Source: Kiritimatiellia bacterium (GTDB lineage: Bacteria; Verrucomicrobiota; Kiritimatiellia; UBA8416; JABMPJ01). From it: a stretch of DNA of 57,232 nucleotides. The translations under genes and the position numbers were made by a program. Location: contig JAOZSS010000003.1 of NCBI GenBank assembly GCA_029939545.1, positions 1 to 57,232 on the forward strand. Direction: 5' to 3'. Shown piece after piece: positions 1 through 57,232 of this stretch (positions are counted from its first letter, which is position 1; each line of letters opens with the position of its first letter). The notes beneath the pieces are model-generated. The model was given only the letters and a program-made list of their open reading frames with translations, did no database searches and had not been told where the DNA came from.

Positions 1-498
1 CCACCCTGTTTTCTATGTTTTTCCTCTCTCAGGCAGGAGCGGAAGACCGGTTACCCCCGTTTCGAGATACACGATTACCAGTCGTCGACACTGCTCGACT
101 ACGATCAGTTCTGGGTGGGTGCCCGTGGCTATCACCAGACGTTCCCGAAGATCAAACTTTTCGCTGGTGTCGGCCTTGGCCGCATCGCTATGACTGAGCG
201 CGGCGTCATTGGCGATGCCGACTATATCGAGCTGTTCGGCGGCTTGCAGGGGCGCCTCACGGCCAAGACGACACTCCATGTCCGCGGCGGACATCAGCGC
301 CGTGAGTTCGAAGACGCTATTGAGACCATCGAAGATTGGGTTGCCGCGGCGGGGTTGTCCGGGCGCGTTTCGGAACGTACGGATTGGAATCTGGACCTGT
401 CGCGGATGGAGCGGGTCAGCGTGCGAATACGCGTTGGCGCCGCGTCGCCAGGTCGCGGCGTCGATGCGGCTACCAATAGATCGAATGCACTCACGTAA
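1..498 (+). CDS. 5'-truncated ORF open at the window edge; hypothetical protein, C-terminal part
   Basis: Frame 1 is open from base 1 to TAA at 496-498; listed ORF 115..498 is its ATG-delimited part. Alternating hydrophobic/polar runs (IELFGGLQGRLTAKTTLHVRGG, VSVRIRVGA). No family recognised. It competes with antisense ORF 13..663. Confidence 0.3.
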   Translation, partial: PPCFLCFSSLRQERKTGYPRFEIHDYQSSTLLDYDQFWVGARGYHQTFPKIKLFAGVGLGRIAMTERGVIGDADYIELFGGLQGRLTAKTTLHVRGGHQRREFEDAIETIEDWVAAAGLSGRVSERTDWNLDLSRMERVSVRIRVGAASPGRGVDAATNRSNALT

Positions 499-1759
499 CT
501 GCGAAGTCTGCCACTCCGTCCAGGTCGAGCGTAGCGAAGTAGTCGTCGATGGTCTCGGCGCGCCGGATCTCGACCACATCGCCGTTCTCACGCAGGAGGA
601 GCTCGGCCGAGCGGAGCTTGCCGTTGTAGTTGAAGCCCATGGCGTGGCCGTGGGCACCGGCATCGTGGATCACGACCAGATCGCCGAACGCGAGCTCGGG
701 CAGCTCGCGGTCGATGGCAAACTTGTCGTTATTCTCACAGAGCGATCCCGTCACGTCGTAGACATGATCGGCGGGGGCGTTCTCTTTGCCCACCACTGAG
801 ATATGGTGATAGGCGCCATAGAGGGCCGGCCGCATGAGATTGGCCATGCAGGCATCAAGGCCGACGAATGTCTTGTAGGTGTTCTTGATGTGCCGAACGC
901 GCGAAACGAGATAGCCATACGGCCCGGTAATCATGCGCCCGCATTCCATGTACAGGTTCAGTGGGTCGAGGCCGTTGGCCACGATGGTTTCCTTGTAGTG
1001 TCGGCGGATGTGGCTGCTTAACCGAGGGAGGTCGAGGGGCGTATCGTCCGGCGTGTACGGGATGCCGATACCGCCGCCGATGTTGACGAGTTCAAAGCGG
1101 ATATCGAGGGTGCGTGACAGCTCGACGATCAGGTCGAACAGAATCTCGACGGTTTCGGCAAAGTAGTTCAGGTCCAACTCGTTTGAGGCCACCATAGTGT
1201 GGATGCCGAAGCGAGAGACGCCCTTGTCGCGTGCCTGGCGATAAGCCTCGAAGAGCTGGTCGCGTGTGAGGCCGTACTTGGCCTCTTCCGGATGGCCGAT
1301 GATCACATTTCCCTTCTTGAGGGGGCCGGGGTTGTAGCGAAAAGAGAGTAGGTCAGGCAGCCCGGCGTGCTGTTCGAGGAACGGCAGATGGGAGATGTCG
1401 TCGAGGTTGATCACGGCGCCCATGTCGCGGGCCTTGCGAAACTCCTCCTCCGGCGTGTCGTTCGAGCTGAAGAACACAGAGTCGCCTGCCACGCCGACAG
1501 CCTGGGCCAGCTGTAGTTCCGCCATCGAGCTGCAGTCGACGCCGAAACCCTCGGCCTTGAGAATCTTTACAATGTAGGGGTTGGGAGTGGCCTTCACGGC
1601 AAAGTACTCGCGAAACCCCTTGTTCCACGAAAAGGCGGCATTCACGGCGCGTGCGTTGGCGCGGATGGCTTTTTCATCATAGATATGGAATGGCGTAGGG
1701 TACCGGGAGGTCAGCTCTTCCAGCCATGCGGGGTCAAAGGGAGACGCTTTTGTCGACAT
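491..1759 (-). CDS. lysA: PLP-dependent Orn/DAP/Arg decarboxylase family 2, probably diaminopimelate decarboxylase
   Basis: 422 aa. FAVKATPNP (PLP-lysine region), GGGIGIPY glycine loop, SLCENNDKF (C-E-x-x-D substrate motif), typical length. Confidence 0.7.
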   Translation of the reverse strand: MSTKASPFDPAWLEELTSRYPTPFHIYDEKAIRANARAVNAAFSWNKGFREYFAVKATPNPYIVKILKAEGFGVDCSSMAELQLAQAVGVAGDSVFFSSNDTPEEEFRKARDMGAVINLDDISHLPFLEQHAGLPDLLSFRYNPGPLKKGNVIIGHPEEAKYGLTRDQLFEAYRQARDKGVSRFGIHTMVASNELDLNYFAETVEILFDLIVELSRTLDIRFELVNIGGGIGIPYTPDDTPLDLPRLSSHIRRHYKETIVANGLDPLNLYMECGRMITGPYGYLVSRVRHIKNTYKTFVGLDACMANLMRPALYGAYHHISVVGKENAPADHVYDVTGSLCENNDKFAIDRELPELAFGDLVVIHDAGAHGHAMGFNYNGKLRSAELLLRENGDVVEIRRAETIDDYFATLDLDGVADFAVT

Positions 1760-1817
1760 AGTTCTCTTGTCCTTTCACGGGCAAACAGGGAACAACGCGG
1801 CGGCAAAACTGTCAAGC

Positions 1818-4019
1818 CTATCCGGCACGGTCGATGGCGGCGGCGATGGCATCGGCGAGCTGGCGCATGACAATGGGTTTCTGGATAATGTCGGCGAACC
1901 CATCACGCAGGGCCTCGGCCTCGGTGTATTGCTGACTGTAGCCGGTGCAGAGGATAACCGGCAGGTCGGGCTGAAGTTCGGTGACCGCCTTGGCCAGTTC
2001 GCGCCCGCTGATACCCGGCATGGAGAGGTCGGTCACCACCAGATCGTAAGCGCCTGGCGATTGGCGCAGCATCGTCAGCGCCTCTTCGCCGTCGCAGGCG
2101 AGCGCGGGGGCGTAGCCGAGGGCACGCAACATCTTTACGGCCATCTGGGCCACGGCGGTTTCATCATCCACAAACAGCACCGACCGTCCGCTACCGGCGT
2201 GCAGATCCTGAGTGTCAGAGGCATCCTCGGTGGCCTGCTGCTCGACAACCGGCAGGACCACGTGGAAGGTCGTGCCTTCACCCAGTACCGAGGTGACCGT
2301 CAGCGCTCCCTTCAGCCCGACGATGATGCCGTGCACGACGGCGAGTCCCATGCCGGTGCCTTCCCCGCTCGGCTTGGTCGTGAAGAACGGTTCAAAAATC
2401 CGTTCGAGCGTGGCGACATCCATGCCGCAGCCGGTGTCCTTGACCCTGATGCGAAGATAGCGTCCCGGCTCCAGGTCGGGGAACTCGGACTGTGCGCGGG
2501 TGCCGATCACGAAATCGGCCACATGGACCTCGATCTCACCCCCGCTCTCTTTCATGGTATACCCGGCATTGGTGCAGAGGTTCATCATGACCTGGTGAAT
2601 CTGGGTGGGATTGCTGATGACGACGTCCTGGTCGGTCTTGATGATGCAGCTGACCTTCACACCATCGGGCACCGAGGACTGCTGCAGCTTGACGACTTCC
2701 TTGACGATCGGGATCAGGTGGACCGGCTTGTTCTCGTGTTCGTGCTGACGGCTGAACATAAGGATCTGTTGGACGAGGTCCTTGGCGCGATAGCTGGCCT
2801 TGTGGATCTCCTTCAGAAATTCCACGTTGGGTTCGGTGTCATCCATGCCGTGCAGCATGATCTCAGTGTAGCCGAGAATGGGCGTCAGGATATTGTTGAA
2901 GTCGTGCGCGATGCCGCCGGCCAGCGTCCCGAGCGCCTCCATCTTCTGGGCCTGCTGAAGCTGGCGTCCGCTGCGCTGGAGGGCTTCCTTGGTCTGAATG
3001 CGGCTGGTAATGTCCTGCACCTGCAGCAGGTAGCCGCGTGGCGCGTATTCGCGATCCATACCCAGGTTCAGCATCAATACATCAAGGTGTCCCGCTCCGC
3101 GTCGGCTGGTTACATAGAGGCCGTCGGTCCGCGCCTTATCGAAATCAATACTCATCTCGAACTGTGCCGTATCGCGCTGCTCGAGAACCCGGCGCATTCG
3201 CTCCGGAATAAACGGGTTCGCAAACGGATCGAATTGCGCGAACTGCTCGGTATCGGGCGCACCGAACGTTTTGAGGCAGGCCTGGTTGACGTTCAGAAGC
3301 TTGCCCGTGCCGTCGTAGAGTGCCACGCCGACCGGCGAGTGTGAGAAAAACTCCTCGAAGCGCCGCTCGCTTTCCTGTAGATCGCGCTTGGCCTTCTCGC
3401 GCTCGGAAACATCGTGTGCGGTGGAGATGATCATAGACTTGCCTTCCAGCTCGAAGGCGTGCGAATAGATCTCCACCGGGATGTGATCGCCGTCATGGGT
3501 CAGGAAGGTGCTGGTATATTCGGCATGGCCCTCGGCCAGGATGCGCTCAACCAGTTGGCGGACCGGGCGCACGGCAAAGGCGGTTTCACGGTCCATGATC
3601 TCGTCATCGGAAAGCGTGACCAGTTCGCTGCGGGTATAGCCGGTAATCGCGGAGGGTGTATCTGCGGTTTGAATCTCCAGCGGCGAGAGCTTGAGTAGCT
3701 TGTCGCGGCTGTAGCCCAGCGTCTCACACGCCACCACGTTCACCTCGGTAAAGTGGCCGGGCAGGCCGTCCTCGGTGAGTCCGTACATGAAGACCATGTC
3801 GGTGGTGTGGGCAAACAGAATGCGGTAGAGCCGGTCCTTAAGCACGAGGGCGGTCTCGGCCAAGACGCGGGCTTCGCGCTCGTTCTTCAGCTTGCCGCGC
3901 TCATAGAGGACGCGCAGTGAGTGCTGGCGTGCCTGCCGGAGAAGCAGAATATAGCCAGCGACACACGCTGCGATGAGTGTGATGGTGCCAACCAGAAATG
4001 CCAGCGCTACGCTGTTCAC
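1818..4019 (-). CDS. hybrid sensor histidine kinase / response regulator with PAS domains
   Basis: N-terminal TM helix, two PAS-like segments, H-box HDFNNILTPILGYTE, N/G boxes (DTGCGMD, GTGMGLAVVHG), C-terminal receiver (VLFVDDE...DLVVTDLSMPGISG). Confidence 0.9.
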   Translation of the reverse strand: MNSVALAFLVGTITLIAACVAGYILLLRQARQHSLRVLYERGKLKNEREARVLAETALVLKDRLYRILFAHTTDMVFMYGLTEDGLPGHFTEVNVVACETLGYSRDKLLKLSPLEIQTADTPSAITGYTRSELVTLSDDEIMDRETAFAVRPVRQLVERILAEGHAEYTSTFLTHDGDHIPVEIYSHAFELEGKSMIISTAHDVSEREKAKRDLQESERRFEEFFSHSPVGVALYDGTGKLLNVNQACLKTFGAPDTEQFAQFDPFANPFIPERMRRVLEQRDTAQFEMSIDFDKARTDGLYVTSRRGAGHLDVLMLNLGMDREYAPRGYLLQVQDITSRIQTKEALQRSGRQLQQAQKMEALGTLAGGIAHDFNNILTPILGYTEIMLHGMDDTEPNVEFLKEIHKASYRAKDLVQQILMFSRQHEHENKPVHLIPIVKEVVKLQQSSVPDGVKVSCIIKTDQDVVISNPTQIHQVMMNLCTNAGYTMKESGGEIEVHVADFVIGTRAQSEFPDLEPGRYLRIRVKDTGCGMDVATLERIFEPFFTTKPSGEGTGMGLAVVHGIIVGLKGALTVTSVLGEGTTFHVVLPVVEQQATEDASDTQDLHAGSGRSVLFVDDETAVAQMAVKMLRALGYAPALACDGEEALTMLRQSPGAYDLVVTDLSMPGISGRELAKAVTELQPDLPVILCTGYSQQYTEAEALRDGFADIIQKPIVMRQLADAIAAAIDRAG

Positions 4020-4058
4020 TCTACCCCCGAGGCTTCTCCGTACATATCCCGGCCGCGG

Positions 4059-4487
4059 TCAGGCGGACTCCGGGATAACGAACTCGAACAGGTACGGGGA
4101 TGAGCTGGTACCGACACGAATCTCGCTGCCGTTGTTCAGCGGGCAACGACCGCCCTGGTCGTTGCCCCCCACGAGCTGGTCATCGACGATCGTTCCGCAG
4201 GCGCTGCCGCGGTCAATCAGGACATAGCTGCCGTTCGGTTCCTGTTCGATCTGAAAATGCTCGCGCGAGACGTTCAGTTTTTCGCCCACGTCCAACAGGT
4301 AGAGCTCGTTCGTGGGGGGGGCACTGGTCTGCCGACGTTCGATAGAGCGATATTCGCCCGCGACCAAGGCCACGCGGCGCTCCCGCCCAACACGGTAGGG
4401 CACATGTTCGATGAGGCGCTCGTCGCGCTGCATGGATTTCCGGGCCTCCTCGGTCAGGGGCCGCAGACTAGGCGTCGTCGTACTCAT
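4059..4487 (-). CDS. FHA domain-containing protein
   Basis: 142 aa. YRVGRE...VSREHFQIEQEPNGSYVLIDRGSACGTIVDDQ...RVG pattern typical of forkhead-associated domains. Confidence 0.7.
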   Translation of the reverse strand: MSTTTPSLRPLTEEARKSMQRDERLIEHVPYRVGRERRVALVAGEYRSIERRQTSAPPTNELYLLDVGEKLNVSREHFQIEQEPNGSYVLIDRGSACGTIVDDQLVGGNDQGGRCPLNNGSEIRVGTSSSPYLFEFVIPESA

Positions 4488-4579
4488 AGATCAATCTCCA
4501 CTTTCCAAATAAGTTTCGCCCAATGATGAGTGGCTGTCAAGCGCCCTAACCGGCAACGCGCATGGCGTCGCCGCTGCGG

Positions 4580-5305
4580 CTACTCCAGGTCGTAGAGGCT
4601 GTTGTCATCGGAAAGGAACCCGTATCTCTTGTCGAGTTTTCCGCTTGCGGCCGAGCTGGTATACCGCTCGCTGCGCGATTCAACGTGAGCATCAGCAAAC
4701 GCGACGTTGGTTCGGCCCCGATGGCGAAAGCCCTGTGTTCCCGATTTCGCCTGGGAGCCATCGCTGTCGAGCCGCCCCGGGAAGGGCGATCGCATAAACT
4801 TGTTGGCCCCGCTCTCGTATTCGGCGTCTCCGAACAGCGCGCACTGGCTGGGATCGGCGATCATACCGAGGCTGGCGGATTGCGTCGAATGGGCCATGTT
4901 GCCACCGTCGCGTCTGAGGATGCGTCCCCCGATATAGCTGGCGTTGTAGTTGTAGCCGGTATACGGATCATCCTCCCACATCGCCTCACCATGGAAAGAC
5001 GGGCATTGTTGTATCCGGTACCGTGCTCCCATTTCCCACAGGTATGCCTCCCAGGTCTTGGTGGTGCCGGTCGAGAAGTCGCGTGTGTAGGCGGGAGGAA
5101 ACTGGCCGTGCTCAGACTCGTATATCAGAGCTGCCAGCGCCATCTGGCGCAGATTGCCGACACAGGCAATGCGTCGTGCTTCCTCCCGCGCCGTGTGCGC
5201 TGCCGACAGGGAGAGCGCCGCCAGGACACCGATGATCGCCATCACGACCAAAAGCTCCAGCAGCGTGAATCCGGCTGTGTTTCTTCTCTGCGCGTCACTC
5301 ATCAT
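4580..5305 (-). CDS. prepilin-type N-terminal cleavage/methylation domain protein, DUF1559 (H-X9-DG) pseudopilin-like
   Basis: N-terminus GFTLLELLVVMAIIGVLAAL (class III signal). C-terminal HRGRTNVAFADAHVE resembles the H-X9-DG motif. The start overlaps the stop of the upstream gene by 11 nt. Confidence 0.85.
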   Translation of the reverse strand: MMSDAQRRNTAGFTLLELLVVMAIIGVLAALSLSAAHTAREEARRIACVGNLRQMALAALIYESEHGQFPPAYTRDFSTGTTKTWEAYLWEMGARYRIQQCPSFHGEAMWEDDPYTGYNYNASYIGGRILRRDGGNMAHSTQSASLGMIADPSQCALFGDAEYESGANKFMRSPFPGRLDSDGSQAKSGTQGFRHRGRTNVAFADAHVESRSERYTSSAASGKLDKRYGFLSDDNSLYDLE

Positions 5306-7640
5306 GGCGCACCCGGAGCCTCAAAAAAGTACCGCCACTATCGACCACGGCGCTATCCGCCATCGGCAGGACTCCGTTGGAGGGAGTGGATGCAGCCGCA
5401 GTGCTCTGGATGCCATCCGTGGACCAGTCAGGACTCAGCAGACTGACCGTGCGAACCGCTCCAACATCCACGTCGGGAGCGTGGGTTGACACTGTGTACG
5501 ACACGTCAAGCCGGGGGGGTGTTGAGGCCCTGTCCAGCGCAGCCGCAAAGGCCGCTTCTCCCGTTCCGTTGGTAGGGCTACGGCCCAGGCCGTATGCCAT
5601 GAGGTTGACGATGCCATCGTGGTCCGCATCGGCCCCGTCGGCTTCCTCGGCGGGTGCGCCCATCCATGCAAAATGGCACGTGCGCCAGAGCTGTTGCGGG
5701 AGCCCTGGGGCCACATCGGCCATGGCGTCGACTTCGGGGGCCAGGGAGACGGTTGGCGCGATGCGGACGTAGCGTATCCATTTGTGTCCTGTGGCAGGGC
5801 AGGGCGCAAGGGGGAGGTCCCCGATATCGAAGCCGGTGCCGCCAGCCGAGCCGCGATAACGTTGTGCCAACGCGCCTACGCTCTCGCCCTCCCAGTCGTC
5901 GGGACCAACGGATGGGTCGGGCGGAACCGTTGGGTCCGTGGCACCCCCCCACCAGGCGTTGGAATGGCCGCTGTACGTATGGCCGGGATCATAGACGCGC
6001 CCAAGCGTCGGCATGAAGCGGTCGCACCGGTTGCTGACAAAAGCATGCCATGTTACGCCGTCCTGGCTTACCGACACGCCCCCCTCATCCGTTTCGCAGA
6101 CCGCAGAGACCGTGGTATTGGTAGGTGTCCCATTCTCCCACTCTTCCCCTGTTCCGATCAACTGCATGGCATTGCCGAAGAGCAGGAAATCCACGCCATA
6201 GGGATTGGCGGGGTTATCCAGTACTTTGTGGTCGAAGGCCAAAACCAACTCGCCCCCGAGCCCCACGGTTACAAGCTCGTGAGCTCGGAATGGGGCATAG
6301 ACCGGGACGACAGGTACGGCGTTGGTGAAATCAATGGCGCCATCGTCTCCGGTCGTATCCACCGTTGGCCGACCCAGGGCGGCGGTTGAGTCTGTGAACG
6401 GGTCGCCCGTAATCCAGTCGAATCCGATGCCCGTGCCCTCAGTATAGGTGACGACGCTGTCGCCGTAAGGATAGTGCAGTGCCGCGGACGGCCAGCCCGG
6501 GGTACGGGCCACCGTGCCGGTGGAACGGCTCCACACATCCCATGAGCCATCGTACAGCATCCGGTTGTCCAGCCCGGCAATGGTGTCAACAGGGGTTGCT
6601 TCGAAGTAGATGTCTGAGTAGTCGATTGTCCAGTGCGACCAGTTGGCGCTCTGCGCCGTTGCGTTTGTGTGGTCGGTTGAGAATGATGAAAGCACCACGT
6701 CATGGGCGTGGGTTCCCGGCAGGATATCGCCATGGCGGACCGGTCGCTGGTAGGCGCATTCGGCCAGCACGAGGCCGTCGGGCGTGTTCGTCAGCGATCC
6801 GGTGAGCGCGCTGTCTGCGTTGGTGACCGCTTGCCACATATCGAGCGCAGTGGCCTCACCGTCCCATCGGTAGCCCCATGCCAGTGCATGACGCCGCGAG
6901 CGGTCATGCCAGTCCATCACCAGGGCGGCGCGGTTGGAGCCCGCGCCTGTCCAGAACTCGATCTCGTCGAGCGCGAAGCCTGCCATCGGGATCGCCGGCA
7001 GTGGCGATCCAGGCATGGCGGCAACACACTCGACCGGTGGCGGGTTCGATCCGACCGGGAAGGTGACGACGGCTGGCCGCCAGCCATCCCAGTCGCCATC
7101 TTCCAATTGACGCACCCCGAAACCACTACCGGACTCGATCCACGATCCGCCGCTGAACGGATCGCCTACACCGAGGGAATAGTGCCAGTACTGGCTGTAC
7201 CACCCCTCTTCATAATGGTCATCCGGATCATCGGCGTAGCCGGTCTCGGTGCCGATTCCCGCCGTGCCCGGGTGGAACGCGCCGCCATCGCCATCAACGT
7301 CGTAGCCCACGCCGTAGACCACTTGGCCGAGGAACCCGGAGGTGTAGATGAAGCGGGCGAGGCGGGGATCTGCCGCCACAACGGCCTCAAACATGTCTCG
7401 CCCTGTCATGGTGCCATTCCATCGATAGCCCCACGCCAGACTGACCGGATCGATGCCGTCGTTCCAGTCAAGAACGAGAGCGGCACGATTGGTGCCGTGC
7501 CCAACCCAGAAGCGGATGTCTTCCAGGTCGAACTCGGCATGGACCTGTGCGGTGGCCAGGAGTCCAAGGCAGGCCCGAAGGACAGCCTTGGACACGGGTC
7601 GCCTACAGCACAACGCGGATCTGAACAAATCTGTCATCAT
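5295..7640 (-). CDS. large secreted protein of unknown family; tandem WGYRW repeat modules plus a domain shared with the upstream gene
   Basis: Listed ORF runs to 7775, but a signal-peptide-like start MMTDLFRSALCC...LLATAQVHA begins at 7640. Two about 60-aa repeats (F-W-x-G-x-G-x-NRAALV-x-DW...LAWGYRW-x-G). Central region similar to 7603..9186 (LGRPT...LV-x-G-x-GG-x-L...FDH...NP-x-G-x-D...FGN). C-terminal DADHDG motif. Confidence 0.75.
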   Translation of the reverse strand: MMTDLFRSALCCRRPVSKAVLRACLGLLATAQVHAEFDLEDIRFWVGHGTNRAALVLDWNDGIDPVSLAWGYRWNGTMTGRDMFEAVVAADPRLARFIYTSGFLGQVVYGVGYDVDGDGGAFHPGTAGIGTETGYADDPDDHYEEGWYSQYWHYSLGVGDPFSGGSWIESGSGFGVRQLEDGDWDGWRPAVVTFPVGSNPPPVECVAAMPGSPLPAIPMAGFALDEIEFWTGAGSNRAALVMDWHDRSRRHALAWGYRWDGEATALDMWQAVTNADSALTGSLTNTPDGLVLAECAYQRPVRHGDILPGTHAHDVVLSSFSTDHTNATAQSANWSHWTIDYSDIYFEATPVDTIAGLDNRMLYDGSWDVWSRSTGTVARTPGWPSAALHYPYGDSVVTYTEGTGIGFDWITGDPFTDSTAALGRPTVDTTGDDGAIDFTNAVPVVPVYAPFRAHELVTVGLGGELVLAFDHKVLDNPANPYGVDFLLFGNAMQLIGTGEEWENGTPTNTTVSAVCETDEGGVSVSQDGVTWHAFVSNRCDRFMPTLGRVYDPGHTYSGHSNAWWGGATDPTVPPDPSVGPDDWEGESVGALAQRYRGSAGGTGFDIGDLPLAPCPATGHKWIRYVRIAPTVSLAPEVDAMADVAPGLPQQLWRTCHFAWMGAPAEEADGADADHDGIVNLMAYGLGRSPTNGTGEAAFAAALDRASTPPRLDVSYTVSTHAPDVDVGAVRTVSLLSPDWSTDGIQSTAAASTPSNGVLPMADSAVVDSGGTFLRLRVRHDE

Positions 7641-9186
7641 TGCTGTTCCCGTACCAAAAGGTGTTGGTGCCTGTTGGACTGCGCCGGACGTTCCCATCCA
7701 GTACCATCCACCCGTTTGTAAGGCTGCTTGTGTGTTCCACTTGGAACGGAATATCTGAGCCGTTGGTACCGCCAAGCCACGTCACGTAGTTCGAGTCGCC
7801 TACGCGTCCCATGTCGGTGATATGGAAGAACGAATCGATGTTGTCGGCATCCGTTCCGGACAGAAACTCCTCCCATGCACAGAATCCATCGTGGTCGATA
7901 TCTGCGAGCGCGGCGGCGTCAAACGTGGGGTAGGTGGCGTTGGTAAGCCCGTTCTCAACCAGCCAGTGAACCGGGGTCTCATTGGTTGCCATGTCCGGAT
8001 CGAATACGGCCGTTATGCTTCGATGGCGATCCATGCACAAACCCATTGTATGAGTTGCCGTGTCACCTTGTGTGGCACCGGTCCATTCTGCGAAATAGAA
8101 ATAGGTTCCCGGCGTGGCCACGAGCGTGATATTCGTCCCGTGCTGATGGGTCCCGTTCGACAGGTTCACATGGCCGCGCCCTTCCGTGTTCACCGTGAGC
8201 GTAAACGCCGCCACCGCAGCGACATCGCTGAACCCGTCGATCTCAGTGGACCATCCCTGACCGAGGGCCTGTGTGACCATGACATACTGAATCCAGTCGA
8301 GCCCGGTCGCGGAGATGTCAACCGGAGCGCCGCCGCCAGCGCCGTTATAGCCAGCCAGCATTGTGGGGTAGTCCGATCCGACCCAGGCCAGGTTCGTGTC
8401 TACCGGCATGAGAAAGTCCGAGGGTGTTGTGCCGTCCGATCCGTAAGCCGACGAGGTGTCGCGGTAGCCCTGGCTCGGGTAAGCGCCATCGGCGGTGATC
8501 GCCGTGATCTCGTGCCAGTTGGTGCCGTTTTGACTGACCAGGATCGTGCCCGGGTCGTTATCCAGGGCCGCTACCTCTCCGTCGGGATAGCTTGAGTCCC
8601 AGAAGAAGCTGTTGCCAAAGATAATCAAGTCGGCACCGAACGGGTTGAGCACGTCGTTGCTCACGGGATGATCGAAGCGAACAGCCAGGTAGCCCCCCGA
8701 GCCGATCGAAACAAGCTCGCTATCCTGGTAGGGGCTAGAGAACATGGTGATATCACCCCAGGCACCATCACGTGTCGGCCGGCCGAGCGACGAGGCTGTG
8801 TTTGTGTAGGGTTCGCCCGTCCAGTAGTCGGTTGCTACGTTCGTTCCTGACATGTAGCCCACGACCTCGTACGCCCACGGTCCTCCCGTGAACTCGGCCG
8901 TAATCGAGCGGGCACCATCAATCGGAACATCAACCTGATTTCCATTGATCGTGCATCCGTTGGTGTTGCCGCCCCAGCCCAGAAACGCGCAGTGTTCATC
9001 CGGGGTAGCAGTTAGCGTGTTTGTAGTCCCCAGTGTGTACAATCCCGTTCCGGGTGACACTGTGCCATTACCGCCAACCACGTCCACCGTGAGAAGCACA
9101 TCTTGTCCCTCGGTTCTGGTCGCCACGCTACTACAGGCCACAACCGCCAATACGAGTCCCATCCATCTCTTTATCACGACCGGCAT
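7603..9186 (-). CDS. secreted protein of unknown family with two InlB-B-repeat-like modules; paralogous central domain to 5295..7640
   Basis: Signal peptide MPVVIKRWMGLVLAVVACSSVA. Two modules of the type VxGGNGTVSPG...TLTATP...F-x-GW (bacterial repeat domain). Central SSLGRPT...SIGSGGYLAVRFDHPV...NPFGADLIIFGNSF domain. C-terminal DIDHDG. GGGAGG directly upstream of the ATG; the GTG at codon 4 is an alternative start. Confidence 0.75.
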   Translation of the reverse strand: MPVVIKRWMGLVLAVVACSSVATRTEGQDVLLTVDVVGGNGTVSPGTGLYTLGTTNTLTATPDEHCAFLGWGGNTNGCTINGNQVDVPIDGARSITAEFTGGPWAYEVVGYMSGTNVATDYWTGEPYTNTASSLGRPTRDGAWGDITMFSSPYQDSELVSIGSGGYLAVRFDHPVSNDVLNPFGADLIIFGNSFFWDSSYPDGEVAALDNDPGTILVSQNGTNWHEITAITADGAYPSQGYRDTSSAYGSDGTTPSDFLMPVDTNLAWVGSDYPTMLAGYNGAGGGAPVDISATGLDWIQYVMVTQALGQGWSTEIDGFSDVAAVAAFTLTVNTEGRGHVNLSNGTHQHGTNITLVATPGTYFYFAEWTGATQGDTATHTMGLCMDRHRSITAVFDPDMATNETPVHWLVENGLTNATYPTFDAAALADIDHDGFCAWEEFLSGTDADNIDSFFHITDMGRVGDSNYVTWLGGTNGSDIPFQVEHTSSLTNGWMVLDGNVRRSPTGTNTFWYGNSNDDRFVQIRVVL

Positions 9187-9314
9187 CCTCCCTTTGGTTT
9201 AGTAGTCAAGCGGTCGCGGAAGCGGACCCAAGCGGGGTGATAAGGGGAGGGAAGCACACGGCACCCCAATCGCGAGGGCCGTCATCATGCCTATGGGTCC
9301 GCATTTCGCGGCCC

Positions 9315-9341
9315 AAAAAAACCTCCGCTCTCCACTGGAGG
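9315..9341 (-). terminator. intrinsic terminator acting as riboswitch expression platform
   Basis: Minus-strand RNA CCUCC-AGUGGAGAGC-GGAGG followed by U7. The 5' arm region (ACCUUCGUCCUCC) can alternatively pair with GGGAGGAAGGU inside the aptamer (plus coordinates 9449-9459). Confidence 0.6.
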
Positions 9342-9415
9342 ACGAAGGTCTGTCTGCACACTAGACTGTCTAGCTATGCGGGTGGCCCTCGATCCGGCGA
9401 AGAAGCCTTAATCCC

Positions 9416-9562
9416 CGCAAGAGCACGTCTTCTGGCTTACGGTATCAAACCTTCCTCCCGCCTTCTTATCTCCACTCGGAGACAATGGCCTGCTAGGAGG
9501 TCGTAACCGATTACAGCGGCGCGACCGCGTCCGATTCTCACGGACTTCCGTCTACTCTTACG
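9416..9562 (-). promoter_or_regulatory. cobalamin (B12) riboswitch aptamer
   Basis: Minus-strand RNA GACGGAAGUCCGUGAGAAUCGGACGCGGUCGCGCCGCUGUAAUCGG matches the conserved core (compare E. coli btuB leader AGGGAAUCCAGUGCGAAUCUGGAGCUGACGCGCAGCGGUAAGG). GGCCAUUG...GAAGGCG internal element. B12 box AAGCCAGAAGACGUGC. 10-bp P1: CGUAAGAGUA / UGCUCUUGCG. Confidence 0.85.
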
Positions 9563-9598
9563 CTATCGACCGGGAAACTCCCCCGTCGATGTGGGTGA

Positions 9599-9626
9599 AT
9601 TTCACACAGTGACGGAAGGGAGTCAA
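9599..9626 (-). promoter_or_regulatory. putative sigma-70-type promoter for the riboswitch transcript
   Basis: Minus strand TTGACT - 16 nt - TGAAAT, placed about 30 nt upstream of the aptamer P1. Confidence 0.3.
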
Positions 9627-9680
9627 GGTGTATTGTGAATTCGGATGGATCGGCAGTGAGGGAGGACGGCTTCCGAGCTG

Positions 9681-10070
9681 TCAAGTATGCCCGAAGGGCA
9701 CCTCCTCGATTCGGCCCTTGACGGTGACCCATAGGGTGGTGACTTCGCAGTCGGGAAAGGCATCTTTGATGCGGTCGTAGGCCAGGCGCAGGTGGATGAA
9801 CTGTTCGCCCTTCTCAGAGGGATTCCCGGCGCAGTCTTCGTGACCGATGATCGCGATCGAGGTGGATCCGTGTTTGCCAACCGAGATTTCCACGCAGCGC
9901 ATGATCGCATCGATAGCCGTCAAGTCATCGCCCTTGGCCAGAATCAGGTTCGGCCCCGGCGCCGTGATGGTGTCGACATACTCCGCATGGAAACGTTTCT
10001 GCAGAAACTTGTTTACCGGTAGCTGCATCCGGCCGTCCATGCAGTTGATGACCGTACAAAATGAACCCAT
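9681..10070 (-). CDS. small beta-carbonic-anhydrase-like protein (CxDxR ... HxxC)
   Basis: 129 aa. CMDGRMQLP and IIGHEDCAGN resemble the beta-CA zinc-ligand signatures. The protein is much shorter than canonical beta-CA. Confidence 0.4.
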   Translation of the reverse strand: MGSFCTVINCMDGRMQLPVNKFLQKRFHAEYVDTITAPGPNLILAKGDDLTAIDAIMRCVEISVGKHGSTSIAIIGHEDCAGNPSEKGEQFIHLRLAYDRIKDAFPDCEVTTLWVTVKGRIEEVPFGHT

Positions 10071-10109
10071 AGCATTACCTCCACAATGGAAAGCTGAAAT
10101 CCGAAAACT

Positions 10110-13100
10110 TCATACCGACCACGTTTTCGAAGTCTCAATCAGTTCCATGATCTCGTCAAGCTTCTCGTCCACATCCTCCGCCCTCAGCCGTGGGAAGCGG
10201 GTGCCCTGCATCAGGTAGTCGTGGCGGCCGGTCAGCATGAGTTTGCCGTCGCGTGTCTCAACGCGGCGGATCCCGTGGTCGGCGGCGCGCATCCTGACCT
10301 GCCCGATAGACAGGAGACGCTGCGCTGCGGTGGGAAGCGGGCCGAAGCGGTCGACCCATTCTTCTTCCAGCCGGGCCAGGTCGCTGGCGTCGGATGCTTC
10401 GGCCAGTTGACGATAGACGCCTACGCGCAGCCCTTCGTCGCTGATGTAGCTGTAAGGGATGCCGACGGTCGAAGGCGATGGCTCGCCCACAGGGGAGAGA
10501 TCAAGGAAATCCAATGTCACGTCAACATCCACCAGGCGCGGGACCGGCTCGCCTTTCAGCCGGGCCACGGTGCGCTTCAGAAGCTGGCAGTAGAGGCCGA
10601 AACCAATCGCCGTGATGTGTCCGCTCTGCGCGGTGCCGAGCAGGTTGCCTGCCCCGCGGATCTCCAAGTCGCGCAGGGCAAGGTTGAACCCGGCGCTGAG
10701 CGAGGAATACTTGCGCAGGGCGCCGATACGCTTTCGTGCATCCGGGTCCACGTGGCCCTGTGGCGGGAGCAGCAGGATGGCGTAAGCCTTGCGGCTGGAG
10801 CGTCCGACGCGGCCGCGAAGCTGGTAGAGGTCGGCAATGCCAAACCGGTCGGCCCGGTCGATCAGGATCGTGTTGGCGCGGGGAATGTCCATCCCGCTTT
10901 CGATGATGGTGGTGCAGACGAGCACGTCGAACTCACCGTTGACGAAGCGCGACATCACGCCTGCCAGCTCACCGGGCGCCATCTGGCCATGTGCAATCTC
11001 AAAACGGGCTTCGGGTATCAGCTTGCGCAGCCGGTTGCAGATCGATTCGATGGTCATCACGCGGTTGTGAAGGTAGAAGACCTGTCCCTCGCGGTTGATC
11101 TCGCGCAGGATGGCCTGCCGCACGGTTGCTTCGCTATAGCGTATGGCGGTGGTATCGATCGCGAGGCGCTCCAGGGGTGGGGTCTGTAGCAGGCTCAGGT
11201 CGCGCGCCCCGGTCATACTCATGTAGAGCGTGCGGGGGATCGGCGTGGCGGTCAGGGTCAGTACATCTACCAATGTGCGGATCTGTTTGAACGCCTCCTT
11301 GTGGGCCACGCCGAAGCGTTGCTCTTCGTCGATAATGACGAGCCCCAGGTTCTCGAAGATGACGCCTTCCTGGAGCAGGGCGTGCGTGCCGATGACGATA
11401 TCGACTTTGCCCTCGGCCATGTGTTTCAGTGTGGCCGCCCGTTGGCCCTGGCTGCGGAACCGGCTGAGCATCTCGATCTGAATCGGATAGTCGGCCATGC
11501 GGGCGGCAAACGTCTCGAAGTGTTGCTGGGCCAGCACGGTGGTGGGCACGAGTACGGCCACCTGTCGTTGACCCATAACGGCCTTGAAGGCGGCTCGCAT
11601 GGCTACCTCGGTTTTGCCATACCCGGCATCGCCGCAGAGCAAGCGGTCCATCGGGCGGGTAGATGCCATGTCCTGTTTGACGGCCCCGATCACGTCATGC
11701 TGATCCTGTGTCTCGCGATAGGGAAAAGCAGCCTCGAACTCATGCTGCCATGCCGTGTCTCCGCCGAAGGCGTGGCCCCGTTTCAGATTCCGCCTGGCCT
11801 GGGTTTCGAGCATCGTGGCGGCCATGTCGGCAATGGCCGCTTCGGCGGCGGCGCGATCCCGCTCCCAGCGGCGGCCGCCCAGCTTGTGGAGCGGAGCGGA
11901 CGCGCGCGCGATGCCCACATAGCGGCTGAGCAGGTGCGCCTGTGATACGGGCACATGTAGCCGGGCGTTGTCCGCATATTCGACCGTGAGGACTTCCTGG
12001 TTTTGGCGATTGAAGGTGATCTGGCTGAGTCCTTCGTAGCGACCGATGCCGTGCTCGACATGGACCACCAGGTCGCCCGGCTCCAGGTCGACCATCTCGG
12101 CGATGCGCGCGGTTGGCCGGGGCCGCGGCTTGCCGGTGGCGGTGAGCGGGTCATAGCGGCGCCCTTGCTGCTTGTGGTACCCATAGAGGTCGGGTTGCGC
12201 CACCACAGTCACGCCGAGCGCCTCGCTGCGGAACCCTTCCGACAGTACGGCGGTTACCAGGTTCAGTTTGCGATGGCGGCTTGTCGCGTCGTAGCGGAGC
12301 GAAGACGGACGGCCGCTGCCAACGGTCTCTTTCAGTGTGGTTTGCAGGTGCTGAACCGCCGCCGCGGTATCGAGCGCAATGACTATGGTGTCGCCCTTGT
12401 CGGCGTCGGCCTGGAGTGCGGTCAACAGGCGGCGCCTGGCTTGGTCGAGGAGATCCGGCTGTAGGACCCCCTTGGCCTCGGGAAGCAGGTCGGGGAGGGG
12501 ACCGACATCGGTCAGAATTTGCTGGGAGACTATGCCCCCCTGCGACCTCGTGTCGCAGGAGGCCAAGATCTCTGTTTCCTGCGACACCAGGTCACAGGGG
12601 AGCCACTCGCCGATCCTGACCTGTAGCGTGTCTGGAAGAGCGTACAGTGTTTTCAGAAGCCGATCGGTCTGGTCAATATCGCCGCCCCGCCGCTGTTCCC
12701 TCGCGGCTTTTTCGAATAACTCGCCGTGATGATGCAGGGCATCGGGATCGGACCATGCGACCAGACTGTGTGGTGGAAGGTAGGCAAGGATGCTGCCGCG
12801 TTCCCCGTGGTCATGCCACTCACCCGCCGGGGGGACCGTAGCTTCGGTCAGTTTCTCCAGAGAGCGCTGCGTGCCAGGGTCAAAGGTCCGGATAGATTCA
12901 ACCGTATCGCCAAAGAACTCGATTCGGATCGGCCACGCATGACTTAGGGGCCAGACGTCGAGTAGTCCGCCCCGCATGGCGGCGTGCCCTTTTTCATCGA
13001 CCACATGTCCCAGGTCGTATCCGCCATCCGCCAGCGATTCAACCAGGAGGCCCGGGTCGATTTCCATCCCACAGGCGAGCTGGTGCGTGCGACGGCGAAG

Positions 13101-13526
13101 GTGATCGGGCGAGAGGGTCTTCGGGAGCAGGGCCTGGATGCAGGTGACAATGATGGGCGCATGCCCCGGCGCGCTGCGGTGGGCGTCCAGCGTGGCGAGA
13201 ACGGTGAGGCGGTGTCCGGCAATCTCGGCATCGGGTGGATCATCGGTGCTGGGAATCGTGCTCCATGGTGGCAGGTAGAGAACGGGGGCCGCCTTCGCCG
13301 GAGTGAAGCCGAGCAGATCCTGATGTATGGTGTCGAGCGCCTCCTGGCCATCACAGATCCAGATCAGCGGACGGTCGAAATGGGAGCGCAACGCCCAGAG
13401 AAGCGCGGCCTCGGCAGCGGCCGGCAGGGCGGGCGTGGTGAGGGATGTCAGATCAGCAGGAAGGTCTTGGAGAAGCGTCTCGATGCGACCGACGACTGTA
13501 CTCAGTGTCTTTTGTCGCGCGGCCAC
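10110..13526 (-). CDS. mfd: transcription-repair coupling factor
   Basis: 1138 aa. CarD-like segment (GDLVVHVEHGIGRYEGL), SF2 helicase motifs (CGDAGYGKTEVAMRAAF, DEEQRFGV), TRG/translocation region, C-terminal D7-like domain. Confidence 0.95.
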   Translation of the reverse strand: MAARQKTLSTVVGRIETLLQDLPADLTSLTTPALPAAAEAALLWALRSHFDRPLIWICDGQEALDTIHQDLLGFTPAKAAPVLYLPPWSTIPSTDDPPDAEIAGHRLTVLATLDAHRSAPGHAPIIVTCIQALLPKTLSPDHLRRRTHQLACGMEIDPGLLVESLADGGYDLGHVVDEKGHAAMRGGLLDVWPLSHAWPIRIEFFGDTVESIRTFDPGTQRSLEKLTEATVPPAGEWHDHGERGSILAYLPPHSLVAWSDPDALHHHGELFEKAAREQRRGGDIDQTDRLLKTLYALPDTLQVRIGEWLPCDLVSQETEILASCDTRSQGGIVSQQILTDVGPLPDLLPEAKGVLQPDLLDQARRRLLTALQADADKGDTIVIALDTAAAVQHLQTTLKETVGSGRPSSLRYDATSRHRKLNLVTAVLSEGFRSEALGVTVVAQPDLYGYHKQQGRRYDPLTATGKPRPRPTARIAEMVDLEPGDLVVHVEHGIGRYEGLSQITFNRQNQEVLTVEYADNARLHVPVSQAHLLSRYVGIARASAPLHKLGGRRWERDRAAAEAAIADMAATMLETQARRNLKRGHAFGGDTAWQHEFEAAFPYRETQDQHDVIGAVKQDMASTRPMDRLLCGDAGYGKTEVAMRAAFKAVMGQRQVAVLVPTTVLAQQHFETFAARMADYPIQIEMLSRFRSQGQRAATLKHMAEGKVDIVIGTHALLQEGVIFENLGLVIIDEEQRFGVAHKEAFKQIRTLVDVLTLTATPIPRTLYMSMTGARDLSLLQTPPLERLAIDTTAIRYSEATVRQAILREINREGQVFYLHNRVMTIESICNRLRKLIPEARFEIAHGQMAPGELAGVMSRFVNGEFDVLVCTTIIESGMDIPRANTILIDRADRFGIADLYQLRGRVGRSSRKAYAILLLPPQGHVDPDARKRIGALRKYSSLSAGFNLALRDLEIRGAGNLLGTAQSGHITAIGFGLYCQLLKRTVARLKGEPVPRLVDVDVTLDFLDLSPVGEPSPSTVGIPYSYISDEGLRVGVYRQLAEASDASDLARLEEEWVDRFGPLPTAAQRLLSIGQVRMRAADHGIRRVETRDGKLMLTGRHDYLMQGTRFPRLRAEDVDEKLDEIMELIETSKTWSV

Positions 13527-13574
13527 CTTGTCATCCCCCTTCTGACCTCGGATCTCAGACTTCCGACCTCCGGG

Positions 13575-15005
13575 CTAATACAGCTTCCGCATGTGCGATG
13601 GCGGAATCTTGAGAACGAGGCGGTACTTGGCGATGGTGCGGCGGGCAATCTTGATGCCTTGCTCCTCGAGCATCTTGAGGATTGTCTGATCGGAGAGGGG
13701 CTTGGCGGAGTCTTCTTCCGCCACCATCGTGGCAATCATGTCTTTGACGGTCTTGTTGGAGACCTGGCTGCCATCGGCCGTTTTGATGCCAGGTGTGAAG
13801 AAGTACTTCATCTCGAAAATGCCGCGCGGTGTACGCATGTACTTGCCGTTGACGGCGCGGCTGACGGTGGTTTCGTGAACGCCGACCGCAGTGGCAATTT
13901 CCGCCATCGTCAGAGGCCTCAGATGCGAGACGCCCTGGTCGAGGAACGCGACCTGCCGATCCACGATCTCGGACGCGATACGGAAGATGGTCTTCTGGCG
14001 CTGGTGAATACTCTTGATCAGGAACGCCCCGGCGCGGATCCGGTCACGTACGTACTCCTTCACCTCGTCACTCGAGTCAGCGGCTTTGAGCAGGCGGCGA
14101 TAGTGGCGGCTGATCCGGATGTGGGGGAGCTGATCGTCATCCATGATCACGATATACTTGCCCTCCACCTTCTGGACGACGATCTCGGCGATGACATAGG
14201 TGGTCACTTCTTCCGAGTAGATGCGCCCGGGCTTGGGATCGAGCGTGGCGAGGAAGGCCGTGGCTTCCTGGAGCTCTTCCTGGGTGAGCTTGAGTTGCTT
14301 GGCCAGATCGGTGAGGCGCCTCGCACCGAGCTTGTCGAGGTGCTTGTCCACGAGGGTTTCGACCAGTGTGTCGTGTTTGCCGAGGCGCGTAAGCTGGAGC
14401 ATCAGGCATTCGCGCAGGTCGCGTGCGCCGACCCCGGTGGGGTGGAAGTCTTGGATCAGGTTGAGGATATCTTCTAGGCGGTGGAGGTCGACATTGGAGG
14501 TGGCCGCTAGATCGTCGAGCGTCCCGGTCAGGTAGCCATCGTCGTCGATGCTGCCGATGATCATTTCGCCGAGGCGCAGAGCGTCGTCCTCCAGCTCGGT
14601 GAATTGGAGCTGTTCGAGGAGGTGTTCCTGCAGACTTTGCTGTTGGGGAAGGGAGTTGAGCAGAAACTGGCGGCGCTCGTCATCGTCGGAGGTGTAGGGC
14701 TGGCTCTCCTGGTTCTGGAAGAAGTACTCACGCCACTCTTCGTCCAGGTGAGCGAGGGCTTCGAACTCCTTGTCGAAGTCCATGGCTTCGGCCTTCTCGG
14801 TCTCGCCGTCGCCGGGTTCGATCTCGATCGGCTCGTTATCGATCGGCTGCTCTTCGATCGTGGGGTTTTGCTCAATCTCCTGCTGAATCATGGTGCGCAG
14901 GTCCATAATCGGGAGCTGGAGCATCTCCAGGGATTGACGCAGCTGGGGCGCCAGCACCATCTGAAGGCGCTGTTGCTGCGATAAAGCTAGCGTTTGGCTT
15001 GGCAT
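13575..15005 (-). CDS. rpoN: RNA polymerase sigma-54 factor
   Basis: 476 aa. N-terminal LxxQQxLxMxPQLxQSLxxLQLP region I, HTH, and RpoN box ARRTIAKYR near the C-terminus. Confidence 0.95.
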   Translation of the reverse strand: MPSQTLALSQQQRLQMVLAPQLRQSLEMLQLPIMDLRTMIQQEIEQNPTIEEQPIDNEPIEIEPGDGETEKAEAMDFDKEFEALAHLDEEWREYFFQNQESQPYTSDDDERRQFLLNSLPQQQSLQEHLLEQLQFTELEDDALRLGEMIIGSIDDDGYLTGTLDDLAATSNVDLHRLEDILNLIQDFHPTGVGARDLRECLMLQLTRLGKHDTLVETLVDKHLDKLGARRLTDLAKQLKLTQEELQEATAFLATLDPKPGRIYSEEVTTYVIAEIVVQKVEGKYIVIMDDDQLPHIRISRHYRRLLKAADSSDEVKEYVRDRIRAGAFLIKSIHQRQKTIFRIASEIVDRQVAFLDQGVSHLRPLTMAEIATAVGVHETTVSRAVNGKYMRTPRGIFEMKYFFTPGIKTADGSQVSNKTVKDMIATMVAEEDSAKPLSDQTILKMLEEQGIKIARRTIAKYRLVLKIPPSHMRKLY

Positions 15006-15080
15006 TGCTCTCTCCCTTAGAGATAATACGAGACTATATAGGGCTGGGTTGGCATCACAAGGAAATTGCGGGGCCGCTCC

Positions 15081-15233
15081 GGAGCAGGGGTGCCCTCTGG
15101 GCTGGAGATGCGCTCCGAGGTGAGGAGGCCTTCCTTGGCTGGAGTATGCGTCGCTTCGCTCGCATAATAGGCATGCGGAAGACCTCCCCTCCTCTCCGCT
15201 TGAGGTAGGGGGCCTCAGAGAGCACCCCTGCTC
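15081..15233. repeat. 19-nt inverted repeat pair bracketing about 115 nt in the rpoN/MBL divergent intergenic region
   Basis: GGAGCAGGGGTGCCCTCTG (15081-15099) versus the reverse complement of CAGAGAGCACCCCTGCTCC (15215-15233); 1 mismatch. Confidence 0.6.
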
Positions 15234-15300
15234 CTCCGCTGAGGGCAGGATGGATCAGGGATGGCAACGAGGGCGCGGATTACATCTGGAAGTGAGTGAT

Positions 15301-16086
15301 ATGGCGTTGCAGGTTTGTGTTTTAGCTAGTGGGAGTAAGGGAAATTGTACCGTCATGGCGACGGAGTCGACCCGTATCCTGATTGATGCCGGGCTGAGCG
15401 GGAAGGAGACGGACCGTCGGCTGCGTGATGCGGGGTGGGAGCTGGACCAGATTGATGCCATCTGTGTGAGTCACGAGCATGACGATCACAAGGCGGCACT
15501 TGGCATCCTGCAGCGGCGCCTGGGCGTGCCGCTCTATTCAAACGCGGGAACCATCGAGGCACTGGAGCACAGCCCGAAATACAGCGGTCTTGACTGGCAT
15601 GTCTTCACCAACGGCTCGCCTTTCCCGGTCGGCGATTTTGTAGTGGAGCCCTTTTCTGTGCCGCACGACTCCTATGACCCCGTTGGATTCATTCTCGTGG
15701 CGGAAGGTGTTCGGGTCGGGATTGTCACGGATATGGGCACGCCCACCGAGCTGATTCGGCAGCGGCTGAAGGGGTGTCACGCGATTGTCCTCGAAGCGAA
15801 TCATGACGAGGAAATGCTGCGTGATGCCGCCCGCCCGTGGTCGCTCAAGCAGCGTATTGCAGGTCGCCAGGGCCATCTCTCCAACAAGCAGGCGGGCGAG
15901 CTGCTGGCCGAGGTGGCCGGGGACGCGCTCGATATCGTCTTCCTCGCTCACCTCAGCGCCGACTGCAACAAGCCGGACATCGCCGAACAGACCGTCCGTG
16001 AGGCCCTCGACCACGTCGGCCACGCCCACGTTAGAATCCGCCACACCTATTCCGACCGCATCAGTGAAGTCGTGGCGCTGGGGTGA
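15301..16086 (+). CDS. MBL-fold metallo-hydrolase
   Basis: HxHxDH motif (VSHEHDDH) and further His/Asp ligands. Start moved to MALQVCVLASGSKGN, the typical N-terminus of this family. Confidence 0.8.
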   Translation: MALQVCVLASGSKGNCTVMATESTRILIDAGLSGKETDRRLRDAGWELDQIDAICVSHEHDDHKAALGILQRRLGVPLYSNAGTIEALEHSPKYSGLDWHVFTNGSPFPVGDFVVEPFSVPHDSYDPVGFILVAEGVRVGIVTDMGTPTELIRQRLKGCHAIVLEANHDEEMLRDAARPWSLKQRIAGRQGHLSNKQAGELLAEVAGDALDIVFLAHLSADCNKPDIAEQTVREALDHVGHAHVRIRHTYSDRISEVVALG

Positions 16087-16147
16087 GACCCCGTTGCTCA
16101 AGAATCAAGGCTTTGAGTCGGCAGGGCATAGTGGTAATGTTAGACTT

Positions 16148-16312
16148 ATGAAACGCGCGTTACGAAAACCAACAGCCCGAATCGCAGATGTTGGACAGAT
16201 TGCAGAGATGCTGCGTCTGACGCCAACTCAGCGCCTCCGAAAAGCTTGGCGTTATGGGCGATTAGCCAAGGAGATGCAACGTGCCGGCGGATTACGGACA
16301 GGTCATTCGTAG
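16148..16312 (+). CDS. small basic ORF (54 aa), possible antitoxin-like partner of the following gene
   Basis: ATG at 16148 (MKRALRKPTARIADVGQIAEMLRLTPTQRL...). Overlaps the next ORF start by 32 nt. No family recognised. Confidence 0.25.
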   Translation: MKRALRKPTARIADVGQIAEMLRLTPTQRLRKAWRYGRLAKEMQRAGGLRTGHS

Positions 16313-16772
16313 CTTACGAAAGCACGAAGTCGAATTTATCATTCTCGATGCCAGTGCGGCGATTGCACAAGGGGCTCCCATTGGTACGATTGACTTGGAT
16401 CTAGGCTATCGACGCACACGCGTCAACATCGAGCGTTTGGTTGTCGCGTTGAAGCCCTTCCATCCACGGCTCCGTGGCGTCGATGAATCTGTTCCTTTCA
16501 CGTTCAGTGTCGCGGGCCTTCGCAAGGGATGCAATTTCACATTCGTCACCGATGTCGGGGATCTTGATATCCTTGGTCACATCACAGGACTGGGCGACTA
16601 CGATGCGATGATATCCAACGCCGTGACGCTACGAATGTTCGGGTGTTCTGTCCTTGTTATGGACCTCGAAGACGTTATCCAGTCCAAGAGAGCCGCAGGC
16701 CGTGCCAAAGACAAGGCGGTTCTTCCTGTTCTTGAGCAAACGCTGAAGTTTCGCCGATCATCTTCCGCGTAG
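16281..16772 (+). CDS. nucleotidyltransferase-fold protein (DUF2204/DUF6036-like)
   Basis: 163 aa. Pattern EFIILDASAAIAQGAPIGTIDLDL ... KRAAGRAKDKAVL resembles small NTase-fold proteins that often sit in TA-like pairs. Call by resemblance only. Confidence 0.45.
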   Translation: MPADYGQVIRSLRKHEVEFIILDASAAIAQGAPIGTIDLDLGYRRTRVNIERLVVALKPFHPRLRGVDESVPFTFSVAGLRKGCNFTFVTDVGDLDILGHITGLGDYDAMISNAVTLRMFGCSVLVMDLEDVIQSKRAAGRAKDKAVLPVLEQTLKFRRSSSA

Positions 16773-16774
16773 CG

Positions 16775-17155
16775 CTATCTGGTTTTCAGTTCAGCCACGA
16801 GCGTTTTGAGCACGTTGAGATGGCAGGATAGACCATCGAAGACAGCGAGAGCACTTTTCGCATTGTAGGTATGCGACATACGGTTGCGGGCAGACAACAT
16901 GTCGAGCCAGGCATCCTCGTTGTCTATCCAGCCATTGGAGAAGGCTTGCTTGAGTGCGGCCTTTGGGGAGTTACACTCGTTCTGCCCTTCGTCCTCGGCA
17001 TAGCGTTTGATGGTTTTCCACGCGAGTTCGAAGCAGAACTCGAAGTACTGTATACACCCTGCTTTGATGACATCGTTATCTGCATCCATGGCAAGGGCGC
17101 ACTCGAGCTGCCCGACGGCCCTGTCCAAGTCTTTCAGTAGTCTCTGACTATCCAT
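16775..17155 (-). CDS. hepT: HI0074-family nucleotidyltransferase substrate-binding protein (HEPN, HepT-like toxin)
   Basis: 126 aa. FEFCFELAWKTIKRY ... RNRMSHTY (Rx4-6H HEPN motif). Confidence 0.8.
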   Translation of the reverse strand: MDSQRLLKDLDRAVGQLECALAMDADNDVIKAGCIQYFEFCFELAWKTIKRYAEDEGQNECNSPKAALKQAFSNGWIDNEDAWLDMLSARNRMSHTYNAKSALAVFDGLSCHLNVLKTLVAELKTR

Positions 17156-17450
17156 AAAGCACTTTGGCGTTCTTCAGTGCTTCCTGCCGGAAGCTTGCAG
17201 TGGTCTCGTGCAGATCAACCCAGTCGATACGGTATAGGGTACGTATCTGGTCGAGCAGATCCGAAATCCGGTAGAAGGTTTTCAGCGGCAGCCGTTGGGT
17301 TCCACAGACGCCGATATCGAAGTCGGATCGCTCTCTCGCCGTTCCCGTTGCACGGGAGCCGAAAAGATACACGGTATATCCGGCCAGCTCACCCTTTACC
17401 TGGTCAAGTTGGTCGCGAATCTCCCTTAAGATGTCCCGCTCCCGTCCCAT
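17148..17450 (-). CDS. mntA: minimal nucleotidyltransferase (MntA-like antitoxin)
   Basis: GS-x10-DxD: LFGSRATGTARERSDFDIGV. Overlaps hepT by 8 nt. Start taken at MGRERDIL. Confidence 0.8.
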   Translation of the reverse strand: MGRERDILREIRDQLDQVKGELAGYTVYLFGSRATGTARERSDFDIGVCGTQRLPLKTFYRISDLLDQIRTLYRIDWVDLHETTASFRQEALKNAKVLYG

Positions 17451-18132
17451 GCGATCTACTGTGGCTCTTGGAGGCAACGATTGCAAGCACAACCGATACC
17501 CGTCAGAGGTACGTGTCCTGCACCCTTATCGTGCAATGAAGGCTGAGGGTTGCAGCCTGGCGCGAGAATCGCCGGAATTCGGAAATCTGTCCTGGCAAAA
17601 GCTCAATTGCACGGGTACCCGTCCGGTGATAGGCTGCAAGCATACTTGAGGAGGGGAAGACCGGTTACACCCACCCCCTGGGATTTATGAAGAAGTGAAT
17701 TCTGAGGGAGGTGAAGCGGACGTGACGTCTTCGGTCTCCCCGTCCACACGCCTCCCGCCAAACGCGTTTCGAGTCTTCGATACCCGGCGTTTCACACCGG
17801 GCTATGACGGTCGACCCCTTTGGGGTCGTGATACACCACTGGTTCCAAGGAGCACTGCTGACTGTGGGGCTTTCCACATGTCGCTGCCTTCTGACCGCAA
17901 TCCCATGTCCGTAAACTGACCTTTGCGGACTCCTGATGGCAGATATCGCTGGCACGTATCTGCTGTGCTGCAGCAGACGACGAACGCGTATCTCCGTATC
18001 AGAACTGGCTCCACGGTCGTGACGTCGGAACCGTTTGAGGAAGATACAGAATTCTCTCTCCAAATGGCAGTGCGGTGTGGTATATCGGCAATGCGAAAGG
18101 TGTTCTATGGGAGACGGGGAAGAGCAGGGTTT

Positions 18133-19091
18133 ATGCAGCGACTGATCAAAGACGAATTGAATCTGATCCTTCAGGAGGGGGAGGGGCTCAAAATCGAGTT
18201 CAAGGAACGGCTTGCGGGTCTGGATCGAGAACTCGTGGCTTTTGCCAATGCATCCGGCGGACGGCTGTTTATGGGGGTTTCGGATCGGGGGAAGGTTGTT
18301 GGCATTGAGATCGACAATGCACTGCGCTCTCGTGTTCGGGATATTGCACGCAATTGTGAACCGTCCGTGGAGATTCAGCTTGAGGACGCGGGAGATGTGC
18401 TGGTGGTTCATGTCGACGAAGGGCGCGATAAGCCCTATCGGTGCTCCTCGGGTTTCTATACCCGCATGGGCCCCAATACACAGAAGCTTACACGCAGCCA
18501 GATTGTTGACTTCATTCACAGCGAGGGACTTGTCCGATGGGATCAGAAATGGCGTCCCGATCTCGATTTTGATGATGTGTTTGATCCGCGATTGCTGAGA
18601 AGCTTCCTGCGCAAGGCTCATATCACCACGGAGCTGAGCGATCTGGATGTGAGGCGGATATTGTCTCCAACATTGATGAGGCCATGCTCTTCCTGAAACG
18701 ACACTTGAGCGTTCGCTACGAGTTTGATGGCTCGCCGCAACGCAAAGAAATCCCCGAGTTGCCCCACAAAGCCCTGAGAAAAGCCGTGATCAACGCCATG
18801 ATCCATCGCGACTATGCCATGCAAGGCGCCACCACCATGGTTTCAGTCCTTGATGACCGTGTCGAAATCTTGCTTGAGGCTCTTGACCATGCAATGGGAC
18901 GAACGGAATTACAGTCCAGACTTGAATTGCAAAGTCAGGCCAATTTTCGAGATCGTTATTTAATGCCTGCGCTTGATGCTGGGTTGATCGAACGAACTAT
19001 CCCTGATAAACCGACCAGCCGCCTTCAGAAGTATCGGCTGACGCCCAAGGGCAGGCAGATTGTGCAGACAACAGCGGCGAAGAGAAGATGA
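18133..19091 (+). pseudogene. frameshifted and internally deleted AlbA_2 / HATPase_c_4 putative transcriptional regulator (RecG-like annotation family)
   Basis: The N-terminal AlbA_2-like part (EGEGLKIEFKE...LVAFANASGGRLFMGVSDRGKVVGI) ends in frame 1. The sequence continues in another frame from about 18650 (EADIVSNIDEAMLFLKRHL...ALRKAVINAMIHRDY). The HATPase_c_4 C-terminal half appears missing before the wHTH tail (PDKPTSRLQKYRLTPKG). Confidence 0.65.
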
Positions 19092-21787
19092 GCGCTGATT
19101 TGGGGTTGTTCACACTGCGGGTGACGCCTCATGGGGTGGTGGCTTGTTCCTATGAGGGGGATGAACGCTGGGCTCGGGGTGTGGCGGCTCGCTTCTCAGA
19201 GCATGAAGCGGCGGGACTGGTGGCGTTGGCGACCGCGCGTGTGCCTCATCATGTGAGTTCGTCGGTTCTCTTCTGGCGCGATATATCGGCGGACTTCCTG
19301 CGGTCGCTCTGCCATGTGCCCACGACGGAGTCCTTCACACGAGCGAGTGTTGAACCACCCGCGTCGGGTCTGTTGGCGGAGTGGACCCTGAACACGCCGC
19401 CGATGCAGGGGGCGGAATACGTCACTCCCGATGTGCTGCGCGCGGTGTGGCAGCGTCTGTTGGACTGGGCGGTGGAACAGGCGCGCGAGTGCGGTGGGCT
19501 GAGCACATTCCTGGAAACCTACGCTCCGCAATGGGCGCGCGTGGGACGGGTGACACTGCATCTGGCGGAGAACAAGGGCGACTCGGAATACCCATTTGCC
19601 TTCATGGCAACCTATGCCGCAGGCCTGTCCCGGGGTGGCCGGGTACGCCGACTTCCGCTGGGGGGCGCACTTCAGGAGTATGCGGGCGCTCGCAAGAAAC
19701 CGGAGCTGTTGAAGCTGCTCTCGCCACTACATGCGGCGGCGAAGCGCAGTGAGCTGATCGCCGATCTGGTGCAGACCAGCGACATCTTTCATCCGCTGGT
19801 CTGGACCCCCAACGAAGCCTACGCGTTTCTCAAGGAAATTCCGGTCTATGAGGAATGCGGACTGCTCGCCCAACTCCCAAACTGGTGGCGCAAGCGGGCG
19901 CGACCGAAGGTTTCCGTGACTTTGGACAGCGCCAAACATGCTGCCGTGGGCAAGGATGCGATGCTCGATTTCAATATCTCTCTGGCGCTTGGTGACGAAC
20001 AACTCTCCAAAGAAGAAACGGAGGCGCTTCTGAACGAGTCTGAGGGGCTCATGATGTTGCGGGGCGAGTGGGTTGAAGTGGATAGCGAAAAGCTGCGTGA
20101 AGCGCTTGAGCATTGGGAGCAGGTCGAGCAGGAGGTGGGCGAGGGCGGGGTTTCGTGCATTGAAGGCATGCGTCTCCTGGCCGGGGCGTCCGCGGACCTC
20201 AAAGAGGATGAGGCCATTCACGAGCATGCAGCATGGGCATTCCTGGAGGCGGGCGAGAGTCTGCGCGAAGCGTTGGCCGGACTGCGCACGCCTGCAGGAT
20301 TGGCCGGACCGGTGCCCCTGGGCTTTCATGGCGAACTGCGCGACTATCAGCTAGCGGGGCTCAACTGGCTCTGGCTCTGTTCGCGGCTGGGAGTGGGCGC
20401 CTGTCTGGCGGATGATATGGGACTGGGCAAGACCATTCAGGTGCTTGCCGCGCTGTTGCGGCACAAACAGGAATCAACAGAAGAGATTCCCAAACCGTCC
20501 CTGCTGGTGGTGCCTGCTTCATTGATCGGCAACTGGAAGGACGAGTCCGCTCGTTTTGCGCCGGATCTGAGTCTGATGATTGCACACAGCTCTGAAACAA
20601 CGAAACAGGAGTTGGCTGAGCTTGCGGATGCTCCGGAGGAGAAGCTACATGGTGCAGATCTGGTGATCACGACGTACAGCATGGTGGCCCGGCTTGACTG
20701 GCTGTTCTCGGTGGGATGGAACTGGGTGATTCTCGACGAGGCCCAGGCGATTAAGAATCCGTCGACACGTCAGGCGAAGGCGGTGAAGAAGTTGGATGGA
20801 ACGGCACGTGTGGTTTTGACAGGTACGCCCGTTGAGAATCGGCTGGGGGATCTGTGGTCGATCTTCGACTTTCTCAATCCGGGACTTCTCGGTAGCGCCT
20901 CGCGGTTCAAATCCTTTGCCAAGGCATTGGAGAATCGGGAGCATGCACGCTACGCGCCGCTCCGCAATCTGGTGGCACCCTACATCTTGCGCCGCATGAA
21001 GACCGACCCCGAGATTGTGCCGGACCTGCCGGACAAGACCGAGATGCAAGTCTTCTGCGGGCTGGCTAAACCCCAGGCCGTTCTTTACAAGCAGAGTGTG
21101 ACCGCGTTGACCCGGGCTCTTGAGCAAGCGGAGGGAGAAGGTATCAAGCGACGGGGACTGGTACTCAGCTACCTGATGCGTTTCAAGCAGATCTGCAACC
21201 ACCCCAGTCAGCTCACCGGCGATGGTGCCTATGATCCCGCCGCGAGCGCCAAGTTTGACCGGTTGGGAGCGCTGTGCAGTGAGATCGCTTCACGCGGCGA
21301 GAAGGCGTTGGTGTTTACGCAATTCCGTGAGATGACAGAGCCGCTGGCCGAGTTCCTGTCCTCGATTTTCGGCCGTGAAGGCCTGGTCTTGCATGGCGGT
21401 ACCGCCGTCAAGAAGCGCAAGGGGCTCGTGGCGGATTTTCAGCATGAAGATGGACCCCCTTTCTTTGTGCTGTCCATTAAGGCGGGGGGTACCGGACTGA
21501 ACTTGACGGCGGCCTCGCATGTCATACACTTCGATCGCTGGTGGAATCCGGCCGTCGAGAATCAGGCCACGGACCGAGCCTTTCGCATTGGGCAACAGCG
21601 CAATGTGCTGGTACACAAGTTTGTGACCCGCGGGACGATCGAGGAGAAGATTGATGCGCTGATTCAGGAGAAACAGGGTATGGCCGATGCGCTGCTCGGG
21701 GGAGGCGGCGAGAAAGCGCTGACCGAAATGAGCGACGATGAGATTCTCGATATGGTGTCGCTGGATATTGAACGAGCAAAGGTGTAA
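19088..21787 (+). CDS. SNF2-family helicase with N-terminal SNF2-associated domain (YwqA-like)
   Basis: 899 aa. LRDYQLAGLNWL, LADDMGLGKT (motif I), ILDEAQAIKN (DExx), C-terminal helicase domain (GGTGLNLTAASHVIHFDRWWNPAVENQATDRAFRIGQ). Confidence 0.9.
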   Translation: MSADLGLFTLRVTPHGVVACSYEGDERWARGVAARFSEHEAAGLVALATARVPHHVSSSVLFWRDISADFLRSLCHVPTTESFTRASVEPPASGLLAEWTLNTPPMQGAEYVTPDVLRAVWQRLLDWAVEQARECGGLSTFLETYAPQWARVGRVTLHLAENKGDSEYPFAFMATYAAGLSRGGRVRRLPLGGALQEYAGARKKPELLKLLSPLHAAAKRSELIADLVQTSDIFHPLVWTPNEAYAFLKEIPVYEECGLLAQLPNWWRKRARPKVSVTLDSAKHAAVGKDAMLDFNISLALGDEQLSKEETEALLNESEGLMMLRGEWVEVDSEKLREALEHWEQVEQEVGEGGVSCIEGMRLLAGASADLKEDEAIHEHAAWAFLEAGESLREALAGLRTPAGLAGPVPLGFHGELRDYQLAGLNWLWLCSRLGVGACLADDMGLGKTIQVLAALLRHKQESTEEIPKPSLLVVPASLIGNWKDESARFAPDLSLMIAHSSETTKQELAELADAPEEKLHGADLVITTYSMVARLDWLFSVGWNWVILDEAQAIKNPSTRQAKAVKKLDGTARVVLTGTPVENRLGDLWSIFDFLNPGLLGSASRFKSFAKALENREHARYAPLRNLVAPYILRRMKTDPEIVPDLPDKTEMQVFCGLAKPQAVLYKQSVTALTRALEQAEGEGIKRRGLVLSYLMRFKQICNHPSQLTGDGAYDPAASAKFDRLGALCSEIASRGEKALVFTQFREMTEPLAEFLSSIFGREGLVLHGGTAVKKRKGLVADFQHEDGPPFFVLSIKAGGTGLNLTAASHVIHFDRWWNPAVENQATDRAFRIGQQRNVLVHKFVTRGTIEEKIDALIQEKQGMADALLGGGGEKALTEMSDDEILDMVSLDIERAKV

Positions 21788-21792
21788 GAACG

Positions 21793-22836
21793 ATGAGACG
21801 ACGAGGACGGAGTAGATACAGTGACTACGGAGGCTGGCCCGCCTATGTGCCTGTGGCAGAGCGCCGCGCGAAGGCAAAGCGAGAGGTGGCAAAACTTCAA
21901 AAAAAGGGACAGGATATCCAGCCCGTGGAGATTGAAGGGCGCACCATTGCTCGCAGCTTTTGGGGCAAGGGGTGGTGTTCGCACCTCGAATCGTTTGGGG
22001 ACTACAGCAACCGCTTGCCGCGTGGACGAACCTATGTGCGCAACGGGTCGGTTTGTCACCTGGGTATTGAGAAGGGAAAAGTTGAAGCCATAGTTTCCGG
22101 GTCAGAGCTGTATCGCGTAAACGTCGATATCACGCCTCTGAAGAAAAGCAGGTGGAAGACCCTGAAGCAGAATTGTACGGGCAAGATAGGATCACTGATC
22201 GAGCTATTGCGGGGAAACCTGTCTGATGAAATCATGGGTACGGTTACGGACCCTGAGCAAGGGCTTTTCCCTTCTCCGCGCGAGATCCGGTATGTCTGCA
22301 ACTGTCCTGACTGGGCGGACATGTGCAAGCACATCTCCGCCGTCATGTACGGCATCGGCGCACGACTGGACACGCGGCCGGAATTGCTGTTTTTGCTTCG
22401 GGGTGTTGACCACCAGGAGTTGATCTCCGTCGATGCTGCGGTGGACGCGATTGCAGGCAGCGGATCACGTCGCGCGCGCCGTCGTTCCCTTTCCGGAAAA
22501 GATCTTGAGAATGTGTTTGGTGTGGAGTTGGAGGACAGTCCGACTGCAACGGCACCCTCGAAACCGAAGCGTAAATCGGCAAAGCGAAAAGCCGTTCCGA
22601 AGAAAGCAAAGAAGGCGTCCGCCAAGCCCCGTACGACCCGGCCCCGCAAGTCGGCCCCATTCAAGCCAACGGCCCGCTCAATAGCCAAGTTGCGTCGTCG
22701 GCATGGTATGAGCAAAGTCGAGTTTGCTCGGGCCGTTGGTGTGTCCTCCGTAACCATCGCCAACTGGGAGAAAGCCACCGGTGCCATCAATCTGCAGGCC
22801 AAGAGTCTCGCTGGGCTTATGAAGTTGGCCGGATGA
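21793..22836 (+). CDS. SWIM zinc-finger protein fused to a Lys/Pro-rich linker and a C-terminal XRE-type HTH
   Basis: CNCPDWADMCKHISAV (CxC...CxH SWIM). Linker KPKRKSAKRKAVPKKAKKASAKPRTTRPRK. Then LRRRHGMSKVEFARAVGVSSVTIANWEKATG. Confidence 0.8.
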   Translation: MRRRGRSRYSDYGGWPAYVPVAERRAKAKREVAKLQKKGQDIQPVEIEGRTIARSFWGKGWCSHLESFGDYSNRLPRGRTYVRNGSVCHLGIEKGKVEAIVSGSELYRVNVDITPLKKSRWKTLKQNCTGKIGSLIELLRGNLSDEIMGTVTDPEQGLFPSPREIRYVCNCPDWADMCKHISAVMYGIGARLDTRPELLFLLRGVDHQELISVDAAVDAIAGSGSRRARRRSLSGKDLENVFGVELEDSPTATAPSKPKRKSAKRKAVPKKAKKASAKPRTTRPRKSAPFKPTARSIAKLRRRHGMSKVEFARAVGVSSVTIANWEKATGAINLQAKSLAGLMKLAG

Positions 22837-22881
22837 ACGCAAGGATCAAGGCTCTGTCAACCGGTGCCTCAGACGGGGATG

Positions 22882-24027
22882 CTATGAGGCCTCGATCGTA
22901 TCGAGGACGGCCAGGGCGGCGCGATCGGCGGCGCCGGGTTGACCGAGACGGCGGTTGACTTCGTCCAGCTCGGCTAGGGCGGCGGCGTGGGCGGTGTCGT
23001 CGCTGATGAGGGGATCGATGGCGTCGGCAAGGTCCTTCGGTGTGCCGCCGTACTGTAGCCGTTCGGGAGCGATCTCGCGGCCGGCGATGATATTGACGAG
23101 GCCCAGGTAGTCCACCTTAGCCAGCACGCGGTACAGCAGGTAGGTCACGAGCGAGGCACGGTAGGTGATCACCATCGGGCAGCGCATCAGCGAGGCCTCG
23201 AGCGTGGCGGTCCCGGATGCAATTAGCGCGGCGCGGGCTTCACCCATGACGGGGCGGGTTTGTCCAATCACCGTTTGGCAGCGAGAGGGCCCGTCGGGGA
23301 GTTCTGACTGGACCCTCTTCACTAGCTTGGCCACGGACCCGTCGTGCACGGGAATGATGAACGACACCGCTGGGTGACGCGCTTCGATCAGCCTGGCCGC
23401 TTCCCACATGGCGGGGAGAATGCGCTCGATCTCGTGGCTACGGCTGCCGGGCAGCAGCGCGATGCGGGGTTCGCCCTGCCAGGGGAGGGGGACAGGGGAC
23501 TGCTCACGCGCTTCGGTAACCTCGTCCACGAGGGGGTTGCCGACAAAGTCGACCTGCAGGCTGGTCTCCTTGAAGTAGTCCGGCTCAAAGGGAAAGAACA
23601 CGATCAACCGGTCAAGTATGGTGGCCATGCGTGGAATCCGCGCCTGGTTCCATGCCCAAACCTGTGGGCAGATGTACTGGATGGTCTTGAATCCCATCAG
23701 GTGGGCTCGTTTCGCGAAGCGCAGGTTGAAGCCGGGATAGTCGACCAGAATAACAGCGTTGGGCTGTCGGCTGCGCAAGACAGCGAGCATGTCGTAGAAA
23801 ATACGCCGCAGGTGGCGATATTTGCTGATGACCTCGGCAAAACCGGTGACGGCCATGTCGGCAATATCGACCACCGTGTCGACCCCGGCCGCGCGCATCT
23901 GCTCGCCACCCACCCCGAAGAAGGTGATGGCGGGATCCTGCGCCCGGATCGCACGGACGAGACGGGCGGCGTGCATGTCGCCGGACGCCTCGCCGACTAT
24001 GATCATAAGACTCGTGTTACGAGGCAT
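22882..24027 (-). CDS. lpxB: lipid-A-disaccharide synthase
   Basis: Start moved to MPRNTSLMIIVGEASGDMHAARL (canonical GE-SGD N-terminus). FFGVGGEQM. Typical length of about 380 aa. Confidence 0.85.
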   Translation of the reverse strand: MPRNTSLMIIVGEASGDMHAARLVRAIRAQDPAITFFGVGGEQMRAAGVDTVVDIADMAVTGFAEVISKYRHLRRIFYDMLAVLRSRQPNAVILVDYPGFNLRFAKRAHLMGFKTIQYICPQVWAWNQARIPRMATILDRLIVFFPFEPDYFKETSLQVDFVGNPLVDEVTEAREQSPVPLPWQGEPRIALLPGSRSHEIERILPAMWEAARLIEARHPAVSFIIPVHDGSVAKLVKRVQSELPDGPSRCQTVIGQTRPVMGEARAALIASGTATLEASLMRCPMVITYRASLVTYLLYRVLAKVDYLGLVNIIAGREIAPERLQYGGTPKDLADAIDPLISDDTAHAAALAELDEVNRRLGQPGAADRAALAVLDTIEAS

Positions 24028-24053
24028 AGCTGTTGACCCGAAGGAATACGCTT

Positions 24054-25001
24054 CTACGATGGGTTCGTTTCTATCACGTGACAGATGTCGGCGGCGAGTT
24101 GGAGGGCTTTGGAGCCCTGTTCGCCCGTGACGACCGGTTCGCCGCGCGTGCGCACGCACTCCACGAACGCCTTCAGTTCATTCTCCAGTTGGTCGCCCTT
24201 CTCCGTAGGAATATCGACCACGTGCATACCGTCCGGGCCCTTGCGGTGGAGTGTGCCGGCCTGCTTACCGTAGTCGAGCGCGGCATAGGTGTCGTTCTGA
24301 AATACCGTGATGGTCCGCATTTGCTCGGCGCTGATCCGGCTGGCCGTCACGTTGGCTATGCACCCGTTCCGGAACCGCAGGCGCACGTCGGCAATGTCCG
24401 CGCTGGGGCTCATCACGGCAACGCCGAAAGCGCGGATGTCTTCGATGGGTGAACGGACGAGGTGGAGGATGATCTCGAGATCGTGGATCATCATGTCGAG
24501 CACCACGCTGACCTCCGTCCCACGGGGCGGGGCACCCTCTCGGAGGGGGGGGTAGGCGCACATGCGAATGGCCTCAATGAAGGTGGGCGCACGCATGCTG
24601 TCTTCGAGAAACGGCATCACCGGGTTGAAGCGCTCGATGTGGCCCACCTGCAGGATGATCTCCTTCTCACGAGCCAGGGCAACCATCGCTTCCGCTTCCG
24701 CCGTCGTCACGGCGATGGGTTTCTCCATCAGCATGTGCAGACCGTGGTTAGCCAACGTCTGGAACGTTTGGTGATGGAGGTGGGTCGGCACGACAATGCT
24801 GGCGGCGTCGGCCGCTTCAGCCAGCGCCTCCATGCTGTCGAAAGGACGGGTGTCGTTCTTCTCTGCAATCTCGGCGGCGCGATTGGGGTCAACATCAAAC
24901 ACGCCCACTAACTCGGCATCATCGATTGCGGCATACTTGGCCGCGTGCCATTGGCCGAGACTGCCAACCCCGAAGACGGCTACTTTCAGTTTCTCACTCA
25001 T
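24054..25001 (-). CDS. Gfo/Idh/MocA family oxidoreductase
   Basis: N-terminal Rossmann KVAVFGVGSLGQWHA. Sits between lpxI and lpxB, a commonly seen arrangement. Confidence 0.8.
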   Translation of the reverse strand: MSEKLKVAVFGVGSLGQWHAAKYAAIDDAELVGVFDVDPNRAAEIAEKNDTRPFDSMEALAEAADAASIVVPTHLHHQTFQTLANHGLHMLMEKPIAVTTAEAEAMVALAREKEIILQVGHIERFNPVMPFLEDSMRAPTFIEAIRMCAYPPLREGAPPRGTEVSVVLDMMIHDLEIILHLVRSPIEDIRAFGVAVMSPSADIADVRLRFRNGCIANVTASRISAEQMRTITVFQNDTYAALDYGKQAGTLHRKGPDGMHVVDIPTEKGDQLENELKAFVECVRTRGEPVVTGEQGSKALQLAADICHVIETNPS

Positions 25002-25003
25002 AC

Positions 25004-25852
25004 CTACTCCTGTATCTCCATCCCGATAATGCTCAGCCCCATCTGGTTGGCGGCTTGAATCACGTTCGCCTGTTCCAGGAAGATGGCTTTTCCGCCTCGA
25101 AAAGCGAGGCAGGTGGCACGGGCCCGTTTCAGCGTCTTGATCGTGCGTGGGCCGATTACCGGGATATCGAAACGCATGTCCTGGCCCTGCTTGGCGATCT
25201 TGACGACAACGGCGCCGGGACCACCCAGTTTGCCGGCACGGCGGATCGTCTTGTCGGTGCCCTCAATGGCCTCGACCGCCAGGATGACGCCCTCCTTGAC
25301 GATGAGTGTCTGACCGATCTCAAGTCCGGTTGTGGTTGTGGCGATCTGAATGCCGAGGTCGATGTCGGTCTGCTCGCGCTCATCGGGGGCGCGTGTCGTG
25401 AGTAGTCCGGCCGCGGGCATATACTCGTCCATGAACGTAGAGGCGGGGAGGACCTCGATACCGAGCTTGTCGATCTCGTCGATCAATAGTCCCAAAACGG
25501 TGTGTGGATTCTTGACCTTGAGTGCCATAAAGGTCTGGCGCGCCCACGCATCGGGTCGGAAGCGGAAGATCCGGGTGGGCCGGAGCTGTCCGGCCATGAT
25601 GGCGTGCTTCGCCCCGGCATCACGCAGCGAATCCAGCATCCTGCCGATTTGCCCAAGGTTGATCCAGTCGACCGTATCGGCCAGCCCGGCTAAGCTGCGG
25701 TGGGTCTCCCCTTTGAAGGCCACAAGATGGATGTGCGCGACGCCGTGACGGCGCGCGGCTTCCGCCAGCAGACGGGGATAGTCCCCGCTCCCGGCGATCA
25801 GGGAGAGCCGTTCTGGTGCTGCCTTATGCATGGGGTGACTATGCCGGTTCAA
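25004..25852 (-). CDS. lpxI: UDP-2,3-diacylglucosamine diphosphatase LpxI (DUF1009)
   Basis: 282 aa. LSLIAGSGDYPRLLA N-terminus and VVVKIAKQGQDMRFDIPVIG C-terminal domain typical of LpxI. lpx gene context. Confidence 0.7.
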   Translation of the reverse strand: MNRHSHPMHKAAPERLSLIAGSGDYPRLLAEAARRHGVAHIHLVAFKGETHRSLAGLADTVDWINLGQIGRMLDSLRDAGAKHAIMAGQLRPTRIFRFRPDAWARQTFMALKVKNPHTVLGLLIDEIDKLGIEVLPASTFMDEYMPAAGLLTTRAPDEREQTDIDLGIQIATTTTGLEIGQTLIVKEGVILAVEAIEGTDKTIRRAGKLGGPGAVVVKIAKQGQDMRFDIPVIGPRTIKTLKRARATCLAFRGGKAIFLEQANVIQAANQMGLSIIGMEIQE

Positions 25853-25870
25853 GGTTCTGGGTTCAAGGCA

Positions 25871-26052
25871 AAGAGAAGAACGAACAATCGAACATTCGAA
25901 CAGCCGAACTGCGAAGTGGGAATACTGAGTGCGAAGGGCTACGGCTCTTACCTTTATGGTGCGCTCGGTGGTCGGGGCTGTCCTGCATCTCGTTTGAAGC
26001 TGCCGCGTTCTTCATTCGTAGTTCGGCTGTTCGAATGTTCGTCCTTCTCTTT
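25871..26052. repeat. long imperfect inverted repeat (MITE-like or structured element) in the lpxI/argF divergent intergenic region
   Basis: Left arm AAGAGAAGAACGAACAATCGAACATTCGAACAGCCGAACT (25871-25910). Right arm AGTTCGGCTGTTCGAATGTTCGTCCTTCTCTT (26020-26052). A 22-nt core is perfectly complementary; about 110 nt lie between the arms. Confidence 0.7.
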
Positions 26053-26132
26053 TGACCTTGGATTCTGATAGAGCGGTGGCATTATGGCCTGACGCCCGTC
26101 TGGATGATGATGTCGGGTGGGAAGGATTCTCA

Positions 26133-27128
26133 ATGAGCAATGGTATTGATTTGAAGGGGCGGTCGCTGCTGACGCTCTCTGACCTGTCGGACGAAGAGAT
26201 CGCATGGTTGCTGGATGTGGCGTTGGAACTCAAACGAGACAAGCACGCGGGCACATGCGCTCAACGGCTGGTGGGTCGGCATATCGCATTGGTGTTTGAG
26301 AAGATGTCGACCCGTACGCGTTGTGCGGCAGCCGTTGCGGCAGCAGACGAAGGCGGGCGGACCGAGTACCTGGCCGCCACCGAAATTCACCTGGGCAAGA
26401 AAGAGTCGGTCGCCGACACGGCACGGGTGCTGGGCCGGATGTTTGACGGTATTCTGTTCCGGGGCTACCGGCAGGAAACCGTGGAGCTGCTGGCCGAGTT
26501 CAGCGGCGTACCGGTGTGGAACGGGCTGACTGATCTCTCGCACCCCACGCAGGCGTTGGCCGACCTGATGACGATCAAGGAGCGGTTTGGCGATCTGGCC
26601 GGGCGCAAGGTGGTCTATGCCGGCGACGGGCGCAACAACGTGGCGACCTCGCTGATGCTGGGCTGTGCGATCAGCGGGATGGATTTTGTCAATTGTACGC
26701 CTGACTCGCTCCGGCCGGCAGATGACCTGATCAAACATGCAAACCAGGTGGCTGTCGAACGCGGCGGTACGGTGCGGGTGTGTAGTGATCCGGGTGAGGC
26801 GGTCCAGGGCGCCCACGTGGTCTACACGGATGTGTGGACATCCATGGGCGAAGAGGATCAGTTCAAGGCACGCGTGGAGCTGCTACAGCCCTACCAGGTG
26901 AATATGGACCTGATGCAGGCAACCGGCAATCTGGAGTCCGACAACGTGATCTTTCTGCACTGTCTCCCCGCCTTTCACGATCATCGCACGGAGGTCACCC
27001 AGAAGTCTGGCCCCTTGGAGGTCACGGACGATGTATTTGAAGCACCGTTCTCGAAGGTGTTCGACCAGGCGGAGAATCGCCTGCATACGATCAAGGCGCT
27101 GTTTGTCTCATCACTCGAAAGGGATTAG
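26133..27128 (+). CDS. argF: ornithine carbamoyltransferase
   Basis: FEKMSTRTR, HPTQALADL, HCLPA motifs. Start moved to MSNGIDLKGRSLLTL. Confidence 0.85.
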   Translation: MSNGIDLKGRSLLTLSDLSDEEIAWLLDVALELKRDKHAGTCAQRLVGRHIALVFEKMSTRTRCAAAVAAADEGGRTEYLAATEIHLGKKESVADTARVLGRMFDGILFRGYRQETVELLAEFSGVPVWNGLTDLSHPTQALADLMTIKERFGDLAGRKVVYAGDGRNNVATSLMLGCAISGMDFVNCTPDSLRPADDLIKHANQVAVERGGTVRVCSDPGEAVQGAHVVYTDVWTSMGEEDQFKARVELLQPYQVNMDLMQATGNLESDNVIFLHCLPAFHDHRTEVTQKSGPLEVTDDVFEAPFSKVFDQAENRLHTIKALFVSSLERD

Positions 27129-27137
27129 GAGGTCATC

Positions 27138-28208
27138 ATGGCGTTGACGGACATAGCGTGGGACGCGTTCCTCGAACTCGATCCGGTGGAGAAGAGCCGT
27201 CACCTGAACCAGGATGACGGGCGGCCGTTCCATGTGCTGATGACGCGGCAGTTCGATCGCAAGGCTCTCGACACGCTTGGCGAGCTGGCCACACGGATTC
27301 GCTTCCTTGCTAAGACCAAGGAGGGTATGACTTTCCTGGCCGGCCTGCTCCCGCACCGGCGGGCGATGCTCTACTTCACGCAACCCAGCACGCGAACGTT
27401 TCTCTCGTTCTGTTCCGCGTGCGAGATCCTGGGTATGCGTATCGGCAACGTGCGCGATACGGCGACATCCAGTGAGCTCAAAGGGGAAACGAAGGACGAT
27501 TCGGTCCGGACGTTCAGTTCCTACTTCGACTGTGTGGTCATGCGTACGCAGGTGGGCGGATTGGCCGAACGTATGGCCTGGGTGCTGTCGAATTCCGAGC
27601 GGCCGGTTCCGATTATCAACGCCGGCTCGGGCAAGGACCAGCATCCGACCCAGGCGCTGCTGGATATCTACACGCTCCAGCGCAGCTTCGAGGATTGTGG
27701 TGGCATCGATGGCAAGACTGTCGTCTTCGTGGGTGATCTGCTGCGTGGACGTACGGTGCGCTCACTTTCTGCCCTCCTGACGAACTACGAGGGGGTCCAC
27801 CAGGTGTTTATCGCCCCGCCCGAGCTGCAGGTGGCCGACGATGTGCTGGCGATCCTGGATGCGAGCCATGTCACATATGAGCAGGGCGATGACCTCGCGG
27901 CAGCGGTGCCGAAGGCCGATGCCATCTATATGACACGCGTGCAAGATGAGTGGGACACCGAGAAGGGCGCAAGCGCAAAGATCGACATTGAGCGCTACTG
28001 GCTAAAGGAAACCCACCTGGAGCAGCTCAAGCCGGATGCCGTGATCATGCATCCGCTGCCTCGTCGCCACGAAATTCCCCCGTCCATCGACAACGATCCG
28101 CGCGCCGTCTACTGGCGCCAGATGCGGAACGGGATGTGGATTCGGACGGCGCTGCTCGCCACGATCTTTGAATGTGACGGAGATATATATGCGTTTAGCC
28201 AGGCATGA
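27138..28208 (+). CDS. pyrB: aspartate carbamoyltransferase catalytic chain
   Basis: QPSTRTFLSF, KGET, NAGSGKDQHPTQALLD, MTRVQ, MHPLPR motifs collinear with E. coli PyrB. The N-terminus is somewhat extended. Confidence 0.8.
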   Translation: MALTDIAWDAFLELDPVEKSRHLNQDDGRPFHVLMTRQFDRKALDTLGELATRIRFLAKTKEGMTFLAGLLPHRRAMLYFTQPSTRTFLSFCSACEILGMRIGNVRDTATSSELKGETKDDSVRTFSSYFDCVVMRTQVGGLAERMAWVLSNSERPVPIINAGSGKDQHPTQALLDIYTLQRSFEDCGGIDGKTVVFVGDLLRGRTVRSLSALLTNYEGVHQVFIAPPELQVADDVLAILDASHVTYEQGDDLAAAVPKADAIYMTRVQDEWDTEKGASAKIDIERYWLKETHLEQLKPDAVIMHPLPRRHEIPPSIDNDPRAVYWRQMRNGMWIRTALLATIFECDGDIYAFSQA

Positions 28209-29715
28209 GCAGAGCCCTGGGTTCAAGTGTGTGAAGGGTGATGCGACGCGTTCGTCGGGCGAGCCATCTGCGTGCTGGCTCCGACTTCTGTCGGTCCTGC
28301 TCCTGTTCGCCAGCGGCTGCGCATCGGTTCAGCCGCGTGGTGATGTAGATGTCGGGTTCGCCTTCTCGCGCGACACCTCGCCGGACGGTGCGGCCCGCTG
28401 CCGCGCGGCGGGACCGCTGTACGAATCCCAGGATACGGGTACGGGACAGCAGTTCACGGGGATACGGCCCTTCTATAGCCAGACCGTTGATACCGCGCAG
28501 GACCGGCGGCTGCACGAAGTGTTGTGGCCGGTCGCATCGGTGAAACATTTCAAAGGGGAGACGGATTGGCATTTCCTTCTGGCCTATGGCCATGACTTCG
28601 ACAACGAGGATGAGGCATCGCGCTACCGGGCCATGATCTTTCCTTTGGTCTACTGGGGGCGGGACAAGGAGAACGAATCGTACTTCAGCATTTTTCCTCT
28701 GGGGGGGACCCTGAACGAGTTCGTGGGGCGGGACCGGATCATCTTCGCGCTGTTCCCGCTCTACGCCTACAGCTATGTCGGAAATACCGAGACATGGGAC
28801 TATCTTTGGCCGATCGTGTCACGCACCAAGGGCGATGATGTCTCCCGTTTCCGCGTGTGGCCGCTCTATGGCAAGTCGGTCAGCGACAACAAGTGGACCA
28901 AGCAGTTCGTGCTCTGGCCGATTTGGAACCATGCGCGCTACTACTATCCGGGACACGAAGGGACCTCCTATATCCTTTTTCCTCTCTTCGGGCGGACCCA
29001 CACCAAGGATCAGAAAGGATGGATGGTGGTGCCACCTTTCTTTCGCTGGGCCAAGAGTGAGAAGCGTACGATGTTGAACTGCCCCTGGCCTTTCATCCAG
29101 TACGCCAGCGGCGACCAGGAAAAGCTATATATATGGCCACTGTGGGGGCGCCGCGACTACCAGGGCATTCGCTCATCGTTCCTGCTTTGGCCGTTTGTGC
29201 GCACCTCCCACGTGGAACGCAGCCATGAGACGCGTGATCGATTGGCCATATTCCCCTTCATCCATCATGAGCGCGTCAGCGCTGCCCGTGTGACCGAGAC
29301 CGGTGAGCAGACGGATAAGGCGGCCAATGTCAAGGCGCGCGCGCGCTACTTCAAATTGTGGCCGCTGCTGTCGTATCGGCGCGAAGGCGATGTCTCACGT
29401 TTCCGCCTGTTGGCCGTGTGGCCCGAGATGCAGACGCCGCAGATTGAGCGTAATTGGGCGCCTCTCTGGACGCTTTACTCCCGAGTGGCAACCCCTGAGC
29501 AGCTCGAACACGAGTTGCTGTGGGGACTCTTTCGCTATCGGCGTGAGGGCACGGAGTCGAGACATGTCTCGATCTTCCCGCTCTTCTCCACCAGTCGTTG
29601 CGATGCTGATGCACGTCGGCGACGCTGGTCTATCCTGTTGGGGTTGCTGGGGCATGAGCAGGAGGATGATCGCTCGACATGGCGCGTCCTCTGGTTTTTG
29701 AAGTTCGGAGGTTGA
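28189..29715 (+). CDS. repeat-rich putative lipoprotein of unknown family
   Basis: Lipobox-like LLLFASGC. About 18 degenerate repeats of 20-25 aa built on [LIV][WF]P[LFI] (LWPVASV, IFPLVYW, IFPLGGT, LFPLYAY, LWPIVSR, VWPLYGK, LWPIWNH, LFPLFGR, IWPLWGR, LWPFVRT, IFPFIHH, LWPLLSY, IFPLFST). The start is uncertain (28168 or 28189). Confidence 0.6.
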   Translation: MRLARHEQSPGFKCVKGDATRSSGEPSACWLRLLSVLLLFASGCASVQPRGDVDVGFAFSRDTSPDGAARCRAAGPLYESQDTGTGQQFTGIRPFYSQTVDTAQDRRLHEVLWPVASVKHFKGETDWHFLLAYGHDFDNEDEASRYRAMIFPLVYWGRDKENESYFSIFPLGGTLNEFVGRDRIIFALFPLYAYSYVGNTETWDYLWPIVSRTKGDDVSRFRVWPLYGKSVSDNKWTKQFVLWPIWNHARYYYPGHEGTSYILFPLFGRTHTKDQKGWMVVPPFFRWAKSEKRTMLNCPWPFIQYASGDQEKLYIWPLWGRRDYQGIRSSFLLWPFVRTSHVERSHETRDRLAIFPFIHHERVSAARVTETGEQTDKAANVKARARYFKLWPLLSYRREGDVSRFRLLAVWPEMQTPQIERNWAPLWTLYSRVATPEQLEHELLWGLFRYRREGTESRHVSIFPLFSTSRCDADARRRRWSILLGLLGHEQEDDRSTWRVLWFLKFGG

Positions 29716-29756
29716 CAGCGTAGGCGTCTCGGTGGGACGCTCATCCCGAGTATCGT

Positions 29757-30569
29757 ATGGTAACACGTGAACCAGAGTATTTTCCGCCAGCGGAGAACTT
29801 TGTGGCCCAGTTGGGCCGCCATGTTATCTTTTTCTGTCGTGCGGTGGGGCAGGGCGGACTCCTCTTCCTGCAGGCTGTCCTTGCGATGCGCTTTGCCCTG
29901 ACCAAGCGCGCCCGGCAGGAGATCATCGTGCAGATGTTCGTCTCCGGTATCAAGAGCCTCGGGGTCATCACCGTGGTGGCCCTGTTCACGGGTATGATCT
30001 TGGCTTTGCAGACCGGTATTGAGCTGAGCAAGTTCAACCAGGAGGTCAACATCGGAACGGCGGTGATGGTGTCGATGCTCCGCGAAATGGGACCTTTCAT
30101 GACCGGCCTGATCCTGGCGGCGTGTGTCGGATCGGCCATGGCTGCGCAACTCGGAACGATGGTGGTGTCCGAAGAGATCGCTGCGCTTGAGATCATGTCG
30201 ATTGATCCGGTGCGCTTCCTCGTCATGCCGCGTCTGGTGGCGATGAGCATCATGACGCCCCTCCTGGCCTTTTATACCTGCATCATCGGCGTGATCGGTG
30301 GCGGTATCGTGGGTGCCTCCCAGCTTGGCGTGTCGTGGGTATCGTACATCGACAACGCCACACGTTTCGCCGGCGCGAAAGACCTGTATGTGGGTCTGTT
30401 CAAGGCGCTCCTGTTTGGCGTGGTCATTACCATTCTTTCCTGTCACGAAGGGTTTGCGACGACACAGGGTGCTGTCGGGGTCGGTTACGCCACCCGCAAG
30501 GCGGTGCTCGTGTCGTTTCTGCATGTTCTGATCCTCGGCTATTTCGTCACGCGGTTGTTCTACGTTTAG
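29757..30569 (+). CDS. mlaE: MlaE-family ABC transporter permease
   Basis: 270 aa multi-TM protein. Conserved MlaE/Ttg2B pattern (EMGPFMTGLILAA..GSAMAAQLGTM.V.EEI.ALE.M). Confidence 0.85.
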   Translation: MVTREPEYFPPAENFVAQLGRHVIFFCRAVGQGGLLFLQAVLAMRFALTKRARQEIIVQMFVSGIKSLGVITVVALFTGMILALQTGIELSKFNQEVNIGTAVMVSMLREMGPFMTGLILAACVGSAMAAQLGTMVVSEEIAALEIMSIDPVRFLVMPRLVAMSIMTPLLAFYTCIIGVIGGGIVGASQLGVSWVSYIDNATRFAGAKDLYVGLFKALLFGVVITILSCHEGFATTQGAVGVGYATRKAVLVSFLHVLILGYFVTRLFYV

Positions 30570-30622
30570 AGAGTTCTGCTTGCCCTCCATAGCTCGAAGA
30601 GCGACGGAGGGAGTTGTGAATT

Positions 30623-31384
30623 ATGATTCGGTTTGAGAAAGTAACGAAGGTGTTGGGCGGGAAGCCGGTGCTAGATGGCATCGACTTCGAGATCAACCGT
30701 GGTGAGACCTTCTGCATTGTGGGTGCGTCCGGAGCGGGCAAGAGTGTGACGCTTAAACATATGGTCCGACTCATGACGCCTGATGATGGCCGCATCCTCG
30801 TTGCAGGCGATGACGTCGGCTCTGCTACGGGAGCAGATCTTGCACGGGTTAGAAATCGTTTCGGCTACCTATTCCAAAGCGCGGCCCTGTTGGCATGGCT
30901 GTCTGTGGCCGAGAATGTGGCGCTACCTCTGCGCGAAAAGCATGACGTCGACGAGGACGAGATTCTTGACCGTGTGCACAAGACGCTAGCCATGGTTGGC
31001 CTGGAGAACGATGGCGCGAAAGTGCCGTCCGAGATCTCGGGCGGCATGCGCAAGCGCGCCGGACTGGCGCGTGCCATTATCGAGAGCCCCGAGATCATCT
31101 TGTACGATGAGCCGACGTCTGGACTCGACCCCGTGACCTCGCGCACGATCGACCGGTTGATCGGTAAGCTTCGGGAAGACCTGGGCGTTACCAGCGTGGT
31201 GGTGACCCATGATCTGCACAGTGCCCTGGCGATTGGCACGCGAATCGCTATGCTGAACCGGGGTCGCATAGCCGAGATAGCAACACCTGAAGCCTTTATG
31301 GAATCTTCGAGCGAAGAAGTGCAGCGTTTCCTGGCCGCTCAGTATATCACGAAGGAAGCGCCGTGGGAAAGGGACCAGCAATGA
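30623..31384 (+). CDS. mlaF: ABC transporter ATP-binding protein (MlaF-like)
   Basis: Walker A GASGAGKS, signature SGGMRKR, Walker B ILYDEPTSGLD. Confidence 0.9.
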   Translation: MIRFEKVTKVLGGKPVLDGIDFEINRGETFCIVGASGAGKSVTLKHMVRLMTPDDGRILVAGDDVGSATGADLARVRNRFGYLFQSAALLAWLSVAENVALPLREKHDVDEDEILDRVHKTLAMVGLENDGAKVPSEISGGMRKRAGLARAIIESPEIILYDEPTSGLDPVTSRTIDRLIGKLREDLGVTSVVVTHDLHSALAIGTRIAMLNRGRIAEIATPEAFMESSSEEVQRFLAAQYITKEAPWERDQQ

Positions 31385-32277
31385 GAAAAGACTGTGTAGC
31401 ACGCGAGTTGACCCGGGAGATGATTGTCGGTGCCTTTATGGTCATGATCTTCCTCGGGATGGGATATTTTACCATCATCCTTTCCCGTGAGACATGGTTC
31501 TCCCGGAAGCAGCACATGGACGTGATGTTCAAGAACGTGATGGGCTTGCGCGAAGGCAACAACGTGGTGGTGCGCGGCATGCCGGTCGGCAAGATCGACA
31601 GCCTCGTGCTTGAGGGCCCCTGGGTCCGGCTCCGCCTGGTGTTGGATGACGGGCTGGAAATGAAGAAGGACTACGAAATTCGGATTGTGGCCACCTCGAT
31701 CCTTGGCGGACGCTACCTGGAGATCAGGGAGGGGTCCGAATCTCTGCCGACGCTTCCGTTGACGAGCCGCTTTGTGGGGCACGAACCCTATGACCTGATG
31801 GCTGATGCGGCGGCGGTCATTAACAAGGCGCGCACAGAGCTTGTTGAGGGTGGTGCCATCGACAACTTCAAGAGGGTGTTGGAACAGATTAGCGCTGTTA
31901 TCGCAAGGGTCGAGGCGGGTGAGGGCTCGCTAGGCAAGCTGTTGTCCAAGGATGCGACGCTCTACAATGACGTGGCCGGGACCGTGGAGGCGCTGCGCGA
32001 TGTGGTGGAGGGCTTACAGCGCGGGGAAGGAACGCTGGGACGCCTCATGTCGGAAGACGATCAGCTCTACAACGATCTTGCCGCCATCGTGGCCTCGCTC
32101 AAAGAGGTAACGGCCAAGATCGAGAGGGGCGAGGGCTCGTTGGGCAAGCTTATCTCTGACGACGGGGTATATGTTGAGGTAGAGGAGATGATGAAGGATG
32201 TGCGGGCGACCCTCGATGACTACCGCGAAACGGCGCCGATCGTAACGTTCACCAGCATCTTCTTTGGTGCGTTCTAG
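31381..32277 (+). CDS. mlaD: MlaD/MCE domain protein
   Basis: ATGA overlap with the mlaF stop. N-terminal TM, MCE core (GNNVVVRGMPVGKI), repeated coiled segments (EGSLGKLLS / EGTLGRLMS / EGSLGKLIS). Confidence 0.8.
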   Translation: MRKDCVARELTREMIVGAFMVMIFLGMGYFTIILSRETWFSRKQHMDVMFKNVMGLREGNNVVVRGMPVGKIDSLVLEGPWVRLRLVLDDGLEMKKDYEIRIVATSILGGRYLEIREGSESLPTLPLTSRFVGHEPYDLMADAAAVINKARTELVEGGAIDNFKRVLEQISAVIARVEAGEGSLGKLLSKDATLYNDVAGTVEALRDVVEGLQRGEGTLGRLMSEDDQLYNDLAAIVASLKEVTAKIERGEGSLGKLISDDGVYVEVEEMMKDVRATLDDYRETAPIVTFTSIFFGAF

Positions 32278-32313
32278 CCACATTCGCGAGCCGCCGGGGC
32301 GGCGCGCGTCAGG

Positions 32314-33804
32314 CTAGCTCCGATAGTTCGGCGCTTCCTTCATGATCTTCACGTCATGTGGATGCGACTCGCTGAGTCCGGCCATACTGATGCGTACGAA
32401 CTCACCCCCGGTCTGCAGTTCATCGACGGACTTGCACCCGCAGTAGCCCATCGAGGAGCGGAGTCCGCCGCAGAATTGGGTCATCACTTTCTCAACCGTA
32501 CCTGCGTAGGGGACGATGCCTTCAATGCCCTGCGGCACCAGCTCGTCGTCGCGGGTCTGTGCCTGGCTGTAGCGCTCGCGGCTGCCCAGCGATTCGCGCA
32601 TCGCCGCGAGGCTTCCCATGCCGCGGTAGACCACGTACTGGCGGCCCTGGTGGAGAATCTTCTCGCCCGGACTCTCTTGCGTACCGGCCAGGATGGAGCC
32701 GAGCATGACCGTTTCGGCACCGGCCACGATGGCCTTAGGCACATCGCCGGAGTGGCGGATGCCGCCATCGGCGATAACCGGGATGCTACCCTCGAGTGCG
32801 GTCGCGCAGTGGTAGACCGCCGAAATCTGCGGAACCCCAACGCCGCACACCACGCGAGTCGTGCAGATGGAGCCGGGGCCGATGCCGACCTTTATGGCAT
32901 GGGCACCTGCGTCGCGAAGCGCCACGGCCCCGGCGGCGGTGCCCACGTTACCGGCAATGACGTCGATGTCCGGGAACGTCTTGGTCAGCCAGCGCACCAT
33001 GTCGATGATGCCGCTTGAGTGACCGTGTGCGCTGTCGATCACGATGATGTCGACATGTGCGTTGGCCAGCAACTCGGCGCGTTCGTAGTTGCCGCCACTG
33101 ACAGCCGCCGCGACACGCAGCCGGTACTCATCATCGCGGTTATACATCGGCTGCACGTCTTCAACGAGGTTCTTGACGTCGGAGAAGGCATAGAGCCCAA
33201 CCAGCTTACCCTTGTCCAGCAGGGGAAGCTTGCCGAGTTTATTCTTCATCATAATGTCATAGGCTTCCTGGAGCGTTGTGCCCGGGGCCGCCGAAACAAC
33301 ATCAGACGTCATGACTGAATCGATACGGGCGTCGGTGTCGCGTGCGAATTTCGTGTCCTTGGATGTCAGGATGCCGGCTAACGTGTCGTCGGCGTTAAGG
33401 ATTGGGAACCCGCTGAAGCCGTACCCGTGTTCGCGCCGTGTCGCGCGTACCTTATCAAGCGTATCGGATACCCGAAAGACGACCGGGTCGATAATCAGAC
33501 CGTGCAGGTGGCGTTTAACCATGTCGACCTGCTCGGCCTGGGTCTCGGCTGGCAGGTTCTTGTGGATGACCCCTATACCGCCGAGCATCGCCATGGCGAT
33601 GGCCATGCGGGATTCGGTTACCGTATCCATGGCCGCACTGACAAAGGGAATATTAGCGCTGATACGCGAGGTCAGGCGTGTTTGAATCGATGCGTCGTCG
33701 GGCAGAAAATCAGCGTAACGTGTGACAAGCGCCACGTCGTCAAAAGTCAGTCCCTCGAAGGGGAATTGGGCGATAAAAGAATTGAGATGTCTATTCCTGC
33801 TCAT
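32314..33804 (-). CDS. guaB: IMP dehydrogenase
   Basis: [14 protein letters not shown] pair, catalytic loop [11 protein letters not shown]. Start moved to MSRNRHL. Confidence 0.95.
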
Positions 33805-33934
33805 GGGGCAACCTCCGTCCGCAAGCCGTCCGCGACAACGCGGCCTGACCTCGGCTGTTGCCCCCAATCATTTATCGTGCTTCTGGGGATTTGGCAAGGG
33901 CAAAGACAGGAAAACCGGGATCATGGCGGCACCA

Positions 33935-35080
33935 TTAGCCGAGAATCACATCCTCGAGTCGCCGTGGAACCCGGGTCAGGCATTCATGGCCGTGCGGCGT
34001 AACGCGGACATCGTCCTCGATGCGAATGCCGCCCAGGCCTTTGAGGTAGATGCCGGGCTCCACTGTGATCAGCATGTTGGACCGCAGGCGGACAGGCTTG
34101 TCTGGCGGCTTGGTCCCCATTCCCATGCGCGGTAGTTCGTGAATATTGAGGCCAATACCATGCCCTAGACCGTGGCGGATGTTGTCGGAATACCCACCAT
34201 TGCGGATGACATCCCATGCCCGCCGGGCGACCGAATGCGTGGCTACGCCGGGCCGAATGGCCGCAATGCCCTCACGGTTGGCGCGAAGAACCAGATCATA
34301 GATCTCGGCAAGCTTGGGACGGGGAGAGCCTACAAAGAGGACGCGTGTGATATCGCTCCGGTAGCCATCCAACTCGGCTCCCCAGTCAAACAGGAGCGGC
34401 TCGCCGCGGCGGACTTTTCGATTCGTTGGCGTGTGATGACAACTGGCACTGTTGGCACCGCTGGCGACAATGATGCCACTGTCAGGGAACGCTTGCTTGT
34501 CGGCCCCAAGCTGGCGCATGCGGTACTCGAGCTCCGCCGCCAGGCGTTTCTCACTATGACCGAGAAAGGTGTGTATGCCTTCGTCGAGTATGGAGCGGAA
34601 GGCCTTCTCGGCCATGCGCACGCACTTTCGTGTAAGGCGGATCTCAAGCTCGTCTTTAACGGAACGGCATACCGTCATCGCGTTACCGATATCGACCTGG
34701 CGGCGGCGCCCCATCGCGTCGGCAAACTGCTTGTGTCGCTGCCAGCTCATCTGGGCGCCCTGGAACCCGACAGCACCCCGGTGTTTCATGCGGTGCATGG
34801 CGTTGTGGGCCTGTTCAAAAAGAGGGACGTGTGGAATCGTGATATCGACACCAGGTGCCTGCGTCCGGATGCACTCCACGAACATCTTGTTGGTGTAGAG
34901 CCGGGCCCAGTCGTTGCCGATAAGCAGGGCGGATGCCCCCTCGGTGCATCCGGTCAGGTAGCGGATATCGACGGGGTCCGTGATGAGGAGCACGTCAACC
35001 CCGTGTTGCGCCTGGGCGTACTGAACGGCAGCACGGCGTCGGCGACAGTGGTCGTCGGCAGAAAAGAGGGGTTTGCTCAT
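33935..35080 (-). CDS. M24-family Xaa-Pro aminopeptidase
   Basis: HGLGHGIGLNIHE, EPGIY, IRIEDDV metal-ligand motifs. Start moved to MSKPLFSADD. Confidence 0.85.
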   Translation of the reverse strand: MSKPLFSADDHCRRRRAAVQYAQAQHGVDVLLITDPVDIRYLTGCTEGASALLIGNDWARLYTNKMFVECIRTQAPGVDITIPHVPLFEQAHNAMHRMKHRGAVGFQGAQMSWQRHKQFADAMGRRRQVDIGNAMTVCRSVKDELEIRLTRKCVRMAEKAFRSILDEGIHTFLGHSEKRLAAELEYRMRQLGADKQAFPDSGIIVASGANSASCHHTPTNRKVRRGEPLLFDWGAELDGYRSDITRVLFVGSPRPKLAEIYDLVLRANREGIAAIRPGVATHSVARRAWDVIRNGGYSDNIRHGLGHGIGLNIHELPRMGMGTKPPDKPVRLRSNMLITVEPGIYLKGLGGIRIEDDVRVTPHGHECLTRVPRRLEDVILG

Positions 35081-35096
35081 AGCGCCATCCTTTGTT

Positions 35097-35609
35097 CTAT
35101 AGGGGTTCCGCGCCCCCCAGCGCGGCATGCTTTCCGGAGCTGTGGATGTGGCAGATGGCCAGGGCGAGTGCATCACTGGCATCCTCGGGCGGCGTTTCAT
35201 CCAGGTTGAGCAGCGTGACGACCATCTTCTGTACCTGCGGCTTCTGCGCACCGCCGAAACCAACGATGGCCTGCTTAACCCGCCGCGGGGCATACTCGTA
35301 CAGCTTCAGTCCCGCGCGAGTGCAGGCCGAGATGGCAGTCCCGCGTGCCTCCCCCAGGACCATGGCGGTGCGGGCGTTCTTGAAATAGAAGGCACCTTCA
35401 ATGGCTACCGCATCCGGCTGGGTGTCGCGAATGATGTCCTGCAGGCCCTCATCGAGCCGCAGCAGGCACTGCGAGAGCGGGACCTTGGGTTTGGTGCGTA
35501 TGACGGCGTAGGCGACGAGTTTGAGTTTGCTGCCGCTGGCCTCCACGACACCGACCCCGGTTGCCCGCAACGCGGTGTCGATCCCGAGGATGCGGGTACT
35601 ACTCGTCAT
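35097..35609 (-). CDS. ruvC: crossover junction endodeoxyribonuclease RuvC
   Basis: ILGIDTALRATGVGVVE N-terminus. 170 aa. Conserved acidic residues. Confidence 0.9.
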   Translation of the reverse strand: MTSSTRILGIDTALRATGVGVVEASGSKLKLVAYAVIRTKPKVPLSQCLLRLDEGLQDIIRDTQPDAVAIEGAFYFKNARTAMVLGEARGTAISACTRAGLKLYEYAPRRVKQAIVGFGGAQKPQVQKMVVTLLNLDETPPEDASDALALAICHIHSSGKHAALGGAEPL

Positions 35610-36354
35610 TCAGTTCCTGCATGATCGCGTCGTCGACATCCATGTTTGTGTACACGTTCTGGACGTCTTCATTATCCTCGAGGGCGTCAATGAAACGCAT
35701 GATCGACGCGGCGGTAGACTTCTCGGTCACCGGAACGAGCGTGTCGCTCACGAGCGATACATCGGCGCTGAGCGTCGCGATACCGGCGGCTTCAAGTGCC
35801 TCGGTTACATCGGCAAACGTGGTGGGATCGGTCACGACCTCGAACTGCCCGCCATCGCGCTTCATGTCTTCGGCCCCGGCCTCAAGAACGACACCCATCA
35901 ACTCGTCCTCGTCTACGCCTTCGGCGTCGATGAAGATCTGGCCCCTGCGCTGGAATCCACGCGATACCGATCCCTGCTGGGCAAAGCTGGACCCATGCTT
36001 GGAGAAAGTATGGCGAATCTCGGCCGCGGCGCGGTTCTTGTTGTCGGTCAGGCCTTGCACAATCAGCCCCACACCGCCGCCGGCGTATCCTTCGTAGACG
36101 ACCTCCTCGAAAACGGCCCCTTCCAGCTCTCCGGCACCTTTCTTGATGGCGCGATCGACATTGTCAGCCGGCATATTGACGCTCTTGGCCTTCTGAATGA
36201 GGGTGCGCAGCGTGGGGTTCATGTTCGGGTCGCTGCCGCCCTGGCGCGCCACGACCATCAACTCCTTGGCTATCTTGCTGAATATCTTGCCGCGCTTCGC
36301 ATCCGCAGCGCCCTTCTTATGCTTAATCGTTGCCCACTTGCTATGTCCACTCAT
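35599..36354 (-). CDS. yebC: YebC/PmpR-family DNA-binding regulator
   Basis: MSGHSKWATIKHKKGAADAKRGKIFSK canonical N-terminus. 251 aa. Confidence 0.95.
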   Translation of the reverse strand: MSGHSKWATIKHKKGAADAKRGKIFSKIAKELMVVARQGGSDPNMNPTLRTLIQKAKSVNMPADNVDRAIKKGAGELEGAVFEEVVYEGYAGGGVGLIVQGLTDNKNRAAAEIRHTFSKHGSSFAQQGSVSRGFQRRGQIFIDAEGVDEDELMGVVLEAGAEDMKRDGGQFEVVTDPTTFADVTEALEAAGIATLSADVSLVSDTLVPVTEKSTAASIMRFIDALEDNEDVQNVYTNMDVDDAIMQELNDE

Positions 36355-36417
36355 GGTCTGTCCCTTTCTTGCCCCTCTATGCTCAAAAGTCTGTTCCTGC
36401 CTCTGTATTCACAGGTG

Positions 36418-36496
36418 TCAGGAGTCAGAGATCAGAGGCACGTTGTAGCCCGCGGCTGTTCCGTGTGCAGCTCTTAGCTGCCTCTCTGACTCCTGA
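36418..36496. repeat. 18-bp-stem inverted repeat between the radical-SAM gene and yebC
   Basis: TCAGGAGTCAGAGA(TCA)GAGGCA versus the reverse complement of TGCCTCTCTGACTCCTGA; about 38-nt loop. No U-tract follows. Confidence 0.5.
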
Positions 36497-36503
36497 TCCC
36501 TGT

Positions 36504-37424
36504 CTATATACCTGATCCCGGCGGCATCGTAAATCCGATTAATTCGTCCGGAGCGTCGCCCGCGTACTCCTGCATCCACCCGATATCGAAATCAAGAGTG
36601 CCCACAACGTCGGCCACGCGGTCATACTCGGCGCGGGAGATGTGCCGGTTCCATCCGGCCACGGCGGGCGCCCGAAAAGCGGGGGTGTACTGTGACATCA
36701 CGCTAATGGCGACGCCGGGGCCGATCGTGTCGGACAGCCAGCGCAGGTTATCGATGGTCTCATCGGCCCGGCCGGGCAAGATCAGCAGGCGGCAGATCGT
36801 ACCCCGGGTGGCGACGCCGTCGGTGCCGAGCTGGAGCGGACCCTTTTGCCGCCACATCTCGAGGATGGTGTCACGCGCAATGGATGCATAGTCGGCACGA
36901 CCGGACCCCGCTTCGGCAGATGTCTCGCAGGCGTAGCGCAGGTCGGTCAGGTAGATATCGACCGTATCTTCCACTGCGGCCAGCGTCGCAGGGCTTTCGA
37001 ATCCGCTCGTGTTGTACACCACCGGCAGACGAATGCCTTCTGCCTGCAGGCGGGTCAGGGCCTGTTGCACCTGCGGGATCCACGGGGTGGGACTGACCAG
37101 GTTCCAGTTGTGACAGCCTGCCGCGTGCAGCTCCCGAAAGAGTGCTGCAAACGCATCGGCGGCGTAGGTCGCGCCGTCGCCCTGCTGGCTCCACGGGTAG
37201 TTCTGGCAGTAGAGACAGCACAGCGTACAGCGGCTGAAGAAGATAGTACCGGACCCGCCTGTGGTGCCGGACAGCGGCGGTTCCTCACCGTGGTGAGGTC
37301 CGTAGCGAAAGACCTCGACCTCAGATCCCGCCCGACAGAATCCAAGCTGTCCGGCTGCCCTGTCCACACCACAGCGGCGTGGGCATAGCTCGCAGGATTG
37401 CAGCCCACATTCCGCGTTCCGCAT
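36504..37424 (-). CDS. radical SAM protein (PflA-like activase family)
   Basis: CxxxCxxC: CTLCCLYCQN. N-terminal CELCPRRCGVDR...GFC cluster. Start moved to MRNAECG. Confidence 0.75.
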   Translation of the reverse strand: MRNAECGLQSCELCPRRCGVDRAAGQLGFCRAGSEVEVFRYGPHHGEEPPLSGTTGGSGTIFFSRCTLCCLYCQNYPWSQQGDGATYAADAFAALFRELHAAGCHNWNLVSPTPWIPQVQQALTRLQAEGIRLPVVYNTSGFESPATLAAVEDTVDIYLTDLRYACETSAEAGSGRADYASIARDTILEMWRQKGPLQLGTDGVATRGTICRLLILPGRADETIDNLRWLSDTIGPGVAISVMSQYTPAFRAPAVAGWNRHISRAEYDRVADVVGTLDFDIGWMQEYAGDAPDELIGFTMPPGSGI

Positions 37425-37443
37425 TCCGCATTCCGAAATGGGG

Positions 37444-39474
37444 TTATTCCTCGCTTTTTGCTTTCTCGGCCTCGGCAACGACCTTCTGGGCCACATTGGC
37501 CGGGACGACCTCGTAGCGGTTGTGTTCCATTTCGAACGAGCCCTGGCCGGCGGTCATGCTGCGAAGTTCGGCGGCGTAACGGAACAGCTCGGCTCGGGGA
37601 ACTTCGGCGGTCAGCACCTGCATGCCGTCATCGGCCTCCATGCCCATGATGCGTCCACGCTTGTGGTTCAGGTCGCCGTTGATGTCGCCCAAGGCGTGAT
37701 CCGGAATGGTGACCTTCACGGTCATGATCGGCTCAAGTAGTACGGGCTTGGCATTGGCCATGGCTTCACGCAGGGCGCGCGAACCGGCAATCTTGAACGC
37801 GACTTCCGAGGAGTCGACATCGTGATACGAGCCGTCGTAGAGCGTGACTTTGACCTTGGTGACCGGGTAACCTGCCACGGCACCGGCGGTCATGCCGTCG
37901 ATTATCCCCTTCTGCACGGCCGGGATGAAGTTGTGCGGAATAGCCCCACCCACGATTGCGTTGACGAAATCCTCCTCGTCCCCTTCGGGGAGCGGCTCGA
38001 CGCGCAGGTAGGCCTCGCCGTATTGGCCGCGTCCGCCGGACTGCTTCTTGTGCTTGTAGTGACCTTCGCCCAAGCCGGTGACCGTTTCCATGTAGGCCAC
38101 CTTGGGTGTGCTGAGCGTGACCGAGACGTTGCTGCGGCTCTTCATCATGCCTACGGCGACGTCGATGTGCACATCACCCAGACCCTGTAGTACGATTTCG
38201 TGGGTCTGTGCGTTGCGGTCGACATGCAGCGTGGGGTCTTCTTCGCAGACGCGCGTGAGGGCCAGCCCGATCTTGTCCTCGTCGGCTTGGGTCTGGGCCT
38301 CGACGGCTTGGAACATGACCGGCTTCGGGAAGCGAATCGGCGGCATGATGGTGGTAGCGCCCATGGCACAGAGTGTGTCGCCCACGTGTGTGTTCTTGAG
38401 TTTCGGAATGGCCACGATATCGCCAGGGGTAGCCTGTGTGACGGTTTCCTGCTTCTTGGCGTTGATACGCAGGAGGGTGCCGACGCGTTCCTTGTGGTCG
38501 CGGGTGGTGTTCTGTAGCTCGCAGTCGCCCTTTAGTGTGCCTCCCAGGACGCGCACAAAGTTGAGCTGGCCGACAAACGGATCGTTGACCGAACGCCAGA
38601 CGAAGCCGATGAACGGCGCATCCGCCGCAGTGCTGATGGCGGTGCCGTCTTGGTCCAGAATCTCGCGGTCGAGCGGCGAACGGAAGAGGCGGCAGATGCC
38701 ATCCAGCAGCTCGGTGACGCCAACGTCCTTGAGCGGCATGGTCACGAAGATGGGGCAGAGCCCGCCCGAGTCGACCGCGGCGTGCAGCCCTGCGGCGATT
38801 TCGTCAGGGGAGAGATCTTCACCACCGAGGAACTTCTCGATCAGCGTATCATCGGTCTCAGCGGCCAGTTCGACCAGTGCGCCCTTGGCTTCTTCAACTT
38901 CGGCGGCCATGTCATCGGCAACATCTTTTGAGGCGAGAATGTCGATCACTGCGGAGCGGTCGGTTGTGGGCAGAACCACCGGTACGCATCCGCTGCCGAA
39001 TGCGGACTGGATTTCCTTAATCACCTTGTCGTAGTCGGCGTTGTCACGGTCCAAGCCGGTAACAACGAACCCGCGGGCCAGTCCGGCGCGCTTGGCGTGC
39101 TTCCAGACCTGACGGGTGCCCACTTGAACACCGGAGACGGCGTCGACCGCGATCAGGGCTGTGCCCGTGGCGCGGCAGGCCGAGATGACCTGACCGAAGA
39201 AATCCATGTACCCCGGTGTGTCCACGAAGGTGAGGGCACGCTGCTTGCCGTTGGACGCTTTGTACGGCGCTTCGAACGGCTTGGCGAAGATCGTGATCTT
39301 GCGCCCTTTCTCCTCTTCGGTGAAGTCGGCCATGCTGGAACCTGCATCGACCAGACCCAGACGGTCATTCAGTCCCAGCTTGAACAATAGTGCATCCACA
39401 AGCGTTGTCTTGCCGCTTCCTGTGTGTCCCATAACAGAAAAAGCTCTGGTGTCCGCCACCGGAATGTTATCCAT
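37444..39474 (-). CDS. elongation factor G paralog
   Basis: The listed 885-aa ORF is over-extended. The true start is MDNIPVADTRAFSVMGHTGSGKTTLVDALL (G1 motif), then DTPGYMDF (G3) and EF-G domains II-V. 676 aa. Confidence 0.9.
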   Translation of the reverse strand: MDNIPVADTRAFSVMGHTGSGKTTLVDALLFKLGLNDRLGLVDAGSSMADFTEEEKGRKITIFAKPFEAPYKASNGKQRALTFVDTPGYMDFFGQVISACRATGTALIAVDAVSGVQVGTRQVWKHAKRAGLARGFVVTGLDRDNADYDKVIKEIQSAFGSGCVPVVLPTTDRSAVIDILASKDVADDMAAEVEEAKGALVELAAETDDTLIEKFLGGEDLSPDEIAAGLHAAVDSGGLCPIFVTMPLKDVGVTELLDGICRLFRSPLDREILDQDGTAISTAADAPFIGFVWRSVNDPFVGQLNFVRVLGGTLKGDCELQNTTRDHKERVGTLLRINAKKQETVTQATPGDIVAIPKLKNTHVGDTLCAMGATTIMPPIRFPKPVMFQAVEAQTQADEDKIGLALTRVCEEDPTLHVDRNAQTHEIVLQGLGDVHIDVAVGMMKSRSNVSVTLSTPKVAYMETVTGLGEGHYKHKKQSGGRGQYGEAYLRVEPLPEGDEEDFVNAIVGGAIPHNFIPAVQKGIIDGMTAGAVAGYPVTKVKVTLYDGSYHDVDSSEVAFKIAGSRALREAMANAKPVLLEPIMTVKVTIPDHALGDINGDLNHKRGRIMGMEADDGMQVLTAEVPRAELFRYAAELRSMTAGQGSFEMEHNRYEVVPANVAQKVVAEAEKAKSEE

Positions 39475-39678
39475 GATCCCGCCCCTGTTTCTAAGTGTTA
39501 AACGACGAAAAGCGCGGATTATGGCACGCGGAAACAAGTTTTGCAATAACCGACCTTGGTTCTGCGTTGTACATAGTATAGGGCATCCTTCGGATGCCGA
39601 AGCGGGTTGCGGGATACGGGATGCAAGGCTTTGTATTGTATGGGGGCTCAGCGGGTGTTTCGGTAGGATGGGCGAGTT

Positions 39679-41211
39679 ATGGAATTGAAGAGTCGACTCA
39701 TCTTTGGTCTCTGCGTTCTGGCCGCGATCCAGACGCTGTGTGCCAACGAGATTGATCGACTGGTGCTCCAGAAACTGAACGCGGATGGGCTTACCTGTGC
39801 GAAGCGCTGCAGTGATGCTGTCTTCGTCCGCCGCATCTACCTCGACATGATCGGAACGCTGCCGCGGATGTGGGAGGTCCGCACCTTCCTGGACAGCGAG
39901 AATCCCCGCAAGCGGGCCCAGTTGATCGAAAAGCTCTTCAAGCGCGATGAGTTTGCCGACTACTGGGCCATGAAGTGGTGTGACATCCTCAGAGTTAAGG
40001 CCGAGTTTCCCAGCAAGCTCTGGCCCAACGCGGTGCAGGCCTACCAGCGCTGGCTGACCGACGCGATCCGTGACAATAGGCCCTATGACCAGTTCGCTCA
40101 TGCGCTGCTGACCTCAACGGGCAGCAACTTCAGAGATCCCCCCGTCAATTTCTACCGCGCCATGCCCGAGCGTACGCCGGCCGCCACCGCCTCGACCGTG
40201 GCCCTGACCTTTATGGGACAGCGCACGGACGGGTGGCCGCAGGAGCGCCGGGACGGGATGACCGCCTTCTTTACGCGGGTAGGGTTCAAAGGCACCGCCG
40301 AGTGGAAGGAAGAGGTCGTCTTTTTCGATCTGCCCCGCGCCCTCGAAGAAGGCGCGCCCGAGGGGGCGGTGTTCCCGGATGGTACGGCGGTGGAGCTGGC
40401 CGCGGACCAGGATCCGCGCGCCGTGTTTGCCGACTGGCTGACCGCACCCGACAACCCTTATTTCGCGCGGAACATGGTCAATCGCATCTGGGCCTGGCTG
40501 ATCGGGCGCGGCCTTATCCATGAACCCGATGACATCCGCCCAGACAACCCGCCCTTGCACCCCGAACTCCTCGCCTGGCTCGAAAAAGAGCTCGTGACGC
40601 ATGACTACGACCTGCGCCAGATCTACCGGGTGATCCTCAATTCCGAGACCTACCAGCGCTCGTGCGTGCCGACCGAGGGCGCGGCCGATGACCCGTCCGG
40701 CTTCTCGCACTACCTCGTGCGTCGACTCGAGGCCGAGGTGCTCATCGATGCCATCAACCAGATCACCGGCGGGACGGAAGCGTATACGAGCGAGATCCCG
40801 GAGCCGTTCACCTTCATTCCGCGGCAGCACCGCGCCATTACACTCGGGGATGGCAGCATCACGAGTCCGTTTCTGGACATGTTCGGCCGTCCGCCACGCG
40901 ATACGGGGATGGAGTCGGAGCGGAACAACGAGCCGACCGACACGCAGCGGCTACACCTGCTCAATTCGACCCATATTCAGACGAAGATTCAGCGCGGCTG
41001 GGCATTGAAGGCGCTGGTCAAGAAGGCTAAGTGGCGGCCGGTTCCGGTGATCAACCAGCTCTATGTCACCATCCTGTCGCGCCATCCCGAGGATGATGAA
41101 CGACGGATCGCCCTGGCCTACAGGGAGTCGGGCGACGTGAAGCCGCATGAAGCGTATTGGGACCTGGCATGGGCACTGATAAATAGTAAGGAATTCCTGT
41201 ACAGACATTAG
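39679..41211 (+). CDS. DUF1549/DUF1553 (PSD1-like) domain protein
   Basis: Signal peptide. DUF1549-like FVRRIYLDMIGTLP and DYWAMKWCDILRV. C-terminal DUF1553-like ALINSKEFLYRH. Confidence 0.8.
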   Translation: MELKSRLIFGLCVLAAIQTLCANEIDRLVLQKLNADGLTCAKRCSDAVFVRRIYLDMIGTLPRMWEVRTFLDSENPRKRAQLIEKLFKRDEFADYWAMKWCDILRVKAEFPSKLWPNAVQAYQRWLTDAIRDNRPYDQFAHALLTSTGSNFRDPPVNFYRAMPERTPAATASTVALTFMGQRTDGWPQERRDGMTAFFTRVGFKGTAEWKEEVVFFDLPRALEEGAPEGAVFPDGTAVELAADQDPRAVFADWLTAPDNPYFARNMVNRIWAWLIGRGLIHEPDDIRPDNPPLHPELLAWLEKELVTHDYDLRQIYRVILNSETYQRSCVPTEGAADDPSGFSHYLVRRLEAEVLIDAINQITGGTEAYTSEIPEPFTFIPRQHRAITLGDGSITSPFLDMFGRPPRDTGMESERNNEPTDTQRLHLLNSTHIQTKIQRGWALKALVKKAKWRPVPVINQLYVTILSRHPEDDERRIALAYRESGDVKPHEAYWDLAWALINSKEFLYRH

Positions 41212-41360
41212 TTGGATTTGACCACCACCGGGCTTGCCCCGGTGGAGTCATGATTGAGAGCTGAAAGTAGGATAAAGCAAAAGGAATAGCGCCCGGATAG
41301 AGTGAGAAAAGGCTTCGTGCAAGACTCGCTCCCTTCCGGGCTCCAAGAGGGCAGATCCAG

Positions 41361-42686
41361 ATGACTCTAACTCGGCGTGAAATGCTTAAGACATCACTCG
41401 CAGGCGCGGCGGGCTTGGCGCTGTGTGATCCATTGCTGACGCGCGCGGCTGTTGCGGCACCGCAGGCGCGGGCCCAATCGGTCATCCAGATATGGATGTG
41501 GGGCGGCCCGGCCCATCTCGACACGTTCGACCCCAAGCCGGGAGCCGGCTATGACTATGTCGGTCCATACGACACCCCCATCGCGACGAACGTGGACGGC
41601 ATCCAGATTGGCCAGATGCTCCCCAAACTGGCACAGCAGGCCGACAAGTATTCCATCCTGCGCGGCATGACGCACGGGGTGAACGGCCACGAGACCGCGT
41701 CCTATCTCGTGCAGACCGGGCACAAGTCGGGCGATGGCATGGTCTATCCCTCCGTCGGCGGCGTGGTCTCCTACTTCAAAGGCTATCGCGCGGACTACGC
41801 AGGACTGATTCCTCCCTATATCGTTCTGACCAAGCCGCAGGGCCGCTTCTCGGAGGCCGGGTTCCTCGGTACGCGCTACAAGCCGTTCTCCACGGGGGGC
41901 AACCCGTCCAAAGATCCCTTCCTGGTTGAAGGCGTGGTGGCGAACGGCATCTCGCGCAAGCGCCAGGAGAACCGGCGCGCCCTGTTGAATGAGCTGGATA
42001 CGCTGGGCCGCAAGATCAAGGGCAATGCCGCTTTTGCGGCATCGGATCGCTGCGAGCAGCAGGCCTATGACCTGATCCTGGGTGACGCGGGGAAAGTGTT
42101 CGACCTCACCGAGGAGCCCGATGCTATCCGCGCCCGCTACGGCCGACAGGAGTTCGGGCAGTCCTGCCTGCTGGCACGGCGCCTGGTGGAGCAGGGCGTG
42201 CCCTATGTCACGATCAACTATCGCGGCTGGGACACGCACAAGCAGCATTTTCAGAGCATGCAGCGACAGCTTCCGCAGCTCGACAGCGGCCTCTCAACAC
42301 TATTTGCGGATCTCTCCGAGCGCGGGCTGCTCGATTCCACGATCGTCTGGTGGGGCGGCGAGTTCGGGCGCACCCCGAAAATCCAGTGGGACCCGCCCTG
42401 GAATGGCGGTCGCGGCCATTATGGCAAGGCCTTCTCGTCGGTCCTGGGCGGCGGCGGCTTCAATGGCGGCCAAGTACTGGGTGCCACGGATGAAAAGGGC
42501 GAGAACGTGGTGGAGCGCAAGATCTATCCGCGCGACCTGATCGGAAGCATGTACGAGCTGCTGGGTATCAATCCCGAGGCCACGCTGCCGCACCCGCAGG
42601 GGATTACTGTGAAAGCCATGCCGGAGGCAACCGATGGACAGGATGCCGGGCGACTCTACGAGATTATGAAAGGGGCGCGCACATGA
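41361..42686 (+). CDS. DUF1501 domain protein (sulfatase-fold), Tat signal
   Basis: TRREMLKTSLAGAAGLAL twin-arginine-like leader. GGPAHLDTFDPKP, WGGEFGRTP, GRGHY motifs. Confidence 0.85.
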   Translation: MTLTRREMLKTSLAGAAGLALCDPLLTRAAVAAPQARAQSVIQIWMWGGPAHLDTFDPKPGAGYDYVGPYDTPIATNVDGIQIGQMLPKLAQQADKYSILRGMTHGVNGHETASYLVQTGHKSGDGMVYPSVGGVVSYFKGYRADYAGLIPPYIVLTKPQGRFSEAGFLGTRYKPFSTGGNPSKDPFLVEGVVANGISRKRQENRRALLNELDTLGRKIKGNAAFAASDRCEQQAYDLILGDAGKVFDLTEEPDAIRARYGRQEFGQSCLLARRLVEQGVPYVTINYRGWDTHKQHFQSMQRQLPQLDSGLSTLFADLSERGLLDSTIVWWGGEFGRTPKIQWDPPWNGGRGHYGKAFSSVLGGGGFNGGQVLGATDEKGENVVERKIYPRDLIGSMYELLGINPEATLPHPQGITVKAMPEATDGQDAGRLYEIMKGART

Positions 42687-44776
42687 CGACCCGCGTTTCA
42701 GGATGGCTGCGGATGGCCGGTGTTCTGCTGGCACTCGGCGGCGCGCTACAGGCCGTCGAGCCGCACATCGGCTATGTCTATCCCGCCGGTGTCCGGCAAG
42801 GCACGACAGTGGATGTCATCGTCGGCGGCCAGTTCCTGAAAGACACGGCGGAGGCGCTCTTCACCGGTTGCGGCGTGCGCGGTCGGGTGATCGGGTATCA
42901 TAAGGAGCTGACCCCTAAGGAAATCAACCGCCTGCGCAACCGCAAAGAAAGGCTCGAGATGTCCCTGGAGGACAAGCCCGAGGAAGAGCAGACGAAGATG
43001 GAAGCGCAGCTCGCTGACATCATCGAGGAGTTCAAGGCGCAGGGGTGTAACGAAAAGGGCCGGTATCTCAAGGGACGCCGCCCGGACCCCAAAAAACAGC
43101 CCAATGCCCAGATTCGCGAGCAGGTCACGCTGCGCTGTACGGTCAATCAAGACGCCGAGCCGGGTGCTTACGAGCTGCGGCTCAAGACACCTCAAGGGCT
43201 TTCGAATGTCATCATCTTCCACGTGGGCGAGGTGCCCGAGGTGCGCGAGGCCGAACCCAATGATCGCGAGCCCGAAGAGGAGCAGCACCTCACGATGCCG
43301 ATGGTGGTCAACGGCCAGGTGATGCCGGGCGATATCGACCGCTTCCGGATTCATGCCACGGCTGGCCAACGCCTCGTCTGCAAGGTCGCCGCGCGTAGCC
43401 TGGTGCCCTATCTCGCGGACGCCGTTCCCGGCTGGTTCCAGGCCGCGCTGACGCTCTATGACGGCGATGGCAAAGAACTGGTGTTCGTGGACGATGACCA
43501 CTTTGATCCGGATCCGCTGTTGGTCTACGATGTGCCAACCGATGGCGACTACGTGCTCGAGATTCGGGATGCAATCTACCGCGGACGCGAGGATTTTACC
43601 TACCGGCTAACAATTGCCGATGCGCGCAGTATGGATGTGCCGATCCTGGTGGCGGCACAGGGCCCTGCCCGCCAGAAGGGGGACATCGCCGAAGTCGAGC
43701 CGAACAATTCGCACAAGACGGCCCAGGCGATCACGCTCCCGACCGTACTGTATGGGCATATTAACAAACCCGGCGACGCGGATATCTATGCCTTCGAAGG
43801 GCAGGCCGGTCAGGCGATCGTCATTGAGACCCGCGCCCGTCGCGACGGGTCCCCGCTCGACTCTGTGCTACAGCTCAAAAGCCCCGAGGGCAAGGTGCTG
43901 GCTGTGAGCGATGATCACATTGATCGGCGGGAAGGGCTGATGACACACCACGCCGACTCGTACATCGTCGCGAAGCTACCTGCGGACGGGCGCTACGTTG
44001 TGCATGTGGGCGACATCCAGGGCAAGGGCAGCGATGAGCATGCCTATCGGCTTAGAGTCACACCGTTCCGTCCCGCATTTGACCTACGAGTAACACCTGC
44101 CACATTGAGTGCCACGCCCGGGGGCACTGTTCCGATCACCGTGCATACATTCCGGCGCGATGGCTTCGACGGACCGATCGAACTTGCGCTGACGCACAAT
44201 CGCCTCAACTGTAGGCTGAGTGGCACGGTCATCCCGCCCGGCACGGAGAAGATCCATGCCACCATCACGGTGCCCTGGAAAACAGAGGAGGGCGTCGTCG
44301 AACTTGCACTGGAGGGACGCGCCAAGGTTAACGGCACCTTCGTGACCAAGGAGGCCGTGCCGGCCGAGGACCGCATGCAGGCGTTTCTGTGGCGGCACCT
44401 CGTTCCGGTCGAGCAATGGGTCCTTTCGGTCGTGGGCGGCCCGCGCATCATGGTGAAAGCAGAGATCCCGAAAAGCGGGGCAGTGGAGTTGGTGCCTGGG
44501 CAGGAGACGACCCTCGTGCTGCATGCACCGCGGCGAAGACCGATCAAGAGGCTGCCGCGCCTCGAACTGTATGAACCTCCTGAGGGATTGGAGGTGGCGC
44601 AAACCGTCCACCGGAACAGGAAGACCGAAGTTGTACTGACACTAAAAGCGGATCCCGAGAAACTGAAGCCGGGTACAAAAGGAAATCTGATCCTCAACAT
44701 CCTCGCCCCAAACAAGAGAGTGCGGAAAGTACTGGGTACCGTACCCGCCATACCGTTTAAGGTAGTCGATCTGTGA
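42683..44776 (+). CDS. secreted protein with two pre-peptidase C-terminal (PPC)-like domains
   Basis: Signal peptide. Two EPN(D/N)...GDxDxF/Y modules (EAEPNDRE...PGDIDRFRIHATAGQ; EVEPNNSH...PGDADIYAFEGQAGQ). Confidence 0.65.
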   Translation: MTTRVSGWLRMAGVLLALGGALQAVEPHIGYVYPAGVRQGTTVDVIVGGQFLKDTAEALFTGCGVRGRVIGYHKELTPKEINRLRNRKERLEMSLEDKPEEEQTKMEAQLADIIEEFKAQGCNEKGRYLKGRRPDPKKQPNAQIREQVTLRCTVNQDAEPGAYELRLKTPQGLSNVIIFHVGEVPEVREAEPNDREPEEEQHLTMPMVVNGQVMPGDIDRFRIHATAGQRLVCKVAARSLVPYLADAVPGWFQAALTLYDGDGKELVFVDDDHFDPDPLLVYDVPTDGDYVLEIRDAIYRGREDFTYRLTIADARSMDVPILVAAQGPARQKGDIAEVEPNNSHKTAQAITLPTVLYGHINKPGDADIYAFEGQAGQAIVIETRARRDGSPLDSVLQLKSPEGKVLAVSDDHIDRREGLMTHHADSYIVAKLPADGRYVVHVGDIQGKGSDEHAYRLRVTPFRPAFDLRVTPATLSATPGGTVPITVHTFRRDGFDGPIELALTHNRLNCRLSGTVIPPGTEKIHATITVPWKTEEGVVELALEGRAKVNGTFVTKEAVPAEDRMQAFLWRHLVPVEQWVLSVVGGPRIMVKAEIPKSGAVELVPGQETTLVLHAPRRRPIKRLPRLELYEPPEGLEVAQTVHRNRKTEVVLTLKADPEKLKPGTKGNLILNILAPNKRVRKVLGTVPAIPFKVVDL

Positions 44777-45846
44777 AACAACCCAAGATCAACCCCGACC
44801 TGGCCACGCTACAGCTCTCCTCGCACGTCGAGCACCATGTTTGCCTCCTTGCAGACGACGATGGGCAACTCCCGATCATCAATGGCCGTCTTCCCGCCGG
44901 GCATCACAAAGTGCACCAGTTTATCTTCGGCGGCTGTCATCACTATGAAACGTCGGAGCTGACCCAGGCTGGAAACGTTCCCACCACCTGGCTGCAGGGC
45001 GATGCCTGTCGTCGGGGCGAGATGCTCTCGATGCAGCTCCTCGCGATCAGCGGCGTCGACACATCGCCGGTCTATCTGGACGGCAAGCCGATCGGGGCCG
45101 TGTATGGCAACGAAGATGCGCGCTACTGCTACCTCGGCGGCATTATCCCCGCGGATCTCAAGGCGTCCCGCGAGGAGCAGGCGCGCTCCGTATTTGAGCG
45201 GATGCGCGAGGCGCTGGAGTCGTGCGGCATGAAGGCGACCGACATCGTGCGTACGTGGCTCTATCTCGACCGCTTGCTGGAGTGGTATGGCCCGTTCAAC
45301 ACCGTCCGCAGTACCTGGTTTCGTGAGCAGGGCATTTTCGATCACCTCGTCCCGGCCAGTACCGGCATCGGTGCAGCCAACCCGTTCGGCGCGGCACTCA
45401 CAGCCGGGCTAGTTGCCGTACAGCCCTTGTCGGATGCGGTCAGGATCGACCCTGTGGCCTCGCCGCTACAATGCCCGGCGCTCGACTATGCCAGCTCGTT
45501 CAGTCGGGCGGTCGAGATCGCGGTACACGATCACCGCACGCTCTACATCTCGGGAACCGCCAGCATCGATCCCGATGGCAACAGCGTTCATCTCGGCGAT
45601 GCCGGGCAACAGGTTAAGCTCACCATGGAGGTCGTCGCCGCGATCCTCGAATCACGCGGCATGAGCTGGAACGATGCCGTCCGCGGCATCGCCTACTTCA
45701 AGAACATCCTCCAGAACAAGCCGATCTACGACGCCTACTGCCGCGCCAACCACATTCCCGCCTTCCCCCTCGCCATCTCCCACGCCGACGTCTGCCGCGA
45801 TGACCTACTCTTCGAGATTGAGGTGGATGCGGTGGTTGTGGGATAG
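44773..45846 (+). CDS. RidA/YjgF-fold protein, resembling FkbO/Hyg5-type chorismatases
   Basis: 357 aa. IVRTWLYLDRL...YGPFN and LYISGTASIDPDGNSVHLGDAGQQVKLTMEVV resemble the chorismatase/RidA signature. Assignment by resemblance only. Confidence 0.45.
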   Translation: MKQPKINPDLATLQLSSHVEHHVCLLADDDGQLPIINGRLPAGHHKVHQFIFGGCHHYETSELTQAGNVPTTWLQGDACRRGEMLSMQLLAISGVDTSPVYLDGKPIGAVYGNEDARYCYLGGIIPADLKASREEQARSVFERMREALESCGMKATDIVRTWLYLDRLLEWYGPFNTVRSTWFREQGIFDHLVPASTGIGAANPFGAALTAGLVAVQPLSDAVRIDPVASPLQCPALDYASSFSRAVEIAVHDHRTLYISGTASIDPDGNSVHLGDAGQQVKLTMEVVAAILESRGMSWNDAVRGIAYFKNILQNKPIYDAYCRANHIPAFPLAISHADVCRDDLLFEIEVDAVVVG

Positions 45847-45851
45847 GGTGG

Positions 45852-46208
45852 TTATCTGCTCCCTGTCCATCTCTCCCAGTCCGGCACATAGATGGACATC
45901 AGACTCTTGAAGAGTTTGCCGTGGTTTTGGATACGCAGATGAAGCAGCTCGTGGACAATCGCGTAGCGCTGAAACGAACTGGTCTGCACGAGGAGATTCT
46001 CGCTGAAAGTCACCCACTTGCCGGGCGAACATGAAGCCCATTTGTTCCTCATCCTCTGCACGCGTATCTGGGCCGGCTCCACCTTCAGTGTCTTGGCCCA
46101 CTCGCGAACGCGGGCTTTGAAAGCAGCTTTCTCTTCTCTTGTCGGACCTGTCGGACAGGTCCGACTTGTCTGACGATTTTCCGCAGTGGTCCTCCTTGCC
46201 CGACTCAT
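45852..46208 (-). CDS. short DUF45/YgjP-like (M48-type HExxH) metallopeptidase, R-M associated
   Basis: RWASCS...AIVHELLHLRIQNHGKLF. ATGA overlap with the hsdR stop. The N-terminus contains repeat element a, read in a non-SD frame (RQTSRTCPTGPT). Confidence 0.65.
   Translation of the reverse strand: MSRARRTTAENRQTSRTCPTGPTREEKAAFKARVREWAKTLKVEPAQIRVQRMRNKWASCSPGKWVTFSENLLVQTSSFQRYAIVHELLHLRIQNHGKLFKSLMSIYVPDWERWTGSR
46141..46174. repeat. palindromic 9-mer tandem element, copy a
   Basis: GTCGGACCT GTCGGACAG GTCCGACTT GTCTGAC, inside the DUF45 gene N-terminus. Confidence 0.9.
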
Positions 46209-49165
46209 CCTGCCGCCCCCCGGAGAAGCTGTTCGGCAACCGCGATCATGCGTTCTTTACCCACGAGGGGCAGAAGAGCTTTGTACAGCTCTGCTTTGAG
46301 TTGGCGAAGCTCAGCAGCATTGTCGCGATGGTGGGCAAATCTGTCGAAGATCGCGCGGAGGATGAGTGCGGTTCTCTCCGGTTGGGACACTTCTGCCATT
46401 CTCAGTGTCCAGAAGAAGGAGAACGATGTCTCATCGAATCCCATCTCTTTTTGGAGTTGCTGAGCTTCAACGACTTCCTGAATCAACGCTTCGATCTTCT
46501 TTAGCGCCACCCCAGTTGTCTCTTGTCTGTCGTCATAGGCTTCCATAATCGCTTCCGCACGGTCGCCAATCGGCTTCAGGTAAGGCTTATGGTCCCCATC
46601 TTCAAGGACCGTCTTTCTGACACTGTTCACCAGGTTGATGACCCTCGTCTTGTCCGATCCGCTGCTCTCCTTGATGGCATCCAGAGTTGTCTCGTCGATC
46701 CTGACCGCAGAAAGCGTGGTATCGAGACCGTAGCTTTCGGCTTTTTCACGAACAAGCATTTCAGTCTTCGTCGCCACCTCGCCGTACATGACTGTCTTCC
46801 TGCGGAAGGCGTTGCGGACGATCTGGCAGAGGAGCGAGAGGCACCCGAAATCGTCTACGAAGTCCCTTAAGTATGGGGAAGGGGAGAGGATCTCATAGAG
46901 CATTTCAAGATGCTTGTAGAGCGAATAGAACGTCTCACGTTTGTCTGGGTCAGACAGAGCGCCTATTGCCCTTTCAACAGCTTTGTCATCAACGGGTCCT
47001 TCGCAGAGATCCGTGTATTCTTGCGCGGGTCCCGTCATGAGCTGTCTGAATTCAGAAAAGAGCAGATCCAGATCCTCGATAACGTCACTCACCACCTCTG
47101 AATCAAATGCGAGCGCCTTCTCCAGCTTCTCGAAGATGCCGACGAAGTCGACGACGAGACCGCAGGGCTTCCGGCTCTCCGCATCCCGCTCATATGGGCG
47201 GTTCACGCGTGCTATCGCCTGCAGGAGCACATGGTCACGCATGGGTTTGTCGAGATACATGCAGTACAGGACGGGTGCATCGAATCCGGTCAGAAGTTTG
47301 TCTGTTACGATGAAGATCTTTGGCTGTGTCCCCGGCTTTTGGAATAGCTTCCGGGCTTTCTTCTCTTCGTCAGCGCTGATCTGGTGGTGATGCACAAGCG
47401 GATATTTCTCGCTGTCGTGCTGTGCCGACGTGTAGATCGGCGTGGCGTACTCGGGAGGCAGGAGCTTGTCCAGTGCCTCCTTGTACAGCGCACATGCTTC
47501 ACGATCAACGGCCACAAGGAACGCCTTGTAGCCAAGTGGCTCCACGTTCTTCGTGTAGTGCTCTGCGACGAAGGCCGCGACCTTCTCGACACGATCGTCG
47601 GTCTTGAGGAACGTCTTGAGGCGCATCGCGTGGTCGAGAATCTTGTTGAGCTCATCAACATCGCTCACGCCTTCAGCTTCCGCGAGGGCCAGGAACTCCT
47701 CTTCAAGCTGTTCGCGCGGAACTCGAATCTCGCTCGGAGCCAACGTGTACTTCAATGGCACTGTTGTGCCGTCTGCTATCGATTCCGCGATTGAGTATTT
47801 ATCGAGATAGCCTTGTTCATCTTCTTTGCCGAATGTCTTGAACGTACCTTTGCCATAAGCCGTCTGGTCAATGGGGGTGCCGGTGAAACCGATGAGGGTT
47901 GCATTCGACAGTGCGCCCAGAAGGTAGTTGCCCAGATCGCCGCCTGTGGTGCGGTGTGCTTCATCGACAAGCACAAAGATATTCTCGCGCGTGTTGATGT
48001 CCTTGGGAATGCCGTCGAACTTGTGGATCATGGAGACGATCAGTCCGCGGAAGTCTGAGCTGAGCAGGGAGCGCAGCTTTCGTTTGCTGGTCGCGTGCTC
48101 GATGCTGATCGCATGCGAAGATAGCTCCCCAAGGATGCGCTCCACCCACCCGGCAAGCTGCCCCTCCAACTCGTTGCGGTCGATCATCAGGATGACAGTG
48201 GGTTTGCCTTCTCCTTTTTCGTCAGACTTGTCGGACAGGTCTGACGTGTCCGACAGGGCAAAGCTGGAGCCTTGAGTCAGCAGCAGTCGGGCGGCGGTAA
48301 TCATCGTGAACGTTTTGCCCGAGCCTTGCGTGTGCCAGACTAGACCTCGCGCCTTTCCTGTGTCAGCACAGCGTTGCAAAATACGTTCAACGGCCCGCGT
48401 TTGGTGTTGCCGGAGAACAGTCTTCTGAAGCTCATCTTCCTTGTAGAAGAATAGGATCCAATCCTTAAGCATGGTCAGGAAGCGTTCGCGGTTGAAGAAA
48501 GCTTTCACCTTCTCCTCGTAGTTTCCCGGTTCTTCGGTATTCCAGTTGAACAGGTTCTTTCGGTCCAGGTTCCAGGTCGCGCCGTAGTAGAAGTCGATCA
48601 GGTGTGTGATGTCAAAGACCTGGGGGACTGTAAGCATCTCGGGGGTCTCGTGGTGATACTCCCGGATCTGGATCAGCCCTTCCTCGATGCCCTTTGCCTT
48701 GGCTGCGTTCTTCGTCTCGACGATGGCAACAGGTATGCCATTGATCAGGAACATCACATCCGCGCGATTCGTCTCCTGCCCATTCGTGTACAGCCACTCA
48801 TCCGTGACATGGAAGGTGTTGCGCCCATGCGGAGAGAAATCGATGACCGTTACATTCCTCTCCCGCTTTTCGTCCGGGTCGTAAACGCTTTGCTCGCCGC
48901 GCAGCCAGCCCAGAATCTCCGCATTTCCCTCGATCGTGTTGCGAACCGTCTCGATTCGCCGGACCACTTCCCTGGCGCTGTCCGCTGTGAGCAGTCCGAG
49001 GTTCAGCTCAAGCAACTTCTCCTCAAGAACCCGGCCAAAGAGCATCCCCCCTTCGCCCTTCCGGAGCACGACGGCTTCCGAAGAGGATATGTAAGTCCAG
49101 CCTGCGTTGATTGCATAGTCGATCAGTGGGGCTTGGACGGCGGTATTCTCGTTCGGTTTGGTCAT
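46205..49165 (-). CDS. hsdR: type I restriction enzyme R subunit
   Basis: 986 aa. N-terminal nuclease-like domain, HTQGSGKT (motif I), VLVDEAHRT (DEAH), helicase C domain, C-terminal HsdR tail. Confidence 0.95.
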   Translation of the reverse strand: MTKPNENTAVQAPLIDYAINAGWTYISSSEAVVLRKGEGGMLFGRVLEEKLLELNLGLLTADSAREVVRRIETVRNTIEGNAEILGWLRGEQSVYDPDEKRERNVTVIDFSPHGRNTFHVTDEWLYTNGQETNRADVMFLINGIPVAIVETKNAAKAKGIEEGLIQIREYHHETPEMLTVPQVFDITHLIDFYYGATWNLDRKNLFNWNTEEPGNYEEKVKAFFNRERFLTMLKDWILFFYKEDELQKTVLRQHQTRAVERILQRCADTGKARGLVWHTQGSGKTFTMITAARLLLTQGSSFALSDTSDLSDKSDEKGEGKPTVILMIDRNELEGQLAGWVERILGELSSHAISIEHATSKRKLRSLLSSDFRGLIVSMIHKFDGIPKDINTRENIFVLVDEAHRTTGGDLGNYLLGALSNATLIGFTGTPIDQTAYGKGTFKTFGKEDEQGYLDKYSIAESIADGTTVPLKYTLAPSEIRVPREQLEEEFLALAEAEGVSDVDELNKILDHAMRLKTFLKTDDRVEKVAAFVAEHYTKNVEPLGYKAFLVAVDREACALYKEALDKLLPPEYATPIYTSAQHDSEKYPLVHHHQISADEEKKARKLFQKPGTQPKIFIVTDKLLTGFDAPVLYCMYLDKPMRDHVLLQAIARVNRPYERDAESRKPCGLVVDFVGIFEKLEKALAFDSEVVSDVIEDLDLLFSEFRQLMTGPAQEYTDLCEGPVDDKAVERAIGALSDPDKRETFYSLYKHLEMLYEILSPSPYLRDFVDDFGCLSLLCQIVRNAFRRKTVMYGEVATKTEMLVREKAESYGLDTTLSAVRIDETTLDAIKESSGSDKTRVINLVNSVRKTVLEDGDHKPYLKPIGDRAEAIMEAYDDRQETTGVALKKIEALIQEVVEAQQLQKEMGFDETSFSFFWTLRMAEVSQPERTALILRAIFDRFAHHRDNAAELRQLKAELYKALLPLVGKERMIAVAEQLLRGAAG
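48221..48254. repeat. palindromic 9-mer tandem element, copy b
   Basis: GTCAGACTT GTCGGACAG GTCTGACGT GTCCGAC. Encodes LSDTSDLSDKSDEKGEGK inside HsdR. Confidence 0.9.
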
Positions 49166-49983
49166 TGCTGCCGTCTCCGCTGGGTGCGAGTGCGGTAGAG
49201 GCGCTCGGTGAAGCCTCCTTCTTCCACAAAGTCACGTTCCAGTTTCGTGATCTGGCGTTTCAGCAGGTAGATGGCTTGGTTCGTCAGGCAGATGAGGGTG
49301 TTGGCGGCCACCTCCAGCGTGGCATCCGCAATACCGTAGGGGTCGAGTTTCTCCCTCTCGTCGGACTTGTCGGACTTGTCCGACACGTCCGACAGAGCAA
49401 ACCACTCCCGCGGGAAACTCCGGTATCGTTTGCGCACGGCCAAGGCTTCTGGATCGTTCTTTTTCCACTGGCGCAGGCGGCGGTGTCGCAGGATGTCTTC
49501 ATAGTCGAGCAGAAGTTCCTCAAGACTGGCCTTGGCCACGTTGGTGAGTTTGAGCTCGGTCTTCTTGGAGGTGGCAGAGGCCATGCTGCCTTCTGCAATG
49601 TTCTGTCGTCCGCTACGTGCCGCCTGGACCATCTGGTCGTGCGTGCGTGAGCGCCTGTTCACAAATCGGTCACAGAAGATCACCGTGCCGTCATAGACAA
49701 TCTCAGAAACCTGGAACCCTTTCAGGTTGCGGTAGCCGCCGTGTGTGGGGATGAGGCCGGGGCTTTTCTCTCTCTTCTTTCCCTTCCCGTCGGACCTGGC
49801 GGACAAGTCCGACCCGTCCGACAAGAGAGTGCATGCTCCCCGTACATCCTCAACAATTCGGTTCAGCAGTTCGCGAACCGCATCCGGTTGCGCTGGTACA
49901 CCGGCGGGGCATGTGTCTTTCGAGAGCTTCGCGATCCAGTCGAGCTTCTGGAGCGCTTCGGAGATTAGTTTGTTCGTGCTCAT
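49162..49983 (-). CDS. four-helix-bundle protein (23S rRNA IVS / TIGR02436-like with suffix domain) with N-terminal extension
   Basis: QMVQAARSGRQNIAEGS...LTNVAKASLEELLLDYEDIL. 4-nt overlaps with hsdS and hsdR. Carries two SD-repeat elements. Confidence 0.7.
   Translation of the reverse strand: MSTNKLISEALQKLDWIAKLSKDTCPAGVPAQPDAVRELLNRIVEDVRGACTLLSDGSDLSARSDGKGKKREKSPGLIPTHGGYRNLKGFQVSEIVYDGTVIFCDRFVNRRSRTHDQMVQAARSGRQNIAEGSMASATSKKTELKLTNVAKASLEELLLDYEDILRHRRLRQWKKNDPEALAVRKRYRSFPREWFALSDVSDKSDKSDEREKLDPYGIADATLEVAANTLICLTNQAIYLLKRQITKLERDFVEEGGFTERLYRTRTQRRRQQ
49360..49393. repeat. palindromic 9-mer tandem element, copy c
   Basis: GTCGGACTT GTCGGACTT GTCCGACAC GTCCGAC. Encodes LSDVSDKSDKSDEREK in the four-helix-bundle protein. 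Confidence 0.9.
49789..49822. repeat. palindromic 9-mer tandem element, copy d
   Basis: GTCGGACCT GGCGGACAA GTCCGACCC GTCCGAC. Encodes LSDGSDLSARSDGKGKKREK in the four-helix-bundle protein. Confidence 0.9.
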
Positions 49984-51254
49984 GCCCGCCCCTCCATAGT
50001 CCCCACATCAACAGCCAGATTCTCAGCGCGGATGTCGCCGGTCATTAGTCTGTTGAGTGTTGTCTTGAAGAGGGCTTGAAGGGCGGCTTTCTTGGATTCG
50101 TGATGTTCCAATGTGGCTGCGATGGCTGCGAGATGTTCAGTAATCCTATCTTGTTCTGTTAGGCTGGGCAGAGGAATGAGGATACTGTTAATGGTTTTCG
50201 TATTAATGTTGAACTTTCCATCAGATGCGGGGGTTGCGCGTCCCGAGAGCTGGGCTCTGCCCTGCTCTGCCTCAGTGTAAAGCTGCAGAAAGCCTGGGCG
50301 CATTTGATCCTGATTGAGCCGGGCGCGGATCAGATAGGAGGCAAACATCGCGTGCGTGGGCGAATCTCGATAGACGGCGGTGCGACCCACATAACGTTTC
50401 TGTCCATTTGTTCGGACAAACAAGACGTCGCCGCCTCTCAGTTCAAATCGATCATGTTCGACTGCTGAAACGTCTGCGTACTTGATCTCAGTCGTATCGA
50501 TCTTTCCTCCGATGACATTGGGTATCCGAAGCACGGCCACACCTTTCGGCGTGAGTGTGCATCGTCTAGATGTTCCGTACTGCAAGAACTCGCGCACCTC
50601 TGACACGGGCACCACATCCCAACTCTCCGGAATCTCCCCAATCTCGGTCATCTTGGTCTTCTCGCCGCGGAGGCCGTGGGTGAAGAGGTGTTGCATGGTG
50701 GATTTTTTGAGGGCGCGGAGGGATTGGATGATCTTGTCCTGTGTCTCAATTGCCTGCTGGATTCTCAGTAAGACGGCAGCGATCTTCTTCTGCTCGGGGA
50801 GGGGGGGAAGGGAGATCGCTTGCTTGAATATGTCCTTGTCTCTGACTGCCGGGTAACTGGCGCCGTGCTGGGCATCTGCGATTGACGCGCTCACTGTGTC
50901 TGATAGCAGGGAAAAGTACAGGTATTCCGGGACAGCCTTCTCTCTGTTCGCCCTGACAACACAGAACGCCGTTGAAACGATATGATTGTCATACTCTGGA
51001 GGCACCAATGCAATACGTTTGAGCGTGGGGCGTATCGTCGCGTAGATGACATCATGTGCATGCACGATCTTGCGTGCTCTACCCGGGGCTGTTTCTCCTG
51101 CGATAGCTTGAGGCGACACGATGGAATATGTGTCGTTCGAGACTGAGGAGACGTCAATGTAGAAGAACCCGTCACGATGTTCTTTTCTCGGTTTCCATTG
51201 TGCTGTCTTCAGGCAGACATCTTGCAGCGCTGTATCTTTCCACCCCGCCTTCAT
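49980..51254 (-). CDS. hsdS: type I restriction enzyme S (specificity) subunit
   Basis: 424 aa. Two TRD halves, each followed by a conserved helix (LPPLPEQKKIAAVL; LPSLTEQDRITEHL). Confidence 0.9.
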   Translation of the reverse strand: MKAGWKDTALQDVCLKTAQWKPRKEHRDGFFYIDVSSVSNDTYSIVSPQAIAGETAPGRARKIVHAHDVIYATIRPTLKRIALVPPEYDNHIVSTAFCVVRANREKAVPEYLYFSLLSDTVSASIADAQHGASYPAVRDKDIFKQAISLPPLPEQKKIAAVLLRIQQAIETQDKIIQSLRALKKSTMQHLFTHGLRGEKTKMTEIGEIPESWDVVPVSEVREFLQYGTSRRCTLTPKGVAVLRIPNVIGGKIDTTEIKYADVSAVEHDRFELRGGDVLFVRTNGQKRYVGRTAVYRDSPTHAMFASYLIRARLNQDQMRPGFLQLYTEAEQGRAQLSGRATPASDGKFNINTKTINSILIPLPSLTEQDRITEHLAAIAATLEHHESKKAALQALFKTTLNRLMTGDIRAENLAVDVGTMEGRA

Positions 51255-53161
51255 TCAACACCTCCCGCGTTGGACTTGTCGGACGGGTCTGGCTTGTCCG
51301 ACATCTCCCCGCCAAACCCCATCTGCGCAAAGATCTTCTTCAGATCCCCGTCAATCTTCTTGGCCTGTGTCTCCAGGCCATCTTTTCCCCACAGCTCTTC
51401 GAGCACCTCCGGTATGGGGCGGTACTCCTCCTGCTCACTGGTGTCGACGTAGCGGGAGGGGGATAGGTTGTAGTCGTTCTCGGCCGCTTTGTCGTTGGTG
51501 ATGACTTGGGTAAAGCACTCGACGGGCTTTCCCTTGATGAAGGCCTGGGCGATTCTCTTGATGCTGTCTTCGGGGATGTAGTTTTTCGGGCGGCCTTTCT
51601 TGAATTCCTGGCTGGCGTTGACGAGGACGATTTGGCCTTGCCGCTGCGGCAGCTTGTTCCTGTTGAGCAGGACGATGATGCCGGCAGCCGTCGTGTTGTA
51701 GAAGAGGTTGTCGGGCAAAAGAATGACGCCTTCGACCAGGTCGTGATCGACAAACCACTTGCGGATGGTCTTCTCCTTGTCTTCGTTGCGACTCCCACTC
51801 CCGCGCGTTACGGCACCGGTGTCGAGGACGACGGCTGCCCGACCCGTGTTCGTGAGTGTGGTCAGCGTGTGCTGGAGCCATGCCCAGTCGGCCTTGCTGG
51901 ACGTGATGCCGCCGTGCTCGTCAAAACGGCCAAAGTCGTCCTTGTCGTAGATGGATGCATCAAATGGCTGGTTCCACATGGGGTTGGCCACGACAATATC
52001 AAAGGTCCGGAGTTTGCCGTCAGGCGTACGGAATTTCGGGTTGGTCATTGAGTTCCCGCGGACAATTTCGCCCTCCATGTCGTGGATGACCATGTTCATG
52101 CGCCCGATTGCGTAGCTGGCGCCGGTCAGCTCCTGCCCATAGAGCTTGAGTGGTTTGCTGACTTTCAGCTCGCGTTCCATCAGTGCGAGTTCGCACTTGA
52201 TCAGGAGTCCCGCCGATCCGCAGGCGTAGTCGTGTACCTCTTCGCCCTGGGCGGGGCGAACCATGTAAGCCATCAGCCAGCCGACTTCTGTCGGGGTGAA
52301 GAACTCCCCGGCGCTCTGGCCCTGACCTTCGGCAAACTTGCGGAGCAGATACTCGTAGCAGCGGCCGAGGAAGTCGGGTTCGACGTCATACAGGCCAAGG
52401 CGATAGCGGGGGGCGGATAGAGCTTCGATGATACCGGCCAGGGCGGAATCGCTGATCTCCCTCTCGCCATTACGGGTCTCGTTGAAGTCGACAATATCTA
52501 TAACGCCGCTGAGATCCTTTCTGCGGTCACCGGCGTTTGCTTTCACGATGGTGCGCATAGTGGTCGTGAGCTGCTCGCCCAGAGACTTTGGCTTCTGCCC
52601 GTTGGACCAGTCGAAAGCCTCGCGTCCGCTGACAATCGCCCAACGTGCCTGCGGGGGAATATAGAAGCGGACCAATCCCGGATCCGCTTCTATAATAGAG
52701 AGAGCCGTCTCGTGGTCGCCGTAGGTTTCGGAAAGCCGTTCTATTTCGTCATCGAAGACGTCGGAGAGGCGTTTAATGAAGACAAGAGGGAGAATGTAGT
52801 CCTTGAACTTCGGGGCATCCTTCTCGCCTCGGATGGAGCAGGCGGCCGACCAGAGCATCTGTTCCATGGACTTGGTAGTAAGCAGGTCGCGACGCGATGC
52901 ACGCTTGCGGCTTCTGCTGGTTGAGGGTGATCCGCCGGACGTGTTGTCGGACAGGTCTGACATGTCCGACTCTGTCAACTCCACCTCAGAAAGCAACTCG
53001 GCGATGGCCTTCTTTGCCTTACCACGCGGCGTGCTCCGTTGGTTCTCCCAGCGGTTTAGCGTCGAAAAGGCGACCCCCAGTCTCGCGGCCAACTCTTCCT
53101 GGCTCATATCAAGCTTGGCCCTTAATAGCTTGAGAATCTCTGGGATTTCTCTATCATCCAT
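51251..53161 (-). CDS. hsdM: type I restriction enzyme M subunit (N6-adenine methyltransferase) with N-terminal XRE-type HTH
   Basis: LRAKLDMSQEELAARLGVAFSTLNRWENQRSTP (HTH). HsdM N-domain. Motif I DYACGSAGLL. Motif IV VVANPMWN. Confidence 0.9.
   Translation of the reverse strand: MDDREIPEILKLLRAKLDMSQEELAARLGVAFSTLNRWENQRSTPRGKAKKAIAELLSEVELTESDMSDLSDNTSGGSPSTSRSRKRASRRDLLTTKSMEQMLWSAACSIRGEKDAPKFKDYILPLVFIKRLSDVFDDEIERLSETYGDHETALSIIEADPGLVRFYIPPQARWAIVSGREAFDWSNGQKPKSLGEQLTTTMRTIVKANAGDRRKDLSGVIDIVDFNETRNGEREISDSALAGIIEALSAPRYRLGLYDVEPDFLGRCYEYLLRKFAEGQGQSAGEFFTPTEVGWLMAYMVRPAQGEEVHDYACGSAGLLIKCELALMERELKVSKPLKLYGQELTGASYAIGRMNMVIHDMEGEIVRGNSMTNPKFRTPDGKLRTFDIVVANPMWNQPFDASIYDKDDFGRFDEHGGITSSKADWAWLQHTLTTLTNTGRAAVVLDTGAVTRGSGSRNEDKEKTIRKWFVDHDLVEGVILLPDNLFYNTTAAGIIVLLNRNKLPQRQGQIVLVNASQEFKKGRPKNYIPEDSIKRIAQAFIKGKPVECFTQVITNDKAAENDYNLSPSRYVDTSEQEEYRPIPEVLEELWGKDGLETQAKKIDGDLKKIFAQMGFGGEMSDKPDPSDKSNAGGVE
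51269..51302. repeat. palindromic 9-mer tandem element, copy e
   Basis: GTTGGACTT GTCGGACGG GTCTGGCTT GTCCGAC. Encodes MSDKPDPSDKSNAGGVE at the extreme C-terminus of HsdM. Confidence 0.85.
52946..52970. repeat. palindromic 9-mer tandem element, copy f (3 units)
   Basis: GTCGGACAG GTCTGACAT GTCCGAC. Encodes ESDMSDLSDNTSGG in the linker between the HTH and the methyltransferase body of HsdM. Confidence 0.85.
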
Positions 53162-53182
53162 AGTGTAGTCCTCTGTTTGACG

Positions 53183-53216
53183 AGCTATATAATGCTATAG
53201 CGTTTATAGCGATATC
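53183..53216. promoter_or_regulatory. AT-rich palindrome/direct-repeat cluster upstream of hsdM; candidate operator and promoter
   Basis: AGCTATATAATGCTATAGCGTTTATAGCGATATC contains the palindrome GCTATAGC and TATAGCG twice. It lies 22-55 nt upstream of the hsdM ATG and is the only strongly AT-rich patch nearby. Confidence 0.35.
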
Positions 53217-53284
53217 AAGGGGTTTCTTGGGGCAATTGGGTGATACGATTTGACAGGCTTGGTCATTTCCATCAGAAAGACGGC

Positions 53285-54040
53285 ATGATGCGTGAGATTG
53301 TTGAGAAGATCGGGCTGATCATTGTTGGGGATGAGATTCTCAACGGTCGGCGTCAGGATAAGCATTTCCGCTGTACGCTGGAGCTGTGCCGGGAGTGGAA
53401 TGCCCGGCTGGCCTTTACACTGGTGCTGCCCGACGATATGGACGTCATGGTGACGCATTTCAAGTGGGCCATGGCACAGCCCCATCCTTTCTTCTCCTGT
53501 GGTGGGATCGGGTCGACCCCCGACGACGTGACGCGTCAGGCTGCGGCGGCGGCCGCCGGGGTGGGGCTTGAGCAGCATGCCGAGGCGGTTCGGATTCTGA
53601 AGGAGCGCTTTGGCGATGAGGCGACGGAGCCGCGCCTGCGGATGGTGACGTTTCCCGTCGGTTGCGCGCTGGTGCCCAATCCGGTCAACCAGGTGCCCGG
53701 CTTCGGCATTGCCAACGGCTATTTTCTCCCCGGCTTTCCCTCCATGGCGGCACCGATGATGCGGTGGATACTGGAGACCTACTATGAACCCGGCGCGGAG
53801 CAGGTGCGCTTCACGATGGCACTGCCCAACGCGCGTGAAGCGGACCTGACCGATCTGATGGAAACGTTCGTGGCCGACTACTCGGACCTTACGTTTTCGA
53901 GTCTGCCCCAACACACGGATGCCGGTCCGCGCGTGATCCTGAGCATCAGCGGGCTTCCCGAGATCGCCGAGGGTGCCTATACCGATCTCAAACGGCGGCT
54001 GAGCAAGGTCGCAGTGACGTTCGAAGAGAACGCATCATGA
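53285..54040 (+). CDS. CinA-N-terminal-like / molybdopterin-binding (MoCF_biosynth) domain protein
   Basis: IGLIIVGDEILNGRRQDKH ... FSCGGIGSTPDDVT. Start moved to MMREIVEKIG. Confidence 0.7.
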   Translation: MMREIVEKIGLIIVGDEILNGRRQDKHFRCTLELCREWNARLAFTLVLPDDMDVMVTHFKWAMAQPHPFFSCGGIGSTPDDVTRQAAAAAAGVGLEQHAEAVRILKERFGDEATEPRLRMVTFPVGCALVPNPVNQVPGFGIANGYFLPGFPSMAAPMMRWILETYYEPGAEQVRFTMALPNAREADLTDLMETFVADYSDLTFSSLPQHTDAGPRVILSISGLPEIAEGAYTDLKRRLSKVAVTFEENAS

Positions 54041-54102
54041 GGTCGATCTCGAGCTTCTCCTCTTGTTCCCCCGCGACCTCGTGTCGCGGGAAATGGAGAT
54101 CT

Positions 54103-56046
54103 ATGCATCCTGCGACGCGAAGTCGCAGAAAGGCCGCGATTCTGCTTTGCACGCTGCTCGCTGCTTCACTACACGCCGCATCCGTCGTGCTGGTGCGTGG
54201 CACCAGCTCAACACCCAACCAGGCGGAGCGTAACTACGCCGCCAGAGTCACCCGGTGTGTTGAGGGGTGGCTCACCGAGCTGGGGGTCGCGCACCGGATC
54301 GTCGATGACGAGAAGGTTTCAAGACGTACACTCGAAGGGGTGCGTGTAGCCGTGTTAACCTATAACCCTACGCTCCGTGCAACAGAGCTGGCCGCGATTG
54401 ACGGGTTTGTAAAACGTGGCGGCCGCTTGGTTGTTTTCTACTCGGCTGATCCCAAACTGGCCCACCTGATGGGGGTCAGGCTGCATTCCTACCGAGCCGA
54501 TCCTACGGGTACCCGGTGGACGCGTATGAGATTTGTCGATCGGGCTCTGTCGGGCGCGCCTTCGATGGTCTATCAGCGCTCGCGCAATATCCGCCCTGTT
54601 ACACCGCGTGGGCGAGGCAAGGTGGTGGCTTACTGGGAGGATTCCAGCGGAAGACGTCGCGATCCGGCCTGGGTACAGACCGATGCAGGCTTCTGGATGA
54701 GCCACGTCTTGCTGGATGACGGCGACACGTGGCACAAGCAGCAGCTTCTCGTAGCGCTCCTGGGGCACTTCGATCCAGCCGTGTGGCCGGTGGCGGCACA
54801 GGCGGCGAGGCACCGTGCCGAAACGCTGGGCGTGTTTGACTCTTACGCCGAGACGGAACGGATCATCCGGTCGCAAGCACCGCGTACCGGGAGTGCGGCG
54901 ACCGTGGCGGCCTCGTTGGCAGCGGCGCGCAAGACACGGGCAACGCTCGAAGCCCGGGTGCAAGCGGAGGCCCACGCCGATGCCTTTGCGCAGGCGGACA
55001 TCCTCTATCATCAGCTCATGCAGGCCTACGCTTCCACATTTCAAGTTGGGGGTTATCGTATCCGTGGGGTCTGGGATCATTTTGGGCTCGGACTGTACCC
55101 GGGCGATTGGCAGCGAACCTGTCGTGAACTCGATTCGCTTGGCATCACGGACATATTTGTCAATGCGCTATGGCCCGGGAAGGCGCTCTACCCGAGCTCT
55201 GTTGTGCCAGTGGATGATGCGGTGGCGCTCTATGGCGATCCACTCAAGGACGCCGTGACGGAAGGGCAGGCGCAGGGCCTCAAGGTTCACCTCTGGAAGG
55301 TGTGCTGGAACTTGGATGGCGCGTCGGAGCAGTTCGTTGCTGATCTGCGCAGAGCCGGGCGGCTACAGCGCAGGGAGAATGGTCTCGCACTGCCTTGGCT
55401 CTGCCCGTCGCATCCCGATAACCTGCGTCACGAAAAGGATGGTCTGCGCGAAGCGCTCAAGCGCTATCCGATCGACGGTATCCACCTCGACTACATTCGC
55501 TATCCCGGTTCGCATGGCTGCTATTGCAGTGGCTGTCGCAAGCGATTCGAAGCGCATCTCGGTCGCCGTGTGAATCGCTGGCCCAAGGATGTCCGCAAGG
55601 GCACCGATCGCAAAGTCTTCACGCGTTGGCGCTGCGAACAGATCACGCGCCTGGTTCGAGATGTCAGTGCGTTGGCGCGCAAGGTGCGGCCGGGAATCAA
55701 GCTCTCAGCCGCCGTCTACGGTAAGTACCCGAGTTGCAGAGATAGCGTGGCGCAGGACTGGCCGGGATGGGTCAACGAAGGCCTGATCGACTTTGTCGTG
55801 CCGATGAACTACACCGCGAGTGAAGAGGCCTTCACCGGACTGTTGAAAAGCCAGGTGGCACTGTTGGACGATGTAACGCGTCTCTGCCCCGGCATTGGCG
55901 TAACCGCAGCGGAGAGCCGCCTGGGTGTTCCTGTCGTCCTGCAGCAGCTTGAAGAGGCACGCAGGCGCGGCGCCGGCGGGTTTGTTCTGTTCGACCTGAA
56001 CGAGGTGCTGTCGCGGGAGATTCTGCCTTACTTGGGGCTGAAATAG
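54103..56046 (+). CDS. glycoside-hydrolase-like family 10 (GHL10/DUF187) protein with N-terminal extra domain
   Basis: Signal peptide MHPATRSRRKAAILLCTLLAASLHA. DGIHLDYIRYP and VVPMNYT motifs typical of GHL10. Confidence 0.65.
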   Translation: MHPATRSRRKAAILLCTLLAASLHAASVVLVRGTSSTPNQAERNYAARVTRCVEGWLTELGVAHRIVDDEKVSRRTLEGVRVAVLTYNPTLRATELAAIDGFVKRGGRLVVFYSADPKLAHLMGVRLHSYRADPTGTRWTRMRFVDRALSGAPSMVYQRSRNIRPVTPRGRGKVVAYWEDSSGRRRDPAWVQTDAGFWMSHVLLDDGDTWHKQQLLVALLGHFDPAVWPVAAQAARHRAETLGVFDSYAETERIIRSQAPRTGSAATVAASLAAARKTRATLEARVQAEAHADAFAQADILYHQLMQAYASTFQVGGYRIRGVWDHFGLGLYPGDWQRTCRELDSLGITDIFVNALWPGKALYPSSVVPVDDAVALYGDPLKDAVTEGQAQGLKVHLWKVCWNLDGASEQFVADLRRAGRLQRRENGLALPWLCPSHPDNLRHEKDGLREALKRYPIDGIHLDYIRYPGSHGCYCSGCRKRFEAHLGRRVNRWPKDVRKGTDRKVFTRWRCEQITRLVRDVSALARKVRPGIKLSAAVYGKYPSCRDSVAQDWPGWVNEGLIDFVVPMNYTASEEAFTGLLKSQVALLDDVTRLCPGIGVTAAESRLGVPVVLQQLEEARRRGAGGFVLFDLNEVLSREILPYLGLK

Positions 56047-56134
56047 ATATCGAGCTTGTATTCGCTCATGCTCTCCGGTACTCCGGTAACACGCGCCCAT
56101 TCGATTACTCACTGGCTTATTAAGGAGCACCACT

Positions 56135-56433
56135 ATGTCAGATCTTGGCTACAGCGACACGCCTCTCATTCCCGGAACCAACTGGCACGTGCACGATGGC
56201 GAACGCCCGCAGCCGCGCATCGTCACGCCGTCGTCCGAATATGGCGCGCCGCCATCGGATACGGAGTCGTGCTCCATCATGCCAAGGAGCTACAGGGCCC
56301 CACGAAGCACATGACCACCACGCAGTACCGTCCGCACGAGCCGGAGAAGTCGCTGAAGCTACAGAACCACGGCGATCTGGTCCGCTTCCGCAACATATGG
56401 TACCGCCCGCTGACGGGCTATGATCAGGGGTAG
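56135..56433 (+). pseudogene. remnant of a DUF1080 (3-keto-disaccharide hydrolase-like) gene
   Basis: ATG at 56135 gives MSDLGYSDTPLIPGTNWHVHDGERPQPRIVTP (typical family N-terminus), then stops at about 56313. The typical C-terminus LQNHGDLVRFRNIWYRPL is in another frame, ending at 56433. The middle of the gene is missing. Confidence 0.6.
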
Positions 56434-56613
56434 AGGGAGGCTCTTGATGGACTGCGGTCCGCTTGGAGAGCGGGCCCTACCTTACCCTTGTGCAGTGAGG
56501 ATCGACGGTCAGGTAGGACGACGCGCTCTCCGAGCGCGCCGGAAAAGACCGCCTTTTTTTACTTGTTCACAATGCCCTCGCAAGGCATTATCCGTCACTC
56601 ATTTCAATCTTGG

Positions 56614-56698
56614 GGCGGGGTACTCAAGTGGACAACGAGGAGAGACTGTAAATCTCTTGGCTATGCCTTCGAAGGTTCGAATCCTTCCCCCGCCACCA
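56614..56698 (+). tRNA. tRNA-Tyr (anticodon GUA), CCA encoded
   Basis: GGCGGGG acceptor / CCCCGCC-A-CCA. Anticodon loop CUGUAAA. Long variable arm. T-arm GAAGGTTCGAATCCTTC. Nearly collinear with E. coli tRNA-Tyr. 85 nt. Confidence 0.95.
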
Positions 56699-56708
56699 TT
56701 CTCTAAAT

Positions 56709-56723
56709 CCCTGCGTTGCAGGG
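56709..56723 (+). terminator. hairpin after the tRNA (weak terminator)
   Basis: CCCTGC-GTT-GCAGGG followed by the T-rich CGTTATGTTTTA. Confidence 0.35.
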
Positions 56724-56816
56724 CGTTATGTTTTATGGTGCCGACACCCCTCTGACGCCGCATTCTCGCGCCCGTCAATCCGACTCCGAAAAAGGCGGTC
56801 ACCCAAAGTCACCCAT

Positions 56817-56866
56817 GGACTGTGGTATTTGTGGGTCTTAGAAGTACCACAGAAGTACCACAGTCC
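56817..56866. repeat. about 18-bp-stem hairpin containing a tandem 11-mer (AGAAGTACCAC x2)
   Basis: GGACTGTGGTATTTGTGG ... CCACAGAAGTACCACAGTCC. Confidence 0.6.
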
Positions 56867-56951
56867 AAAGGAGTGAGAAAGCAGACGATTTCTCTGCTAT
56901 GTGGGGCAGGAACGAAAGGGAAAGGGAATCGCGCAGGTGTGGAGCACCGCG

Positions 56952-57150
56952 CTACGGTACCAAGAACTCGATTTCTTCGGCTCTGAATCGGGTGAAACGG
57001 CGTGAAATCTTGGCAGGGGTGAGCTGACCCCGTTCGACCATTCGCCAGACGTCGCGGGGTGACGCTGAGAATCTGCGCGACTTCCCGTGCCGTGAGGAAA
57101 CGAGTCTTCCCGCGTGAATCTGAGCGGTGCGCTTCGATCTCCGGGTTCCG
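56952..57150 (-). pseudogene. frameshifted excisionase/AlpA-type HTH gene
   Basis: One frame reads RFLTAREVAQILSVTP. The adjacent frame continues SPRDVWRMVERGQLTPAKISRRFTRFRAEEIEFLVP*. Together they give a canonical excisionase-family HTH, split by a 1-nt frame change near 57055. Confidence 0.55.
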
Positions 57151-57232
57151 GCAGACACGAATGACGAGCTTCCTGTGGAGGGTGTAACCGGTCTTCCGCT
57201 CTCACTCATGCGACTAAGCGCCCCCCATTTTC

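Follow-up and report, generated by a model that had tools for sequence, protein, structure and literature searches.

The window that we analyzed, a stretch of DNA of 57,232 nt, contains a cobalamin riboswitch aptamer and a terminator hairpin 5' of three overlapping genes, which encode two large predicted secreted proteins (P1 and P2) and a prepilin-type protein (P3) (Table 1). The aptamer matches RF00174 over the entire model (positions 1-189 of 189) and scores 80.9 bits (gathering score 31.5; E = 2.1e-18, cmscan). It is located just beyond the 4580-9186 interval that holds the genes, upstream and on the same strand. Thus, the proposal of an earlier sequence-only reading that a cobalamin riboswitch heads a non-canonical cargo was confirmed. 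The hairpin that follows the aptamer reads GACCUUCGUCCUCCA-GUG-GAGAGCGGAGGU and ends in a run of seven U. The RNA fold of the 9290-9420 region has a minimum free energy of -53.2 kcal/mol (z = -3.0), and none of 200 shuffled sequences was equally stable; a simple terminator scan did not catch the hairpin because its stem is bulged. Judging by this anatomy, the hairpin probably serves as the OFF switch, and the expression of P1-P2-P3 would be repressed by B12.

Table 1. Features of the riboswitch-headed locus, with coordinates counted from the first nucleotide of the window.
Feature	Coordinates	Strand	Basis
Cobalamin riboswitch aptamer RF00174	9405..9597	(-)	cmscan
Expression platform, intrinsic-terminator-like hairpin	9315..9350 (approx.)	(-)	sequence reading and RNA fold
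P1, 527-aa predicted secreted protein	7603..9186	(-)	ORF
Domain B of P1 (aa 100-330), predicted CBM32/discoidin-like beta sandwich	8197..8889	(-)	AF2 and Foldseek
P2, 781-aa predicted secreted protein	5295..7640	(-)	ORF, start chosen at M46
Domain A copy 1 (P2 aa 36-195), predicted DUF4430/transcobalamin-beta-like	7056..7535	(-)	Foldseek
Domain A copy 2 (P2 aa 218-380)	6501..6989	(-)	internal repeat of copy 1
Domain B of P2 (aa 385-647)	5700..6488	(-)	paralogy with P1 domain B
P3, 241-aa prepilin-type DUF1559 pseudopilin	4580..5305	(-)	Pfam/NCBIfam

The open reading frame of P2 (5295-7775) opens at a TTG codon, and the plausible start, M46 at position 7640, yields 781 aa; the size given earlier for P1 (527 aa) stands, and that for P2 (approximately 782 aa) is corrected by one residue. 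P1 consists of a signal peptide, an InlB B-repeat, a domain that we call B, another InlB B-repeat, a DIDHDG motif and a C-terminal beta domain. The InlB B-repeats were recognized by Pfam in two stretches as Flg_new_2 (PF18998; 73.2 bits, threshold 23.6). P2, read from M46, begins with a signal peptide that ends in ...AQVHA/EF, followed by two copies of a second domain, A, by domain B, by helices bearing DADHDG, and by a C-terminal beta sandwich ending in ...FLRLRVRHDE (AF2 model of P2, pLDDT 86.2, pTM 0.71). The C-terminal DxDHDG motifs noticed earlier are thus present in both proteins, and so is the common domain of about 230 aa: residues 103-323 of P1 and 391-644 of P2 align over 259 columns with 30% identity (E = 2e-27), which sets its length at ∼230-260 aa. 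The N-terminal repeat region of P2, the two copies of domain A, had been overlooked. We found 83 homologs of P2 but only 25 of P1. P1 is not assigned here as a lipoprotein, since its lipobox-like VVAC is not kept in the orthologs, whose N-termini differ.

No Pfam family matched P2. Scanning Pfam and NCBIfam with the whole proteins and with each sub-domain, up to E = 10, left domains A and B and the C-terminal domains unassigned, and single-protein searches of PDB sequences gave no meaningful match. The only hints in the Pfam/NCBIfam scans were faint ones to the Amuc_1099 family (E = 0.003) and to LIC_13355.

The domain B family comprises at least 401 clusters at 90% identity, and P2 domain B shares 42-62% identity with its counterparts among the domain-B genes in 90 related loci. 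The AF2 model of P1 domain B (pLDDT 95.4, pTM 0.92) had as its top Foldseek match in the PDB chain 8blw_B, the B. theta BtuG1 protein that combines a BtuG propeller and a BtuH-type domain (E = 1.6e-6, probability 1.00, but TMq 0.39 and rmsd 12.7). It was followed at E ∼1e-2 by the CBM32 of AlyQ and by discoidin domains, folds that usually bind glycans. The conserved B12 and metal ligands of the BtuH B12-binding domain include Tyr510, Trp511, His476, Asn399, Glu406 and Asp522. BtuH2 (7BIZ) was not among the top 50 Foldseek matches of domain B, and 8blw_B was not listed for the full-length P2 model. At the sequence level, domain B matched nothing in Pfam at E ≤ 10, neither phmmer nor profile searches of the complete set of PDB chain sequences brought up a BtuH or BtuG1 chain at E ≤ 10, and no PDB relative emerged with the HMMER profile of either domain A or domain B. 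Based on the models, domain B is possibly related to the BtuH B12-binding domain, which is also carried by BtuG1 (PMC10404256).

The Foldseek search with the P2 model retrieved the beta domain of human transcobalamin with probability 1.00, a weak E-value (∼1e-2) and 141-145 aligned columns; the matches are 5np4 and 5no0 (isolated beta domain, TMt 0.66-0.67), 4zrp_A, 7qbe_A and 7qbf_A. These matches are attributable to domain A, since they vanish when domain B is used alone and since the alignment length fits. DUF4430 is the C-terminal domain of transcobalamin (PMC4350170), and according to PDB entry 5np4 the isolated human beta domain was crystallized with cyanocobalamin. The DUF4430 profile (PF14478) had no match at E ≤ 10 in either domain A copy of P2 or in 22 family members. 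Domain A can be joined to Pfam DUF4430 via intermediate sequences: in 7 of 10 multi-repeat relatives of domain A, which are distant, the very units that repeat as domain A pass the gathering threshold of DUF4430. The predicted fold thus appears to be a divergent DUF4430/transcobalamin-beta-like one. The domain A profile recovered at least 1644 cluster representatives at 50% identity. The two copies in P2 share 33% identity; homologs of ∼600 aa keep copy 2, and other proteins bear up to six or seven repeats. Domain A was also found fused to a DUF5074 propeller within a Bacteroidota-style riboswitch-btuB-type locus. For the DUF5074 propeller of protein P0108, a PDB sequence search for a link to BtuG gave only a weak match to 9s6c/BtuK1 (E = 0.012). 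Structure prediction (AF2/Foldseek), named earlier as a check on the locus, returned no unrelated enzyme family, pointing instead to the transcobalamin beta domain for A and to the BtuG1 chain for B.

We surveyed 80 species-level genomes encoding domain B, of which 71 include 1.2 kb or more of sequence upstream and were judged for the riboswitch. The locus search was seeded with 22 closer domain-B sequences, an alignment of 47 sequences being too divergent. A same-strand cobalamin riboswitch lies upstream in 67 of the 71 informative loci, always on the coding strand and at a median of 774 nt before domain B. It is also kept in all ten metagenomic relatives that were first examined, and was not detected in four loci with ample upstream DNA (L025, L062, L067 and L070). 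Within the ∼706 kb searched, the sole strong opposite-strand match precedes btuFDC in locus L053. The association of the riboswitch with its cargo is therefore far above chance. The hosts are Kiritimatiellia, Lentisphaerae, Verrucomicrobiota and Planctomycetota, together with one locus from Armatimonadota (L091); among the carriers is a cultured isolate, Anaerohalosphaeraceae bacterium U12dextr (L065). A complete lack of association between the orthologs and the riboswitch had been named beforehand as an outcome that would count against a B12-responsive system; the 67 loci and the Armatimonadota locus show the reverse.

The HMM survey detected domain A in 70 and the P3-type pilin in 71 of the 80 loci. 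The conserved unit is a triad of domain A, domain B and one specific pseudopilin ortholog, to which P1 adds a further, lineage-specific domain B. Hence, the pilin of the operon proposed earlier holds as a conserved member, and its core of two paralogs does not. Unbiased clustering of the neighboring ORFs in the 80 loci brought up no further conserved partner such as a secretin, an ATPase or a TonB receptor; the other neighbors are lineage-specific and include a ComF-like protein, a LexA-like protein, MCP and FAA hydrolase. The A/B proteins of other lineages end in PEP-CTERM, dockerin or T9SS tails.

In three relatives (L001, L002 and L014), btuF-btuD-btuC directly follow the cassette (Peripla_BP_2, ABC_tran and FecCD). 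In the Armatimonadota locus, a single riboswitch (122 bits) precedes the series pilin-B-A-B-A-btuR-btuF-btuD-btuC, where CobA/BtuR adjoins BtuFDC-type genes. The earlier remark that the operon lacks a TonB receptor or canonical transporter extends to the whole window, in which Pfam scans found neither a TonB-dependent receptor nor btuFCD; across the survey, no outer-membrane transporter is linked to the module.

We consider it fairly likely that the locus encodes a B12-repressed corrinoid-capture and acquisition module that feeds BtuFCD and has a pseudopilin partner. The retention of the riboswitch, the adjacency to btuFDC and the fold matches support the earlier suggestion of an undescribed corrinoid-responsive capture system that resembles BtuG/BtuH in role only. 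Literature searches combining the riboswitch with DUF1559, prepilin, Kiritimatiellota or Planctomycetes retrieved no description of the module, which probably represents an undescribed route of B12 scavenging. From the features above we infer corrinoid binding, the localization of the proteins, the role of the pilin and the outer-membrane route.

The neighbors of domain B other than BtuG1, namely carbohydrate-binding modules and discoidin domains, and the PEP-CTERM and dockerin tails, which are typical of matrix and surface proteins, would also suit an adhesion or lectin system that is switched on by B12 starvation and that, binding no corrinoids, attaches cells to polysaccharide or to partners that produce B12. 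Such a system seems very improbable, as the module shares an operon with btuR-btuFDC, and as domain A resembles transcobalamin-beta/DUF4430 and also occurs inside a btuB-type locus; moreover, to our knowledge adhesins have no precedent in B12 regulons. Corrinoids could also be bound for sequestration, storage or competition and not for import. The multi-copy, multi-repeat architectures, with their six or seven domain A repeats at most, and the surface anchors agree with this, as does the case of BtuJ1, for which a role as an extracellular reservoir is proposed (10.1101/2025.07.01.662609). However, the module is closely tied to btuFDC and to a pseudopilin anchored in the membrane, which speaks for delivery, and we regard a pure reservoir as very improbable.

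The gene for the third member of the triad, P3, shares 11 nt (5295-5305) with the end of the P2 gene, as had been reported. Its cleavage/methylation motif AG/FTLLELLVVMAIIGVLAAL (AG/FTLLE, with Glu at +5) is followed by a hydrophobic helix. P3 matches the Pfam N_methyl profile (35.3 bits, threshold 21.2), TIGR02532 (30 bits, threshold 16.3) and SBP_bac_10/DUF1559 (PF07596; 50.9 bits, threshold 23.3, with only positions 2-50 of the 268 in the profile matched), and the match to TIGR04294 (HX9DG) is borderline at 19.3 bits against a cutoff of 19. The C-terminal motif reads H-X9-DA, the family consensus being ...TNVxFxDGH. Orthologs of P3 adjoin a domain-B gene in 81 of 91 sources (36-66% identity, E 1e-35 to 1e-100). 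Among 52 orthologous sequences, 40 positions are at least 95% conserved, and the conserved positions of the globular part cross phyla and are rich in aromatic residues. DPYTGYNYN and GANKFMR are invariant motifs of this pilin.

These data bear on whether P3 takes part in handling the corrinoid. The module might scavenge B12 while P3, as a dedicated adaptor of type II secretion or of an endopilus, served only to export or display the A/B proteins and had no share in ligand transfer; the corrinoid would then enter via an unlinked outer-membrane transporter such as BtuB. P3 shows every characteristic of a pseudopilin, the module encodes no secretin, ATPase or transporter, and the varied sorting tails of the A/B proteins (PEP-CTERM, dockerin, T9SS) are in line with such an export function. 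Nevertheless, the pilin ortholog is kept where A and B already have a sorting route through PEP-CTERM or T9SS tails, as documented for PEP-CTERM in the Armatimonadota locus, and the unusual conservation of its aromatic-rich globular part fits an interface with a ligand or partner better than a generic adaptor. An adaptor-only P3 is thus rather unlikely.

According to the capture-and-acquisition reading, low intracellular cobalamin would let the riboswitch permit terminator readthrough into P1-P2-P3, as its anatomy suggests. P1 and P2 would leave via their Sec signal peptides and remain cell-associated, here possibly via the DxDxDG motif and the C-terminal beta domain and in other lineages via the PEP-CTERM, dockerin and T9SS tails. 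Outside the cytoplasmic membrane, domains A and B are predicted to bind corrinoids, perhaps with the ligand clamped between the two, an arrangement that would account for their being fused or encoded in adjacent genes. P3 would be cut by the prepilin peptidase, anchored through its N-terminal helix and act as the obligatory partner, either relaying the ligand across the envelope or displaying the binders. The ligand would then pass to the BtuF/BtuCD ABC importer, which is presumably encoded elsewhere in this genome and lies directly downstream of the cassette in several relatives. A bolder form of this scheme is that the PVC group and some Armatimonadota have a TonB-independent, pseudopilus-based import of B12, in which surface or periplasmic A/B binders load a dedicated DUF1559 pseudopilin, or a short endopilus built from it, that carries or hands the corrinoid across the envelope to BtuFCD; we put it forward tentatively, as a possible but doubtful extension. 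This idea can be likened to DNA uptake by competence pseudopili.

The module can be compared with several known systems. Like Bacteroides BtuH (BtuH1, BtuH2 and the H-domain of BtuG1/BtuGH, which are surface lipoproteins), it is headed by a B12 riboswitch and combines Ig-like repeats with a globular beta domain: InlB B-repeats flank domain B in P1, and three PKD domains precede the binding domain in BtuH2. The CBM32 of AlyQ is a structural neighbor of BtuH (PMC8941943) and of domain B alike. However, no sequence similarity is detectable, the lipoprotein signal is not conserved, the host phyla are different, and the partner is a pseudopilin rather than the BtuB-BtuG complex. Membership in the BtuG family was rejected, as the models have no seven-bladed beta-propeller and no TonB receptor occurs in the window or the module. 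BtuJ/DUF4465 (PF14717; augmented jelly roll with a GTPAYF loop) was likewise set aside, given no Pfam match and the absence of 9FCT and 9I2L from the top 50 fold matches.

Domain A shares its predicted fold with the beta domain of transcobalamin, intrinsic factor and haptocorrin, as judged from the five transcobalamin entries, but differs by an extra conserved N-terminal hairpin (FWxGxGxNxAxxVxDW...WGYRW), by long insertions and by the lack of the alpha6/alpha6 partner domain, a part that domain B may take. With the Bacteroides cobamide relay of BtuJ, BtuH/BtuG, BtuB and BtuFCD (PMC13616437) the module would have in common several riboswitch-controlled surface binders that act upstream of BtuFCD, whereas in the PVC module the TonB-dependent transporter, the BtuG propeller and DUF4465 are missing and a pseudopilin is added. 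P3 has the prepilin motif, the Glu5 helix and the HX9DG region of type II secretion pseudopilins, type IV pilin-like proteins and the DUF1559 expansion of Planctomycetes; in contrast to DUF1559 proteins at large, it belongs to one narrow ortholog group tied to the riboswitch and the A/B genes. Our literature searches found no function for any DUF1559 protein and no described B12 system with a pseudopilin.

B12 is a keystone shared micronutrient, and its extracellular capture is known in detail mainly in Bacteroides. The proposed module would fill this gap for the environmentally abundant Planctomycetota, Verrucomicrobiota, Kiritimatiellota and Lentisphaerota. It includes two protein families without a Pfam model, domains A and B, each with a testable ligand hypothesis, would extend to bacterial surface proteins a fold known from the beta domain of transcobalamin, and would offer a first lead to the function of a DUF1559 pseudopilin. 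Were pseudopilus-based import true, it would be the first function assigned within the very large DUF1559 family and a new principle of vitamin uptake in diderm bacteria; a part of the pilin in ligand transfer would amount to a new mechanism of vitamin import. The triad would be a good genomic marker for corrinoid scavenging in metagenomes. Finally, an FHA gene lies downstream of P3 (4059-4487); we did not retain it as a member of the module, as the FHA gene of L001 is located ∼5 kb upstream of the cassette.

The window carries a canonical B12 riboswitch with its terminator: a full-length aptamer and, downstream, a strong hairpin with a U-tract, an arrangement typical of OFF switches that act by terminating transcription. 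It precedes three overlapping, co-translated minus-strand genes, P1, P2 and P3, whose products are predicted to be exported. P1 starts with the ribosome-binding site AAGGGAGG followed by ATG at 9186, and its 3' end is overlapped by P2. P3 is a prepilin-type pseudopilin (motif AG/FTLLE with Glu at +5, hydrophobic helix) that matches Pfam N_methyl, DUF1559 and the HX9DG region. A central domain, named domain B, is common to P1 and P2 (259 aligned columns at 30% identity, E=2e-27), and both possess DxDHDG motifs. The sequence-only reading had described these features correctly, including the 527-aa and ~782-aa secreted proteins and the 11-nt pseudopilin overlap; its statement that the operon has no TonB-dependent receptor or canonical transporter extends to the whole 57-kb window, in which neither such a receptor nor btuFCD was found. 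The remainder of the window holds housekeeping genes and a type I restriction system, and GC content is uniform over the region. Inside the 3' end of P2, ~30 nt ahead of the start codon of P3, lies a terminator-like hairpin followed by ...TTTTTT (5333-5352, minus strand), which could either attenuate the pilin relative to P1 and P2 or be due to chance.

Features of the window, of its encoded proteins and of riboswitches at related loci
Feature	Position	Strand	Description
Cobalamin riboswitch aptamer	9405-9597	-	full-length; RF00174 80.9 bits (gathering score 31.5), E=2.1e-18
Hairpin, then seven U	~9315-9350	-	~55 nt downstream of aptamer; regional fold z=-3.0
P1	7603-9186	-	527 aa
P2	5295-7640	-	781 aa from Met at 7640 (likeliest start); signal peptide ...LLATAQVHA/EF
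P3	4580-5305	-	241 aa; 11-nt overlap with P2
P1 layout			InlB B-repeat, domain B, second InlB B-repeat (Pfam), C-terminal region
P2 N-terminal end	aa ~40-192, ~225-375		signal peptide, then two domain A copies with disordered linker between
P2 remainder	aa ~390-645 (domain B)		domain B, short DADHDG helices, 80-aa C-terminal beta sandwich
L008 riboswitches	1755-1958, 6528-6734		4.5 kb apart; one for metE-nrdD, other for putative capture cassette
L053 riboswitches	7961-8145, 2114-2331	-, +	one per gene set
L011 tandem aptamers	2727-2892, 3032-3199		above RF00174 gathering score
L089 tandem aptamers	3498-3694, 3860-4056		above RF00174 gathering score
L012 tandem aptamers			layout as L011; detected only by R1, the covariance model built here

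We identified 25 homologs of P1 and 83 of P2, the latter mostly ~600 aa long and with only one copy of domain A, the repeat in the N-terminal part of P2. In a first set of ten metagenomic loci, which carry six distinct P1 or P2 relatives, RF00174 was found directly upstream on the coding strand in every case. The gene preceding P2 is variable among them (P1-like, a PQQ-propeller, a PEP-CTERM protein, or none), and P2 and a ~240-aa pilin invariably follow. A search for domain-B patterns in one genome per species then yielded 80 loci from Kiritimatiellia, Lentisphaerae/Victivallales, Verrucomicrobiota and many Planctomycetota (Phycisphaerae, Sedimentisphaerales, Pirellulales and Planctomycetales). 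Using a covariance model built from the eight riboswitch sequences found up to that point, we detected an upstream same-strand riboswitch in 66 of the 80, at a median distance of 774 nt from domain B; the Rfam check confirmed the five weakest hits and added one (L088). After omission of nine riboswitch-less loci that sit at contig ends and have under 1.2 kb of sequence upstream, the riboswitch is present in 67 of 71 informative loci, which answers the question whether orthologs retain RF00174 and excludes a chance or read-through association of riboswitch and genes. In four loci (L025, L062, L067 and L070) neither model detects a cobalamin riboswitch, although the upstream DNA exceeds 1.2 kb; they may be regulated differently or have a leader further upstream.

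Beyond the upstream hits, ~706 kb contained essentially a single strong riboswitch, which lies on the opposite strand before btuF-btuD-btuC in the Pirellulales locus L053, where the A-B-pilin cassette and the transporter genes face each other on opposite strands. Tandem complete cobalamin aptamers, 140-165 nt apart, were observed upstream of the cassette in Kiritimatiellia and Planctomycetales genomes and suggest a sharper or dual-ligand response.

In 71 of the 80 loci, tblastn and HMM surveys placed a specific ortholog of P3 beside the domain-B gene (36-66% identity, E 1e-35 to 1e-100), the others being mostly truncated contigs. Across 52 sequences of this pilin group, drawn from several phyla, 40 positions show at least 95% identity, and the conserved motifs are NLRQM, QCPSF, DPYTGYNYNxSYIG, FGDGxYxxGANKFMRxP, GTQGxRHxGxTNVxFxDGH and GFLSxDNxLYD. 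Domain A is encoded on the same strand in 70 of the 80 loci, fused in frame to domain B or as a separate adjacent gene, and no further conserved neighbor family was found among them. Therefore, the unit under selection is the riboswitch with domain A, domain B and one dedicated pseudopilin. Of the cargo proposed from sequence, two paralogs plus a pseudopilin, the pilin thus stands and the paralogous pair does not, P1 being a lineage-specific additional domain-B copy.

The conserved triad also adjoins B12-import genes. Genes of the btuF-btuD-btuC type directly follow the pilin in three loci (L001, L002 and L014), and in Armatimonadota (L091) a single 122-bit riboswitch heads the order pilin-B-A-B-A-CobA/BtuR-BtuF-BtuD-BtuC, with PEP-CTERM tails on the first A, second B and second A. 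In L008 the module is flanked on one side by a riboswitch-metE-nrdD unit and on the other by cbiMNQO, forming a compact B12-economy island.

No Pfam model matched domain A, domain B or the C-terminal parts even at E<=10, and the fold comparisons that had been proposed as a check revealed similarities for both domains. The P2 model is confident (AlphaFold2, 47-sequence alignment; pLDDT 86.2, pTM 0.71), and its best PDB matches are five transcobalamin entries (probability 1.00, E only ~1e-2), including the isolated beta domain either bound to cyanocobalamin (5np4) or free of it (5no0), with TMt 0.66-0.67 for these two. We assign this similarity to the ~150-aa domain A, because the matches vanish in a search with domain B alone and the alignment of 141-145 columns fits domain A from strand 51 to strand 191. 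The domain A family has 1644 cluster representatives in an exhaustive profile search, many being stand-alone PEP-CTERM proteins of ~220-260 aa and others multi-repeat proteins with T9SS tails. In 7 of 10 multi-repeat proteins tested, Pfam DUF4430, the C-terminal domain of transcobalamins (PMC4350170), exceeded its gathering threshold in the C-terminal half of these same repeat units. Thus, domain A belongs to the DUF4430/transcobalamin-beta superfamily as a divergent member and has an extra conserved N-terminal hairpin. A Bacteroidota-style locus (riboswitch, TonB receptor, DUF5074) encodes two domain A copies fused to a DUF5074 propeller; the sole PDB sequence hint for this protein is 9s6c (E=0.012), which is BtuK1 with bound cyanocobalamin (PMC13616437).

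Domain B of P1, modeled alone (pLDDT 95.4, pTM 0.92), is a CBM32/discoidin-like beta sandwich, for which the best PDB match is 8BLW chain B (E=1.6e-6, probability 1.00), B. thetaiotaomicron BtuG1, whose ~250-residue C-terminal extension is a BtuH-type B12-binding domain (PMC10404256). The predicted relationship to BtuH is suggestive: TMq is 0.39, BtuH2 (7BIZ) is outside the top 50 fold matches of domain B, and 8BLW is absent among those of full-length P2. A starvation-induced lectin or adhesion function for the module is very improbable, as the btuR-btuFDC operon and the transcobalamin-like domain count against it. The profile search gave at least 401 clusters for domain B; all their annotations are of hypothetical, PEP-CTERM or dockerin proteins, and none has a Pfam family for the domain. 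In P0116, a protein of 1250 aa with a T9SS tail, six domain A repeats are followed by domain-B-like motifs SLGDGGSATLTFD...GPDFAVYENGF...VEVSSDGEHF; the domain-B HMM does not detect this region, which, judged by these motifs, may be a more distant relative in Bacteroidota.

Under low B12, transcription would read through the terminator, and the A and B proteins would be located outside the cytoplasmic membrane and bind corrinoids there, anchored in this lineage by DxDxDG and the C-terminal domain and elsewhere by PEP-CTERM, dockerin or T9SS tails. Transcobalamin alpha and beta domains enclose B12; since A and B occur fused or as neighbors, they could be two halves of a similar clamp. The pseudopilin would be an obligate partner handing the ligand towards BtuF/BtuCD, or at least required to deploy the binders. 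We consider a B12-acquisition function of the module probable, and sequestration or storage of corrinoids without import hardly to be expected. A place for the pilin itself within the transfer path is a tentative and rather doubtful proposal, and a purely secretory or display adaptor is unlikely.

The described extracellular B12 binders, BtuG, BtuH, BtuJ/DUF4465 and BtuK, are all from Bacteroides, and no described B12 system includes a pilin, whereas the module here has a pseudopilin. Nothing relevant emerged from full-text searches that paired cobalamin riboswitch with DUF1559, prepilin, Kiritimatiellota or Planctomycetes, and in the literature searched DUF1559 is named in only four papers. 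The novelty would lie in riboswitch-controlled corrinoid scavenging by undescribed families with an unprecedented pseudopilin component.

In P2 and its orthologs, a DxDxDG motif and a small beta sandwich (5298-5699, minus strand) precede the conserved C-terminal F-x-R-L-R-V-x-x-D-E, and the matching region of P1 has a weak NCBIfam match to 'Amuc_1099 family pilus-like system protein' (E=0.003). The P2 region may be a lineage-specific sorting or pilus-docking domain in place of PEP-CTERM. Elsewhere in the window, a DUF1501 protein (320 bits) and a 697-aa protein with a PPC domain form a gene pair (41361-44776, plus strand) with no link to the riboswitch. The type I restriction-modification operon (46205-53161, minus strand) encodes HsdM with an N-terminal HTH domain (636 aa), HsdS, a 273-aa protein and HsdR (986 aa), and adjacent paralogous aspartate/ornithine carbamoyltransferase-family genes (358 and 356 aa) are located at 26052-28208 on the plus strand.

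Follow-up and report, generated by a model that had tools for sequence, protein, structure and literature searches.

The minus strand of the window (the whole 57,232-nt stretch of DNA analyzed here) carries, at 9405-9597, a genuine but ordinary cobalamin riboswitch. It lies in the 5′ leader of a B12-related three-gene operon on the same strand, and we put the probability at roughly 0.6 that it acts there as a transcriptional OFF switch, using a P13 hairpin, an antiterminator and an intrinsic terminator. B12 abundance would most likely stop transcription of the three genes, which most likely encode envelope proteins for corrinoid capture. All features of the leader and the operon described below are on the minus strand.

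The aptamer has class I architecture

A cmscan search against Rfam bore out the earlier note's proposal of a minus-strand cobalamin riboswitch. RF00174 (Cobalamin) matched at 9405-9597 with 80.9 bits (E 2.1e-18), against a gathering score of 31.5 bits, and the alignment spanned the full model (positions 1-189); a match of this strength is far beyond chance. All motifs that the note had quoted were present on this strand, including GGGAGGAAGGU at 9459-9449 and the U7 run at 9321-9315. It had also dismissed a stretch resembling RNase P CR-I as a look-alike, and in agreement with this no RNase P covariance model reached threshold anywhere in the window.

The aptamer core GGAAGUCCGUGAGAAUCGGACGCGGUCGCGCCGCUGUAA was read from the sequence at 9549-9511, and the B12 box AAGCCAGAAGACGUGC was located at 9438-9423 by sequence and cmscan. 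P3 (ACG/CGU), the P4 hairpin and CUGUAA line up with the RF00174 consensus. The peripheral P6 extension that characterizes class I (GCCACUG...GAAGG) is present as GCCAUUG (9489-9483) and GAAGGC (9465-9460), with a covarying hairpin (9483-9468) between them. Judged by this P6-extension-bearing architecture, the riboswitch is probably of the class I, AdoCbl type. The segment 9416-9438 combines the B12 box with the 3′ strand of P3 (CGU) and the 3′ strand of P1 (GCUCUUGCG), as indicated by sequence, cmscan and relatives. Across eight relatives, P1, P3, P4 and the P6-extension hairpin were retained, with compensatory change at 13 pairs, and P3, the P4 hairpin and CUGUAA were invariant or compensated. 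Unconstrained minimum free energy (MFE) folds of the leader failed to reproduce the aptamer and were kept for local hairpins only.

The true aptamer, from P1 to P1, spans 9562-9416 within the RF00174 match. The cmscan register for P1 was rejected; it put P1 on another hairpin further 5′ (9590-9565), with mismatches marked there. We preferred the pairing of CGUAAGAGU (9562-9554) with GCUCUUGCG (9424-9416) because it emerged from the comparative fold of relatives, among which three of its pairs show GC/AU swaps. By sequence this helix has 9 bp, one fewer than previously claimed, and a 2-nt bulge separates it from P3. The hairpin that cmscan mis-assigns to P1/P2, AUCGACGGGG...CCCGGUCGAU (9565-9590, MFE fold), lies outside the aptamer, and a hairpin of different sequence occupies the same place in three related leaders (L005, L010 and L001).

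Well-known class I, AdoCbl-type members of RF00174 are the E. coli btuB riboswitch and the riboswitch of the Thermoanaerobacter tengcongensis structure. The element in the window resembles the class in its full-length model match, B12 box, P3-P6 four-way junction, GUGAGAAUC P4 loop and GCCAUUG...GAAGG extension, as well as in its position in the same-strand 5′ leader of a B12-linked operon; it differs in the extra hairpin 5′ of P1. It also departs from the C-rich RF00174 consensus at L5, the expected kissing-loop partner of L13, which the cmscan alignment places at 9520-9524. The window has UCGCG there, a variant common to at least 89 contigs of the PVC group; all 89 PVC contigs that matched the core pattern read YCGCG at L5.

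The intergenic gap holding the leader measures 494-503 nt, and not the 440 nt given before, counted from the upstream stop codon at 9683-9681 to a downstream start at either GUG 9177 (which yields the 524-aa database protein P0001) or AUG 9186. A putative -35 box of the leader promoter, TTGACT, lies at 9621-9626. TTGAC is found equally far upstream of the aptamer in the L001, L003, L005, L007 and L010 leaders; a scan with the sigma-70 consensus found no full promoter. The same riboswitch precedes the orthologous gene cassette in other loci (L001-L005, L007-L012 and L174-L177) and was kept in every fetched relative with upstream sequence; orthologous operons that carry it belong to uncultured Kiritimatiellia/Verrucomicrobiota.

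A covarying intrinsic terminator follows the aptamer

About 70 nt downstream of P1, folding and covariation define an intrinsic terminator at 9315-9351, consisting of a stem (9349-9322) and the U7 tract (9321-9315). The stem, ACCUUCGU-C-CUCC AGU GGAG-A-GCGGAGGU, has a folding energy of -18.5 kcal/mol with its flanks. In relatives it was 99.1% paired, with 17 double-change cells and a score reached by 0 of 500 shuffles, while pairing in slid registers fell to 56-65%. The CCUCC-loop-GGAGG-U7 hairpin of the earlier note thus stands as a terminator, with a longer stem than was described, and what had been called its 5′ flank is in fact the terminator's own 5′ arm (ACCUUCGUCCUCC, 9349-9337). A simple terminator scan missed the hairpin at 9315-9351; we nevertheless took it as real because both folding and the relatives show it. 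A hairpin plus U-tract with a ΔG of -10 or lower occurred in 41 of 73 PVC leaders. That intrinsic terminators function in the host phylum is assumed.

P13 is the better-supported candidate for the antiterminator partner

Between P1 and the terminator, folding and relatives place the P13 hairpin at 9384-9407 (GGCUUCUU, loop CGCCGGAUC, GAGGGCC). Its stem was 97.8% paired in nine relatives, and a lower stem of GCGGG (9418-9414) with CCCGC (9382-9378) is possible. Most of the 73 PVC leaders have such a hairpin after P1, one strand rich in pyrimidines and the other in purines, with CGC(G) in the loop. The loop CGC (9399-9397) is complementary to the GCG of L5. The window's L5 and CGCCGGAUC can form only three Watson-Crick pairs (CGC:GCG), whereas other PVC leaders have CGCG(A) in the loop, and in the P13 register of lowest energy, some of the CGC is taken up by the stem. 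L5 is invariant in the leader set, so covariation is uninformative for the L5-L13 kissing loop; in the outgroup leader L128, an L5 of CCUCG pairs with a loop containing CGAGG.

The predicted antiterminator pairs the loop end and 3′ side of P13 (GGAUCGAGGGC, 9385-9395) with GACCUUCGUCC (9350-9340) in the 5′ arm of the terminator. This helix has 10 bp in the window and was 87.5% paired in relatives, compared with 27-61% in slid registers. Its covariation is modest. The observed score was reached by 14 of 500 shuffles with nine sequences, and adding two leaders to the block alignment weakened the signal to 57 of 500. A 5-bp core is almost invariant and hence carries little information; in L010 one G-C pair of the core has become A-U, and end pairs are compensated. 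The duplex energy beat shuffles (z < -1.64) in 12 of 33 leaders, and across these 33 leaders the pairing was locus specific, with 13 of 300 permutations as good. An intervening hairpin, GCAUAGCUAGACAGUCUAGUGUGC (9356-9379, by folding), is positioned to cap the antiterminator.

With the terminator 3′ arm yet to be made, folding of the platform gave -30.5 kcal/mol for the antiterminated fold (the MFE) versus -25.0 kcal/mol for the P13 fold in silico, and the complete terminated fold reached -42.9 kcal/mol. These modeled energetics would be compatible with a kinetic switch. In the predicted antiterminated fold, P13 is unzipped by a helper helix between GCGGGGA (9418-9412) and UCUUCGC (9403-9397), which is present only in the closest relatives (L005 and L010).

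In the mechanism that we propose, binding of a corrinoid would close P1 and bring L5 into a kissing interaction with the CGC of the P13 loop, which would hold together a hairpin that is weak by itself. The terminator 5′ arm would thereby be available to its 3′ arm, and RNA polymerase would stop at U7. With no ligand bound, GCGGGGA (the tail of the 3′ strand of P1) would pair with the 5′ side of P13, and the freed 3′ side would pair with the terminator 5′ arm; with the intervening hairpin capping this antiterminator, the operon would be transcribed. For the corrinoid riboswitch of Priestia megaterium metE, compensatory mutagenesis has established this wiring, the 3-bp kissing loop included (PMC10327014). 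Both leaders have P13 right after P1, an L5-L13 kissing loop of 3 bp (predicted in the window), a structured insert capping the antiterminator, and a P13 that is weaker by itself than the antiterminator (in silico for the window). They differ in phylum and cargo and are unrelated in sequence, and the layout in the window is a predicted one. Unlike in metE, the 3′ strand of P1 in the window has a tail that can pair with the 5′ side of P13, which may provide a second coupling.

Alternative readings of the expression platform

The antiterminator could instead be formed by an aptamer strand, as was originally proposed. Here the 3′ strand and internal loop of the P6 extension (GGGAGGAAGGUUUG, 9459-9446) would pair with CAGACCUUCGUCCU (9353-9340) in the terminator 5′ arm until ligand binding locked the strand and released the terminator. 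In the window itself, the claimed complementarity of GGGAGGAAGGU(UUG) to the terminator 5′ arm holds well. The helix has 13 bp with one G.G mismatch, its energy ranges from -20.2 to -23.6 kcal/mol (the latter by RNAduplex) with z = -2.5 against shuffles, and when the whole leader as far as the terminator 5′ arm is folded without constraints, the MFE contains this pairing; the P13-derived duplex has about -10 kcal/mol, versus -20 to -24 kcal/mol for this helix. The Rfam consensus puts the strand partly within an internal loop, a 6-bp core (GAAGGU:RCCUUC) was 91% paired in 11 relatives, and alternative pairings derived from the aptamer are mentioned in the literature for other corrinoid riboswitches. 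The relatives nevertheless speak against it. No covariation was found in the 11 related leaders, where 311 of 500 shuffles reached the score, and six disruptions on the aptamer side (alignment column 19 in L010; column 20 in L066, L091, L080 and L174; column 21 in L175) went entirely uncompensated. In L175, for example, the aptamer GAAGG has become GACGG while CCUUC stays unchanged. Nor was the matching locus specific, with 192 of 300 permutations as good and only 2 of 33 leaders at z < -1.64. The conservation of the two strands has other causes, membership of the aptamer core for one and, for the other, pairing with P13 and the terminator 3′ arm, and the helix would require unzipping of a preformed P7-like ACCUCC:GGGAGG pairing that is expected to fold with or without ligand. 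We have therefore demoted this pairing, which is not refuted, and regard it as unlikely. On the comparative record and the experimental precedent, the P13 3′ side appears to be the better-supported partner of the terminator arm. A pairing between the B12 box and the terminator, visible by eye in L010 (GAAGAC:GUCUUC), fails in the window and was rejected.

Control might also be exerted on translation, as the main or an additional mode. In translational cobalamin riboswitches of the env8 and btuB type, L13 carries the ribosome-binding site (RBS). In this reading, L5 would kiss a putative distal hairpin predicted by folding (ACGGCCCU, loop CGCGAUU, GGGGUGCCGU; 9258-9282), the kiss would redirect pairing among GGGGUG, an anti-Shine-Dalgarno (anti-SD) run CUUCCCUCCCC (9254-9244) and the Shine-Dalgarno (SD) GGGAGG (9192-9187), and the terminator would be a mere attenuator. 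The CGCGA of the distal loop is complementary to L5 at all 5 nt and occurs three times in the 150 nt of 9313-9165, against a background of once per 502 nt across the window. Of 73 PVC leaders, 40 had two or more CGCG-loop hairpins (1.55 per leader versus 0.35 in shuffles), the second often being GCUCC-CGCGNAA-GGAGC right at the RBS, and the window adds to its anti-SD-like run a pairing of CGCGACCG with CGGUCGUG across the start codon. However, the distal hairpin of the window contains no SD and lies about 80 nt from the start codon, whereas the decision point nearest the aptamer is the terminator, and the hairpin is transcribed only after the termination decision. The closest orthologous leaders, L010 and L001, lack this hairpin, L005 shows it only loosely, and the leader beyond the terminator folded no better than shuffles (z = -0.55). 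We consider this reading improbable. Least probable is a real aptamer beside a hairpin with U7 that terminates constitutively or has nothing to do with it, in which case regulation would take another route, such as Rho or RNA stability, or be absent. The terminated state is indeed the global MFE of the platform, and the simple scan did not flag the hairpin. But the 41 of 73 PVC cobalamin leaders noted above share a terminator in this position whose 5′ arm is conserved in sequence and whose 3′ arm covaries, and conserved genes would be shut off by a terminator that acted constitutively between the promoter and the operon.

The operon encodes candidate corrinoid-capture proteins

The first regulated gene has an SD, AAGGGAGGA (9194-9186), and a likely GUG start (9177-9175). 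This gene, A (7603-9177), encodes a probable lipoprotein of 524 aa, 100% identical to P0001, with two InlB B-repeat (Flg_new_2) domains. Gene B (5295-7640) encodes a 781-aa secreted protein with two N-terminal "SLAWGYRW" repeats, and gene C (4580-5305) encodes a 241-aa pseudopilin-like protein with a prepilin N-methylation site, DUF1559 and H-X9-DG. In searches of Pfam, NCBIfam and PDB sequences, the only matches for the three proteins were Flg_new_2, N_methyl, DUF1559 and H-X9-DG; protein B had none, and none of the three matched a B12-binding family of Pfam or NCBIfam (BtuG, BtuH/DUF4465 or transcobalamin-like). A candidate match of protein A to Amuc_1099 was discarded as far under the cutoff (17 versus 50 bits). 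The model of full-length protein B showed an unlocalized Foldseek resemblance to the transcobalamin beta domain, which may serve as a lead only: a model of the isolated repeat 2 had no Foldseek neighbor, and the transcobalamin-like matches were not reproduced. The "SLAWGYRW" repeat could be an undescribed riboswitch-linked domain.

The cassette is riboswitch linked across PVC bacteria. In relatives, btuF-btuD-btuC (with or without cobA) or cbiMNQO lies directly behind it, and no btuB was seen in the loci fetched. A tblastn search for btuFCD and cobA elsewhere in the window returned only a generic ABC ATPase at 30692-31321. Because relatives have only btuFCD behind the cassette, the module might replace the BtuB/BtuG outer-membrane step. 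BtuG and BtuH (DUF4465) of Bacteroides are surface proteins that capture B12 (PMC6143338, PMC8941943 and PMC13398666). The likeness lies in accessory envelope proteins encoded beside core transporters in riboswitch-controlled B12 uptake loci, and one difference in the pseudopilin that belongs to the cassette of the window. Our literature search for DUF1559, pseudopilins or Kiritimatiellia in connection with cobalamin returned nothing relevant. With the switch taken as conventional, we tentatively suggest, at somewhat less than even odds, that the cargo is a PVC-wide corrinoid-capture module made up of a lipoprotein, a secreted "SLAWGYRW"-repeat protein and a DUF1559/H-X9-DG pseudopilin, and that it is possibly new. 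A second and weaker suggestion of novelty concerns the leaders: many in the PVC group, perhaps that of the window too, would use one L5 with two alternative L13 hairpins, one for termination and one at the RBS.

For uncultured Kiritimatiellia/Verrucomicrobiota, the riboswitch itself is one more well-annotated example and changes little else. As predicted here, the P13-based terminator platform, demonstrated earlier in a Firmicute, also occurs in the PVC group, which should aid automatic annotation of expression platforms. The uncharacterized proteins of the operon are of more interest than the switch. As they lie behind a B12 riboswitch, these three proteins of unknown function become candidates for corrinoid acquisition, and for the DUF1559 pseudopilins, whose huge expansion in the PVC group is unexplained, a link to B12 would give a first testable role.

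A class-I-type cobalamin riboswitch precedes the operon

The earlier note placed a cobalamin riboswitch on the minus strand and proposed a search with the RF00174 (Cobalamin) covariance model. In cmscan, this model matched 9405-9597(-) over its full length with a score of 80.9 bits, compared with a gathering score of 31.5 (E = 2.1e-18). Direct reading of the minus strand recovered every motif described, namely, the aptamer core (9549-9511), GCCAUUG (9489-9483), GAAGGC (9465-9460), and the B12 box (9438-9423). No RNase P model matched anywhere in the window, and the one further Rfam match was a tRNA gene at 56614-56695 (+) (RF00005, 55.4 bits) with a long variable arm, whose anticodon loop, CUGUAAA, suggests tRNA-Tyr. 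With a putative promoter element, TTGACT, at 9626-9621 and a U7 tract ending at 9315, the range 9315-9626 runs from putative promoter through terminator. The element is a genuine class-I-type cobalamin riboswitch, equipped with an intrinsic terminator, and its type is already known and no surprise for specialists.

The closing helix P1 is present but has 9 bp rather than the 10 bp first described, with CGUAAGAGU (9562-9554) paired with GCUCUUGCG (9424-9416); a 2-nt bulge separates P1 from P3. When eight relatives were folded comparatively, three P1 pairs showed GC/AU swaps. The register given by cmscan, which placed P1 on a separate 5′ hairpin at 9590-9565 and flagged mismatches there, was rejected. 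Located 5′ of P1, that hairpin is not part of the aptamer, and its position but not its sequence is kept in three related loci (L001, L005, and L010); the Rfam alignment takes it as P1/P2, with mismatches.

The intergenic gap measured 494 to 503 nt, not 440 nt. Upstream, the stop codon of a Pro_CA_2 gene lies at 9683-9681. Given the 524-aa length of the identical database protein, GUG 9177 is the most likely start of the first downstream gene. The same-strand upstream neighbors (9681-15005, minus strand) are the Pro_CA_2 putative carbonic anhydrase gene (Pfam) and two long open reading frames, 10110-13526 (1,138 aa) and 13575-15005 (476 aa), that resemble mfd and rpoN by eye alone. The stretch from the Pro_CA_2 gene to the riboswitch promoter showed no terminator.

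The terminator is conserved among PVC leaders

The hairpin and U7 tract were found on the minus strand as the earlier note described. Its CCUCC/GGAGG stem is part of a longer one, ACCUUCGU-C-CUCC AGU GGAG-A-GCGGAGGU (−18.5 kcal/mol with flanks), and what had been called the 5′ flank of the hairpin is the terminator's own 5′ arm. A consensus terminator scan returned no sites in the riboswitch leader region. In 41 of 73 nonredundant cobalamin leaders from PVC-group contigs, a U tract follows a hairpin of −10 kcal/mol or lower; in PVC terminators the sequence of the 5′ arm (RCCUUC...) is conserved and the 3′ arm is variable. We aligned 11 leaders sharing the window's type of P13, the hairpin directly after P1, in gap-free blocks anchored on motifs, with variable linkers taken out. 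In this alignment, 99.1% of the terminator helix was paired and 17 cells carried double changes; no shuffle out of 500 reached any main measure, and slid registers were 26 to 66% paired. By these comparative measures, the terminator is real and under selection, and the proposal that the riboswitch switches a terminator was right.

A P13-based antiterminator is favored

Directly 3′ of P1 lies a weak hairpin, GGCUUCUU[CGCCGGAUC]GAGGGCC (9407-9384, minus strand), which has the position and appearance of P13/L13. In nearly all PVC leaders, the same place is occupied by a hairpin with a pyrimidine-rich and a purine-rich side and a CGC(G) loop, and CGC(G)(A) is the complement of the aptamer loop L5. 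The P13 5′ side (UUCUUCG) is nearly a copy of the terminator 5′ arm (ACCUUCG), and each can pair with the P13 3′ side (CGAGGG). Folding of the platform in the state preceding transcription of the terminator 3′ arm gave a minimum free energy (MFE) of −30.5 kcal/mol, with an antiterminator formed by GGAUCGAGGGC (9395-9385) and GACCUUCGUCC (9350-9340) and capped by a hairpin at 9379-9356. In the same fold, the end of the P1 3′ strand (GCGGGGA, 9418-9412) pairs with the P13 5′ side (UCUUCGC, 9403-9397) as a helper helix. Forcing P13 to form gave −25.0 kcal/mol, 5.5 kcal/mol worse, so P13 can prevail only with external stabilization, of the kind that a ligand-dependent L5-L13 kissing loop would provide. 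The complete terminated fold reached −42.9 kcal/mol. In the Priestia megaterium metE corrinoid riboswitch, the same wiring was proved by compensatory mutagenesis, and the kissing loop has 3 bp (Procknow and colleagues, PMC10327014). The window's riboswitch would share the pairing of the P13 3′ side with the terminator and has a putative L5-L13 kissing loop of just 3 bp, and it is most likely wired like the metE platform.

The earlier note had instead paired an aptamer strand, GGGAGGAAGGUUUG (9459-9446), with the terminator-side CAGACCUUCGUCCU. The complementarity is real in the window, where this helix has 13 bp with one G·G mismatch (−20.2 to −23.6 kcal/mol as a duplex), is the pairing picked by unconstrained MFE folding of the whole leader, and is stronger than the P13-based helix, whose bare duplex has about −10 kcal/mol. 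The aptamer strand is nevertheless probably the wrong partner. Its 88% pairing in the 11 leaders arises only because both sides are conserved, and its covariation score was reached by 311 of 500 shuffles; all six cells with aptamer-side changes were broken without compensation. In one relative (L175), GAAGG has become GACGG, yet the terminator arm is still CCUUC and still matches its own P13 3′ side. The P13 3′ side-terminator helix was 87.5% paired, compared with 27 to 61% in slid registers, with one core G-C-to-A-U swap and compensation at the end pairs; 14 of 500 shuffles reached its covariation score with nine sequences and 57 of 500 with eleven. Across 33 nonredundant leaders, the P13-based duplex beat shuffles (z < −1.64) in 12, compared with 2 for the aptamer-terminator duplex, and it was specific to its locus (13 of 300 permutations equally good), while the aptamer-terminator duplex was not (192 of 300). 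From these sequence comparisons, the P13-based helix itself is not strongly proven. Since its support is modest, we favor the P13-based antiterminator by only roughly 3:1, and both pairings may contribute in the window.

A second CGCG-loop hairpin is common in PVC leaders

Past the terminator, a distal hairpin (9282-9258, minus strand) presents the loop CGCGAUU, in which 5 nt are perfectly complementary to L5 (UCGCG). CGCGA occurs three times on the minus strand in the 150 nt past the terminator (9313-9165; sites at 9310, 9274, and 9218), compared with once per 502 nt in the window. An anti-SD-like run (9254-9242) is also present, and pairing of CGCGACCG with CGGUCGUG spans the start codon. 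At least two CGCG-loop hairpins are present in 40 of 73 PVC leaders (1.55 per leader versus 0.35 in shuffles), the second often being GCUCC-CGCGNAA-GGAGC at the ribosome-binding site (RBS). This pattern implies that one L5 may have two alternative L13 partners in many PVC leaders, and the frequent placement of the second hairpin at the RBS suggests that transcriptional and translational control are combined in the group. Individual leaders (L035, L040, L054, L058, L065, L075, L087, L090, L096, and others) have one such hairpin beside P1, together with a terminator, and the other at the RBS. In the window, about 80 nt separate the distal hairpin from the start codon. The hairpin is absent from the closest orthologous leaders, and the folding of the post-terminator leader does not surpass that of shuffles (z = −0.55); the hairpin's role here is a lead only.

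Scanning one genome per species with an aptamer-core pattern returned 89 contigs. Almost all of these contigs are labeled Kiritimatiellia, Verrucomicrobiota/Opitutales, Lentisphaerae/Victivallales, or PVC group, so an uncultured Kiritimatiellia-like bacterium is the probable source of the window. The window's aptamer belongs to a PVC-wide variant with L5 = YCGCG. Three loci, L066 (2236-2576, minus strand), L091 (5744-6080, minus strand), and L174 (about 300-820), carry, upstream of the cassette described below, two complete tandem cobalamin aptamers spaced by about 300 nt, the first with a terminator platform and the second with an SD-sequestering platform. In L007 (about 3740-3840), one aptamer is followed by two near-identical tandem terminator hairpins (GACCUUCAUU...GAGGGU-U tract).

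The riboswitch marks an uncharacterized three-gene cassette

The three products of the operon (4580-9177, minus strand) are a probable lipoprotein bearing InlB B-repeats, a 781-aa protein of no known family (protein B), and a DUF1559/H-X9-DG pseudopilin (protein C). Homologues of the first protein (57 to 69% identity) lie on contigs with the same cassette, consisting of an InlB-B-repeat protein, an approximately 780-aa protein without a Pfam family, and a DUF1559/N-methyl pseudopilin-like protein, and RF00174 precedes it in all loci with enough sequence. No btuFCD genes were found in the window. Directly behind the cassette, L001, L003, L005, and L175 carry btuF-btuD-btuC, sometimes with cobA/btuR, and L172 carries cbiMNQO in their place; the fetched loci showed no btuB. 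In protein C, a prepilin cleavage/methylation site is accompanied by DUF1559 and the H-X9-DG motif. Of 91 PVC riboswitch instances (L014 to L102), 23 have a DUF1559-like pseudopilin gene downstream in the same orientation, compared with 1 that has it upstream. In full-text literature searches, no paper was found to connect cobalamin with DUF1559, pseudopilins, or Kiritimatiellia.

Protein B had no Pfam, NCBIfam, or PDB sequence match. Its N-terminal repeats (6636-7400, minus strand) form a "SLAWGYRW" repeat domain without a Pfam family. Relatives of this repeat are encoded in 40 metagenome loci (L104 to L145), of which 23 have a same-strand cobalamin riboswitch (RF00174 or RF01689), mostly just upstream; this marks the repeat as a B12-linked domain. 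In L131 (3797-4246), a cobalamin riboswitch is followed at once by a c-di-GMP-I riboswitch before the gene for a relative of the N-terminal region, and in L116 a c-di-GMP-II-GAG element lies nearby on the opposite strand. A Foldseek search with the full AlphaFold model of protein B (pLDDT, 85.9) matched at least 10 transcobalamin entries. One match was to the isolated beta domain 5np4 (target TM score, 0.65; probability, 1.0), with an E value of only 0.02 and, for this full-length model, no localized region; isolated repeat 2 had no PDB neighbor. The cassette may be an undescribed corrinoid-capture module, and this uncharacterized, riboswitch-marked cassette is a more interesting subject for follow-up than the riboswitch.

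Follow-up and report, generated by a model that had tools for sequence, protein, structure and literature searches.

Arrays of 7-9 bp palindromic units bound by protein are known from the MetJ metboxes and the omega-repressor heptads, and the parS sites are conserved palindromes that are kept within the parB/spo0J coding sequence because the protein binds them. The RPEs are restricted to Rickettsia, where they measure about 100-150 bp, lack an internal 9-nt periodicity and are dispersed genome-wide. They are described, in part in PMC3733652, as palindromic repeats that lie in frame inside functional ORFs and are tolerated as extra peptide segments. The in-gene REPs, tagged with GTAG or CGTC, are palindromes of 20-40 bp, some of which lie wholly within ORFs, including those of replication and repair genes (PMC3733652). 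The PARCEL repeats are intragenic tandem coding repeats with DNA dyad symmetry, punctate across distant taxa and associated with the mobilome, for which horizontal transfer and shuffling within genomes were proposed in the PARCEL paper. No description of the palindromic 9-base repeat analysed here was found in the searchable literature.

The window, that is, the whole stretch of 57,232 nt analysed here, was found to contain a type I restriction-modification operon in which the HsdR, HsdM and HsdS genes occur together (PADLOC calls REase_I, MTase_I and Specificity_I), with a four-helix-bundle-suffix gene between hsdS and hsdR (Table 1). Six arrays of three to four GTCNGAC-NN units were found at 46141-52970, and the remaining 50 kb contained none. 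The two-unit search pattern GTCNGACNNGTCNGAC gave 12 matches, all inside this interval, versus 0 in 100 dinucleotide-preserving shuffles, and a mismatch-tolerant scan of the 57 kb returned the identical six arrays and no further ones, which confirmed both the copies listed by the sequence-only reading and their absence elsewhere. All six arrays lie inside ORFs, as had been claimed, all of these ORFs being on the minus strand, and translation gave the expected (Ser-Asp-x)n reading in five of them, the YgjP-like copy being read in another frame (TSRTCPTGPT). A purine-rich tail coding for E/K/G/R, which had been described as a shared flank, follows four of the six arrays but not the other two. 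The suggestion that the inserted unit is larger than the array was borne out within the window lineage, in which the unit measures about 51-54 nt and contains a CT-rich left flank, the array and a GA-rich right flank. Of the family profile PF01863, the YgjP-like protein matches the C-terminal half alone; this short form (103-129 aa) is common to all related operons, and the shortness of the gene is therefore not due to the array.

Table 1. Genes of the operon and arrays found in them, with positions in the window
Feature	Position (strand)	Profile evidence or unit state	Reading	Location or remark
YgjP-like (DUF45) gene	45852-46208 (-)	PF01863 profile positions 110-200 of 207		
Array YgjP-N	46141..46174 (-)	4/4 units perfect	QTSRTCPTGPT (non-SD frame)	residues 12-23 of the short YgjP-like protein
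hsdR, type I restriction subunit	46205-49165 (-)	TIGR00348 E 2.7e-128; Pfam HSDR_N, SWI2_SNF2, T1R_D3-like		
Array HsdR	48221..48254 (-)	4/4 units perfect	LSDTSDLSDKSD, then EKGEGK	after the Walker-A helix of the SF2 ATPase
Four-helix-bundle-suffix gene, 273 aa	49162-49983 (-)	TIGR04258 E 2.4e-22		holds two arrays
Array 4HB-2	49360..49393 (-)	4/4 units perfect, centres G,G,C,C	LSDVSDKSDKSD	loop preceding helix 4 (223-255), behind bundle helix 3 (140-167) and the short helices next to it
Array 4HB-1	49789..49822 (-)	3/4 units perfect	LSDGSDLSARSD	linker joining the N-terminal domain to the helical bundle
hsdS, specificity subunit	49980..51254 (-)	Pfam Methylase_S, two stretches; PADLOC Specificity_I		without array
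hsdM with N-terminal HTH_3	51251..53161 (-)	N6_Mtase E 1.2e-84, HsdM_N, HTH_3		holds two arrays
Array HsdM-C	51269..51302 (-)	2/4 units perfect, decayed copy	EMSDKPDPSDKSN	HsdM C-terminal tail, 5 codons ahead of the stop
Array HsdM-N	52934..52970 (-)	3 perfect units at 52946-52970, plus a displaced degenerate fourth unit GTCCGGC	ESDMSDLSDNTSG	between the HTH_3 domain and HsdM_N

The insert in HsdR was found to be missing in about 112 of the 120 best orthologs, which read 'DRDTF-GK' at this place. The 17-residue insert is limited to one subclade, being found only in the window, in P0121, P0122, P0123, P0125 and P0134, and in decayed form in P0161, and all six hsdR genes with the insert have a TIGR04258 gene directly upstream. 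The HsdM-N array is absent from the 82%-related operon L209 and is therefore an insertion specific to the window lineage. At the HsdM-C site, L209 contains a degenerate array at the same place and the array-free operon L210 contains an unrelated segment of similar length. The YgjP-N array is an insertion relative to L210 and is present in L209 and L333, again in a non-SD frame. L210, an orthologous operon without the four-helix-bundle gene, contains no array at any site. These alignments show the arrays of HsdR, of the HsdM N-terminal linker and of the YgjP-like gene to be, on the sequence comparison, lineage-specific in-frame insertions, as had been proposed.

The earlier likening to the RPEs holds for the in-frame insertion relative to orthologs, which the HsdR, HsdM and YgjP-like copies share, but mobility in the MITE or RPE sense is not supported, since no target-site duplication was found in the DNA alignments of filled and empty sites and a Pfam scan of the 28 window ORFs gave no transposase-like family. 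The repeat differs from the RPEs also in its size of 25-45 nt (about 54 nt with flanks), in its tandem structure, in its clustering at one gene family and in its occurrence in PVC bacteria, Bacteroidota and other phyla; a dispersed single-hairpin unit of about 100-150 bp does not describe window arrays of 25-34 nt that are lacking in the other 50 kb and form no general hairpin. Like the in-gene REPs it is a short palindromic repeat located within ORFs, but none of the six copies carries a GTAG or CGTC tag, all six are intragenic rather than predominantly extragenic, the structure is internally tandem and no RAYT gene was found in the window, which does not fit a REP or REPIN. A MITE, defined by terminal inverted repeats and target-site duplication, does not fit either, as no duplication was found and the flank complementarity across arrays is at chance. 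PARCEL repeats consist of long tracts of an amphipathic unit of 25 residues (75 nt) and are found in membrane or surface proteins, whereas the unit described here contains 3 residues (9 nt), is acidic and disordered and is present in 3-5 copies within linkers of DNA-related cytoplasmic proteins; the two have only their dyad symmetry and their tandem, coding character in common.

The repeat is usually hosted by the four-helix-bundle-suffix gene between hsdS and hsdR. The protein scored 78.6 bits against TIGR04258 (cut-off 40) and 27.1 bits against TIGR02436 (cut-off 24), which places it in these families, and 22.8 bits against PF05635, below the gathering score of 33.8. An AlphaFold2 model (pLDDT 87) gave 2GSC (TM-target 0.80) and 2RLD as the best fold matches, and its low-confidence loops coincide exactly with both arrays, with pLDDT <50 at residues 58-71 for array 4HB-1 and a mean pLDDT of 63 in the block 201-210 for array 4HB-2; the proposed placement of arrays in linkers is thus supported for this protein. 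No PDB sequence relative and no PADLOC match were found for it. The search returned >8000 TIGR04258 homologs, and about a quarter of the longer TIGR04258 loci lie in type I RM operons. SDx arrays of 0-8 units were found at the two 4HB linkers in homologs from several phyla, the 4HB-1 site being filled in most homologs (alignments A1 and A2), and in this gene the claim of a lineage-specific insertion does not hold; the sequence-only reading had itself named such shared sites as its refutation.

Among 80 metagenome loci picked by the bundle protein, 26 contained arrays, nearly all in or adjoining that gene, and the 590 kb of protein-selected loci contained 36 arrays, again nearly all in or beside the TIGR04258 gene. 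When all 64 period-9 palindromic cores were tested in these 590 kb, GTCNGAC alone was enriched, with 36 arrays versus at most 1. Arrays of 4 units are the most frequent. Non-coding arrays were found 15-85 nt upstream of the TIGR04258 gene start or abutting its stop (L123, L135, L136 and L160), L136 and L160 containing arrays on both sides of the gene. Arrays are also present at the junctions of the bundle with a Topo-type Zn ribbon, some family members carrying Zn_ribbon_Top1 (E 3.5e-09) or a RecQ fusion. Across the family the arrays mark module boundaries, namely the 5' flank, the junction of N-domain and bundle, the loop of helices 3 and 4, the junction of bundle and Zn ribbon and the 3' flank. 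A distinct motif variant, TCSGATCNG, fills both sites in one protein subclade. Many TIGR04258 genes contain no array, including the annotated gene of Prevotella nigrescens. In most RM-linked TIGR04258 loci the arrays are confined to the TIGR04258 gene, so the spread to neighbouring genes seen in the window is unusual.

The codon analysis covered 134 units in 33 arrays that had been ascertained from protein sequence. All 134 Ser codons of the arrays were TCN, versus 38% AGY elsewhere in the same genes; the Asp codons were GAC in 83%, versus 51% elsewhere, and the third base of the x codon was G in 92% of the units, versus 32% elsewhere, whereas the first two bases of this codon vary freely. The free-position similarity was 0.489 at orthologous sites and 0.489 at unrelated sites, and the free positions are therefore saturated. 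In the YgjP-like gene, which reads it in a non-SD frame, the motif has been conserved across three operons. The SD frame was found at 6 of 7 independent sites (P ~0.007 against one third, by our own binomial estimate), and a TA spacer, which gives TAG on both strands, is nearly absent. The arms are held at silent positions, in non-SD frames and in non-coding DNA, and the repeat is a discrete nucleic-acid entity and more than an acidic linker, which upholds the earlier proposal of a DNA-level element.

The proposed confinement to a defence locus is true only for the window. Elsewhere the repeat was found in viral contigs, in intergenic DNA and in proteins that include ValRS, MutL, a polyketide synthase and the DUF1549 family; the copies in intergenic DNA and housekeeping proteins belong mostly to PVC bacteria and Bacteroidota. 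Several MAGs contain multiple copies per genome, and for most arrays found elsewhere in genomes or viral contigs the fetched stretch contains no TIGR04258 gene.

Adjacent units were found to share the centre base at 0.54 versus 0.29 expected and the spacer at 0.32 versus 0.08, a likeness that indicates slippage. Clusters of >90% identity contained mostly the same unit number, with occasional one-unit changes. Phase-variable SSRs of RM genes were rejected as a model; the 9-nt unit preserves the frame and the unit number is mostly constant at this identity. In L335 the stretch from array 1 to array 2 was found to be deleted exactly and in frame, by which the bundle core was lost, and this event bears out the suggestion that the arrays serve as recombination substrates within the operon. 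The arrays at all sites of L334 and of L335 have decayed together, which hints at a lineage-level trans factor or at relaxed selection. No statistical signal of recent copying between sites within one operon was found; the one striking pair of sites shared 10 of 11 free positions, a match that chance can give among 253 pairs.

RNA folds of 57-66 nt around each window copy gave z-scores against shuffles of -5.9, -3.8, -2.9, -2.4, -2.1 and -1.1, the strongest fold being that of array 4HB-2 (-37.9 kcal/mol, z -5.9), and three of the six copies fold only marginally better than shuffles. Among 67 four-unit arrays, the unit-centre complementarity was 35 observed versus 35 expected and the spacer complementarity was depleted. 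The first and last units were complementary in 15 of 33 arrays by hand count, with about 9 expected by estimate. The claim that each copy is a hairpin former thus stands for several window copies but not as a general property. An Rfam 15 search of 45500-53500 gave no match at E up to 1.

The reading that we prefer, to which we assign a probability of roughly 0.45, is that the element would be a structure-prone, self-propagating coding minisatellite that is tolerated as a disordered acidic linker. The element is a codon-phased, unit-palindromic 9-nt tandem repeat, (GTCNGAC-NN)3-4, which in the window lineage was also installed in hsdR, in two places of hsdM and in the YgjP-like N-terminus as in-frame additions of about 50 nt. 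One frame in three, on either strand, gives a disordered acidic (Ser-Asp-x)n linker, and for this reason copies would survive inside genes. The GTC and GAC arms are kept, whereas in each unit three free positions have drifted to saturation, and the arrays grow or shrink by slippage and can recombine with each other. Units with intact self-complementary arms may form slipped or hairpin intermediates and would thereby be duplicated or be copied to nearby sites by template switching. Such a molecular drive, as we infer it, would keep the arms intact even if the repeat does nothing for the restriction enzyme, and its side effects would be additional linkers and in-frame joints at which protein modules recombine. 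Several points stand against this reading: arms conserved at a divergence that saturates silent sites would equally follow from purifying selection for a function, the complementarity of unit centres is at chance, the sites of one operon give no signal of recent copying, neither target-site duplications nor a transposase were found, most arrays elsewhere are not beside a TIGR04258 gene, spread to neighbouring genes is unusual, and all sites of L334 and L335 have decayed together. The hairpin-forming micro- and minisatellites (CNG triplets, for instance) offer a possible analogy, since in these self-complementary units stabilise slipped intermediates and repeats with intact pairing expand; the repeat resembles them in the above-chance likeness of adjacent units and in the occurrence of unit-number changes, but differs in that three of its nine positions are free and in that the arrays are short and stable within the >90% clusters.

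The main rival, which is somewhat unlikely in our judgement, considers the arrays as candidate cis-acting DNA or mRNA recognition sites, the tandem palindromes of which a protein would bind cooperatively; the most plausible one is the four-helix-bundle-suffix protein, an Avd-like protein with occasional fusions to a Topo-type DNA-binding Zn ribbon or to RecQ. The in-gene sites would be retained for their use in cis, be it in autoregulation, in operon-level control, in marking or in processing, and would be placed in linkers, where the SD reading is harmless. The conservation of the silent-position arms at saturated divergence of the free positions is the outcome that purifying selection for function would produce, and the motif kept in a non-SD frame, the non-coding arrays flanking the TIGR04258 gene, the concentration of arrays in and beside it, the subclade-specific variant at both sites, the Zn-ribbon and RecQ fusions and the concerted decay in L334 and L335, the latter having lost the protein core, all point the same way. 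The unit-level palindrome without whole-array symmetry would also correspond to a tandem-operator-box layout, for which the metboxes, the omega heptads and parS serve as a working analogy; here, however, arrays are also present in unrelated housekeeping genes, and those in the linkers of ValRS, MutL and the polyketide synthase are hard to explain as operators. The lack of a PDB relative or PADLOC match for the bundle protein, the many array-free TIGR04258 genes and the genome and viral arrays that lack such a gene nearby also argue against it.

The (Ser-Asp-x)n tract could instead have been selected as a flexible acidic linker or for phospho- or metal-binding, with the DNA regularity as the mere footprint of recent slippage of one ancestral 9-mer. 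The prevalence of the SD frame, the position of arrays at domain boundaries and in disordered loops, their retention at two linkers across the bundle family and the slippage signature fit such a tract, but it is very unlikely and already largely refuted by the codon analysis, in which codons are fixed where protein selection is blind (no AGY Ser, GAC over GAT, third G). The motif is moreover conserved where the YgjP-like gene reads it in the RT-type frame, and likewise in non-coding flanks; unrelated proteins and phyla show this 9-mer again, and no other period-9 palindromic core is enriched. In a further reading the arrays of the operon transcript would pair with each other in the manner of 23S rRNA intervening-sequence stems, and at the borders of modules the pairs would act as sites of RNase III-type processing, as determinants of stability or as pause sites for ribosomes. 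These intervening sequences encode the founding members of the bundle protein family, and the family is linked to intervening-sequence ORFs by the Pfam name of PF05635; the better-folding copies, the gene flanked on both sides by arrays and the excess of complementary first and last units agree with pairing. This remains improbable, however, given the lack of an Rfam match, of general covariation at the centres and of flank complementarity above chance, the depleted spacer complementarity and the marginal folds of three of the six window copies. Equally improbable is a mobile element of MITE, REP or RPE type, with a transposase acting in trans and random insertion filtered by selection: the insertions relative to orthologs, the presence in many phyla and viral contigs, the multiple copies in several MAGs and the shared CT/GA-flanked unit of about 54 nt in the window lineage would suit it, whereas target-site duplications, GTAG or CGTC tags and a transposase or RAYT in the window are all lacking, the flanks are not conserved outside the close clade, six copies in 7 kb stand against zero in 50 kb of flanking chromosome, and a variable unit number with internal tandem structure is atypical.

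The arrays and the bundle protein may also form one system, a prediction that we regard as unlikely, in which (GTCNGAC-NN)n, as DNA or RNA, would be the target that the protein recognises, and the protein would use the frame-neutral sites to control host genes or to promote in-frame exchange, deletion or fusion of modules. If true, defence operons would have attached to them a codon-compatible system of cassette shuffling or marking that is guided by a protein, with its sites deliberately written into linkers.

The self-propagating minisatellite that we favour and the cis-acting sites both bear on a short DNA motif that is conserved at silent codon positions in unrelated genes across phyla. 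Such motifs are usually either selfish DNA with a new mode of survival in coding sequence or functional cis-sites, as in parS and the uptake sequences. The repeat offers a first concrete lead on the large TIGR04258 family, and it illustrates how proteins gain linkers, in-frame deletions and domain fusions, one array-to-array deletion having been seen directly.

The repeat creates long open frames on both strands, and in genomes of PVC bacteria and Bacteroidota it can lead gene calling and searches for repeats astray. It shares its DNA pattern, GGTCCGACN repeated, with the collagen-like (Gly-Pro-Thr)n repeats of phage tail-fibre-like proteins, which made up most viral matches to the pattern. 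These were found to be an unrelated phenomenon that contaminates pattern searches, differing in the other reading frame, the fixed centre C, the spacer NG and the protein-level Gly-X-Y selection.

The two-unit pattern GTCNGACNNGTCNGAC was found to have 12 matches in the window, all at 46141-52970, against 0 in 100 dinucleotide-preserving shuffles. A mismatch-tolerant scan of the 57 kb returned the same six array positions and no others, so the six positions named by the sequence-only reading were recovered in a window that was otherwise array-free, including the 50 kb around the operon. Four of these (GTCNGAC-NN)3-4 arrays contained 3-4 perfect units, the array at 49789 contained one imperfect unit, and that at 51269 was decayed (2/4 units perfect). 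All six were located within minus-strand genes of a single operon, and the (Ser-Asp-x)n reading (SD frame) proposed for five of the six copies was confirmed, the copy in the YgjP-like gene using another frame. The G+C content was 0.54-0.58 in the operon against about 0.60-0.63 in the surroundings.

Coordinates of the array-bearing operon, of extra genes in related restriction-modification (RM) operons and of bundle-suffix proteins with a Zn ribbon or RecQ core
Feature	Position	Strand	Arrays
HTH-hsdM	window 51251-53161	minus	HsdM-N 52934..52970; HsdM-C 51269..51302
hsdS	window 49980-51254	minus	
Four-helix-bundle gene, 273 aa	window 49162-49983	minus	4HB-1 49789..49822; 4HB-2 49360..49393
hsdR	window 46205-49165	minus	HsdR 48221..48254
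Short YgjP-like gene	window 45852-46208	minus	YgjP-N 46141..46174
Extra genes DUF1016/YhcG, RhuM, DUF6398, KAP NTPase	L209 2940-5197, 6426-7185; L210 1263-3433, 4710-7982; L334 23-3316		
Zn-ribbon / RecQ examples	L140 4462-5190; L160 6929-7684; L132 131-1945; also L022, L034, L143, L148		

The repeat is a nucleic-acid entity. When arrays were ascertained from protein sequence alone, 82 homologous genes were found to contain 33 arrays with 134 units. The array Ser was encoded by TCN in 134/134 units, whereas AGY made up 38% of the Ser codons elsewhere in the same genes; Asp was encoded by GAC in 83% against 51% elsewhere in these genes, and the x codon ended in G in 92% of units (32% elsewhere), with free variation at its first two bases. 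This codon bias rebuilds the 7-mer palindrome GTCNGAC and is opposite to the pattern to which selection on the protein gives rise. Retention of the motif was also seen in three operons whose YgjP-like gene reads it in the non-SD frame, and outside coding sequence, either 15-85 nt upstream of bundle-gene starts or abutting bundle-gene stops. All 64 palindromic cores were tried at period 9, and enrichment was found for GTCNGAC alone (36 arrays in 590 kb; at most 1 for any other core). The proposal that each copy forms a hairpin did not hold in general for the whole array, unit-centre complementarity being 35 observed against 35 expected; as a defining feature the whole-array hairpin was rejected, spacer complementarity being depleted (18 against 33 expected).

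The unit number per array was found to peak at four. Adjacent units shared the centre at 0.54 against 0.29 by chance and the spacer at 0.32 against 0.08, a likeness which is a signature of slippage or duplication. In clusters above 90% identity the arrays were mostly stable with occasional one-unit changes, and a hypervariable VNTR was rejected on this account. Similarity at the free positions (centre N and spacer NN) among six related operons was 0.489 for orthologous sites, 0.495 for different sites in one operon and 0.489 for unrelated pairs; the equal values in all three pair classes indicate that the free positions are saturated, and gave no statistical sign that arrays had recently been copied from site to site of an operon. 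A 10/11 match between the 4HB-1 array of the window and the YgjP array of the related operon L209 was within chance, and its reading as recent copying was withdrawn. The arms (GTC and GAC) were intact in most lineages, and in two related operons, L334 and L335, decay was found at all sites together. The L335 bundle gene (2441-2824) has lost, precisely and in frame, the stretch between arrays 1 and 2 and with it the bundle core; one hybrid array (2602-2626) and a 127-aa product are left. This deletion is direct evidence for the arrays as recombination substrates, a role the sequence-only reading had listed.

Comparison with relatives bore out the claim of in-frame insertion for HsdR, the HsdM N-linker and the YgjP-like gene, and did not bear it out for the bundle protein, in which the same two linkers were filled across phyla. 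About 112 of the 120 best HsdR orthologs (63-99% identity) read '...ARLILQ-DRDTF-GKATVILMIDR' without an insert; within these 120, the 17-residue SDx insert was present only in the window, the near-identical P0121 and the subclade P0122/P0123/P0125/P0134, and was decayed in P0161. A bundle gene was located directly upstream in 6/6 insert-bearing hsdR genes. The related operon L210, with an HsdR 82% identical, was found to have no bundle gene and zero arrays, and its YgjP-like protein was without the 18-residue N-terminal segment that bears the array in the window; the HsdM N-linker array was missing from L209. The YgjP-like (DUF45) gene downstream of hsdR encoded 103-129 aa throughout this RM family (window, L209, L210, L332-L335), and in the window copy the match to the Pfam profile was confined to its C-terminal half (profile positions 110-200 of 207). 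Truncation of this gene by the array was rejected, since the short form is ancestral and common to all related operons. No target-site duplications were seen in the comparison of filled and empty sites. Gene content between hsdM, hsdS and hsdR differed among close relatives, the window version being the most compact, and the sequence after the HsdM-C array, compared as a possible endpoint of a DUF1016/RhuM deletion, matched neither relative. The larger inserted unit with a shared flank was found in part: CT-/GA-rich flanks were present in the clade of the window, L209 and L123 and not across arrays generally, and as a universal part of the element they were rejected.

The 273-aa bundle protein was assigned to the 'four helix bundle suffix' family (NCBIfam TIGR04258, E 2.4e-22), and its core is the four-helix bundle of TIGR02436; its nearest solved folds were the S23/four-helix-bundle proteins 2GSC and 2RLD, and both arrays were low-confidence loops in its AlphaFold2 model (pLDDT 87). 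In homologs attributed to Verrucomicrobiota, Planctomycetota, Kiritimatiellia, Thermodesulfobacteriota, Nitrospirota and Methylomirabilis, the corresponding two linkers hold SDx arrays with 0-8 units. In 80 metagenome loci chosen by the bundle protein alone (474 kb), arrays were present in 26, nearly all inside or beside the bundle gene, the surrounding DNA being essentially array-free; among the 34 loci with a length of 5 kb or more, 8 lay in type I RM operons. Arrays in the family marked the boundaries of optional modules, namely the N-domain, the bundle, helix 4 plus suffix, and a Topo-type Zn ribbon. This C-terminal topoisomerase-type DNA-binding Zn ribbon (PF01396) was present on some of the proteins, often joined via an SDx array, and in L132 a RecQ helicase core was followed by the bundle-suffix region in a single open frame. 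A more distant protein subclade (L150, L163, L184, L188, L193, L198) contained the variant repeat TCSGATCNG, in which Asp is GAT and the next codon begins with C, creating GATC; where two sites were occupied, the variant was present at both.

A genome scan with one genome per species returned at least 120 stretches. Among the 120 matches listed, about 42 were from the PVC superphylum, 25 from Bacteroidota and 16 from Actinomycetota (mostly other GC-rich repeats), the rest being scattered over phyla. Host ORFs among them included ValRS, MutL, a polyketide synthase linker, the ThiC and RlmN N-termini and DUF1549, and intergenic DNA was also occupied; the repeat is thus not defence-specific, and its supposed confinement to a defence locus holds for the window only. 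That arrays always adjoin a bundle-suffix gene was rejected, such a gene being present in only 4/120 genome and 0/120 viral stretches among the matches listed. A viral-contig scan likewise returned at least 120 stretches, and the matches listed were mostly collagen-like (Gly-Pro-Thr)n repeats sharing the DNA pattern; the collagen-like repeat GGTCCGACN in long phage ORFs (e.g. L215, L220, L229, L260) also fits the three-unit pattern. These repeats are unrelated to the element and dominate the viral matches. A phage origin was rejected on these matches and on the bundle protein, which had no match in the phage collection.

DUF1549/PSCyt2-family proteins of five Verrucomicrobia (L014, L015, L018, L057, L060) had the position of an SDx array in common, immediately preceding the conserved '...LL.SP.YGERW' motif, and this placement reflects either an ancient insertion inherited by all five or a site preference. 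Tandem larger units at a spacing of 172-345 bp were found in L070 (636-1660), L008 and L029 (Lentisphaerae MAG SIG83), each holding a (GTCTGAC-NN)4-5 array between conserved flanks. The intergenic arrays of L093 (1709-1900) and L047 (1525-1610) were directly followed by (TGAACCY)n heptamers, L093 containing additionally a GATTTCGAT-type repeat, so that several short tandem-repeat families occupy one spacer in some PVC genomes. In Prevotella ihumii, an 8-unit array (L091, 2720-2835) was located inside a 23-nt inverted repeat (aacccaaatctgtcgttagccca / tgggctaacgacagatttgggtt), and a second locus (L023, 1060-1130) had the left flank in common; the array seems here to be borne by a family of larger palindromic repeats.

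Rickettsia RPEs, REPs inside ORFs and PARCELs share with the element palindromic DNA surviving in frame within genes. However, the defining features of each were not found in the element and sizes differ: it is without tags or terminal repeats, and is a 9-nt tandem tied to one gene family. No Rfam family was matched, and full-text literature searches by motif DNA, peptide, family name or repeat terms returned nothing relevant. The interest lies mainly in silent-site conservation across phyla and in the link to an uncharacterised protein family frequent in RM operons.

The best-supported reading, held tentatively at a probability of about 0.45, is a structure-prone, self-propagating coding minisatellite. 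Its home is the bundle-suffix gene, in the window lineage it has been installed in neighbouring genes as well, and its arms may be preserved by hairpin-assisted slippage or template switching. Tolerance of the repeat would follow from its coding outcome, since of the three frames on each strand one gives a disordered acidic linker; the SD frame was used at 6/7 independent sites, and a TA spacer (stop on both strands) was avoided. The main rival takes the arrays for cis-acting sites to which the bundle-suffix protein, or some other factor, would bind. It accounts more naturally for silent-site conservation, the non-coding copies adjoining the bundle gene and the correlated decay, but leaves arrays in unrelated housekeeping genes and bundle genes without arrays unexplained, and is rather unlikely.

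A classical transposable mini-element is improbable, no target-site duplications, tags or enzyme having been found, and pure protein-level selection, contradicted by the codon usage of the 134 protein-ascertained units, is very improbable and largely excluded. An IS 9-bp target duplication, DGR-type adenine mutagenesis, a restriction/methylation site and Shine-Dalgarno-like tails were set aside without support.

The remaining window was occupied by housekeeping genes (Mfd, sigma-54, LpxB, carbamoyltransferases, IMPDH, EF-G), and no transposase or reverse transcriptase was present among the window ORFs scanned. The EF-G-like ORF (37444-40101; 885 aa) contained a GTPase domain beginning only at residue 218, so that either the N-terminus is extended to an unusual length or the start was wrongly assigned. 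At 19088-22836 an SNF2 helicase with DUF3670 precedes a 347-aa protein that carries an HTH_3 domain at its C-terminus, and with the adjoining 3 kb of G+C 0.52-0.56 (16000-19000) this region may form a second accessory or defence-like island.
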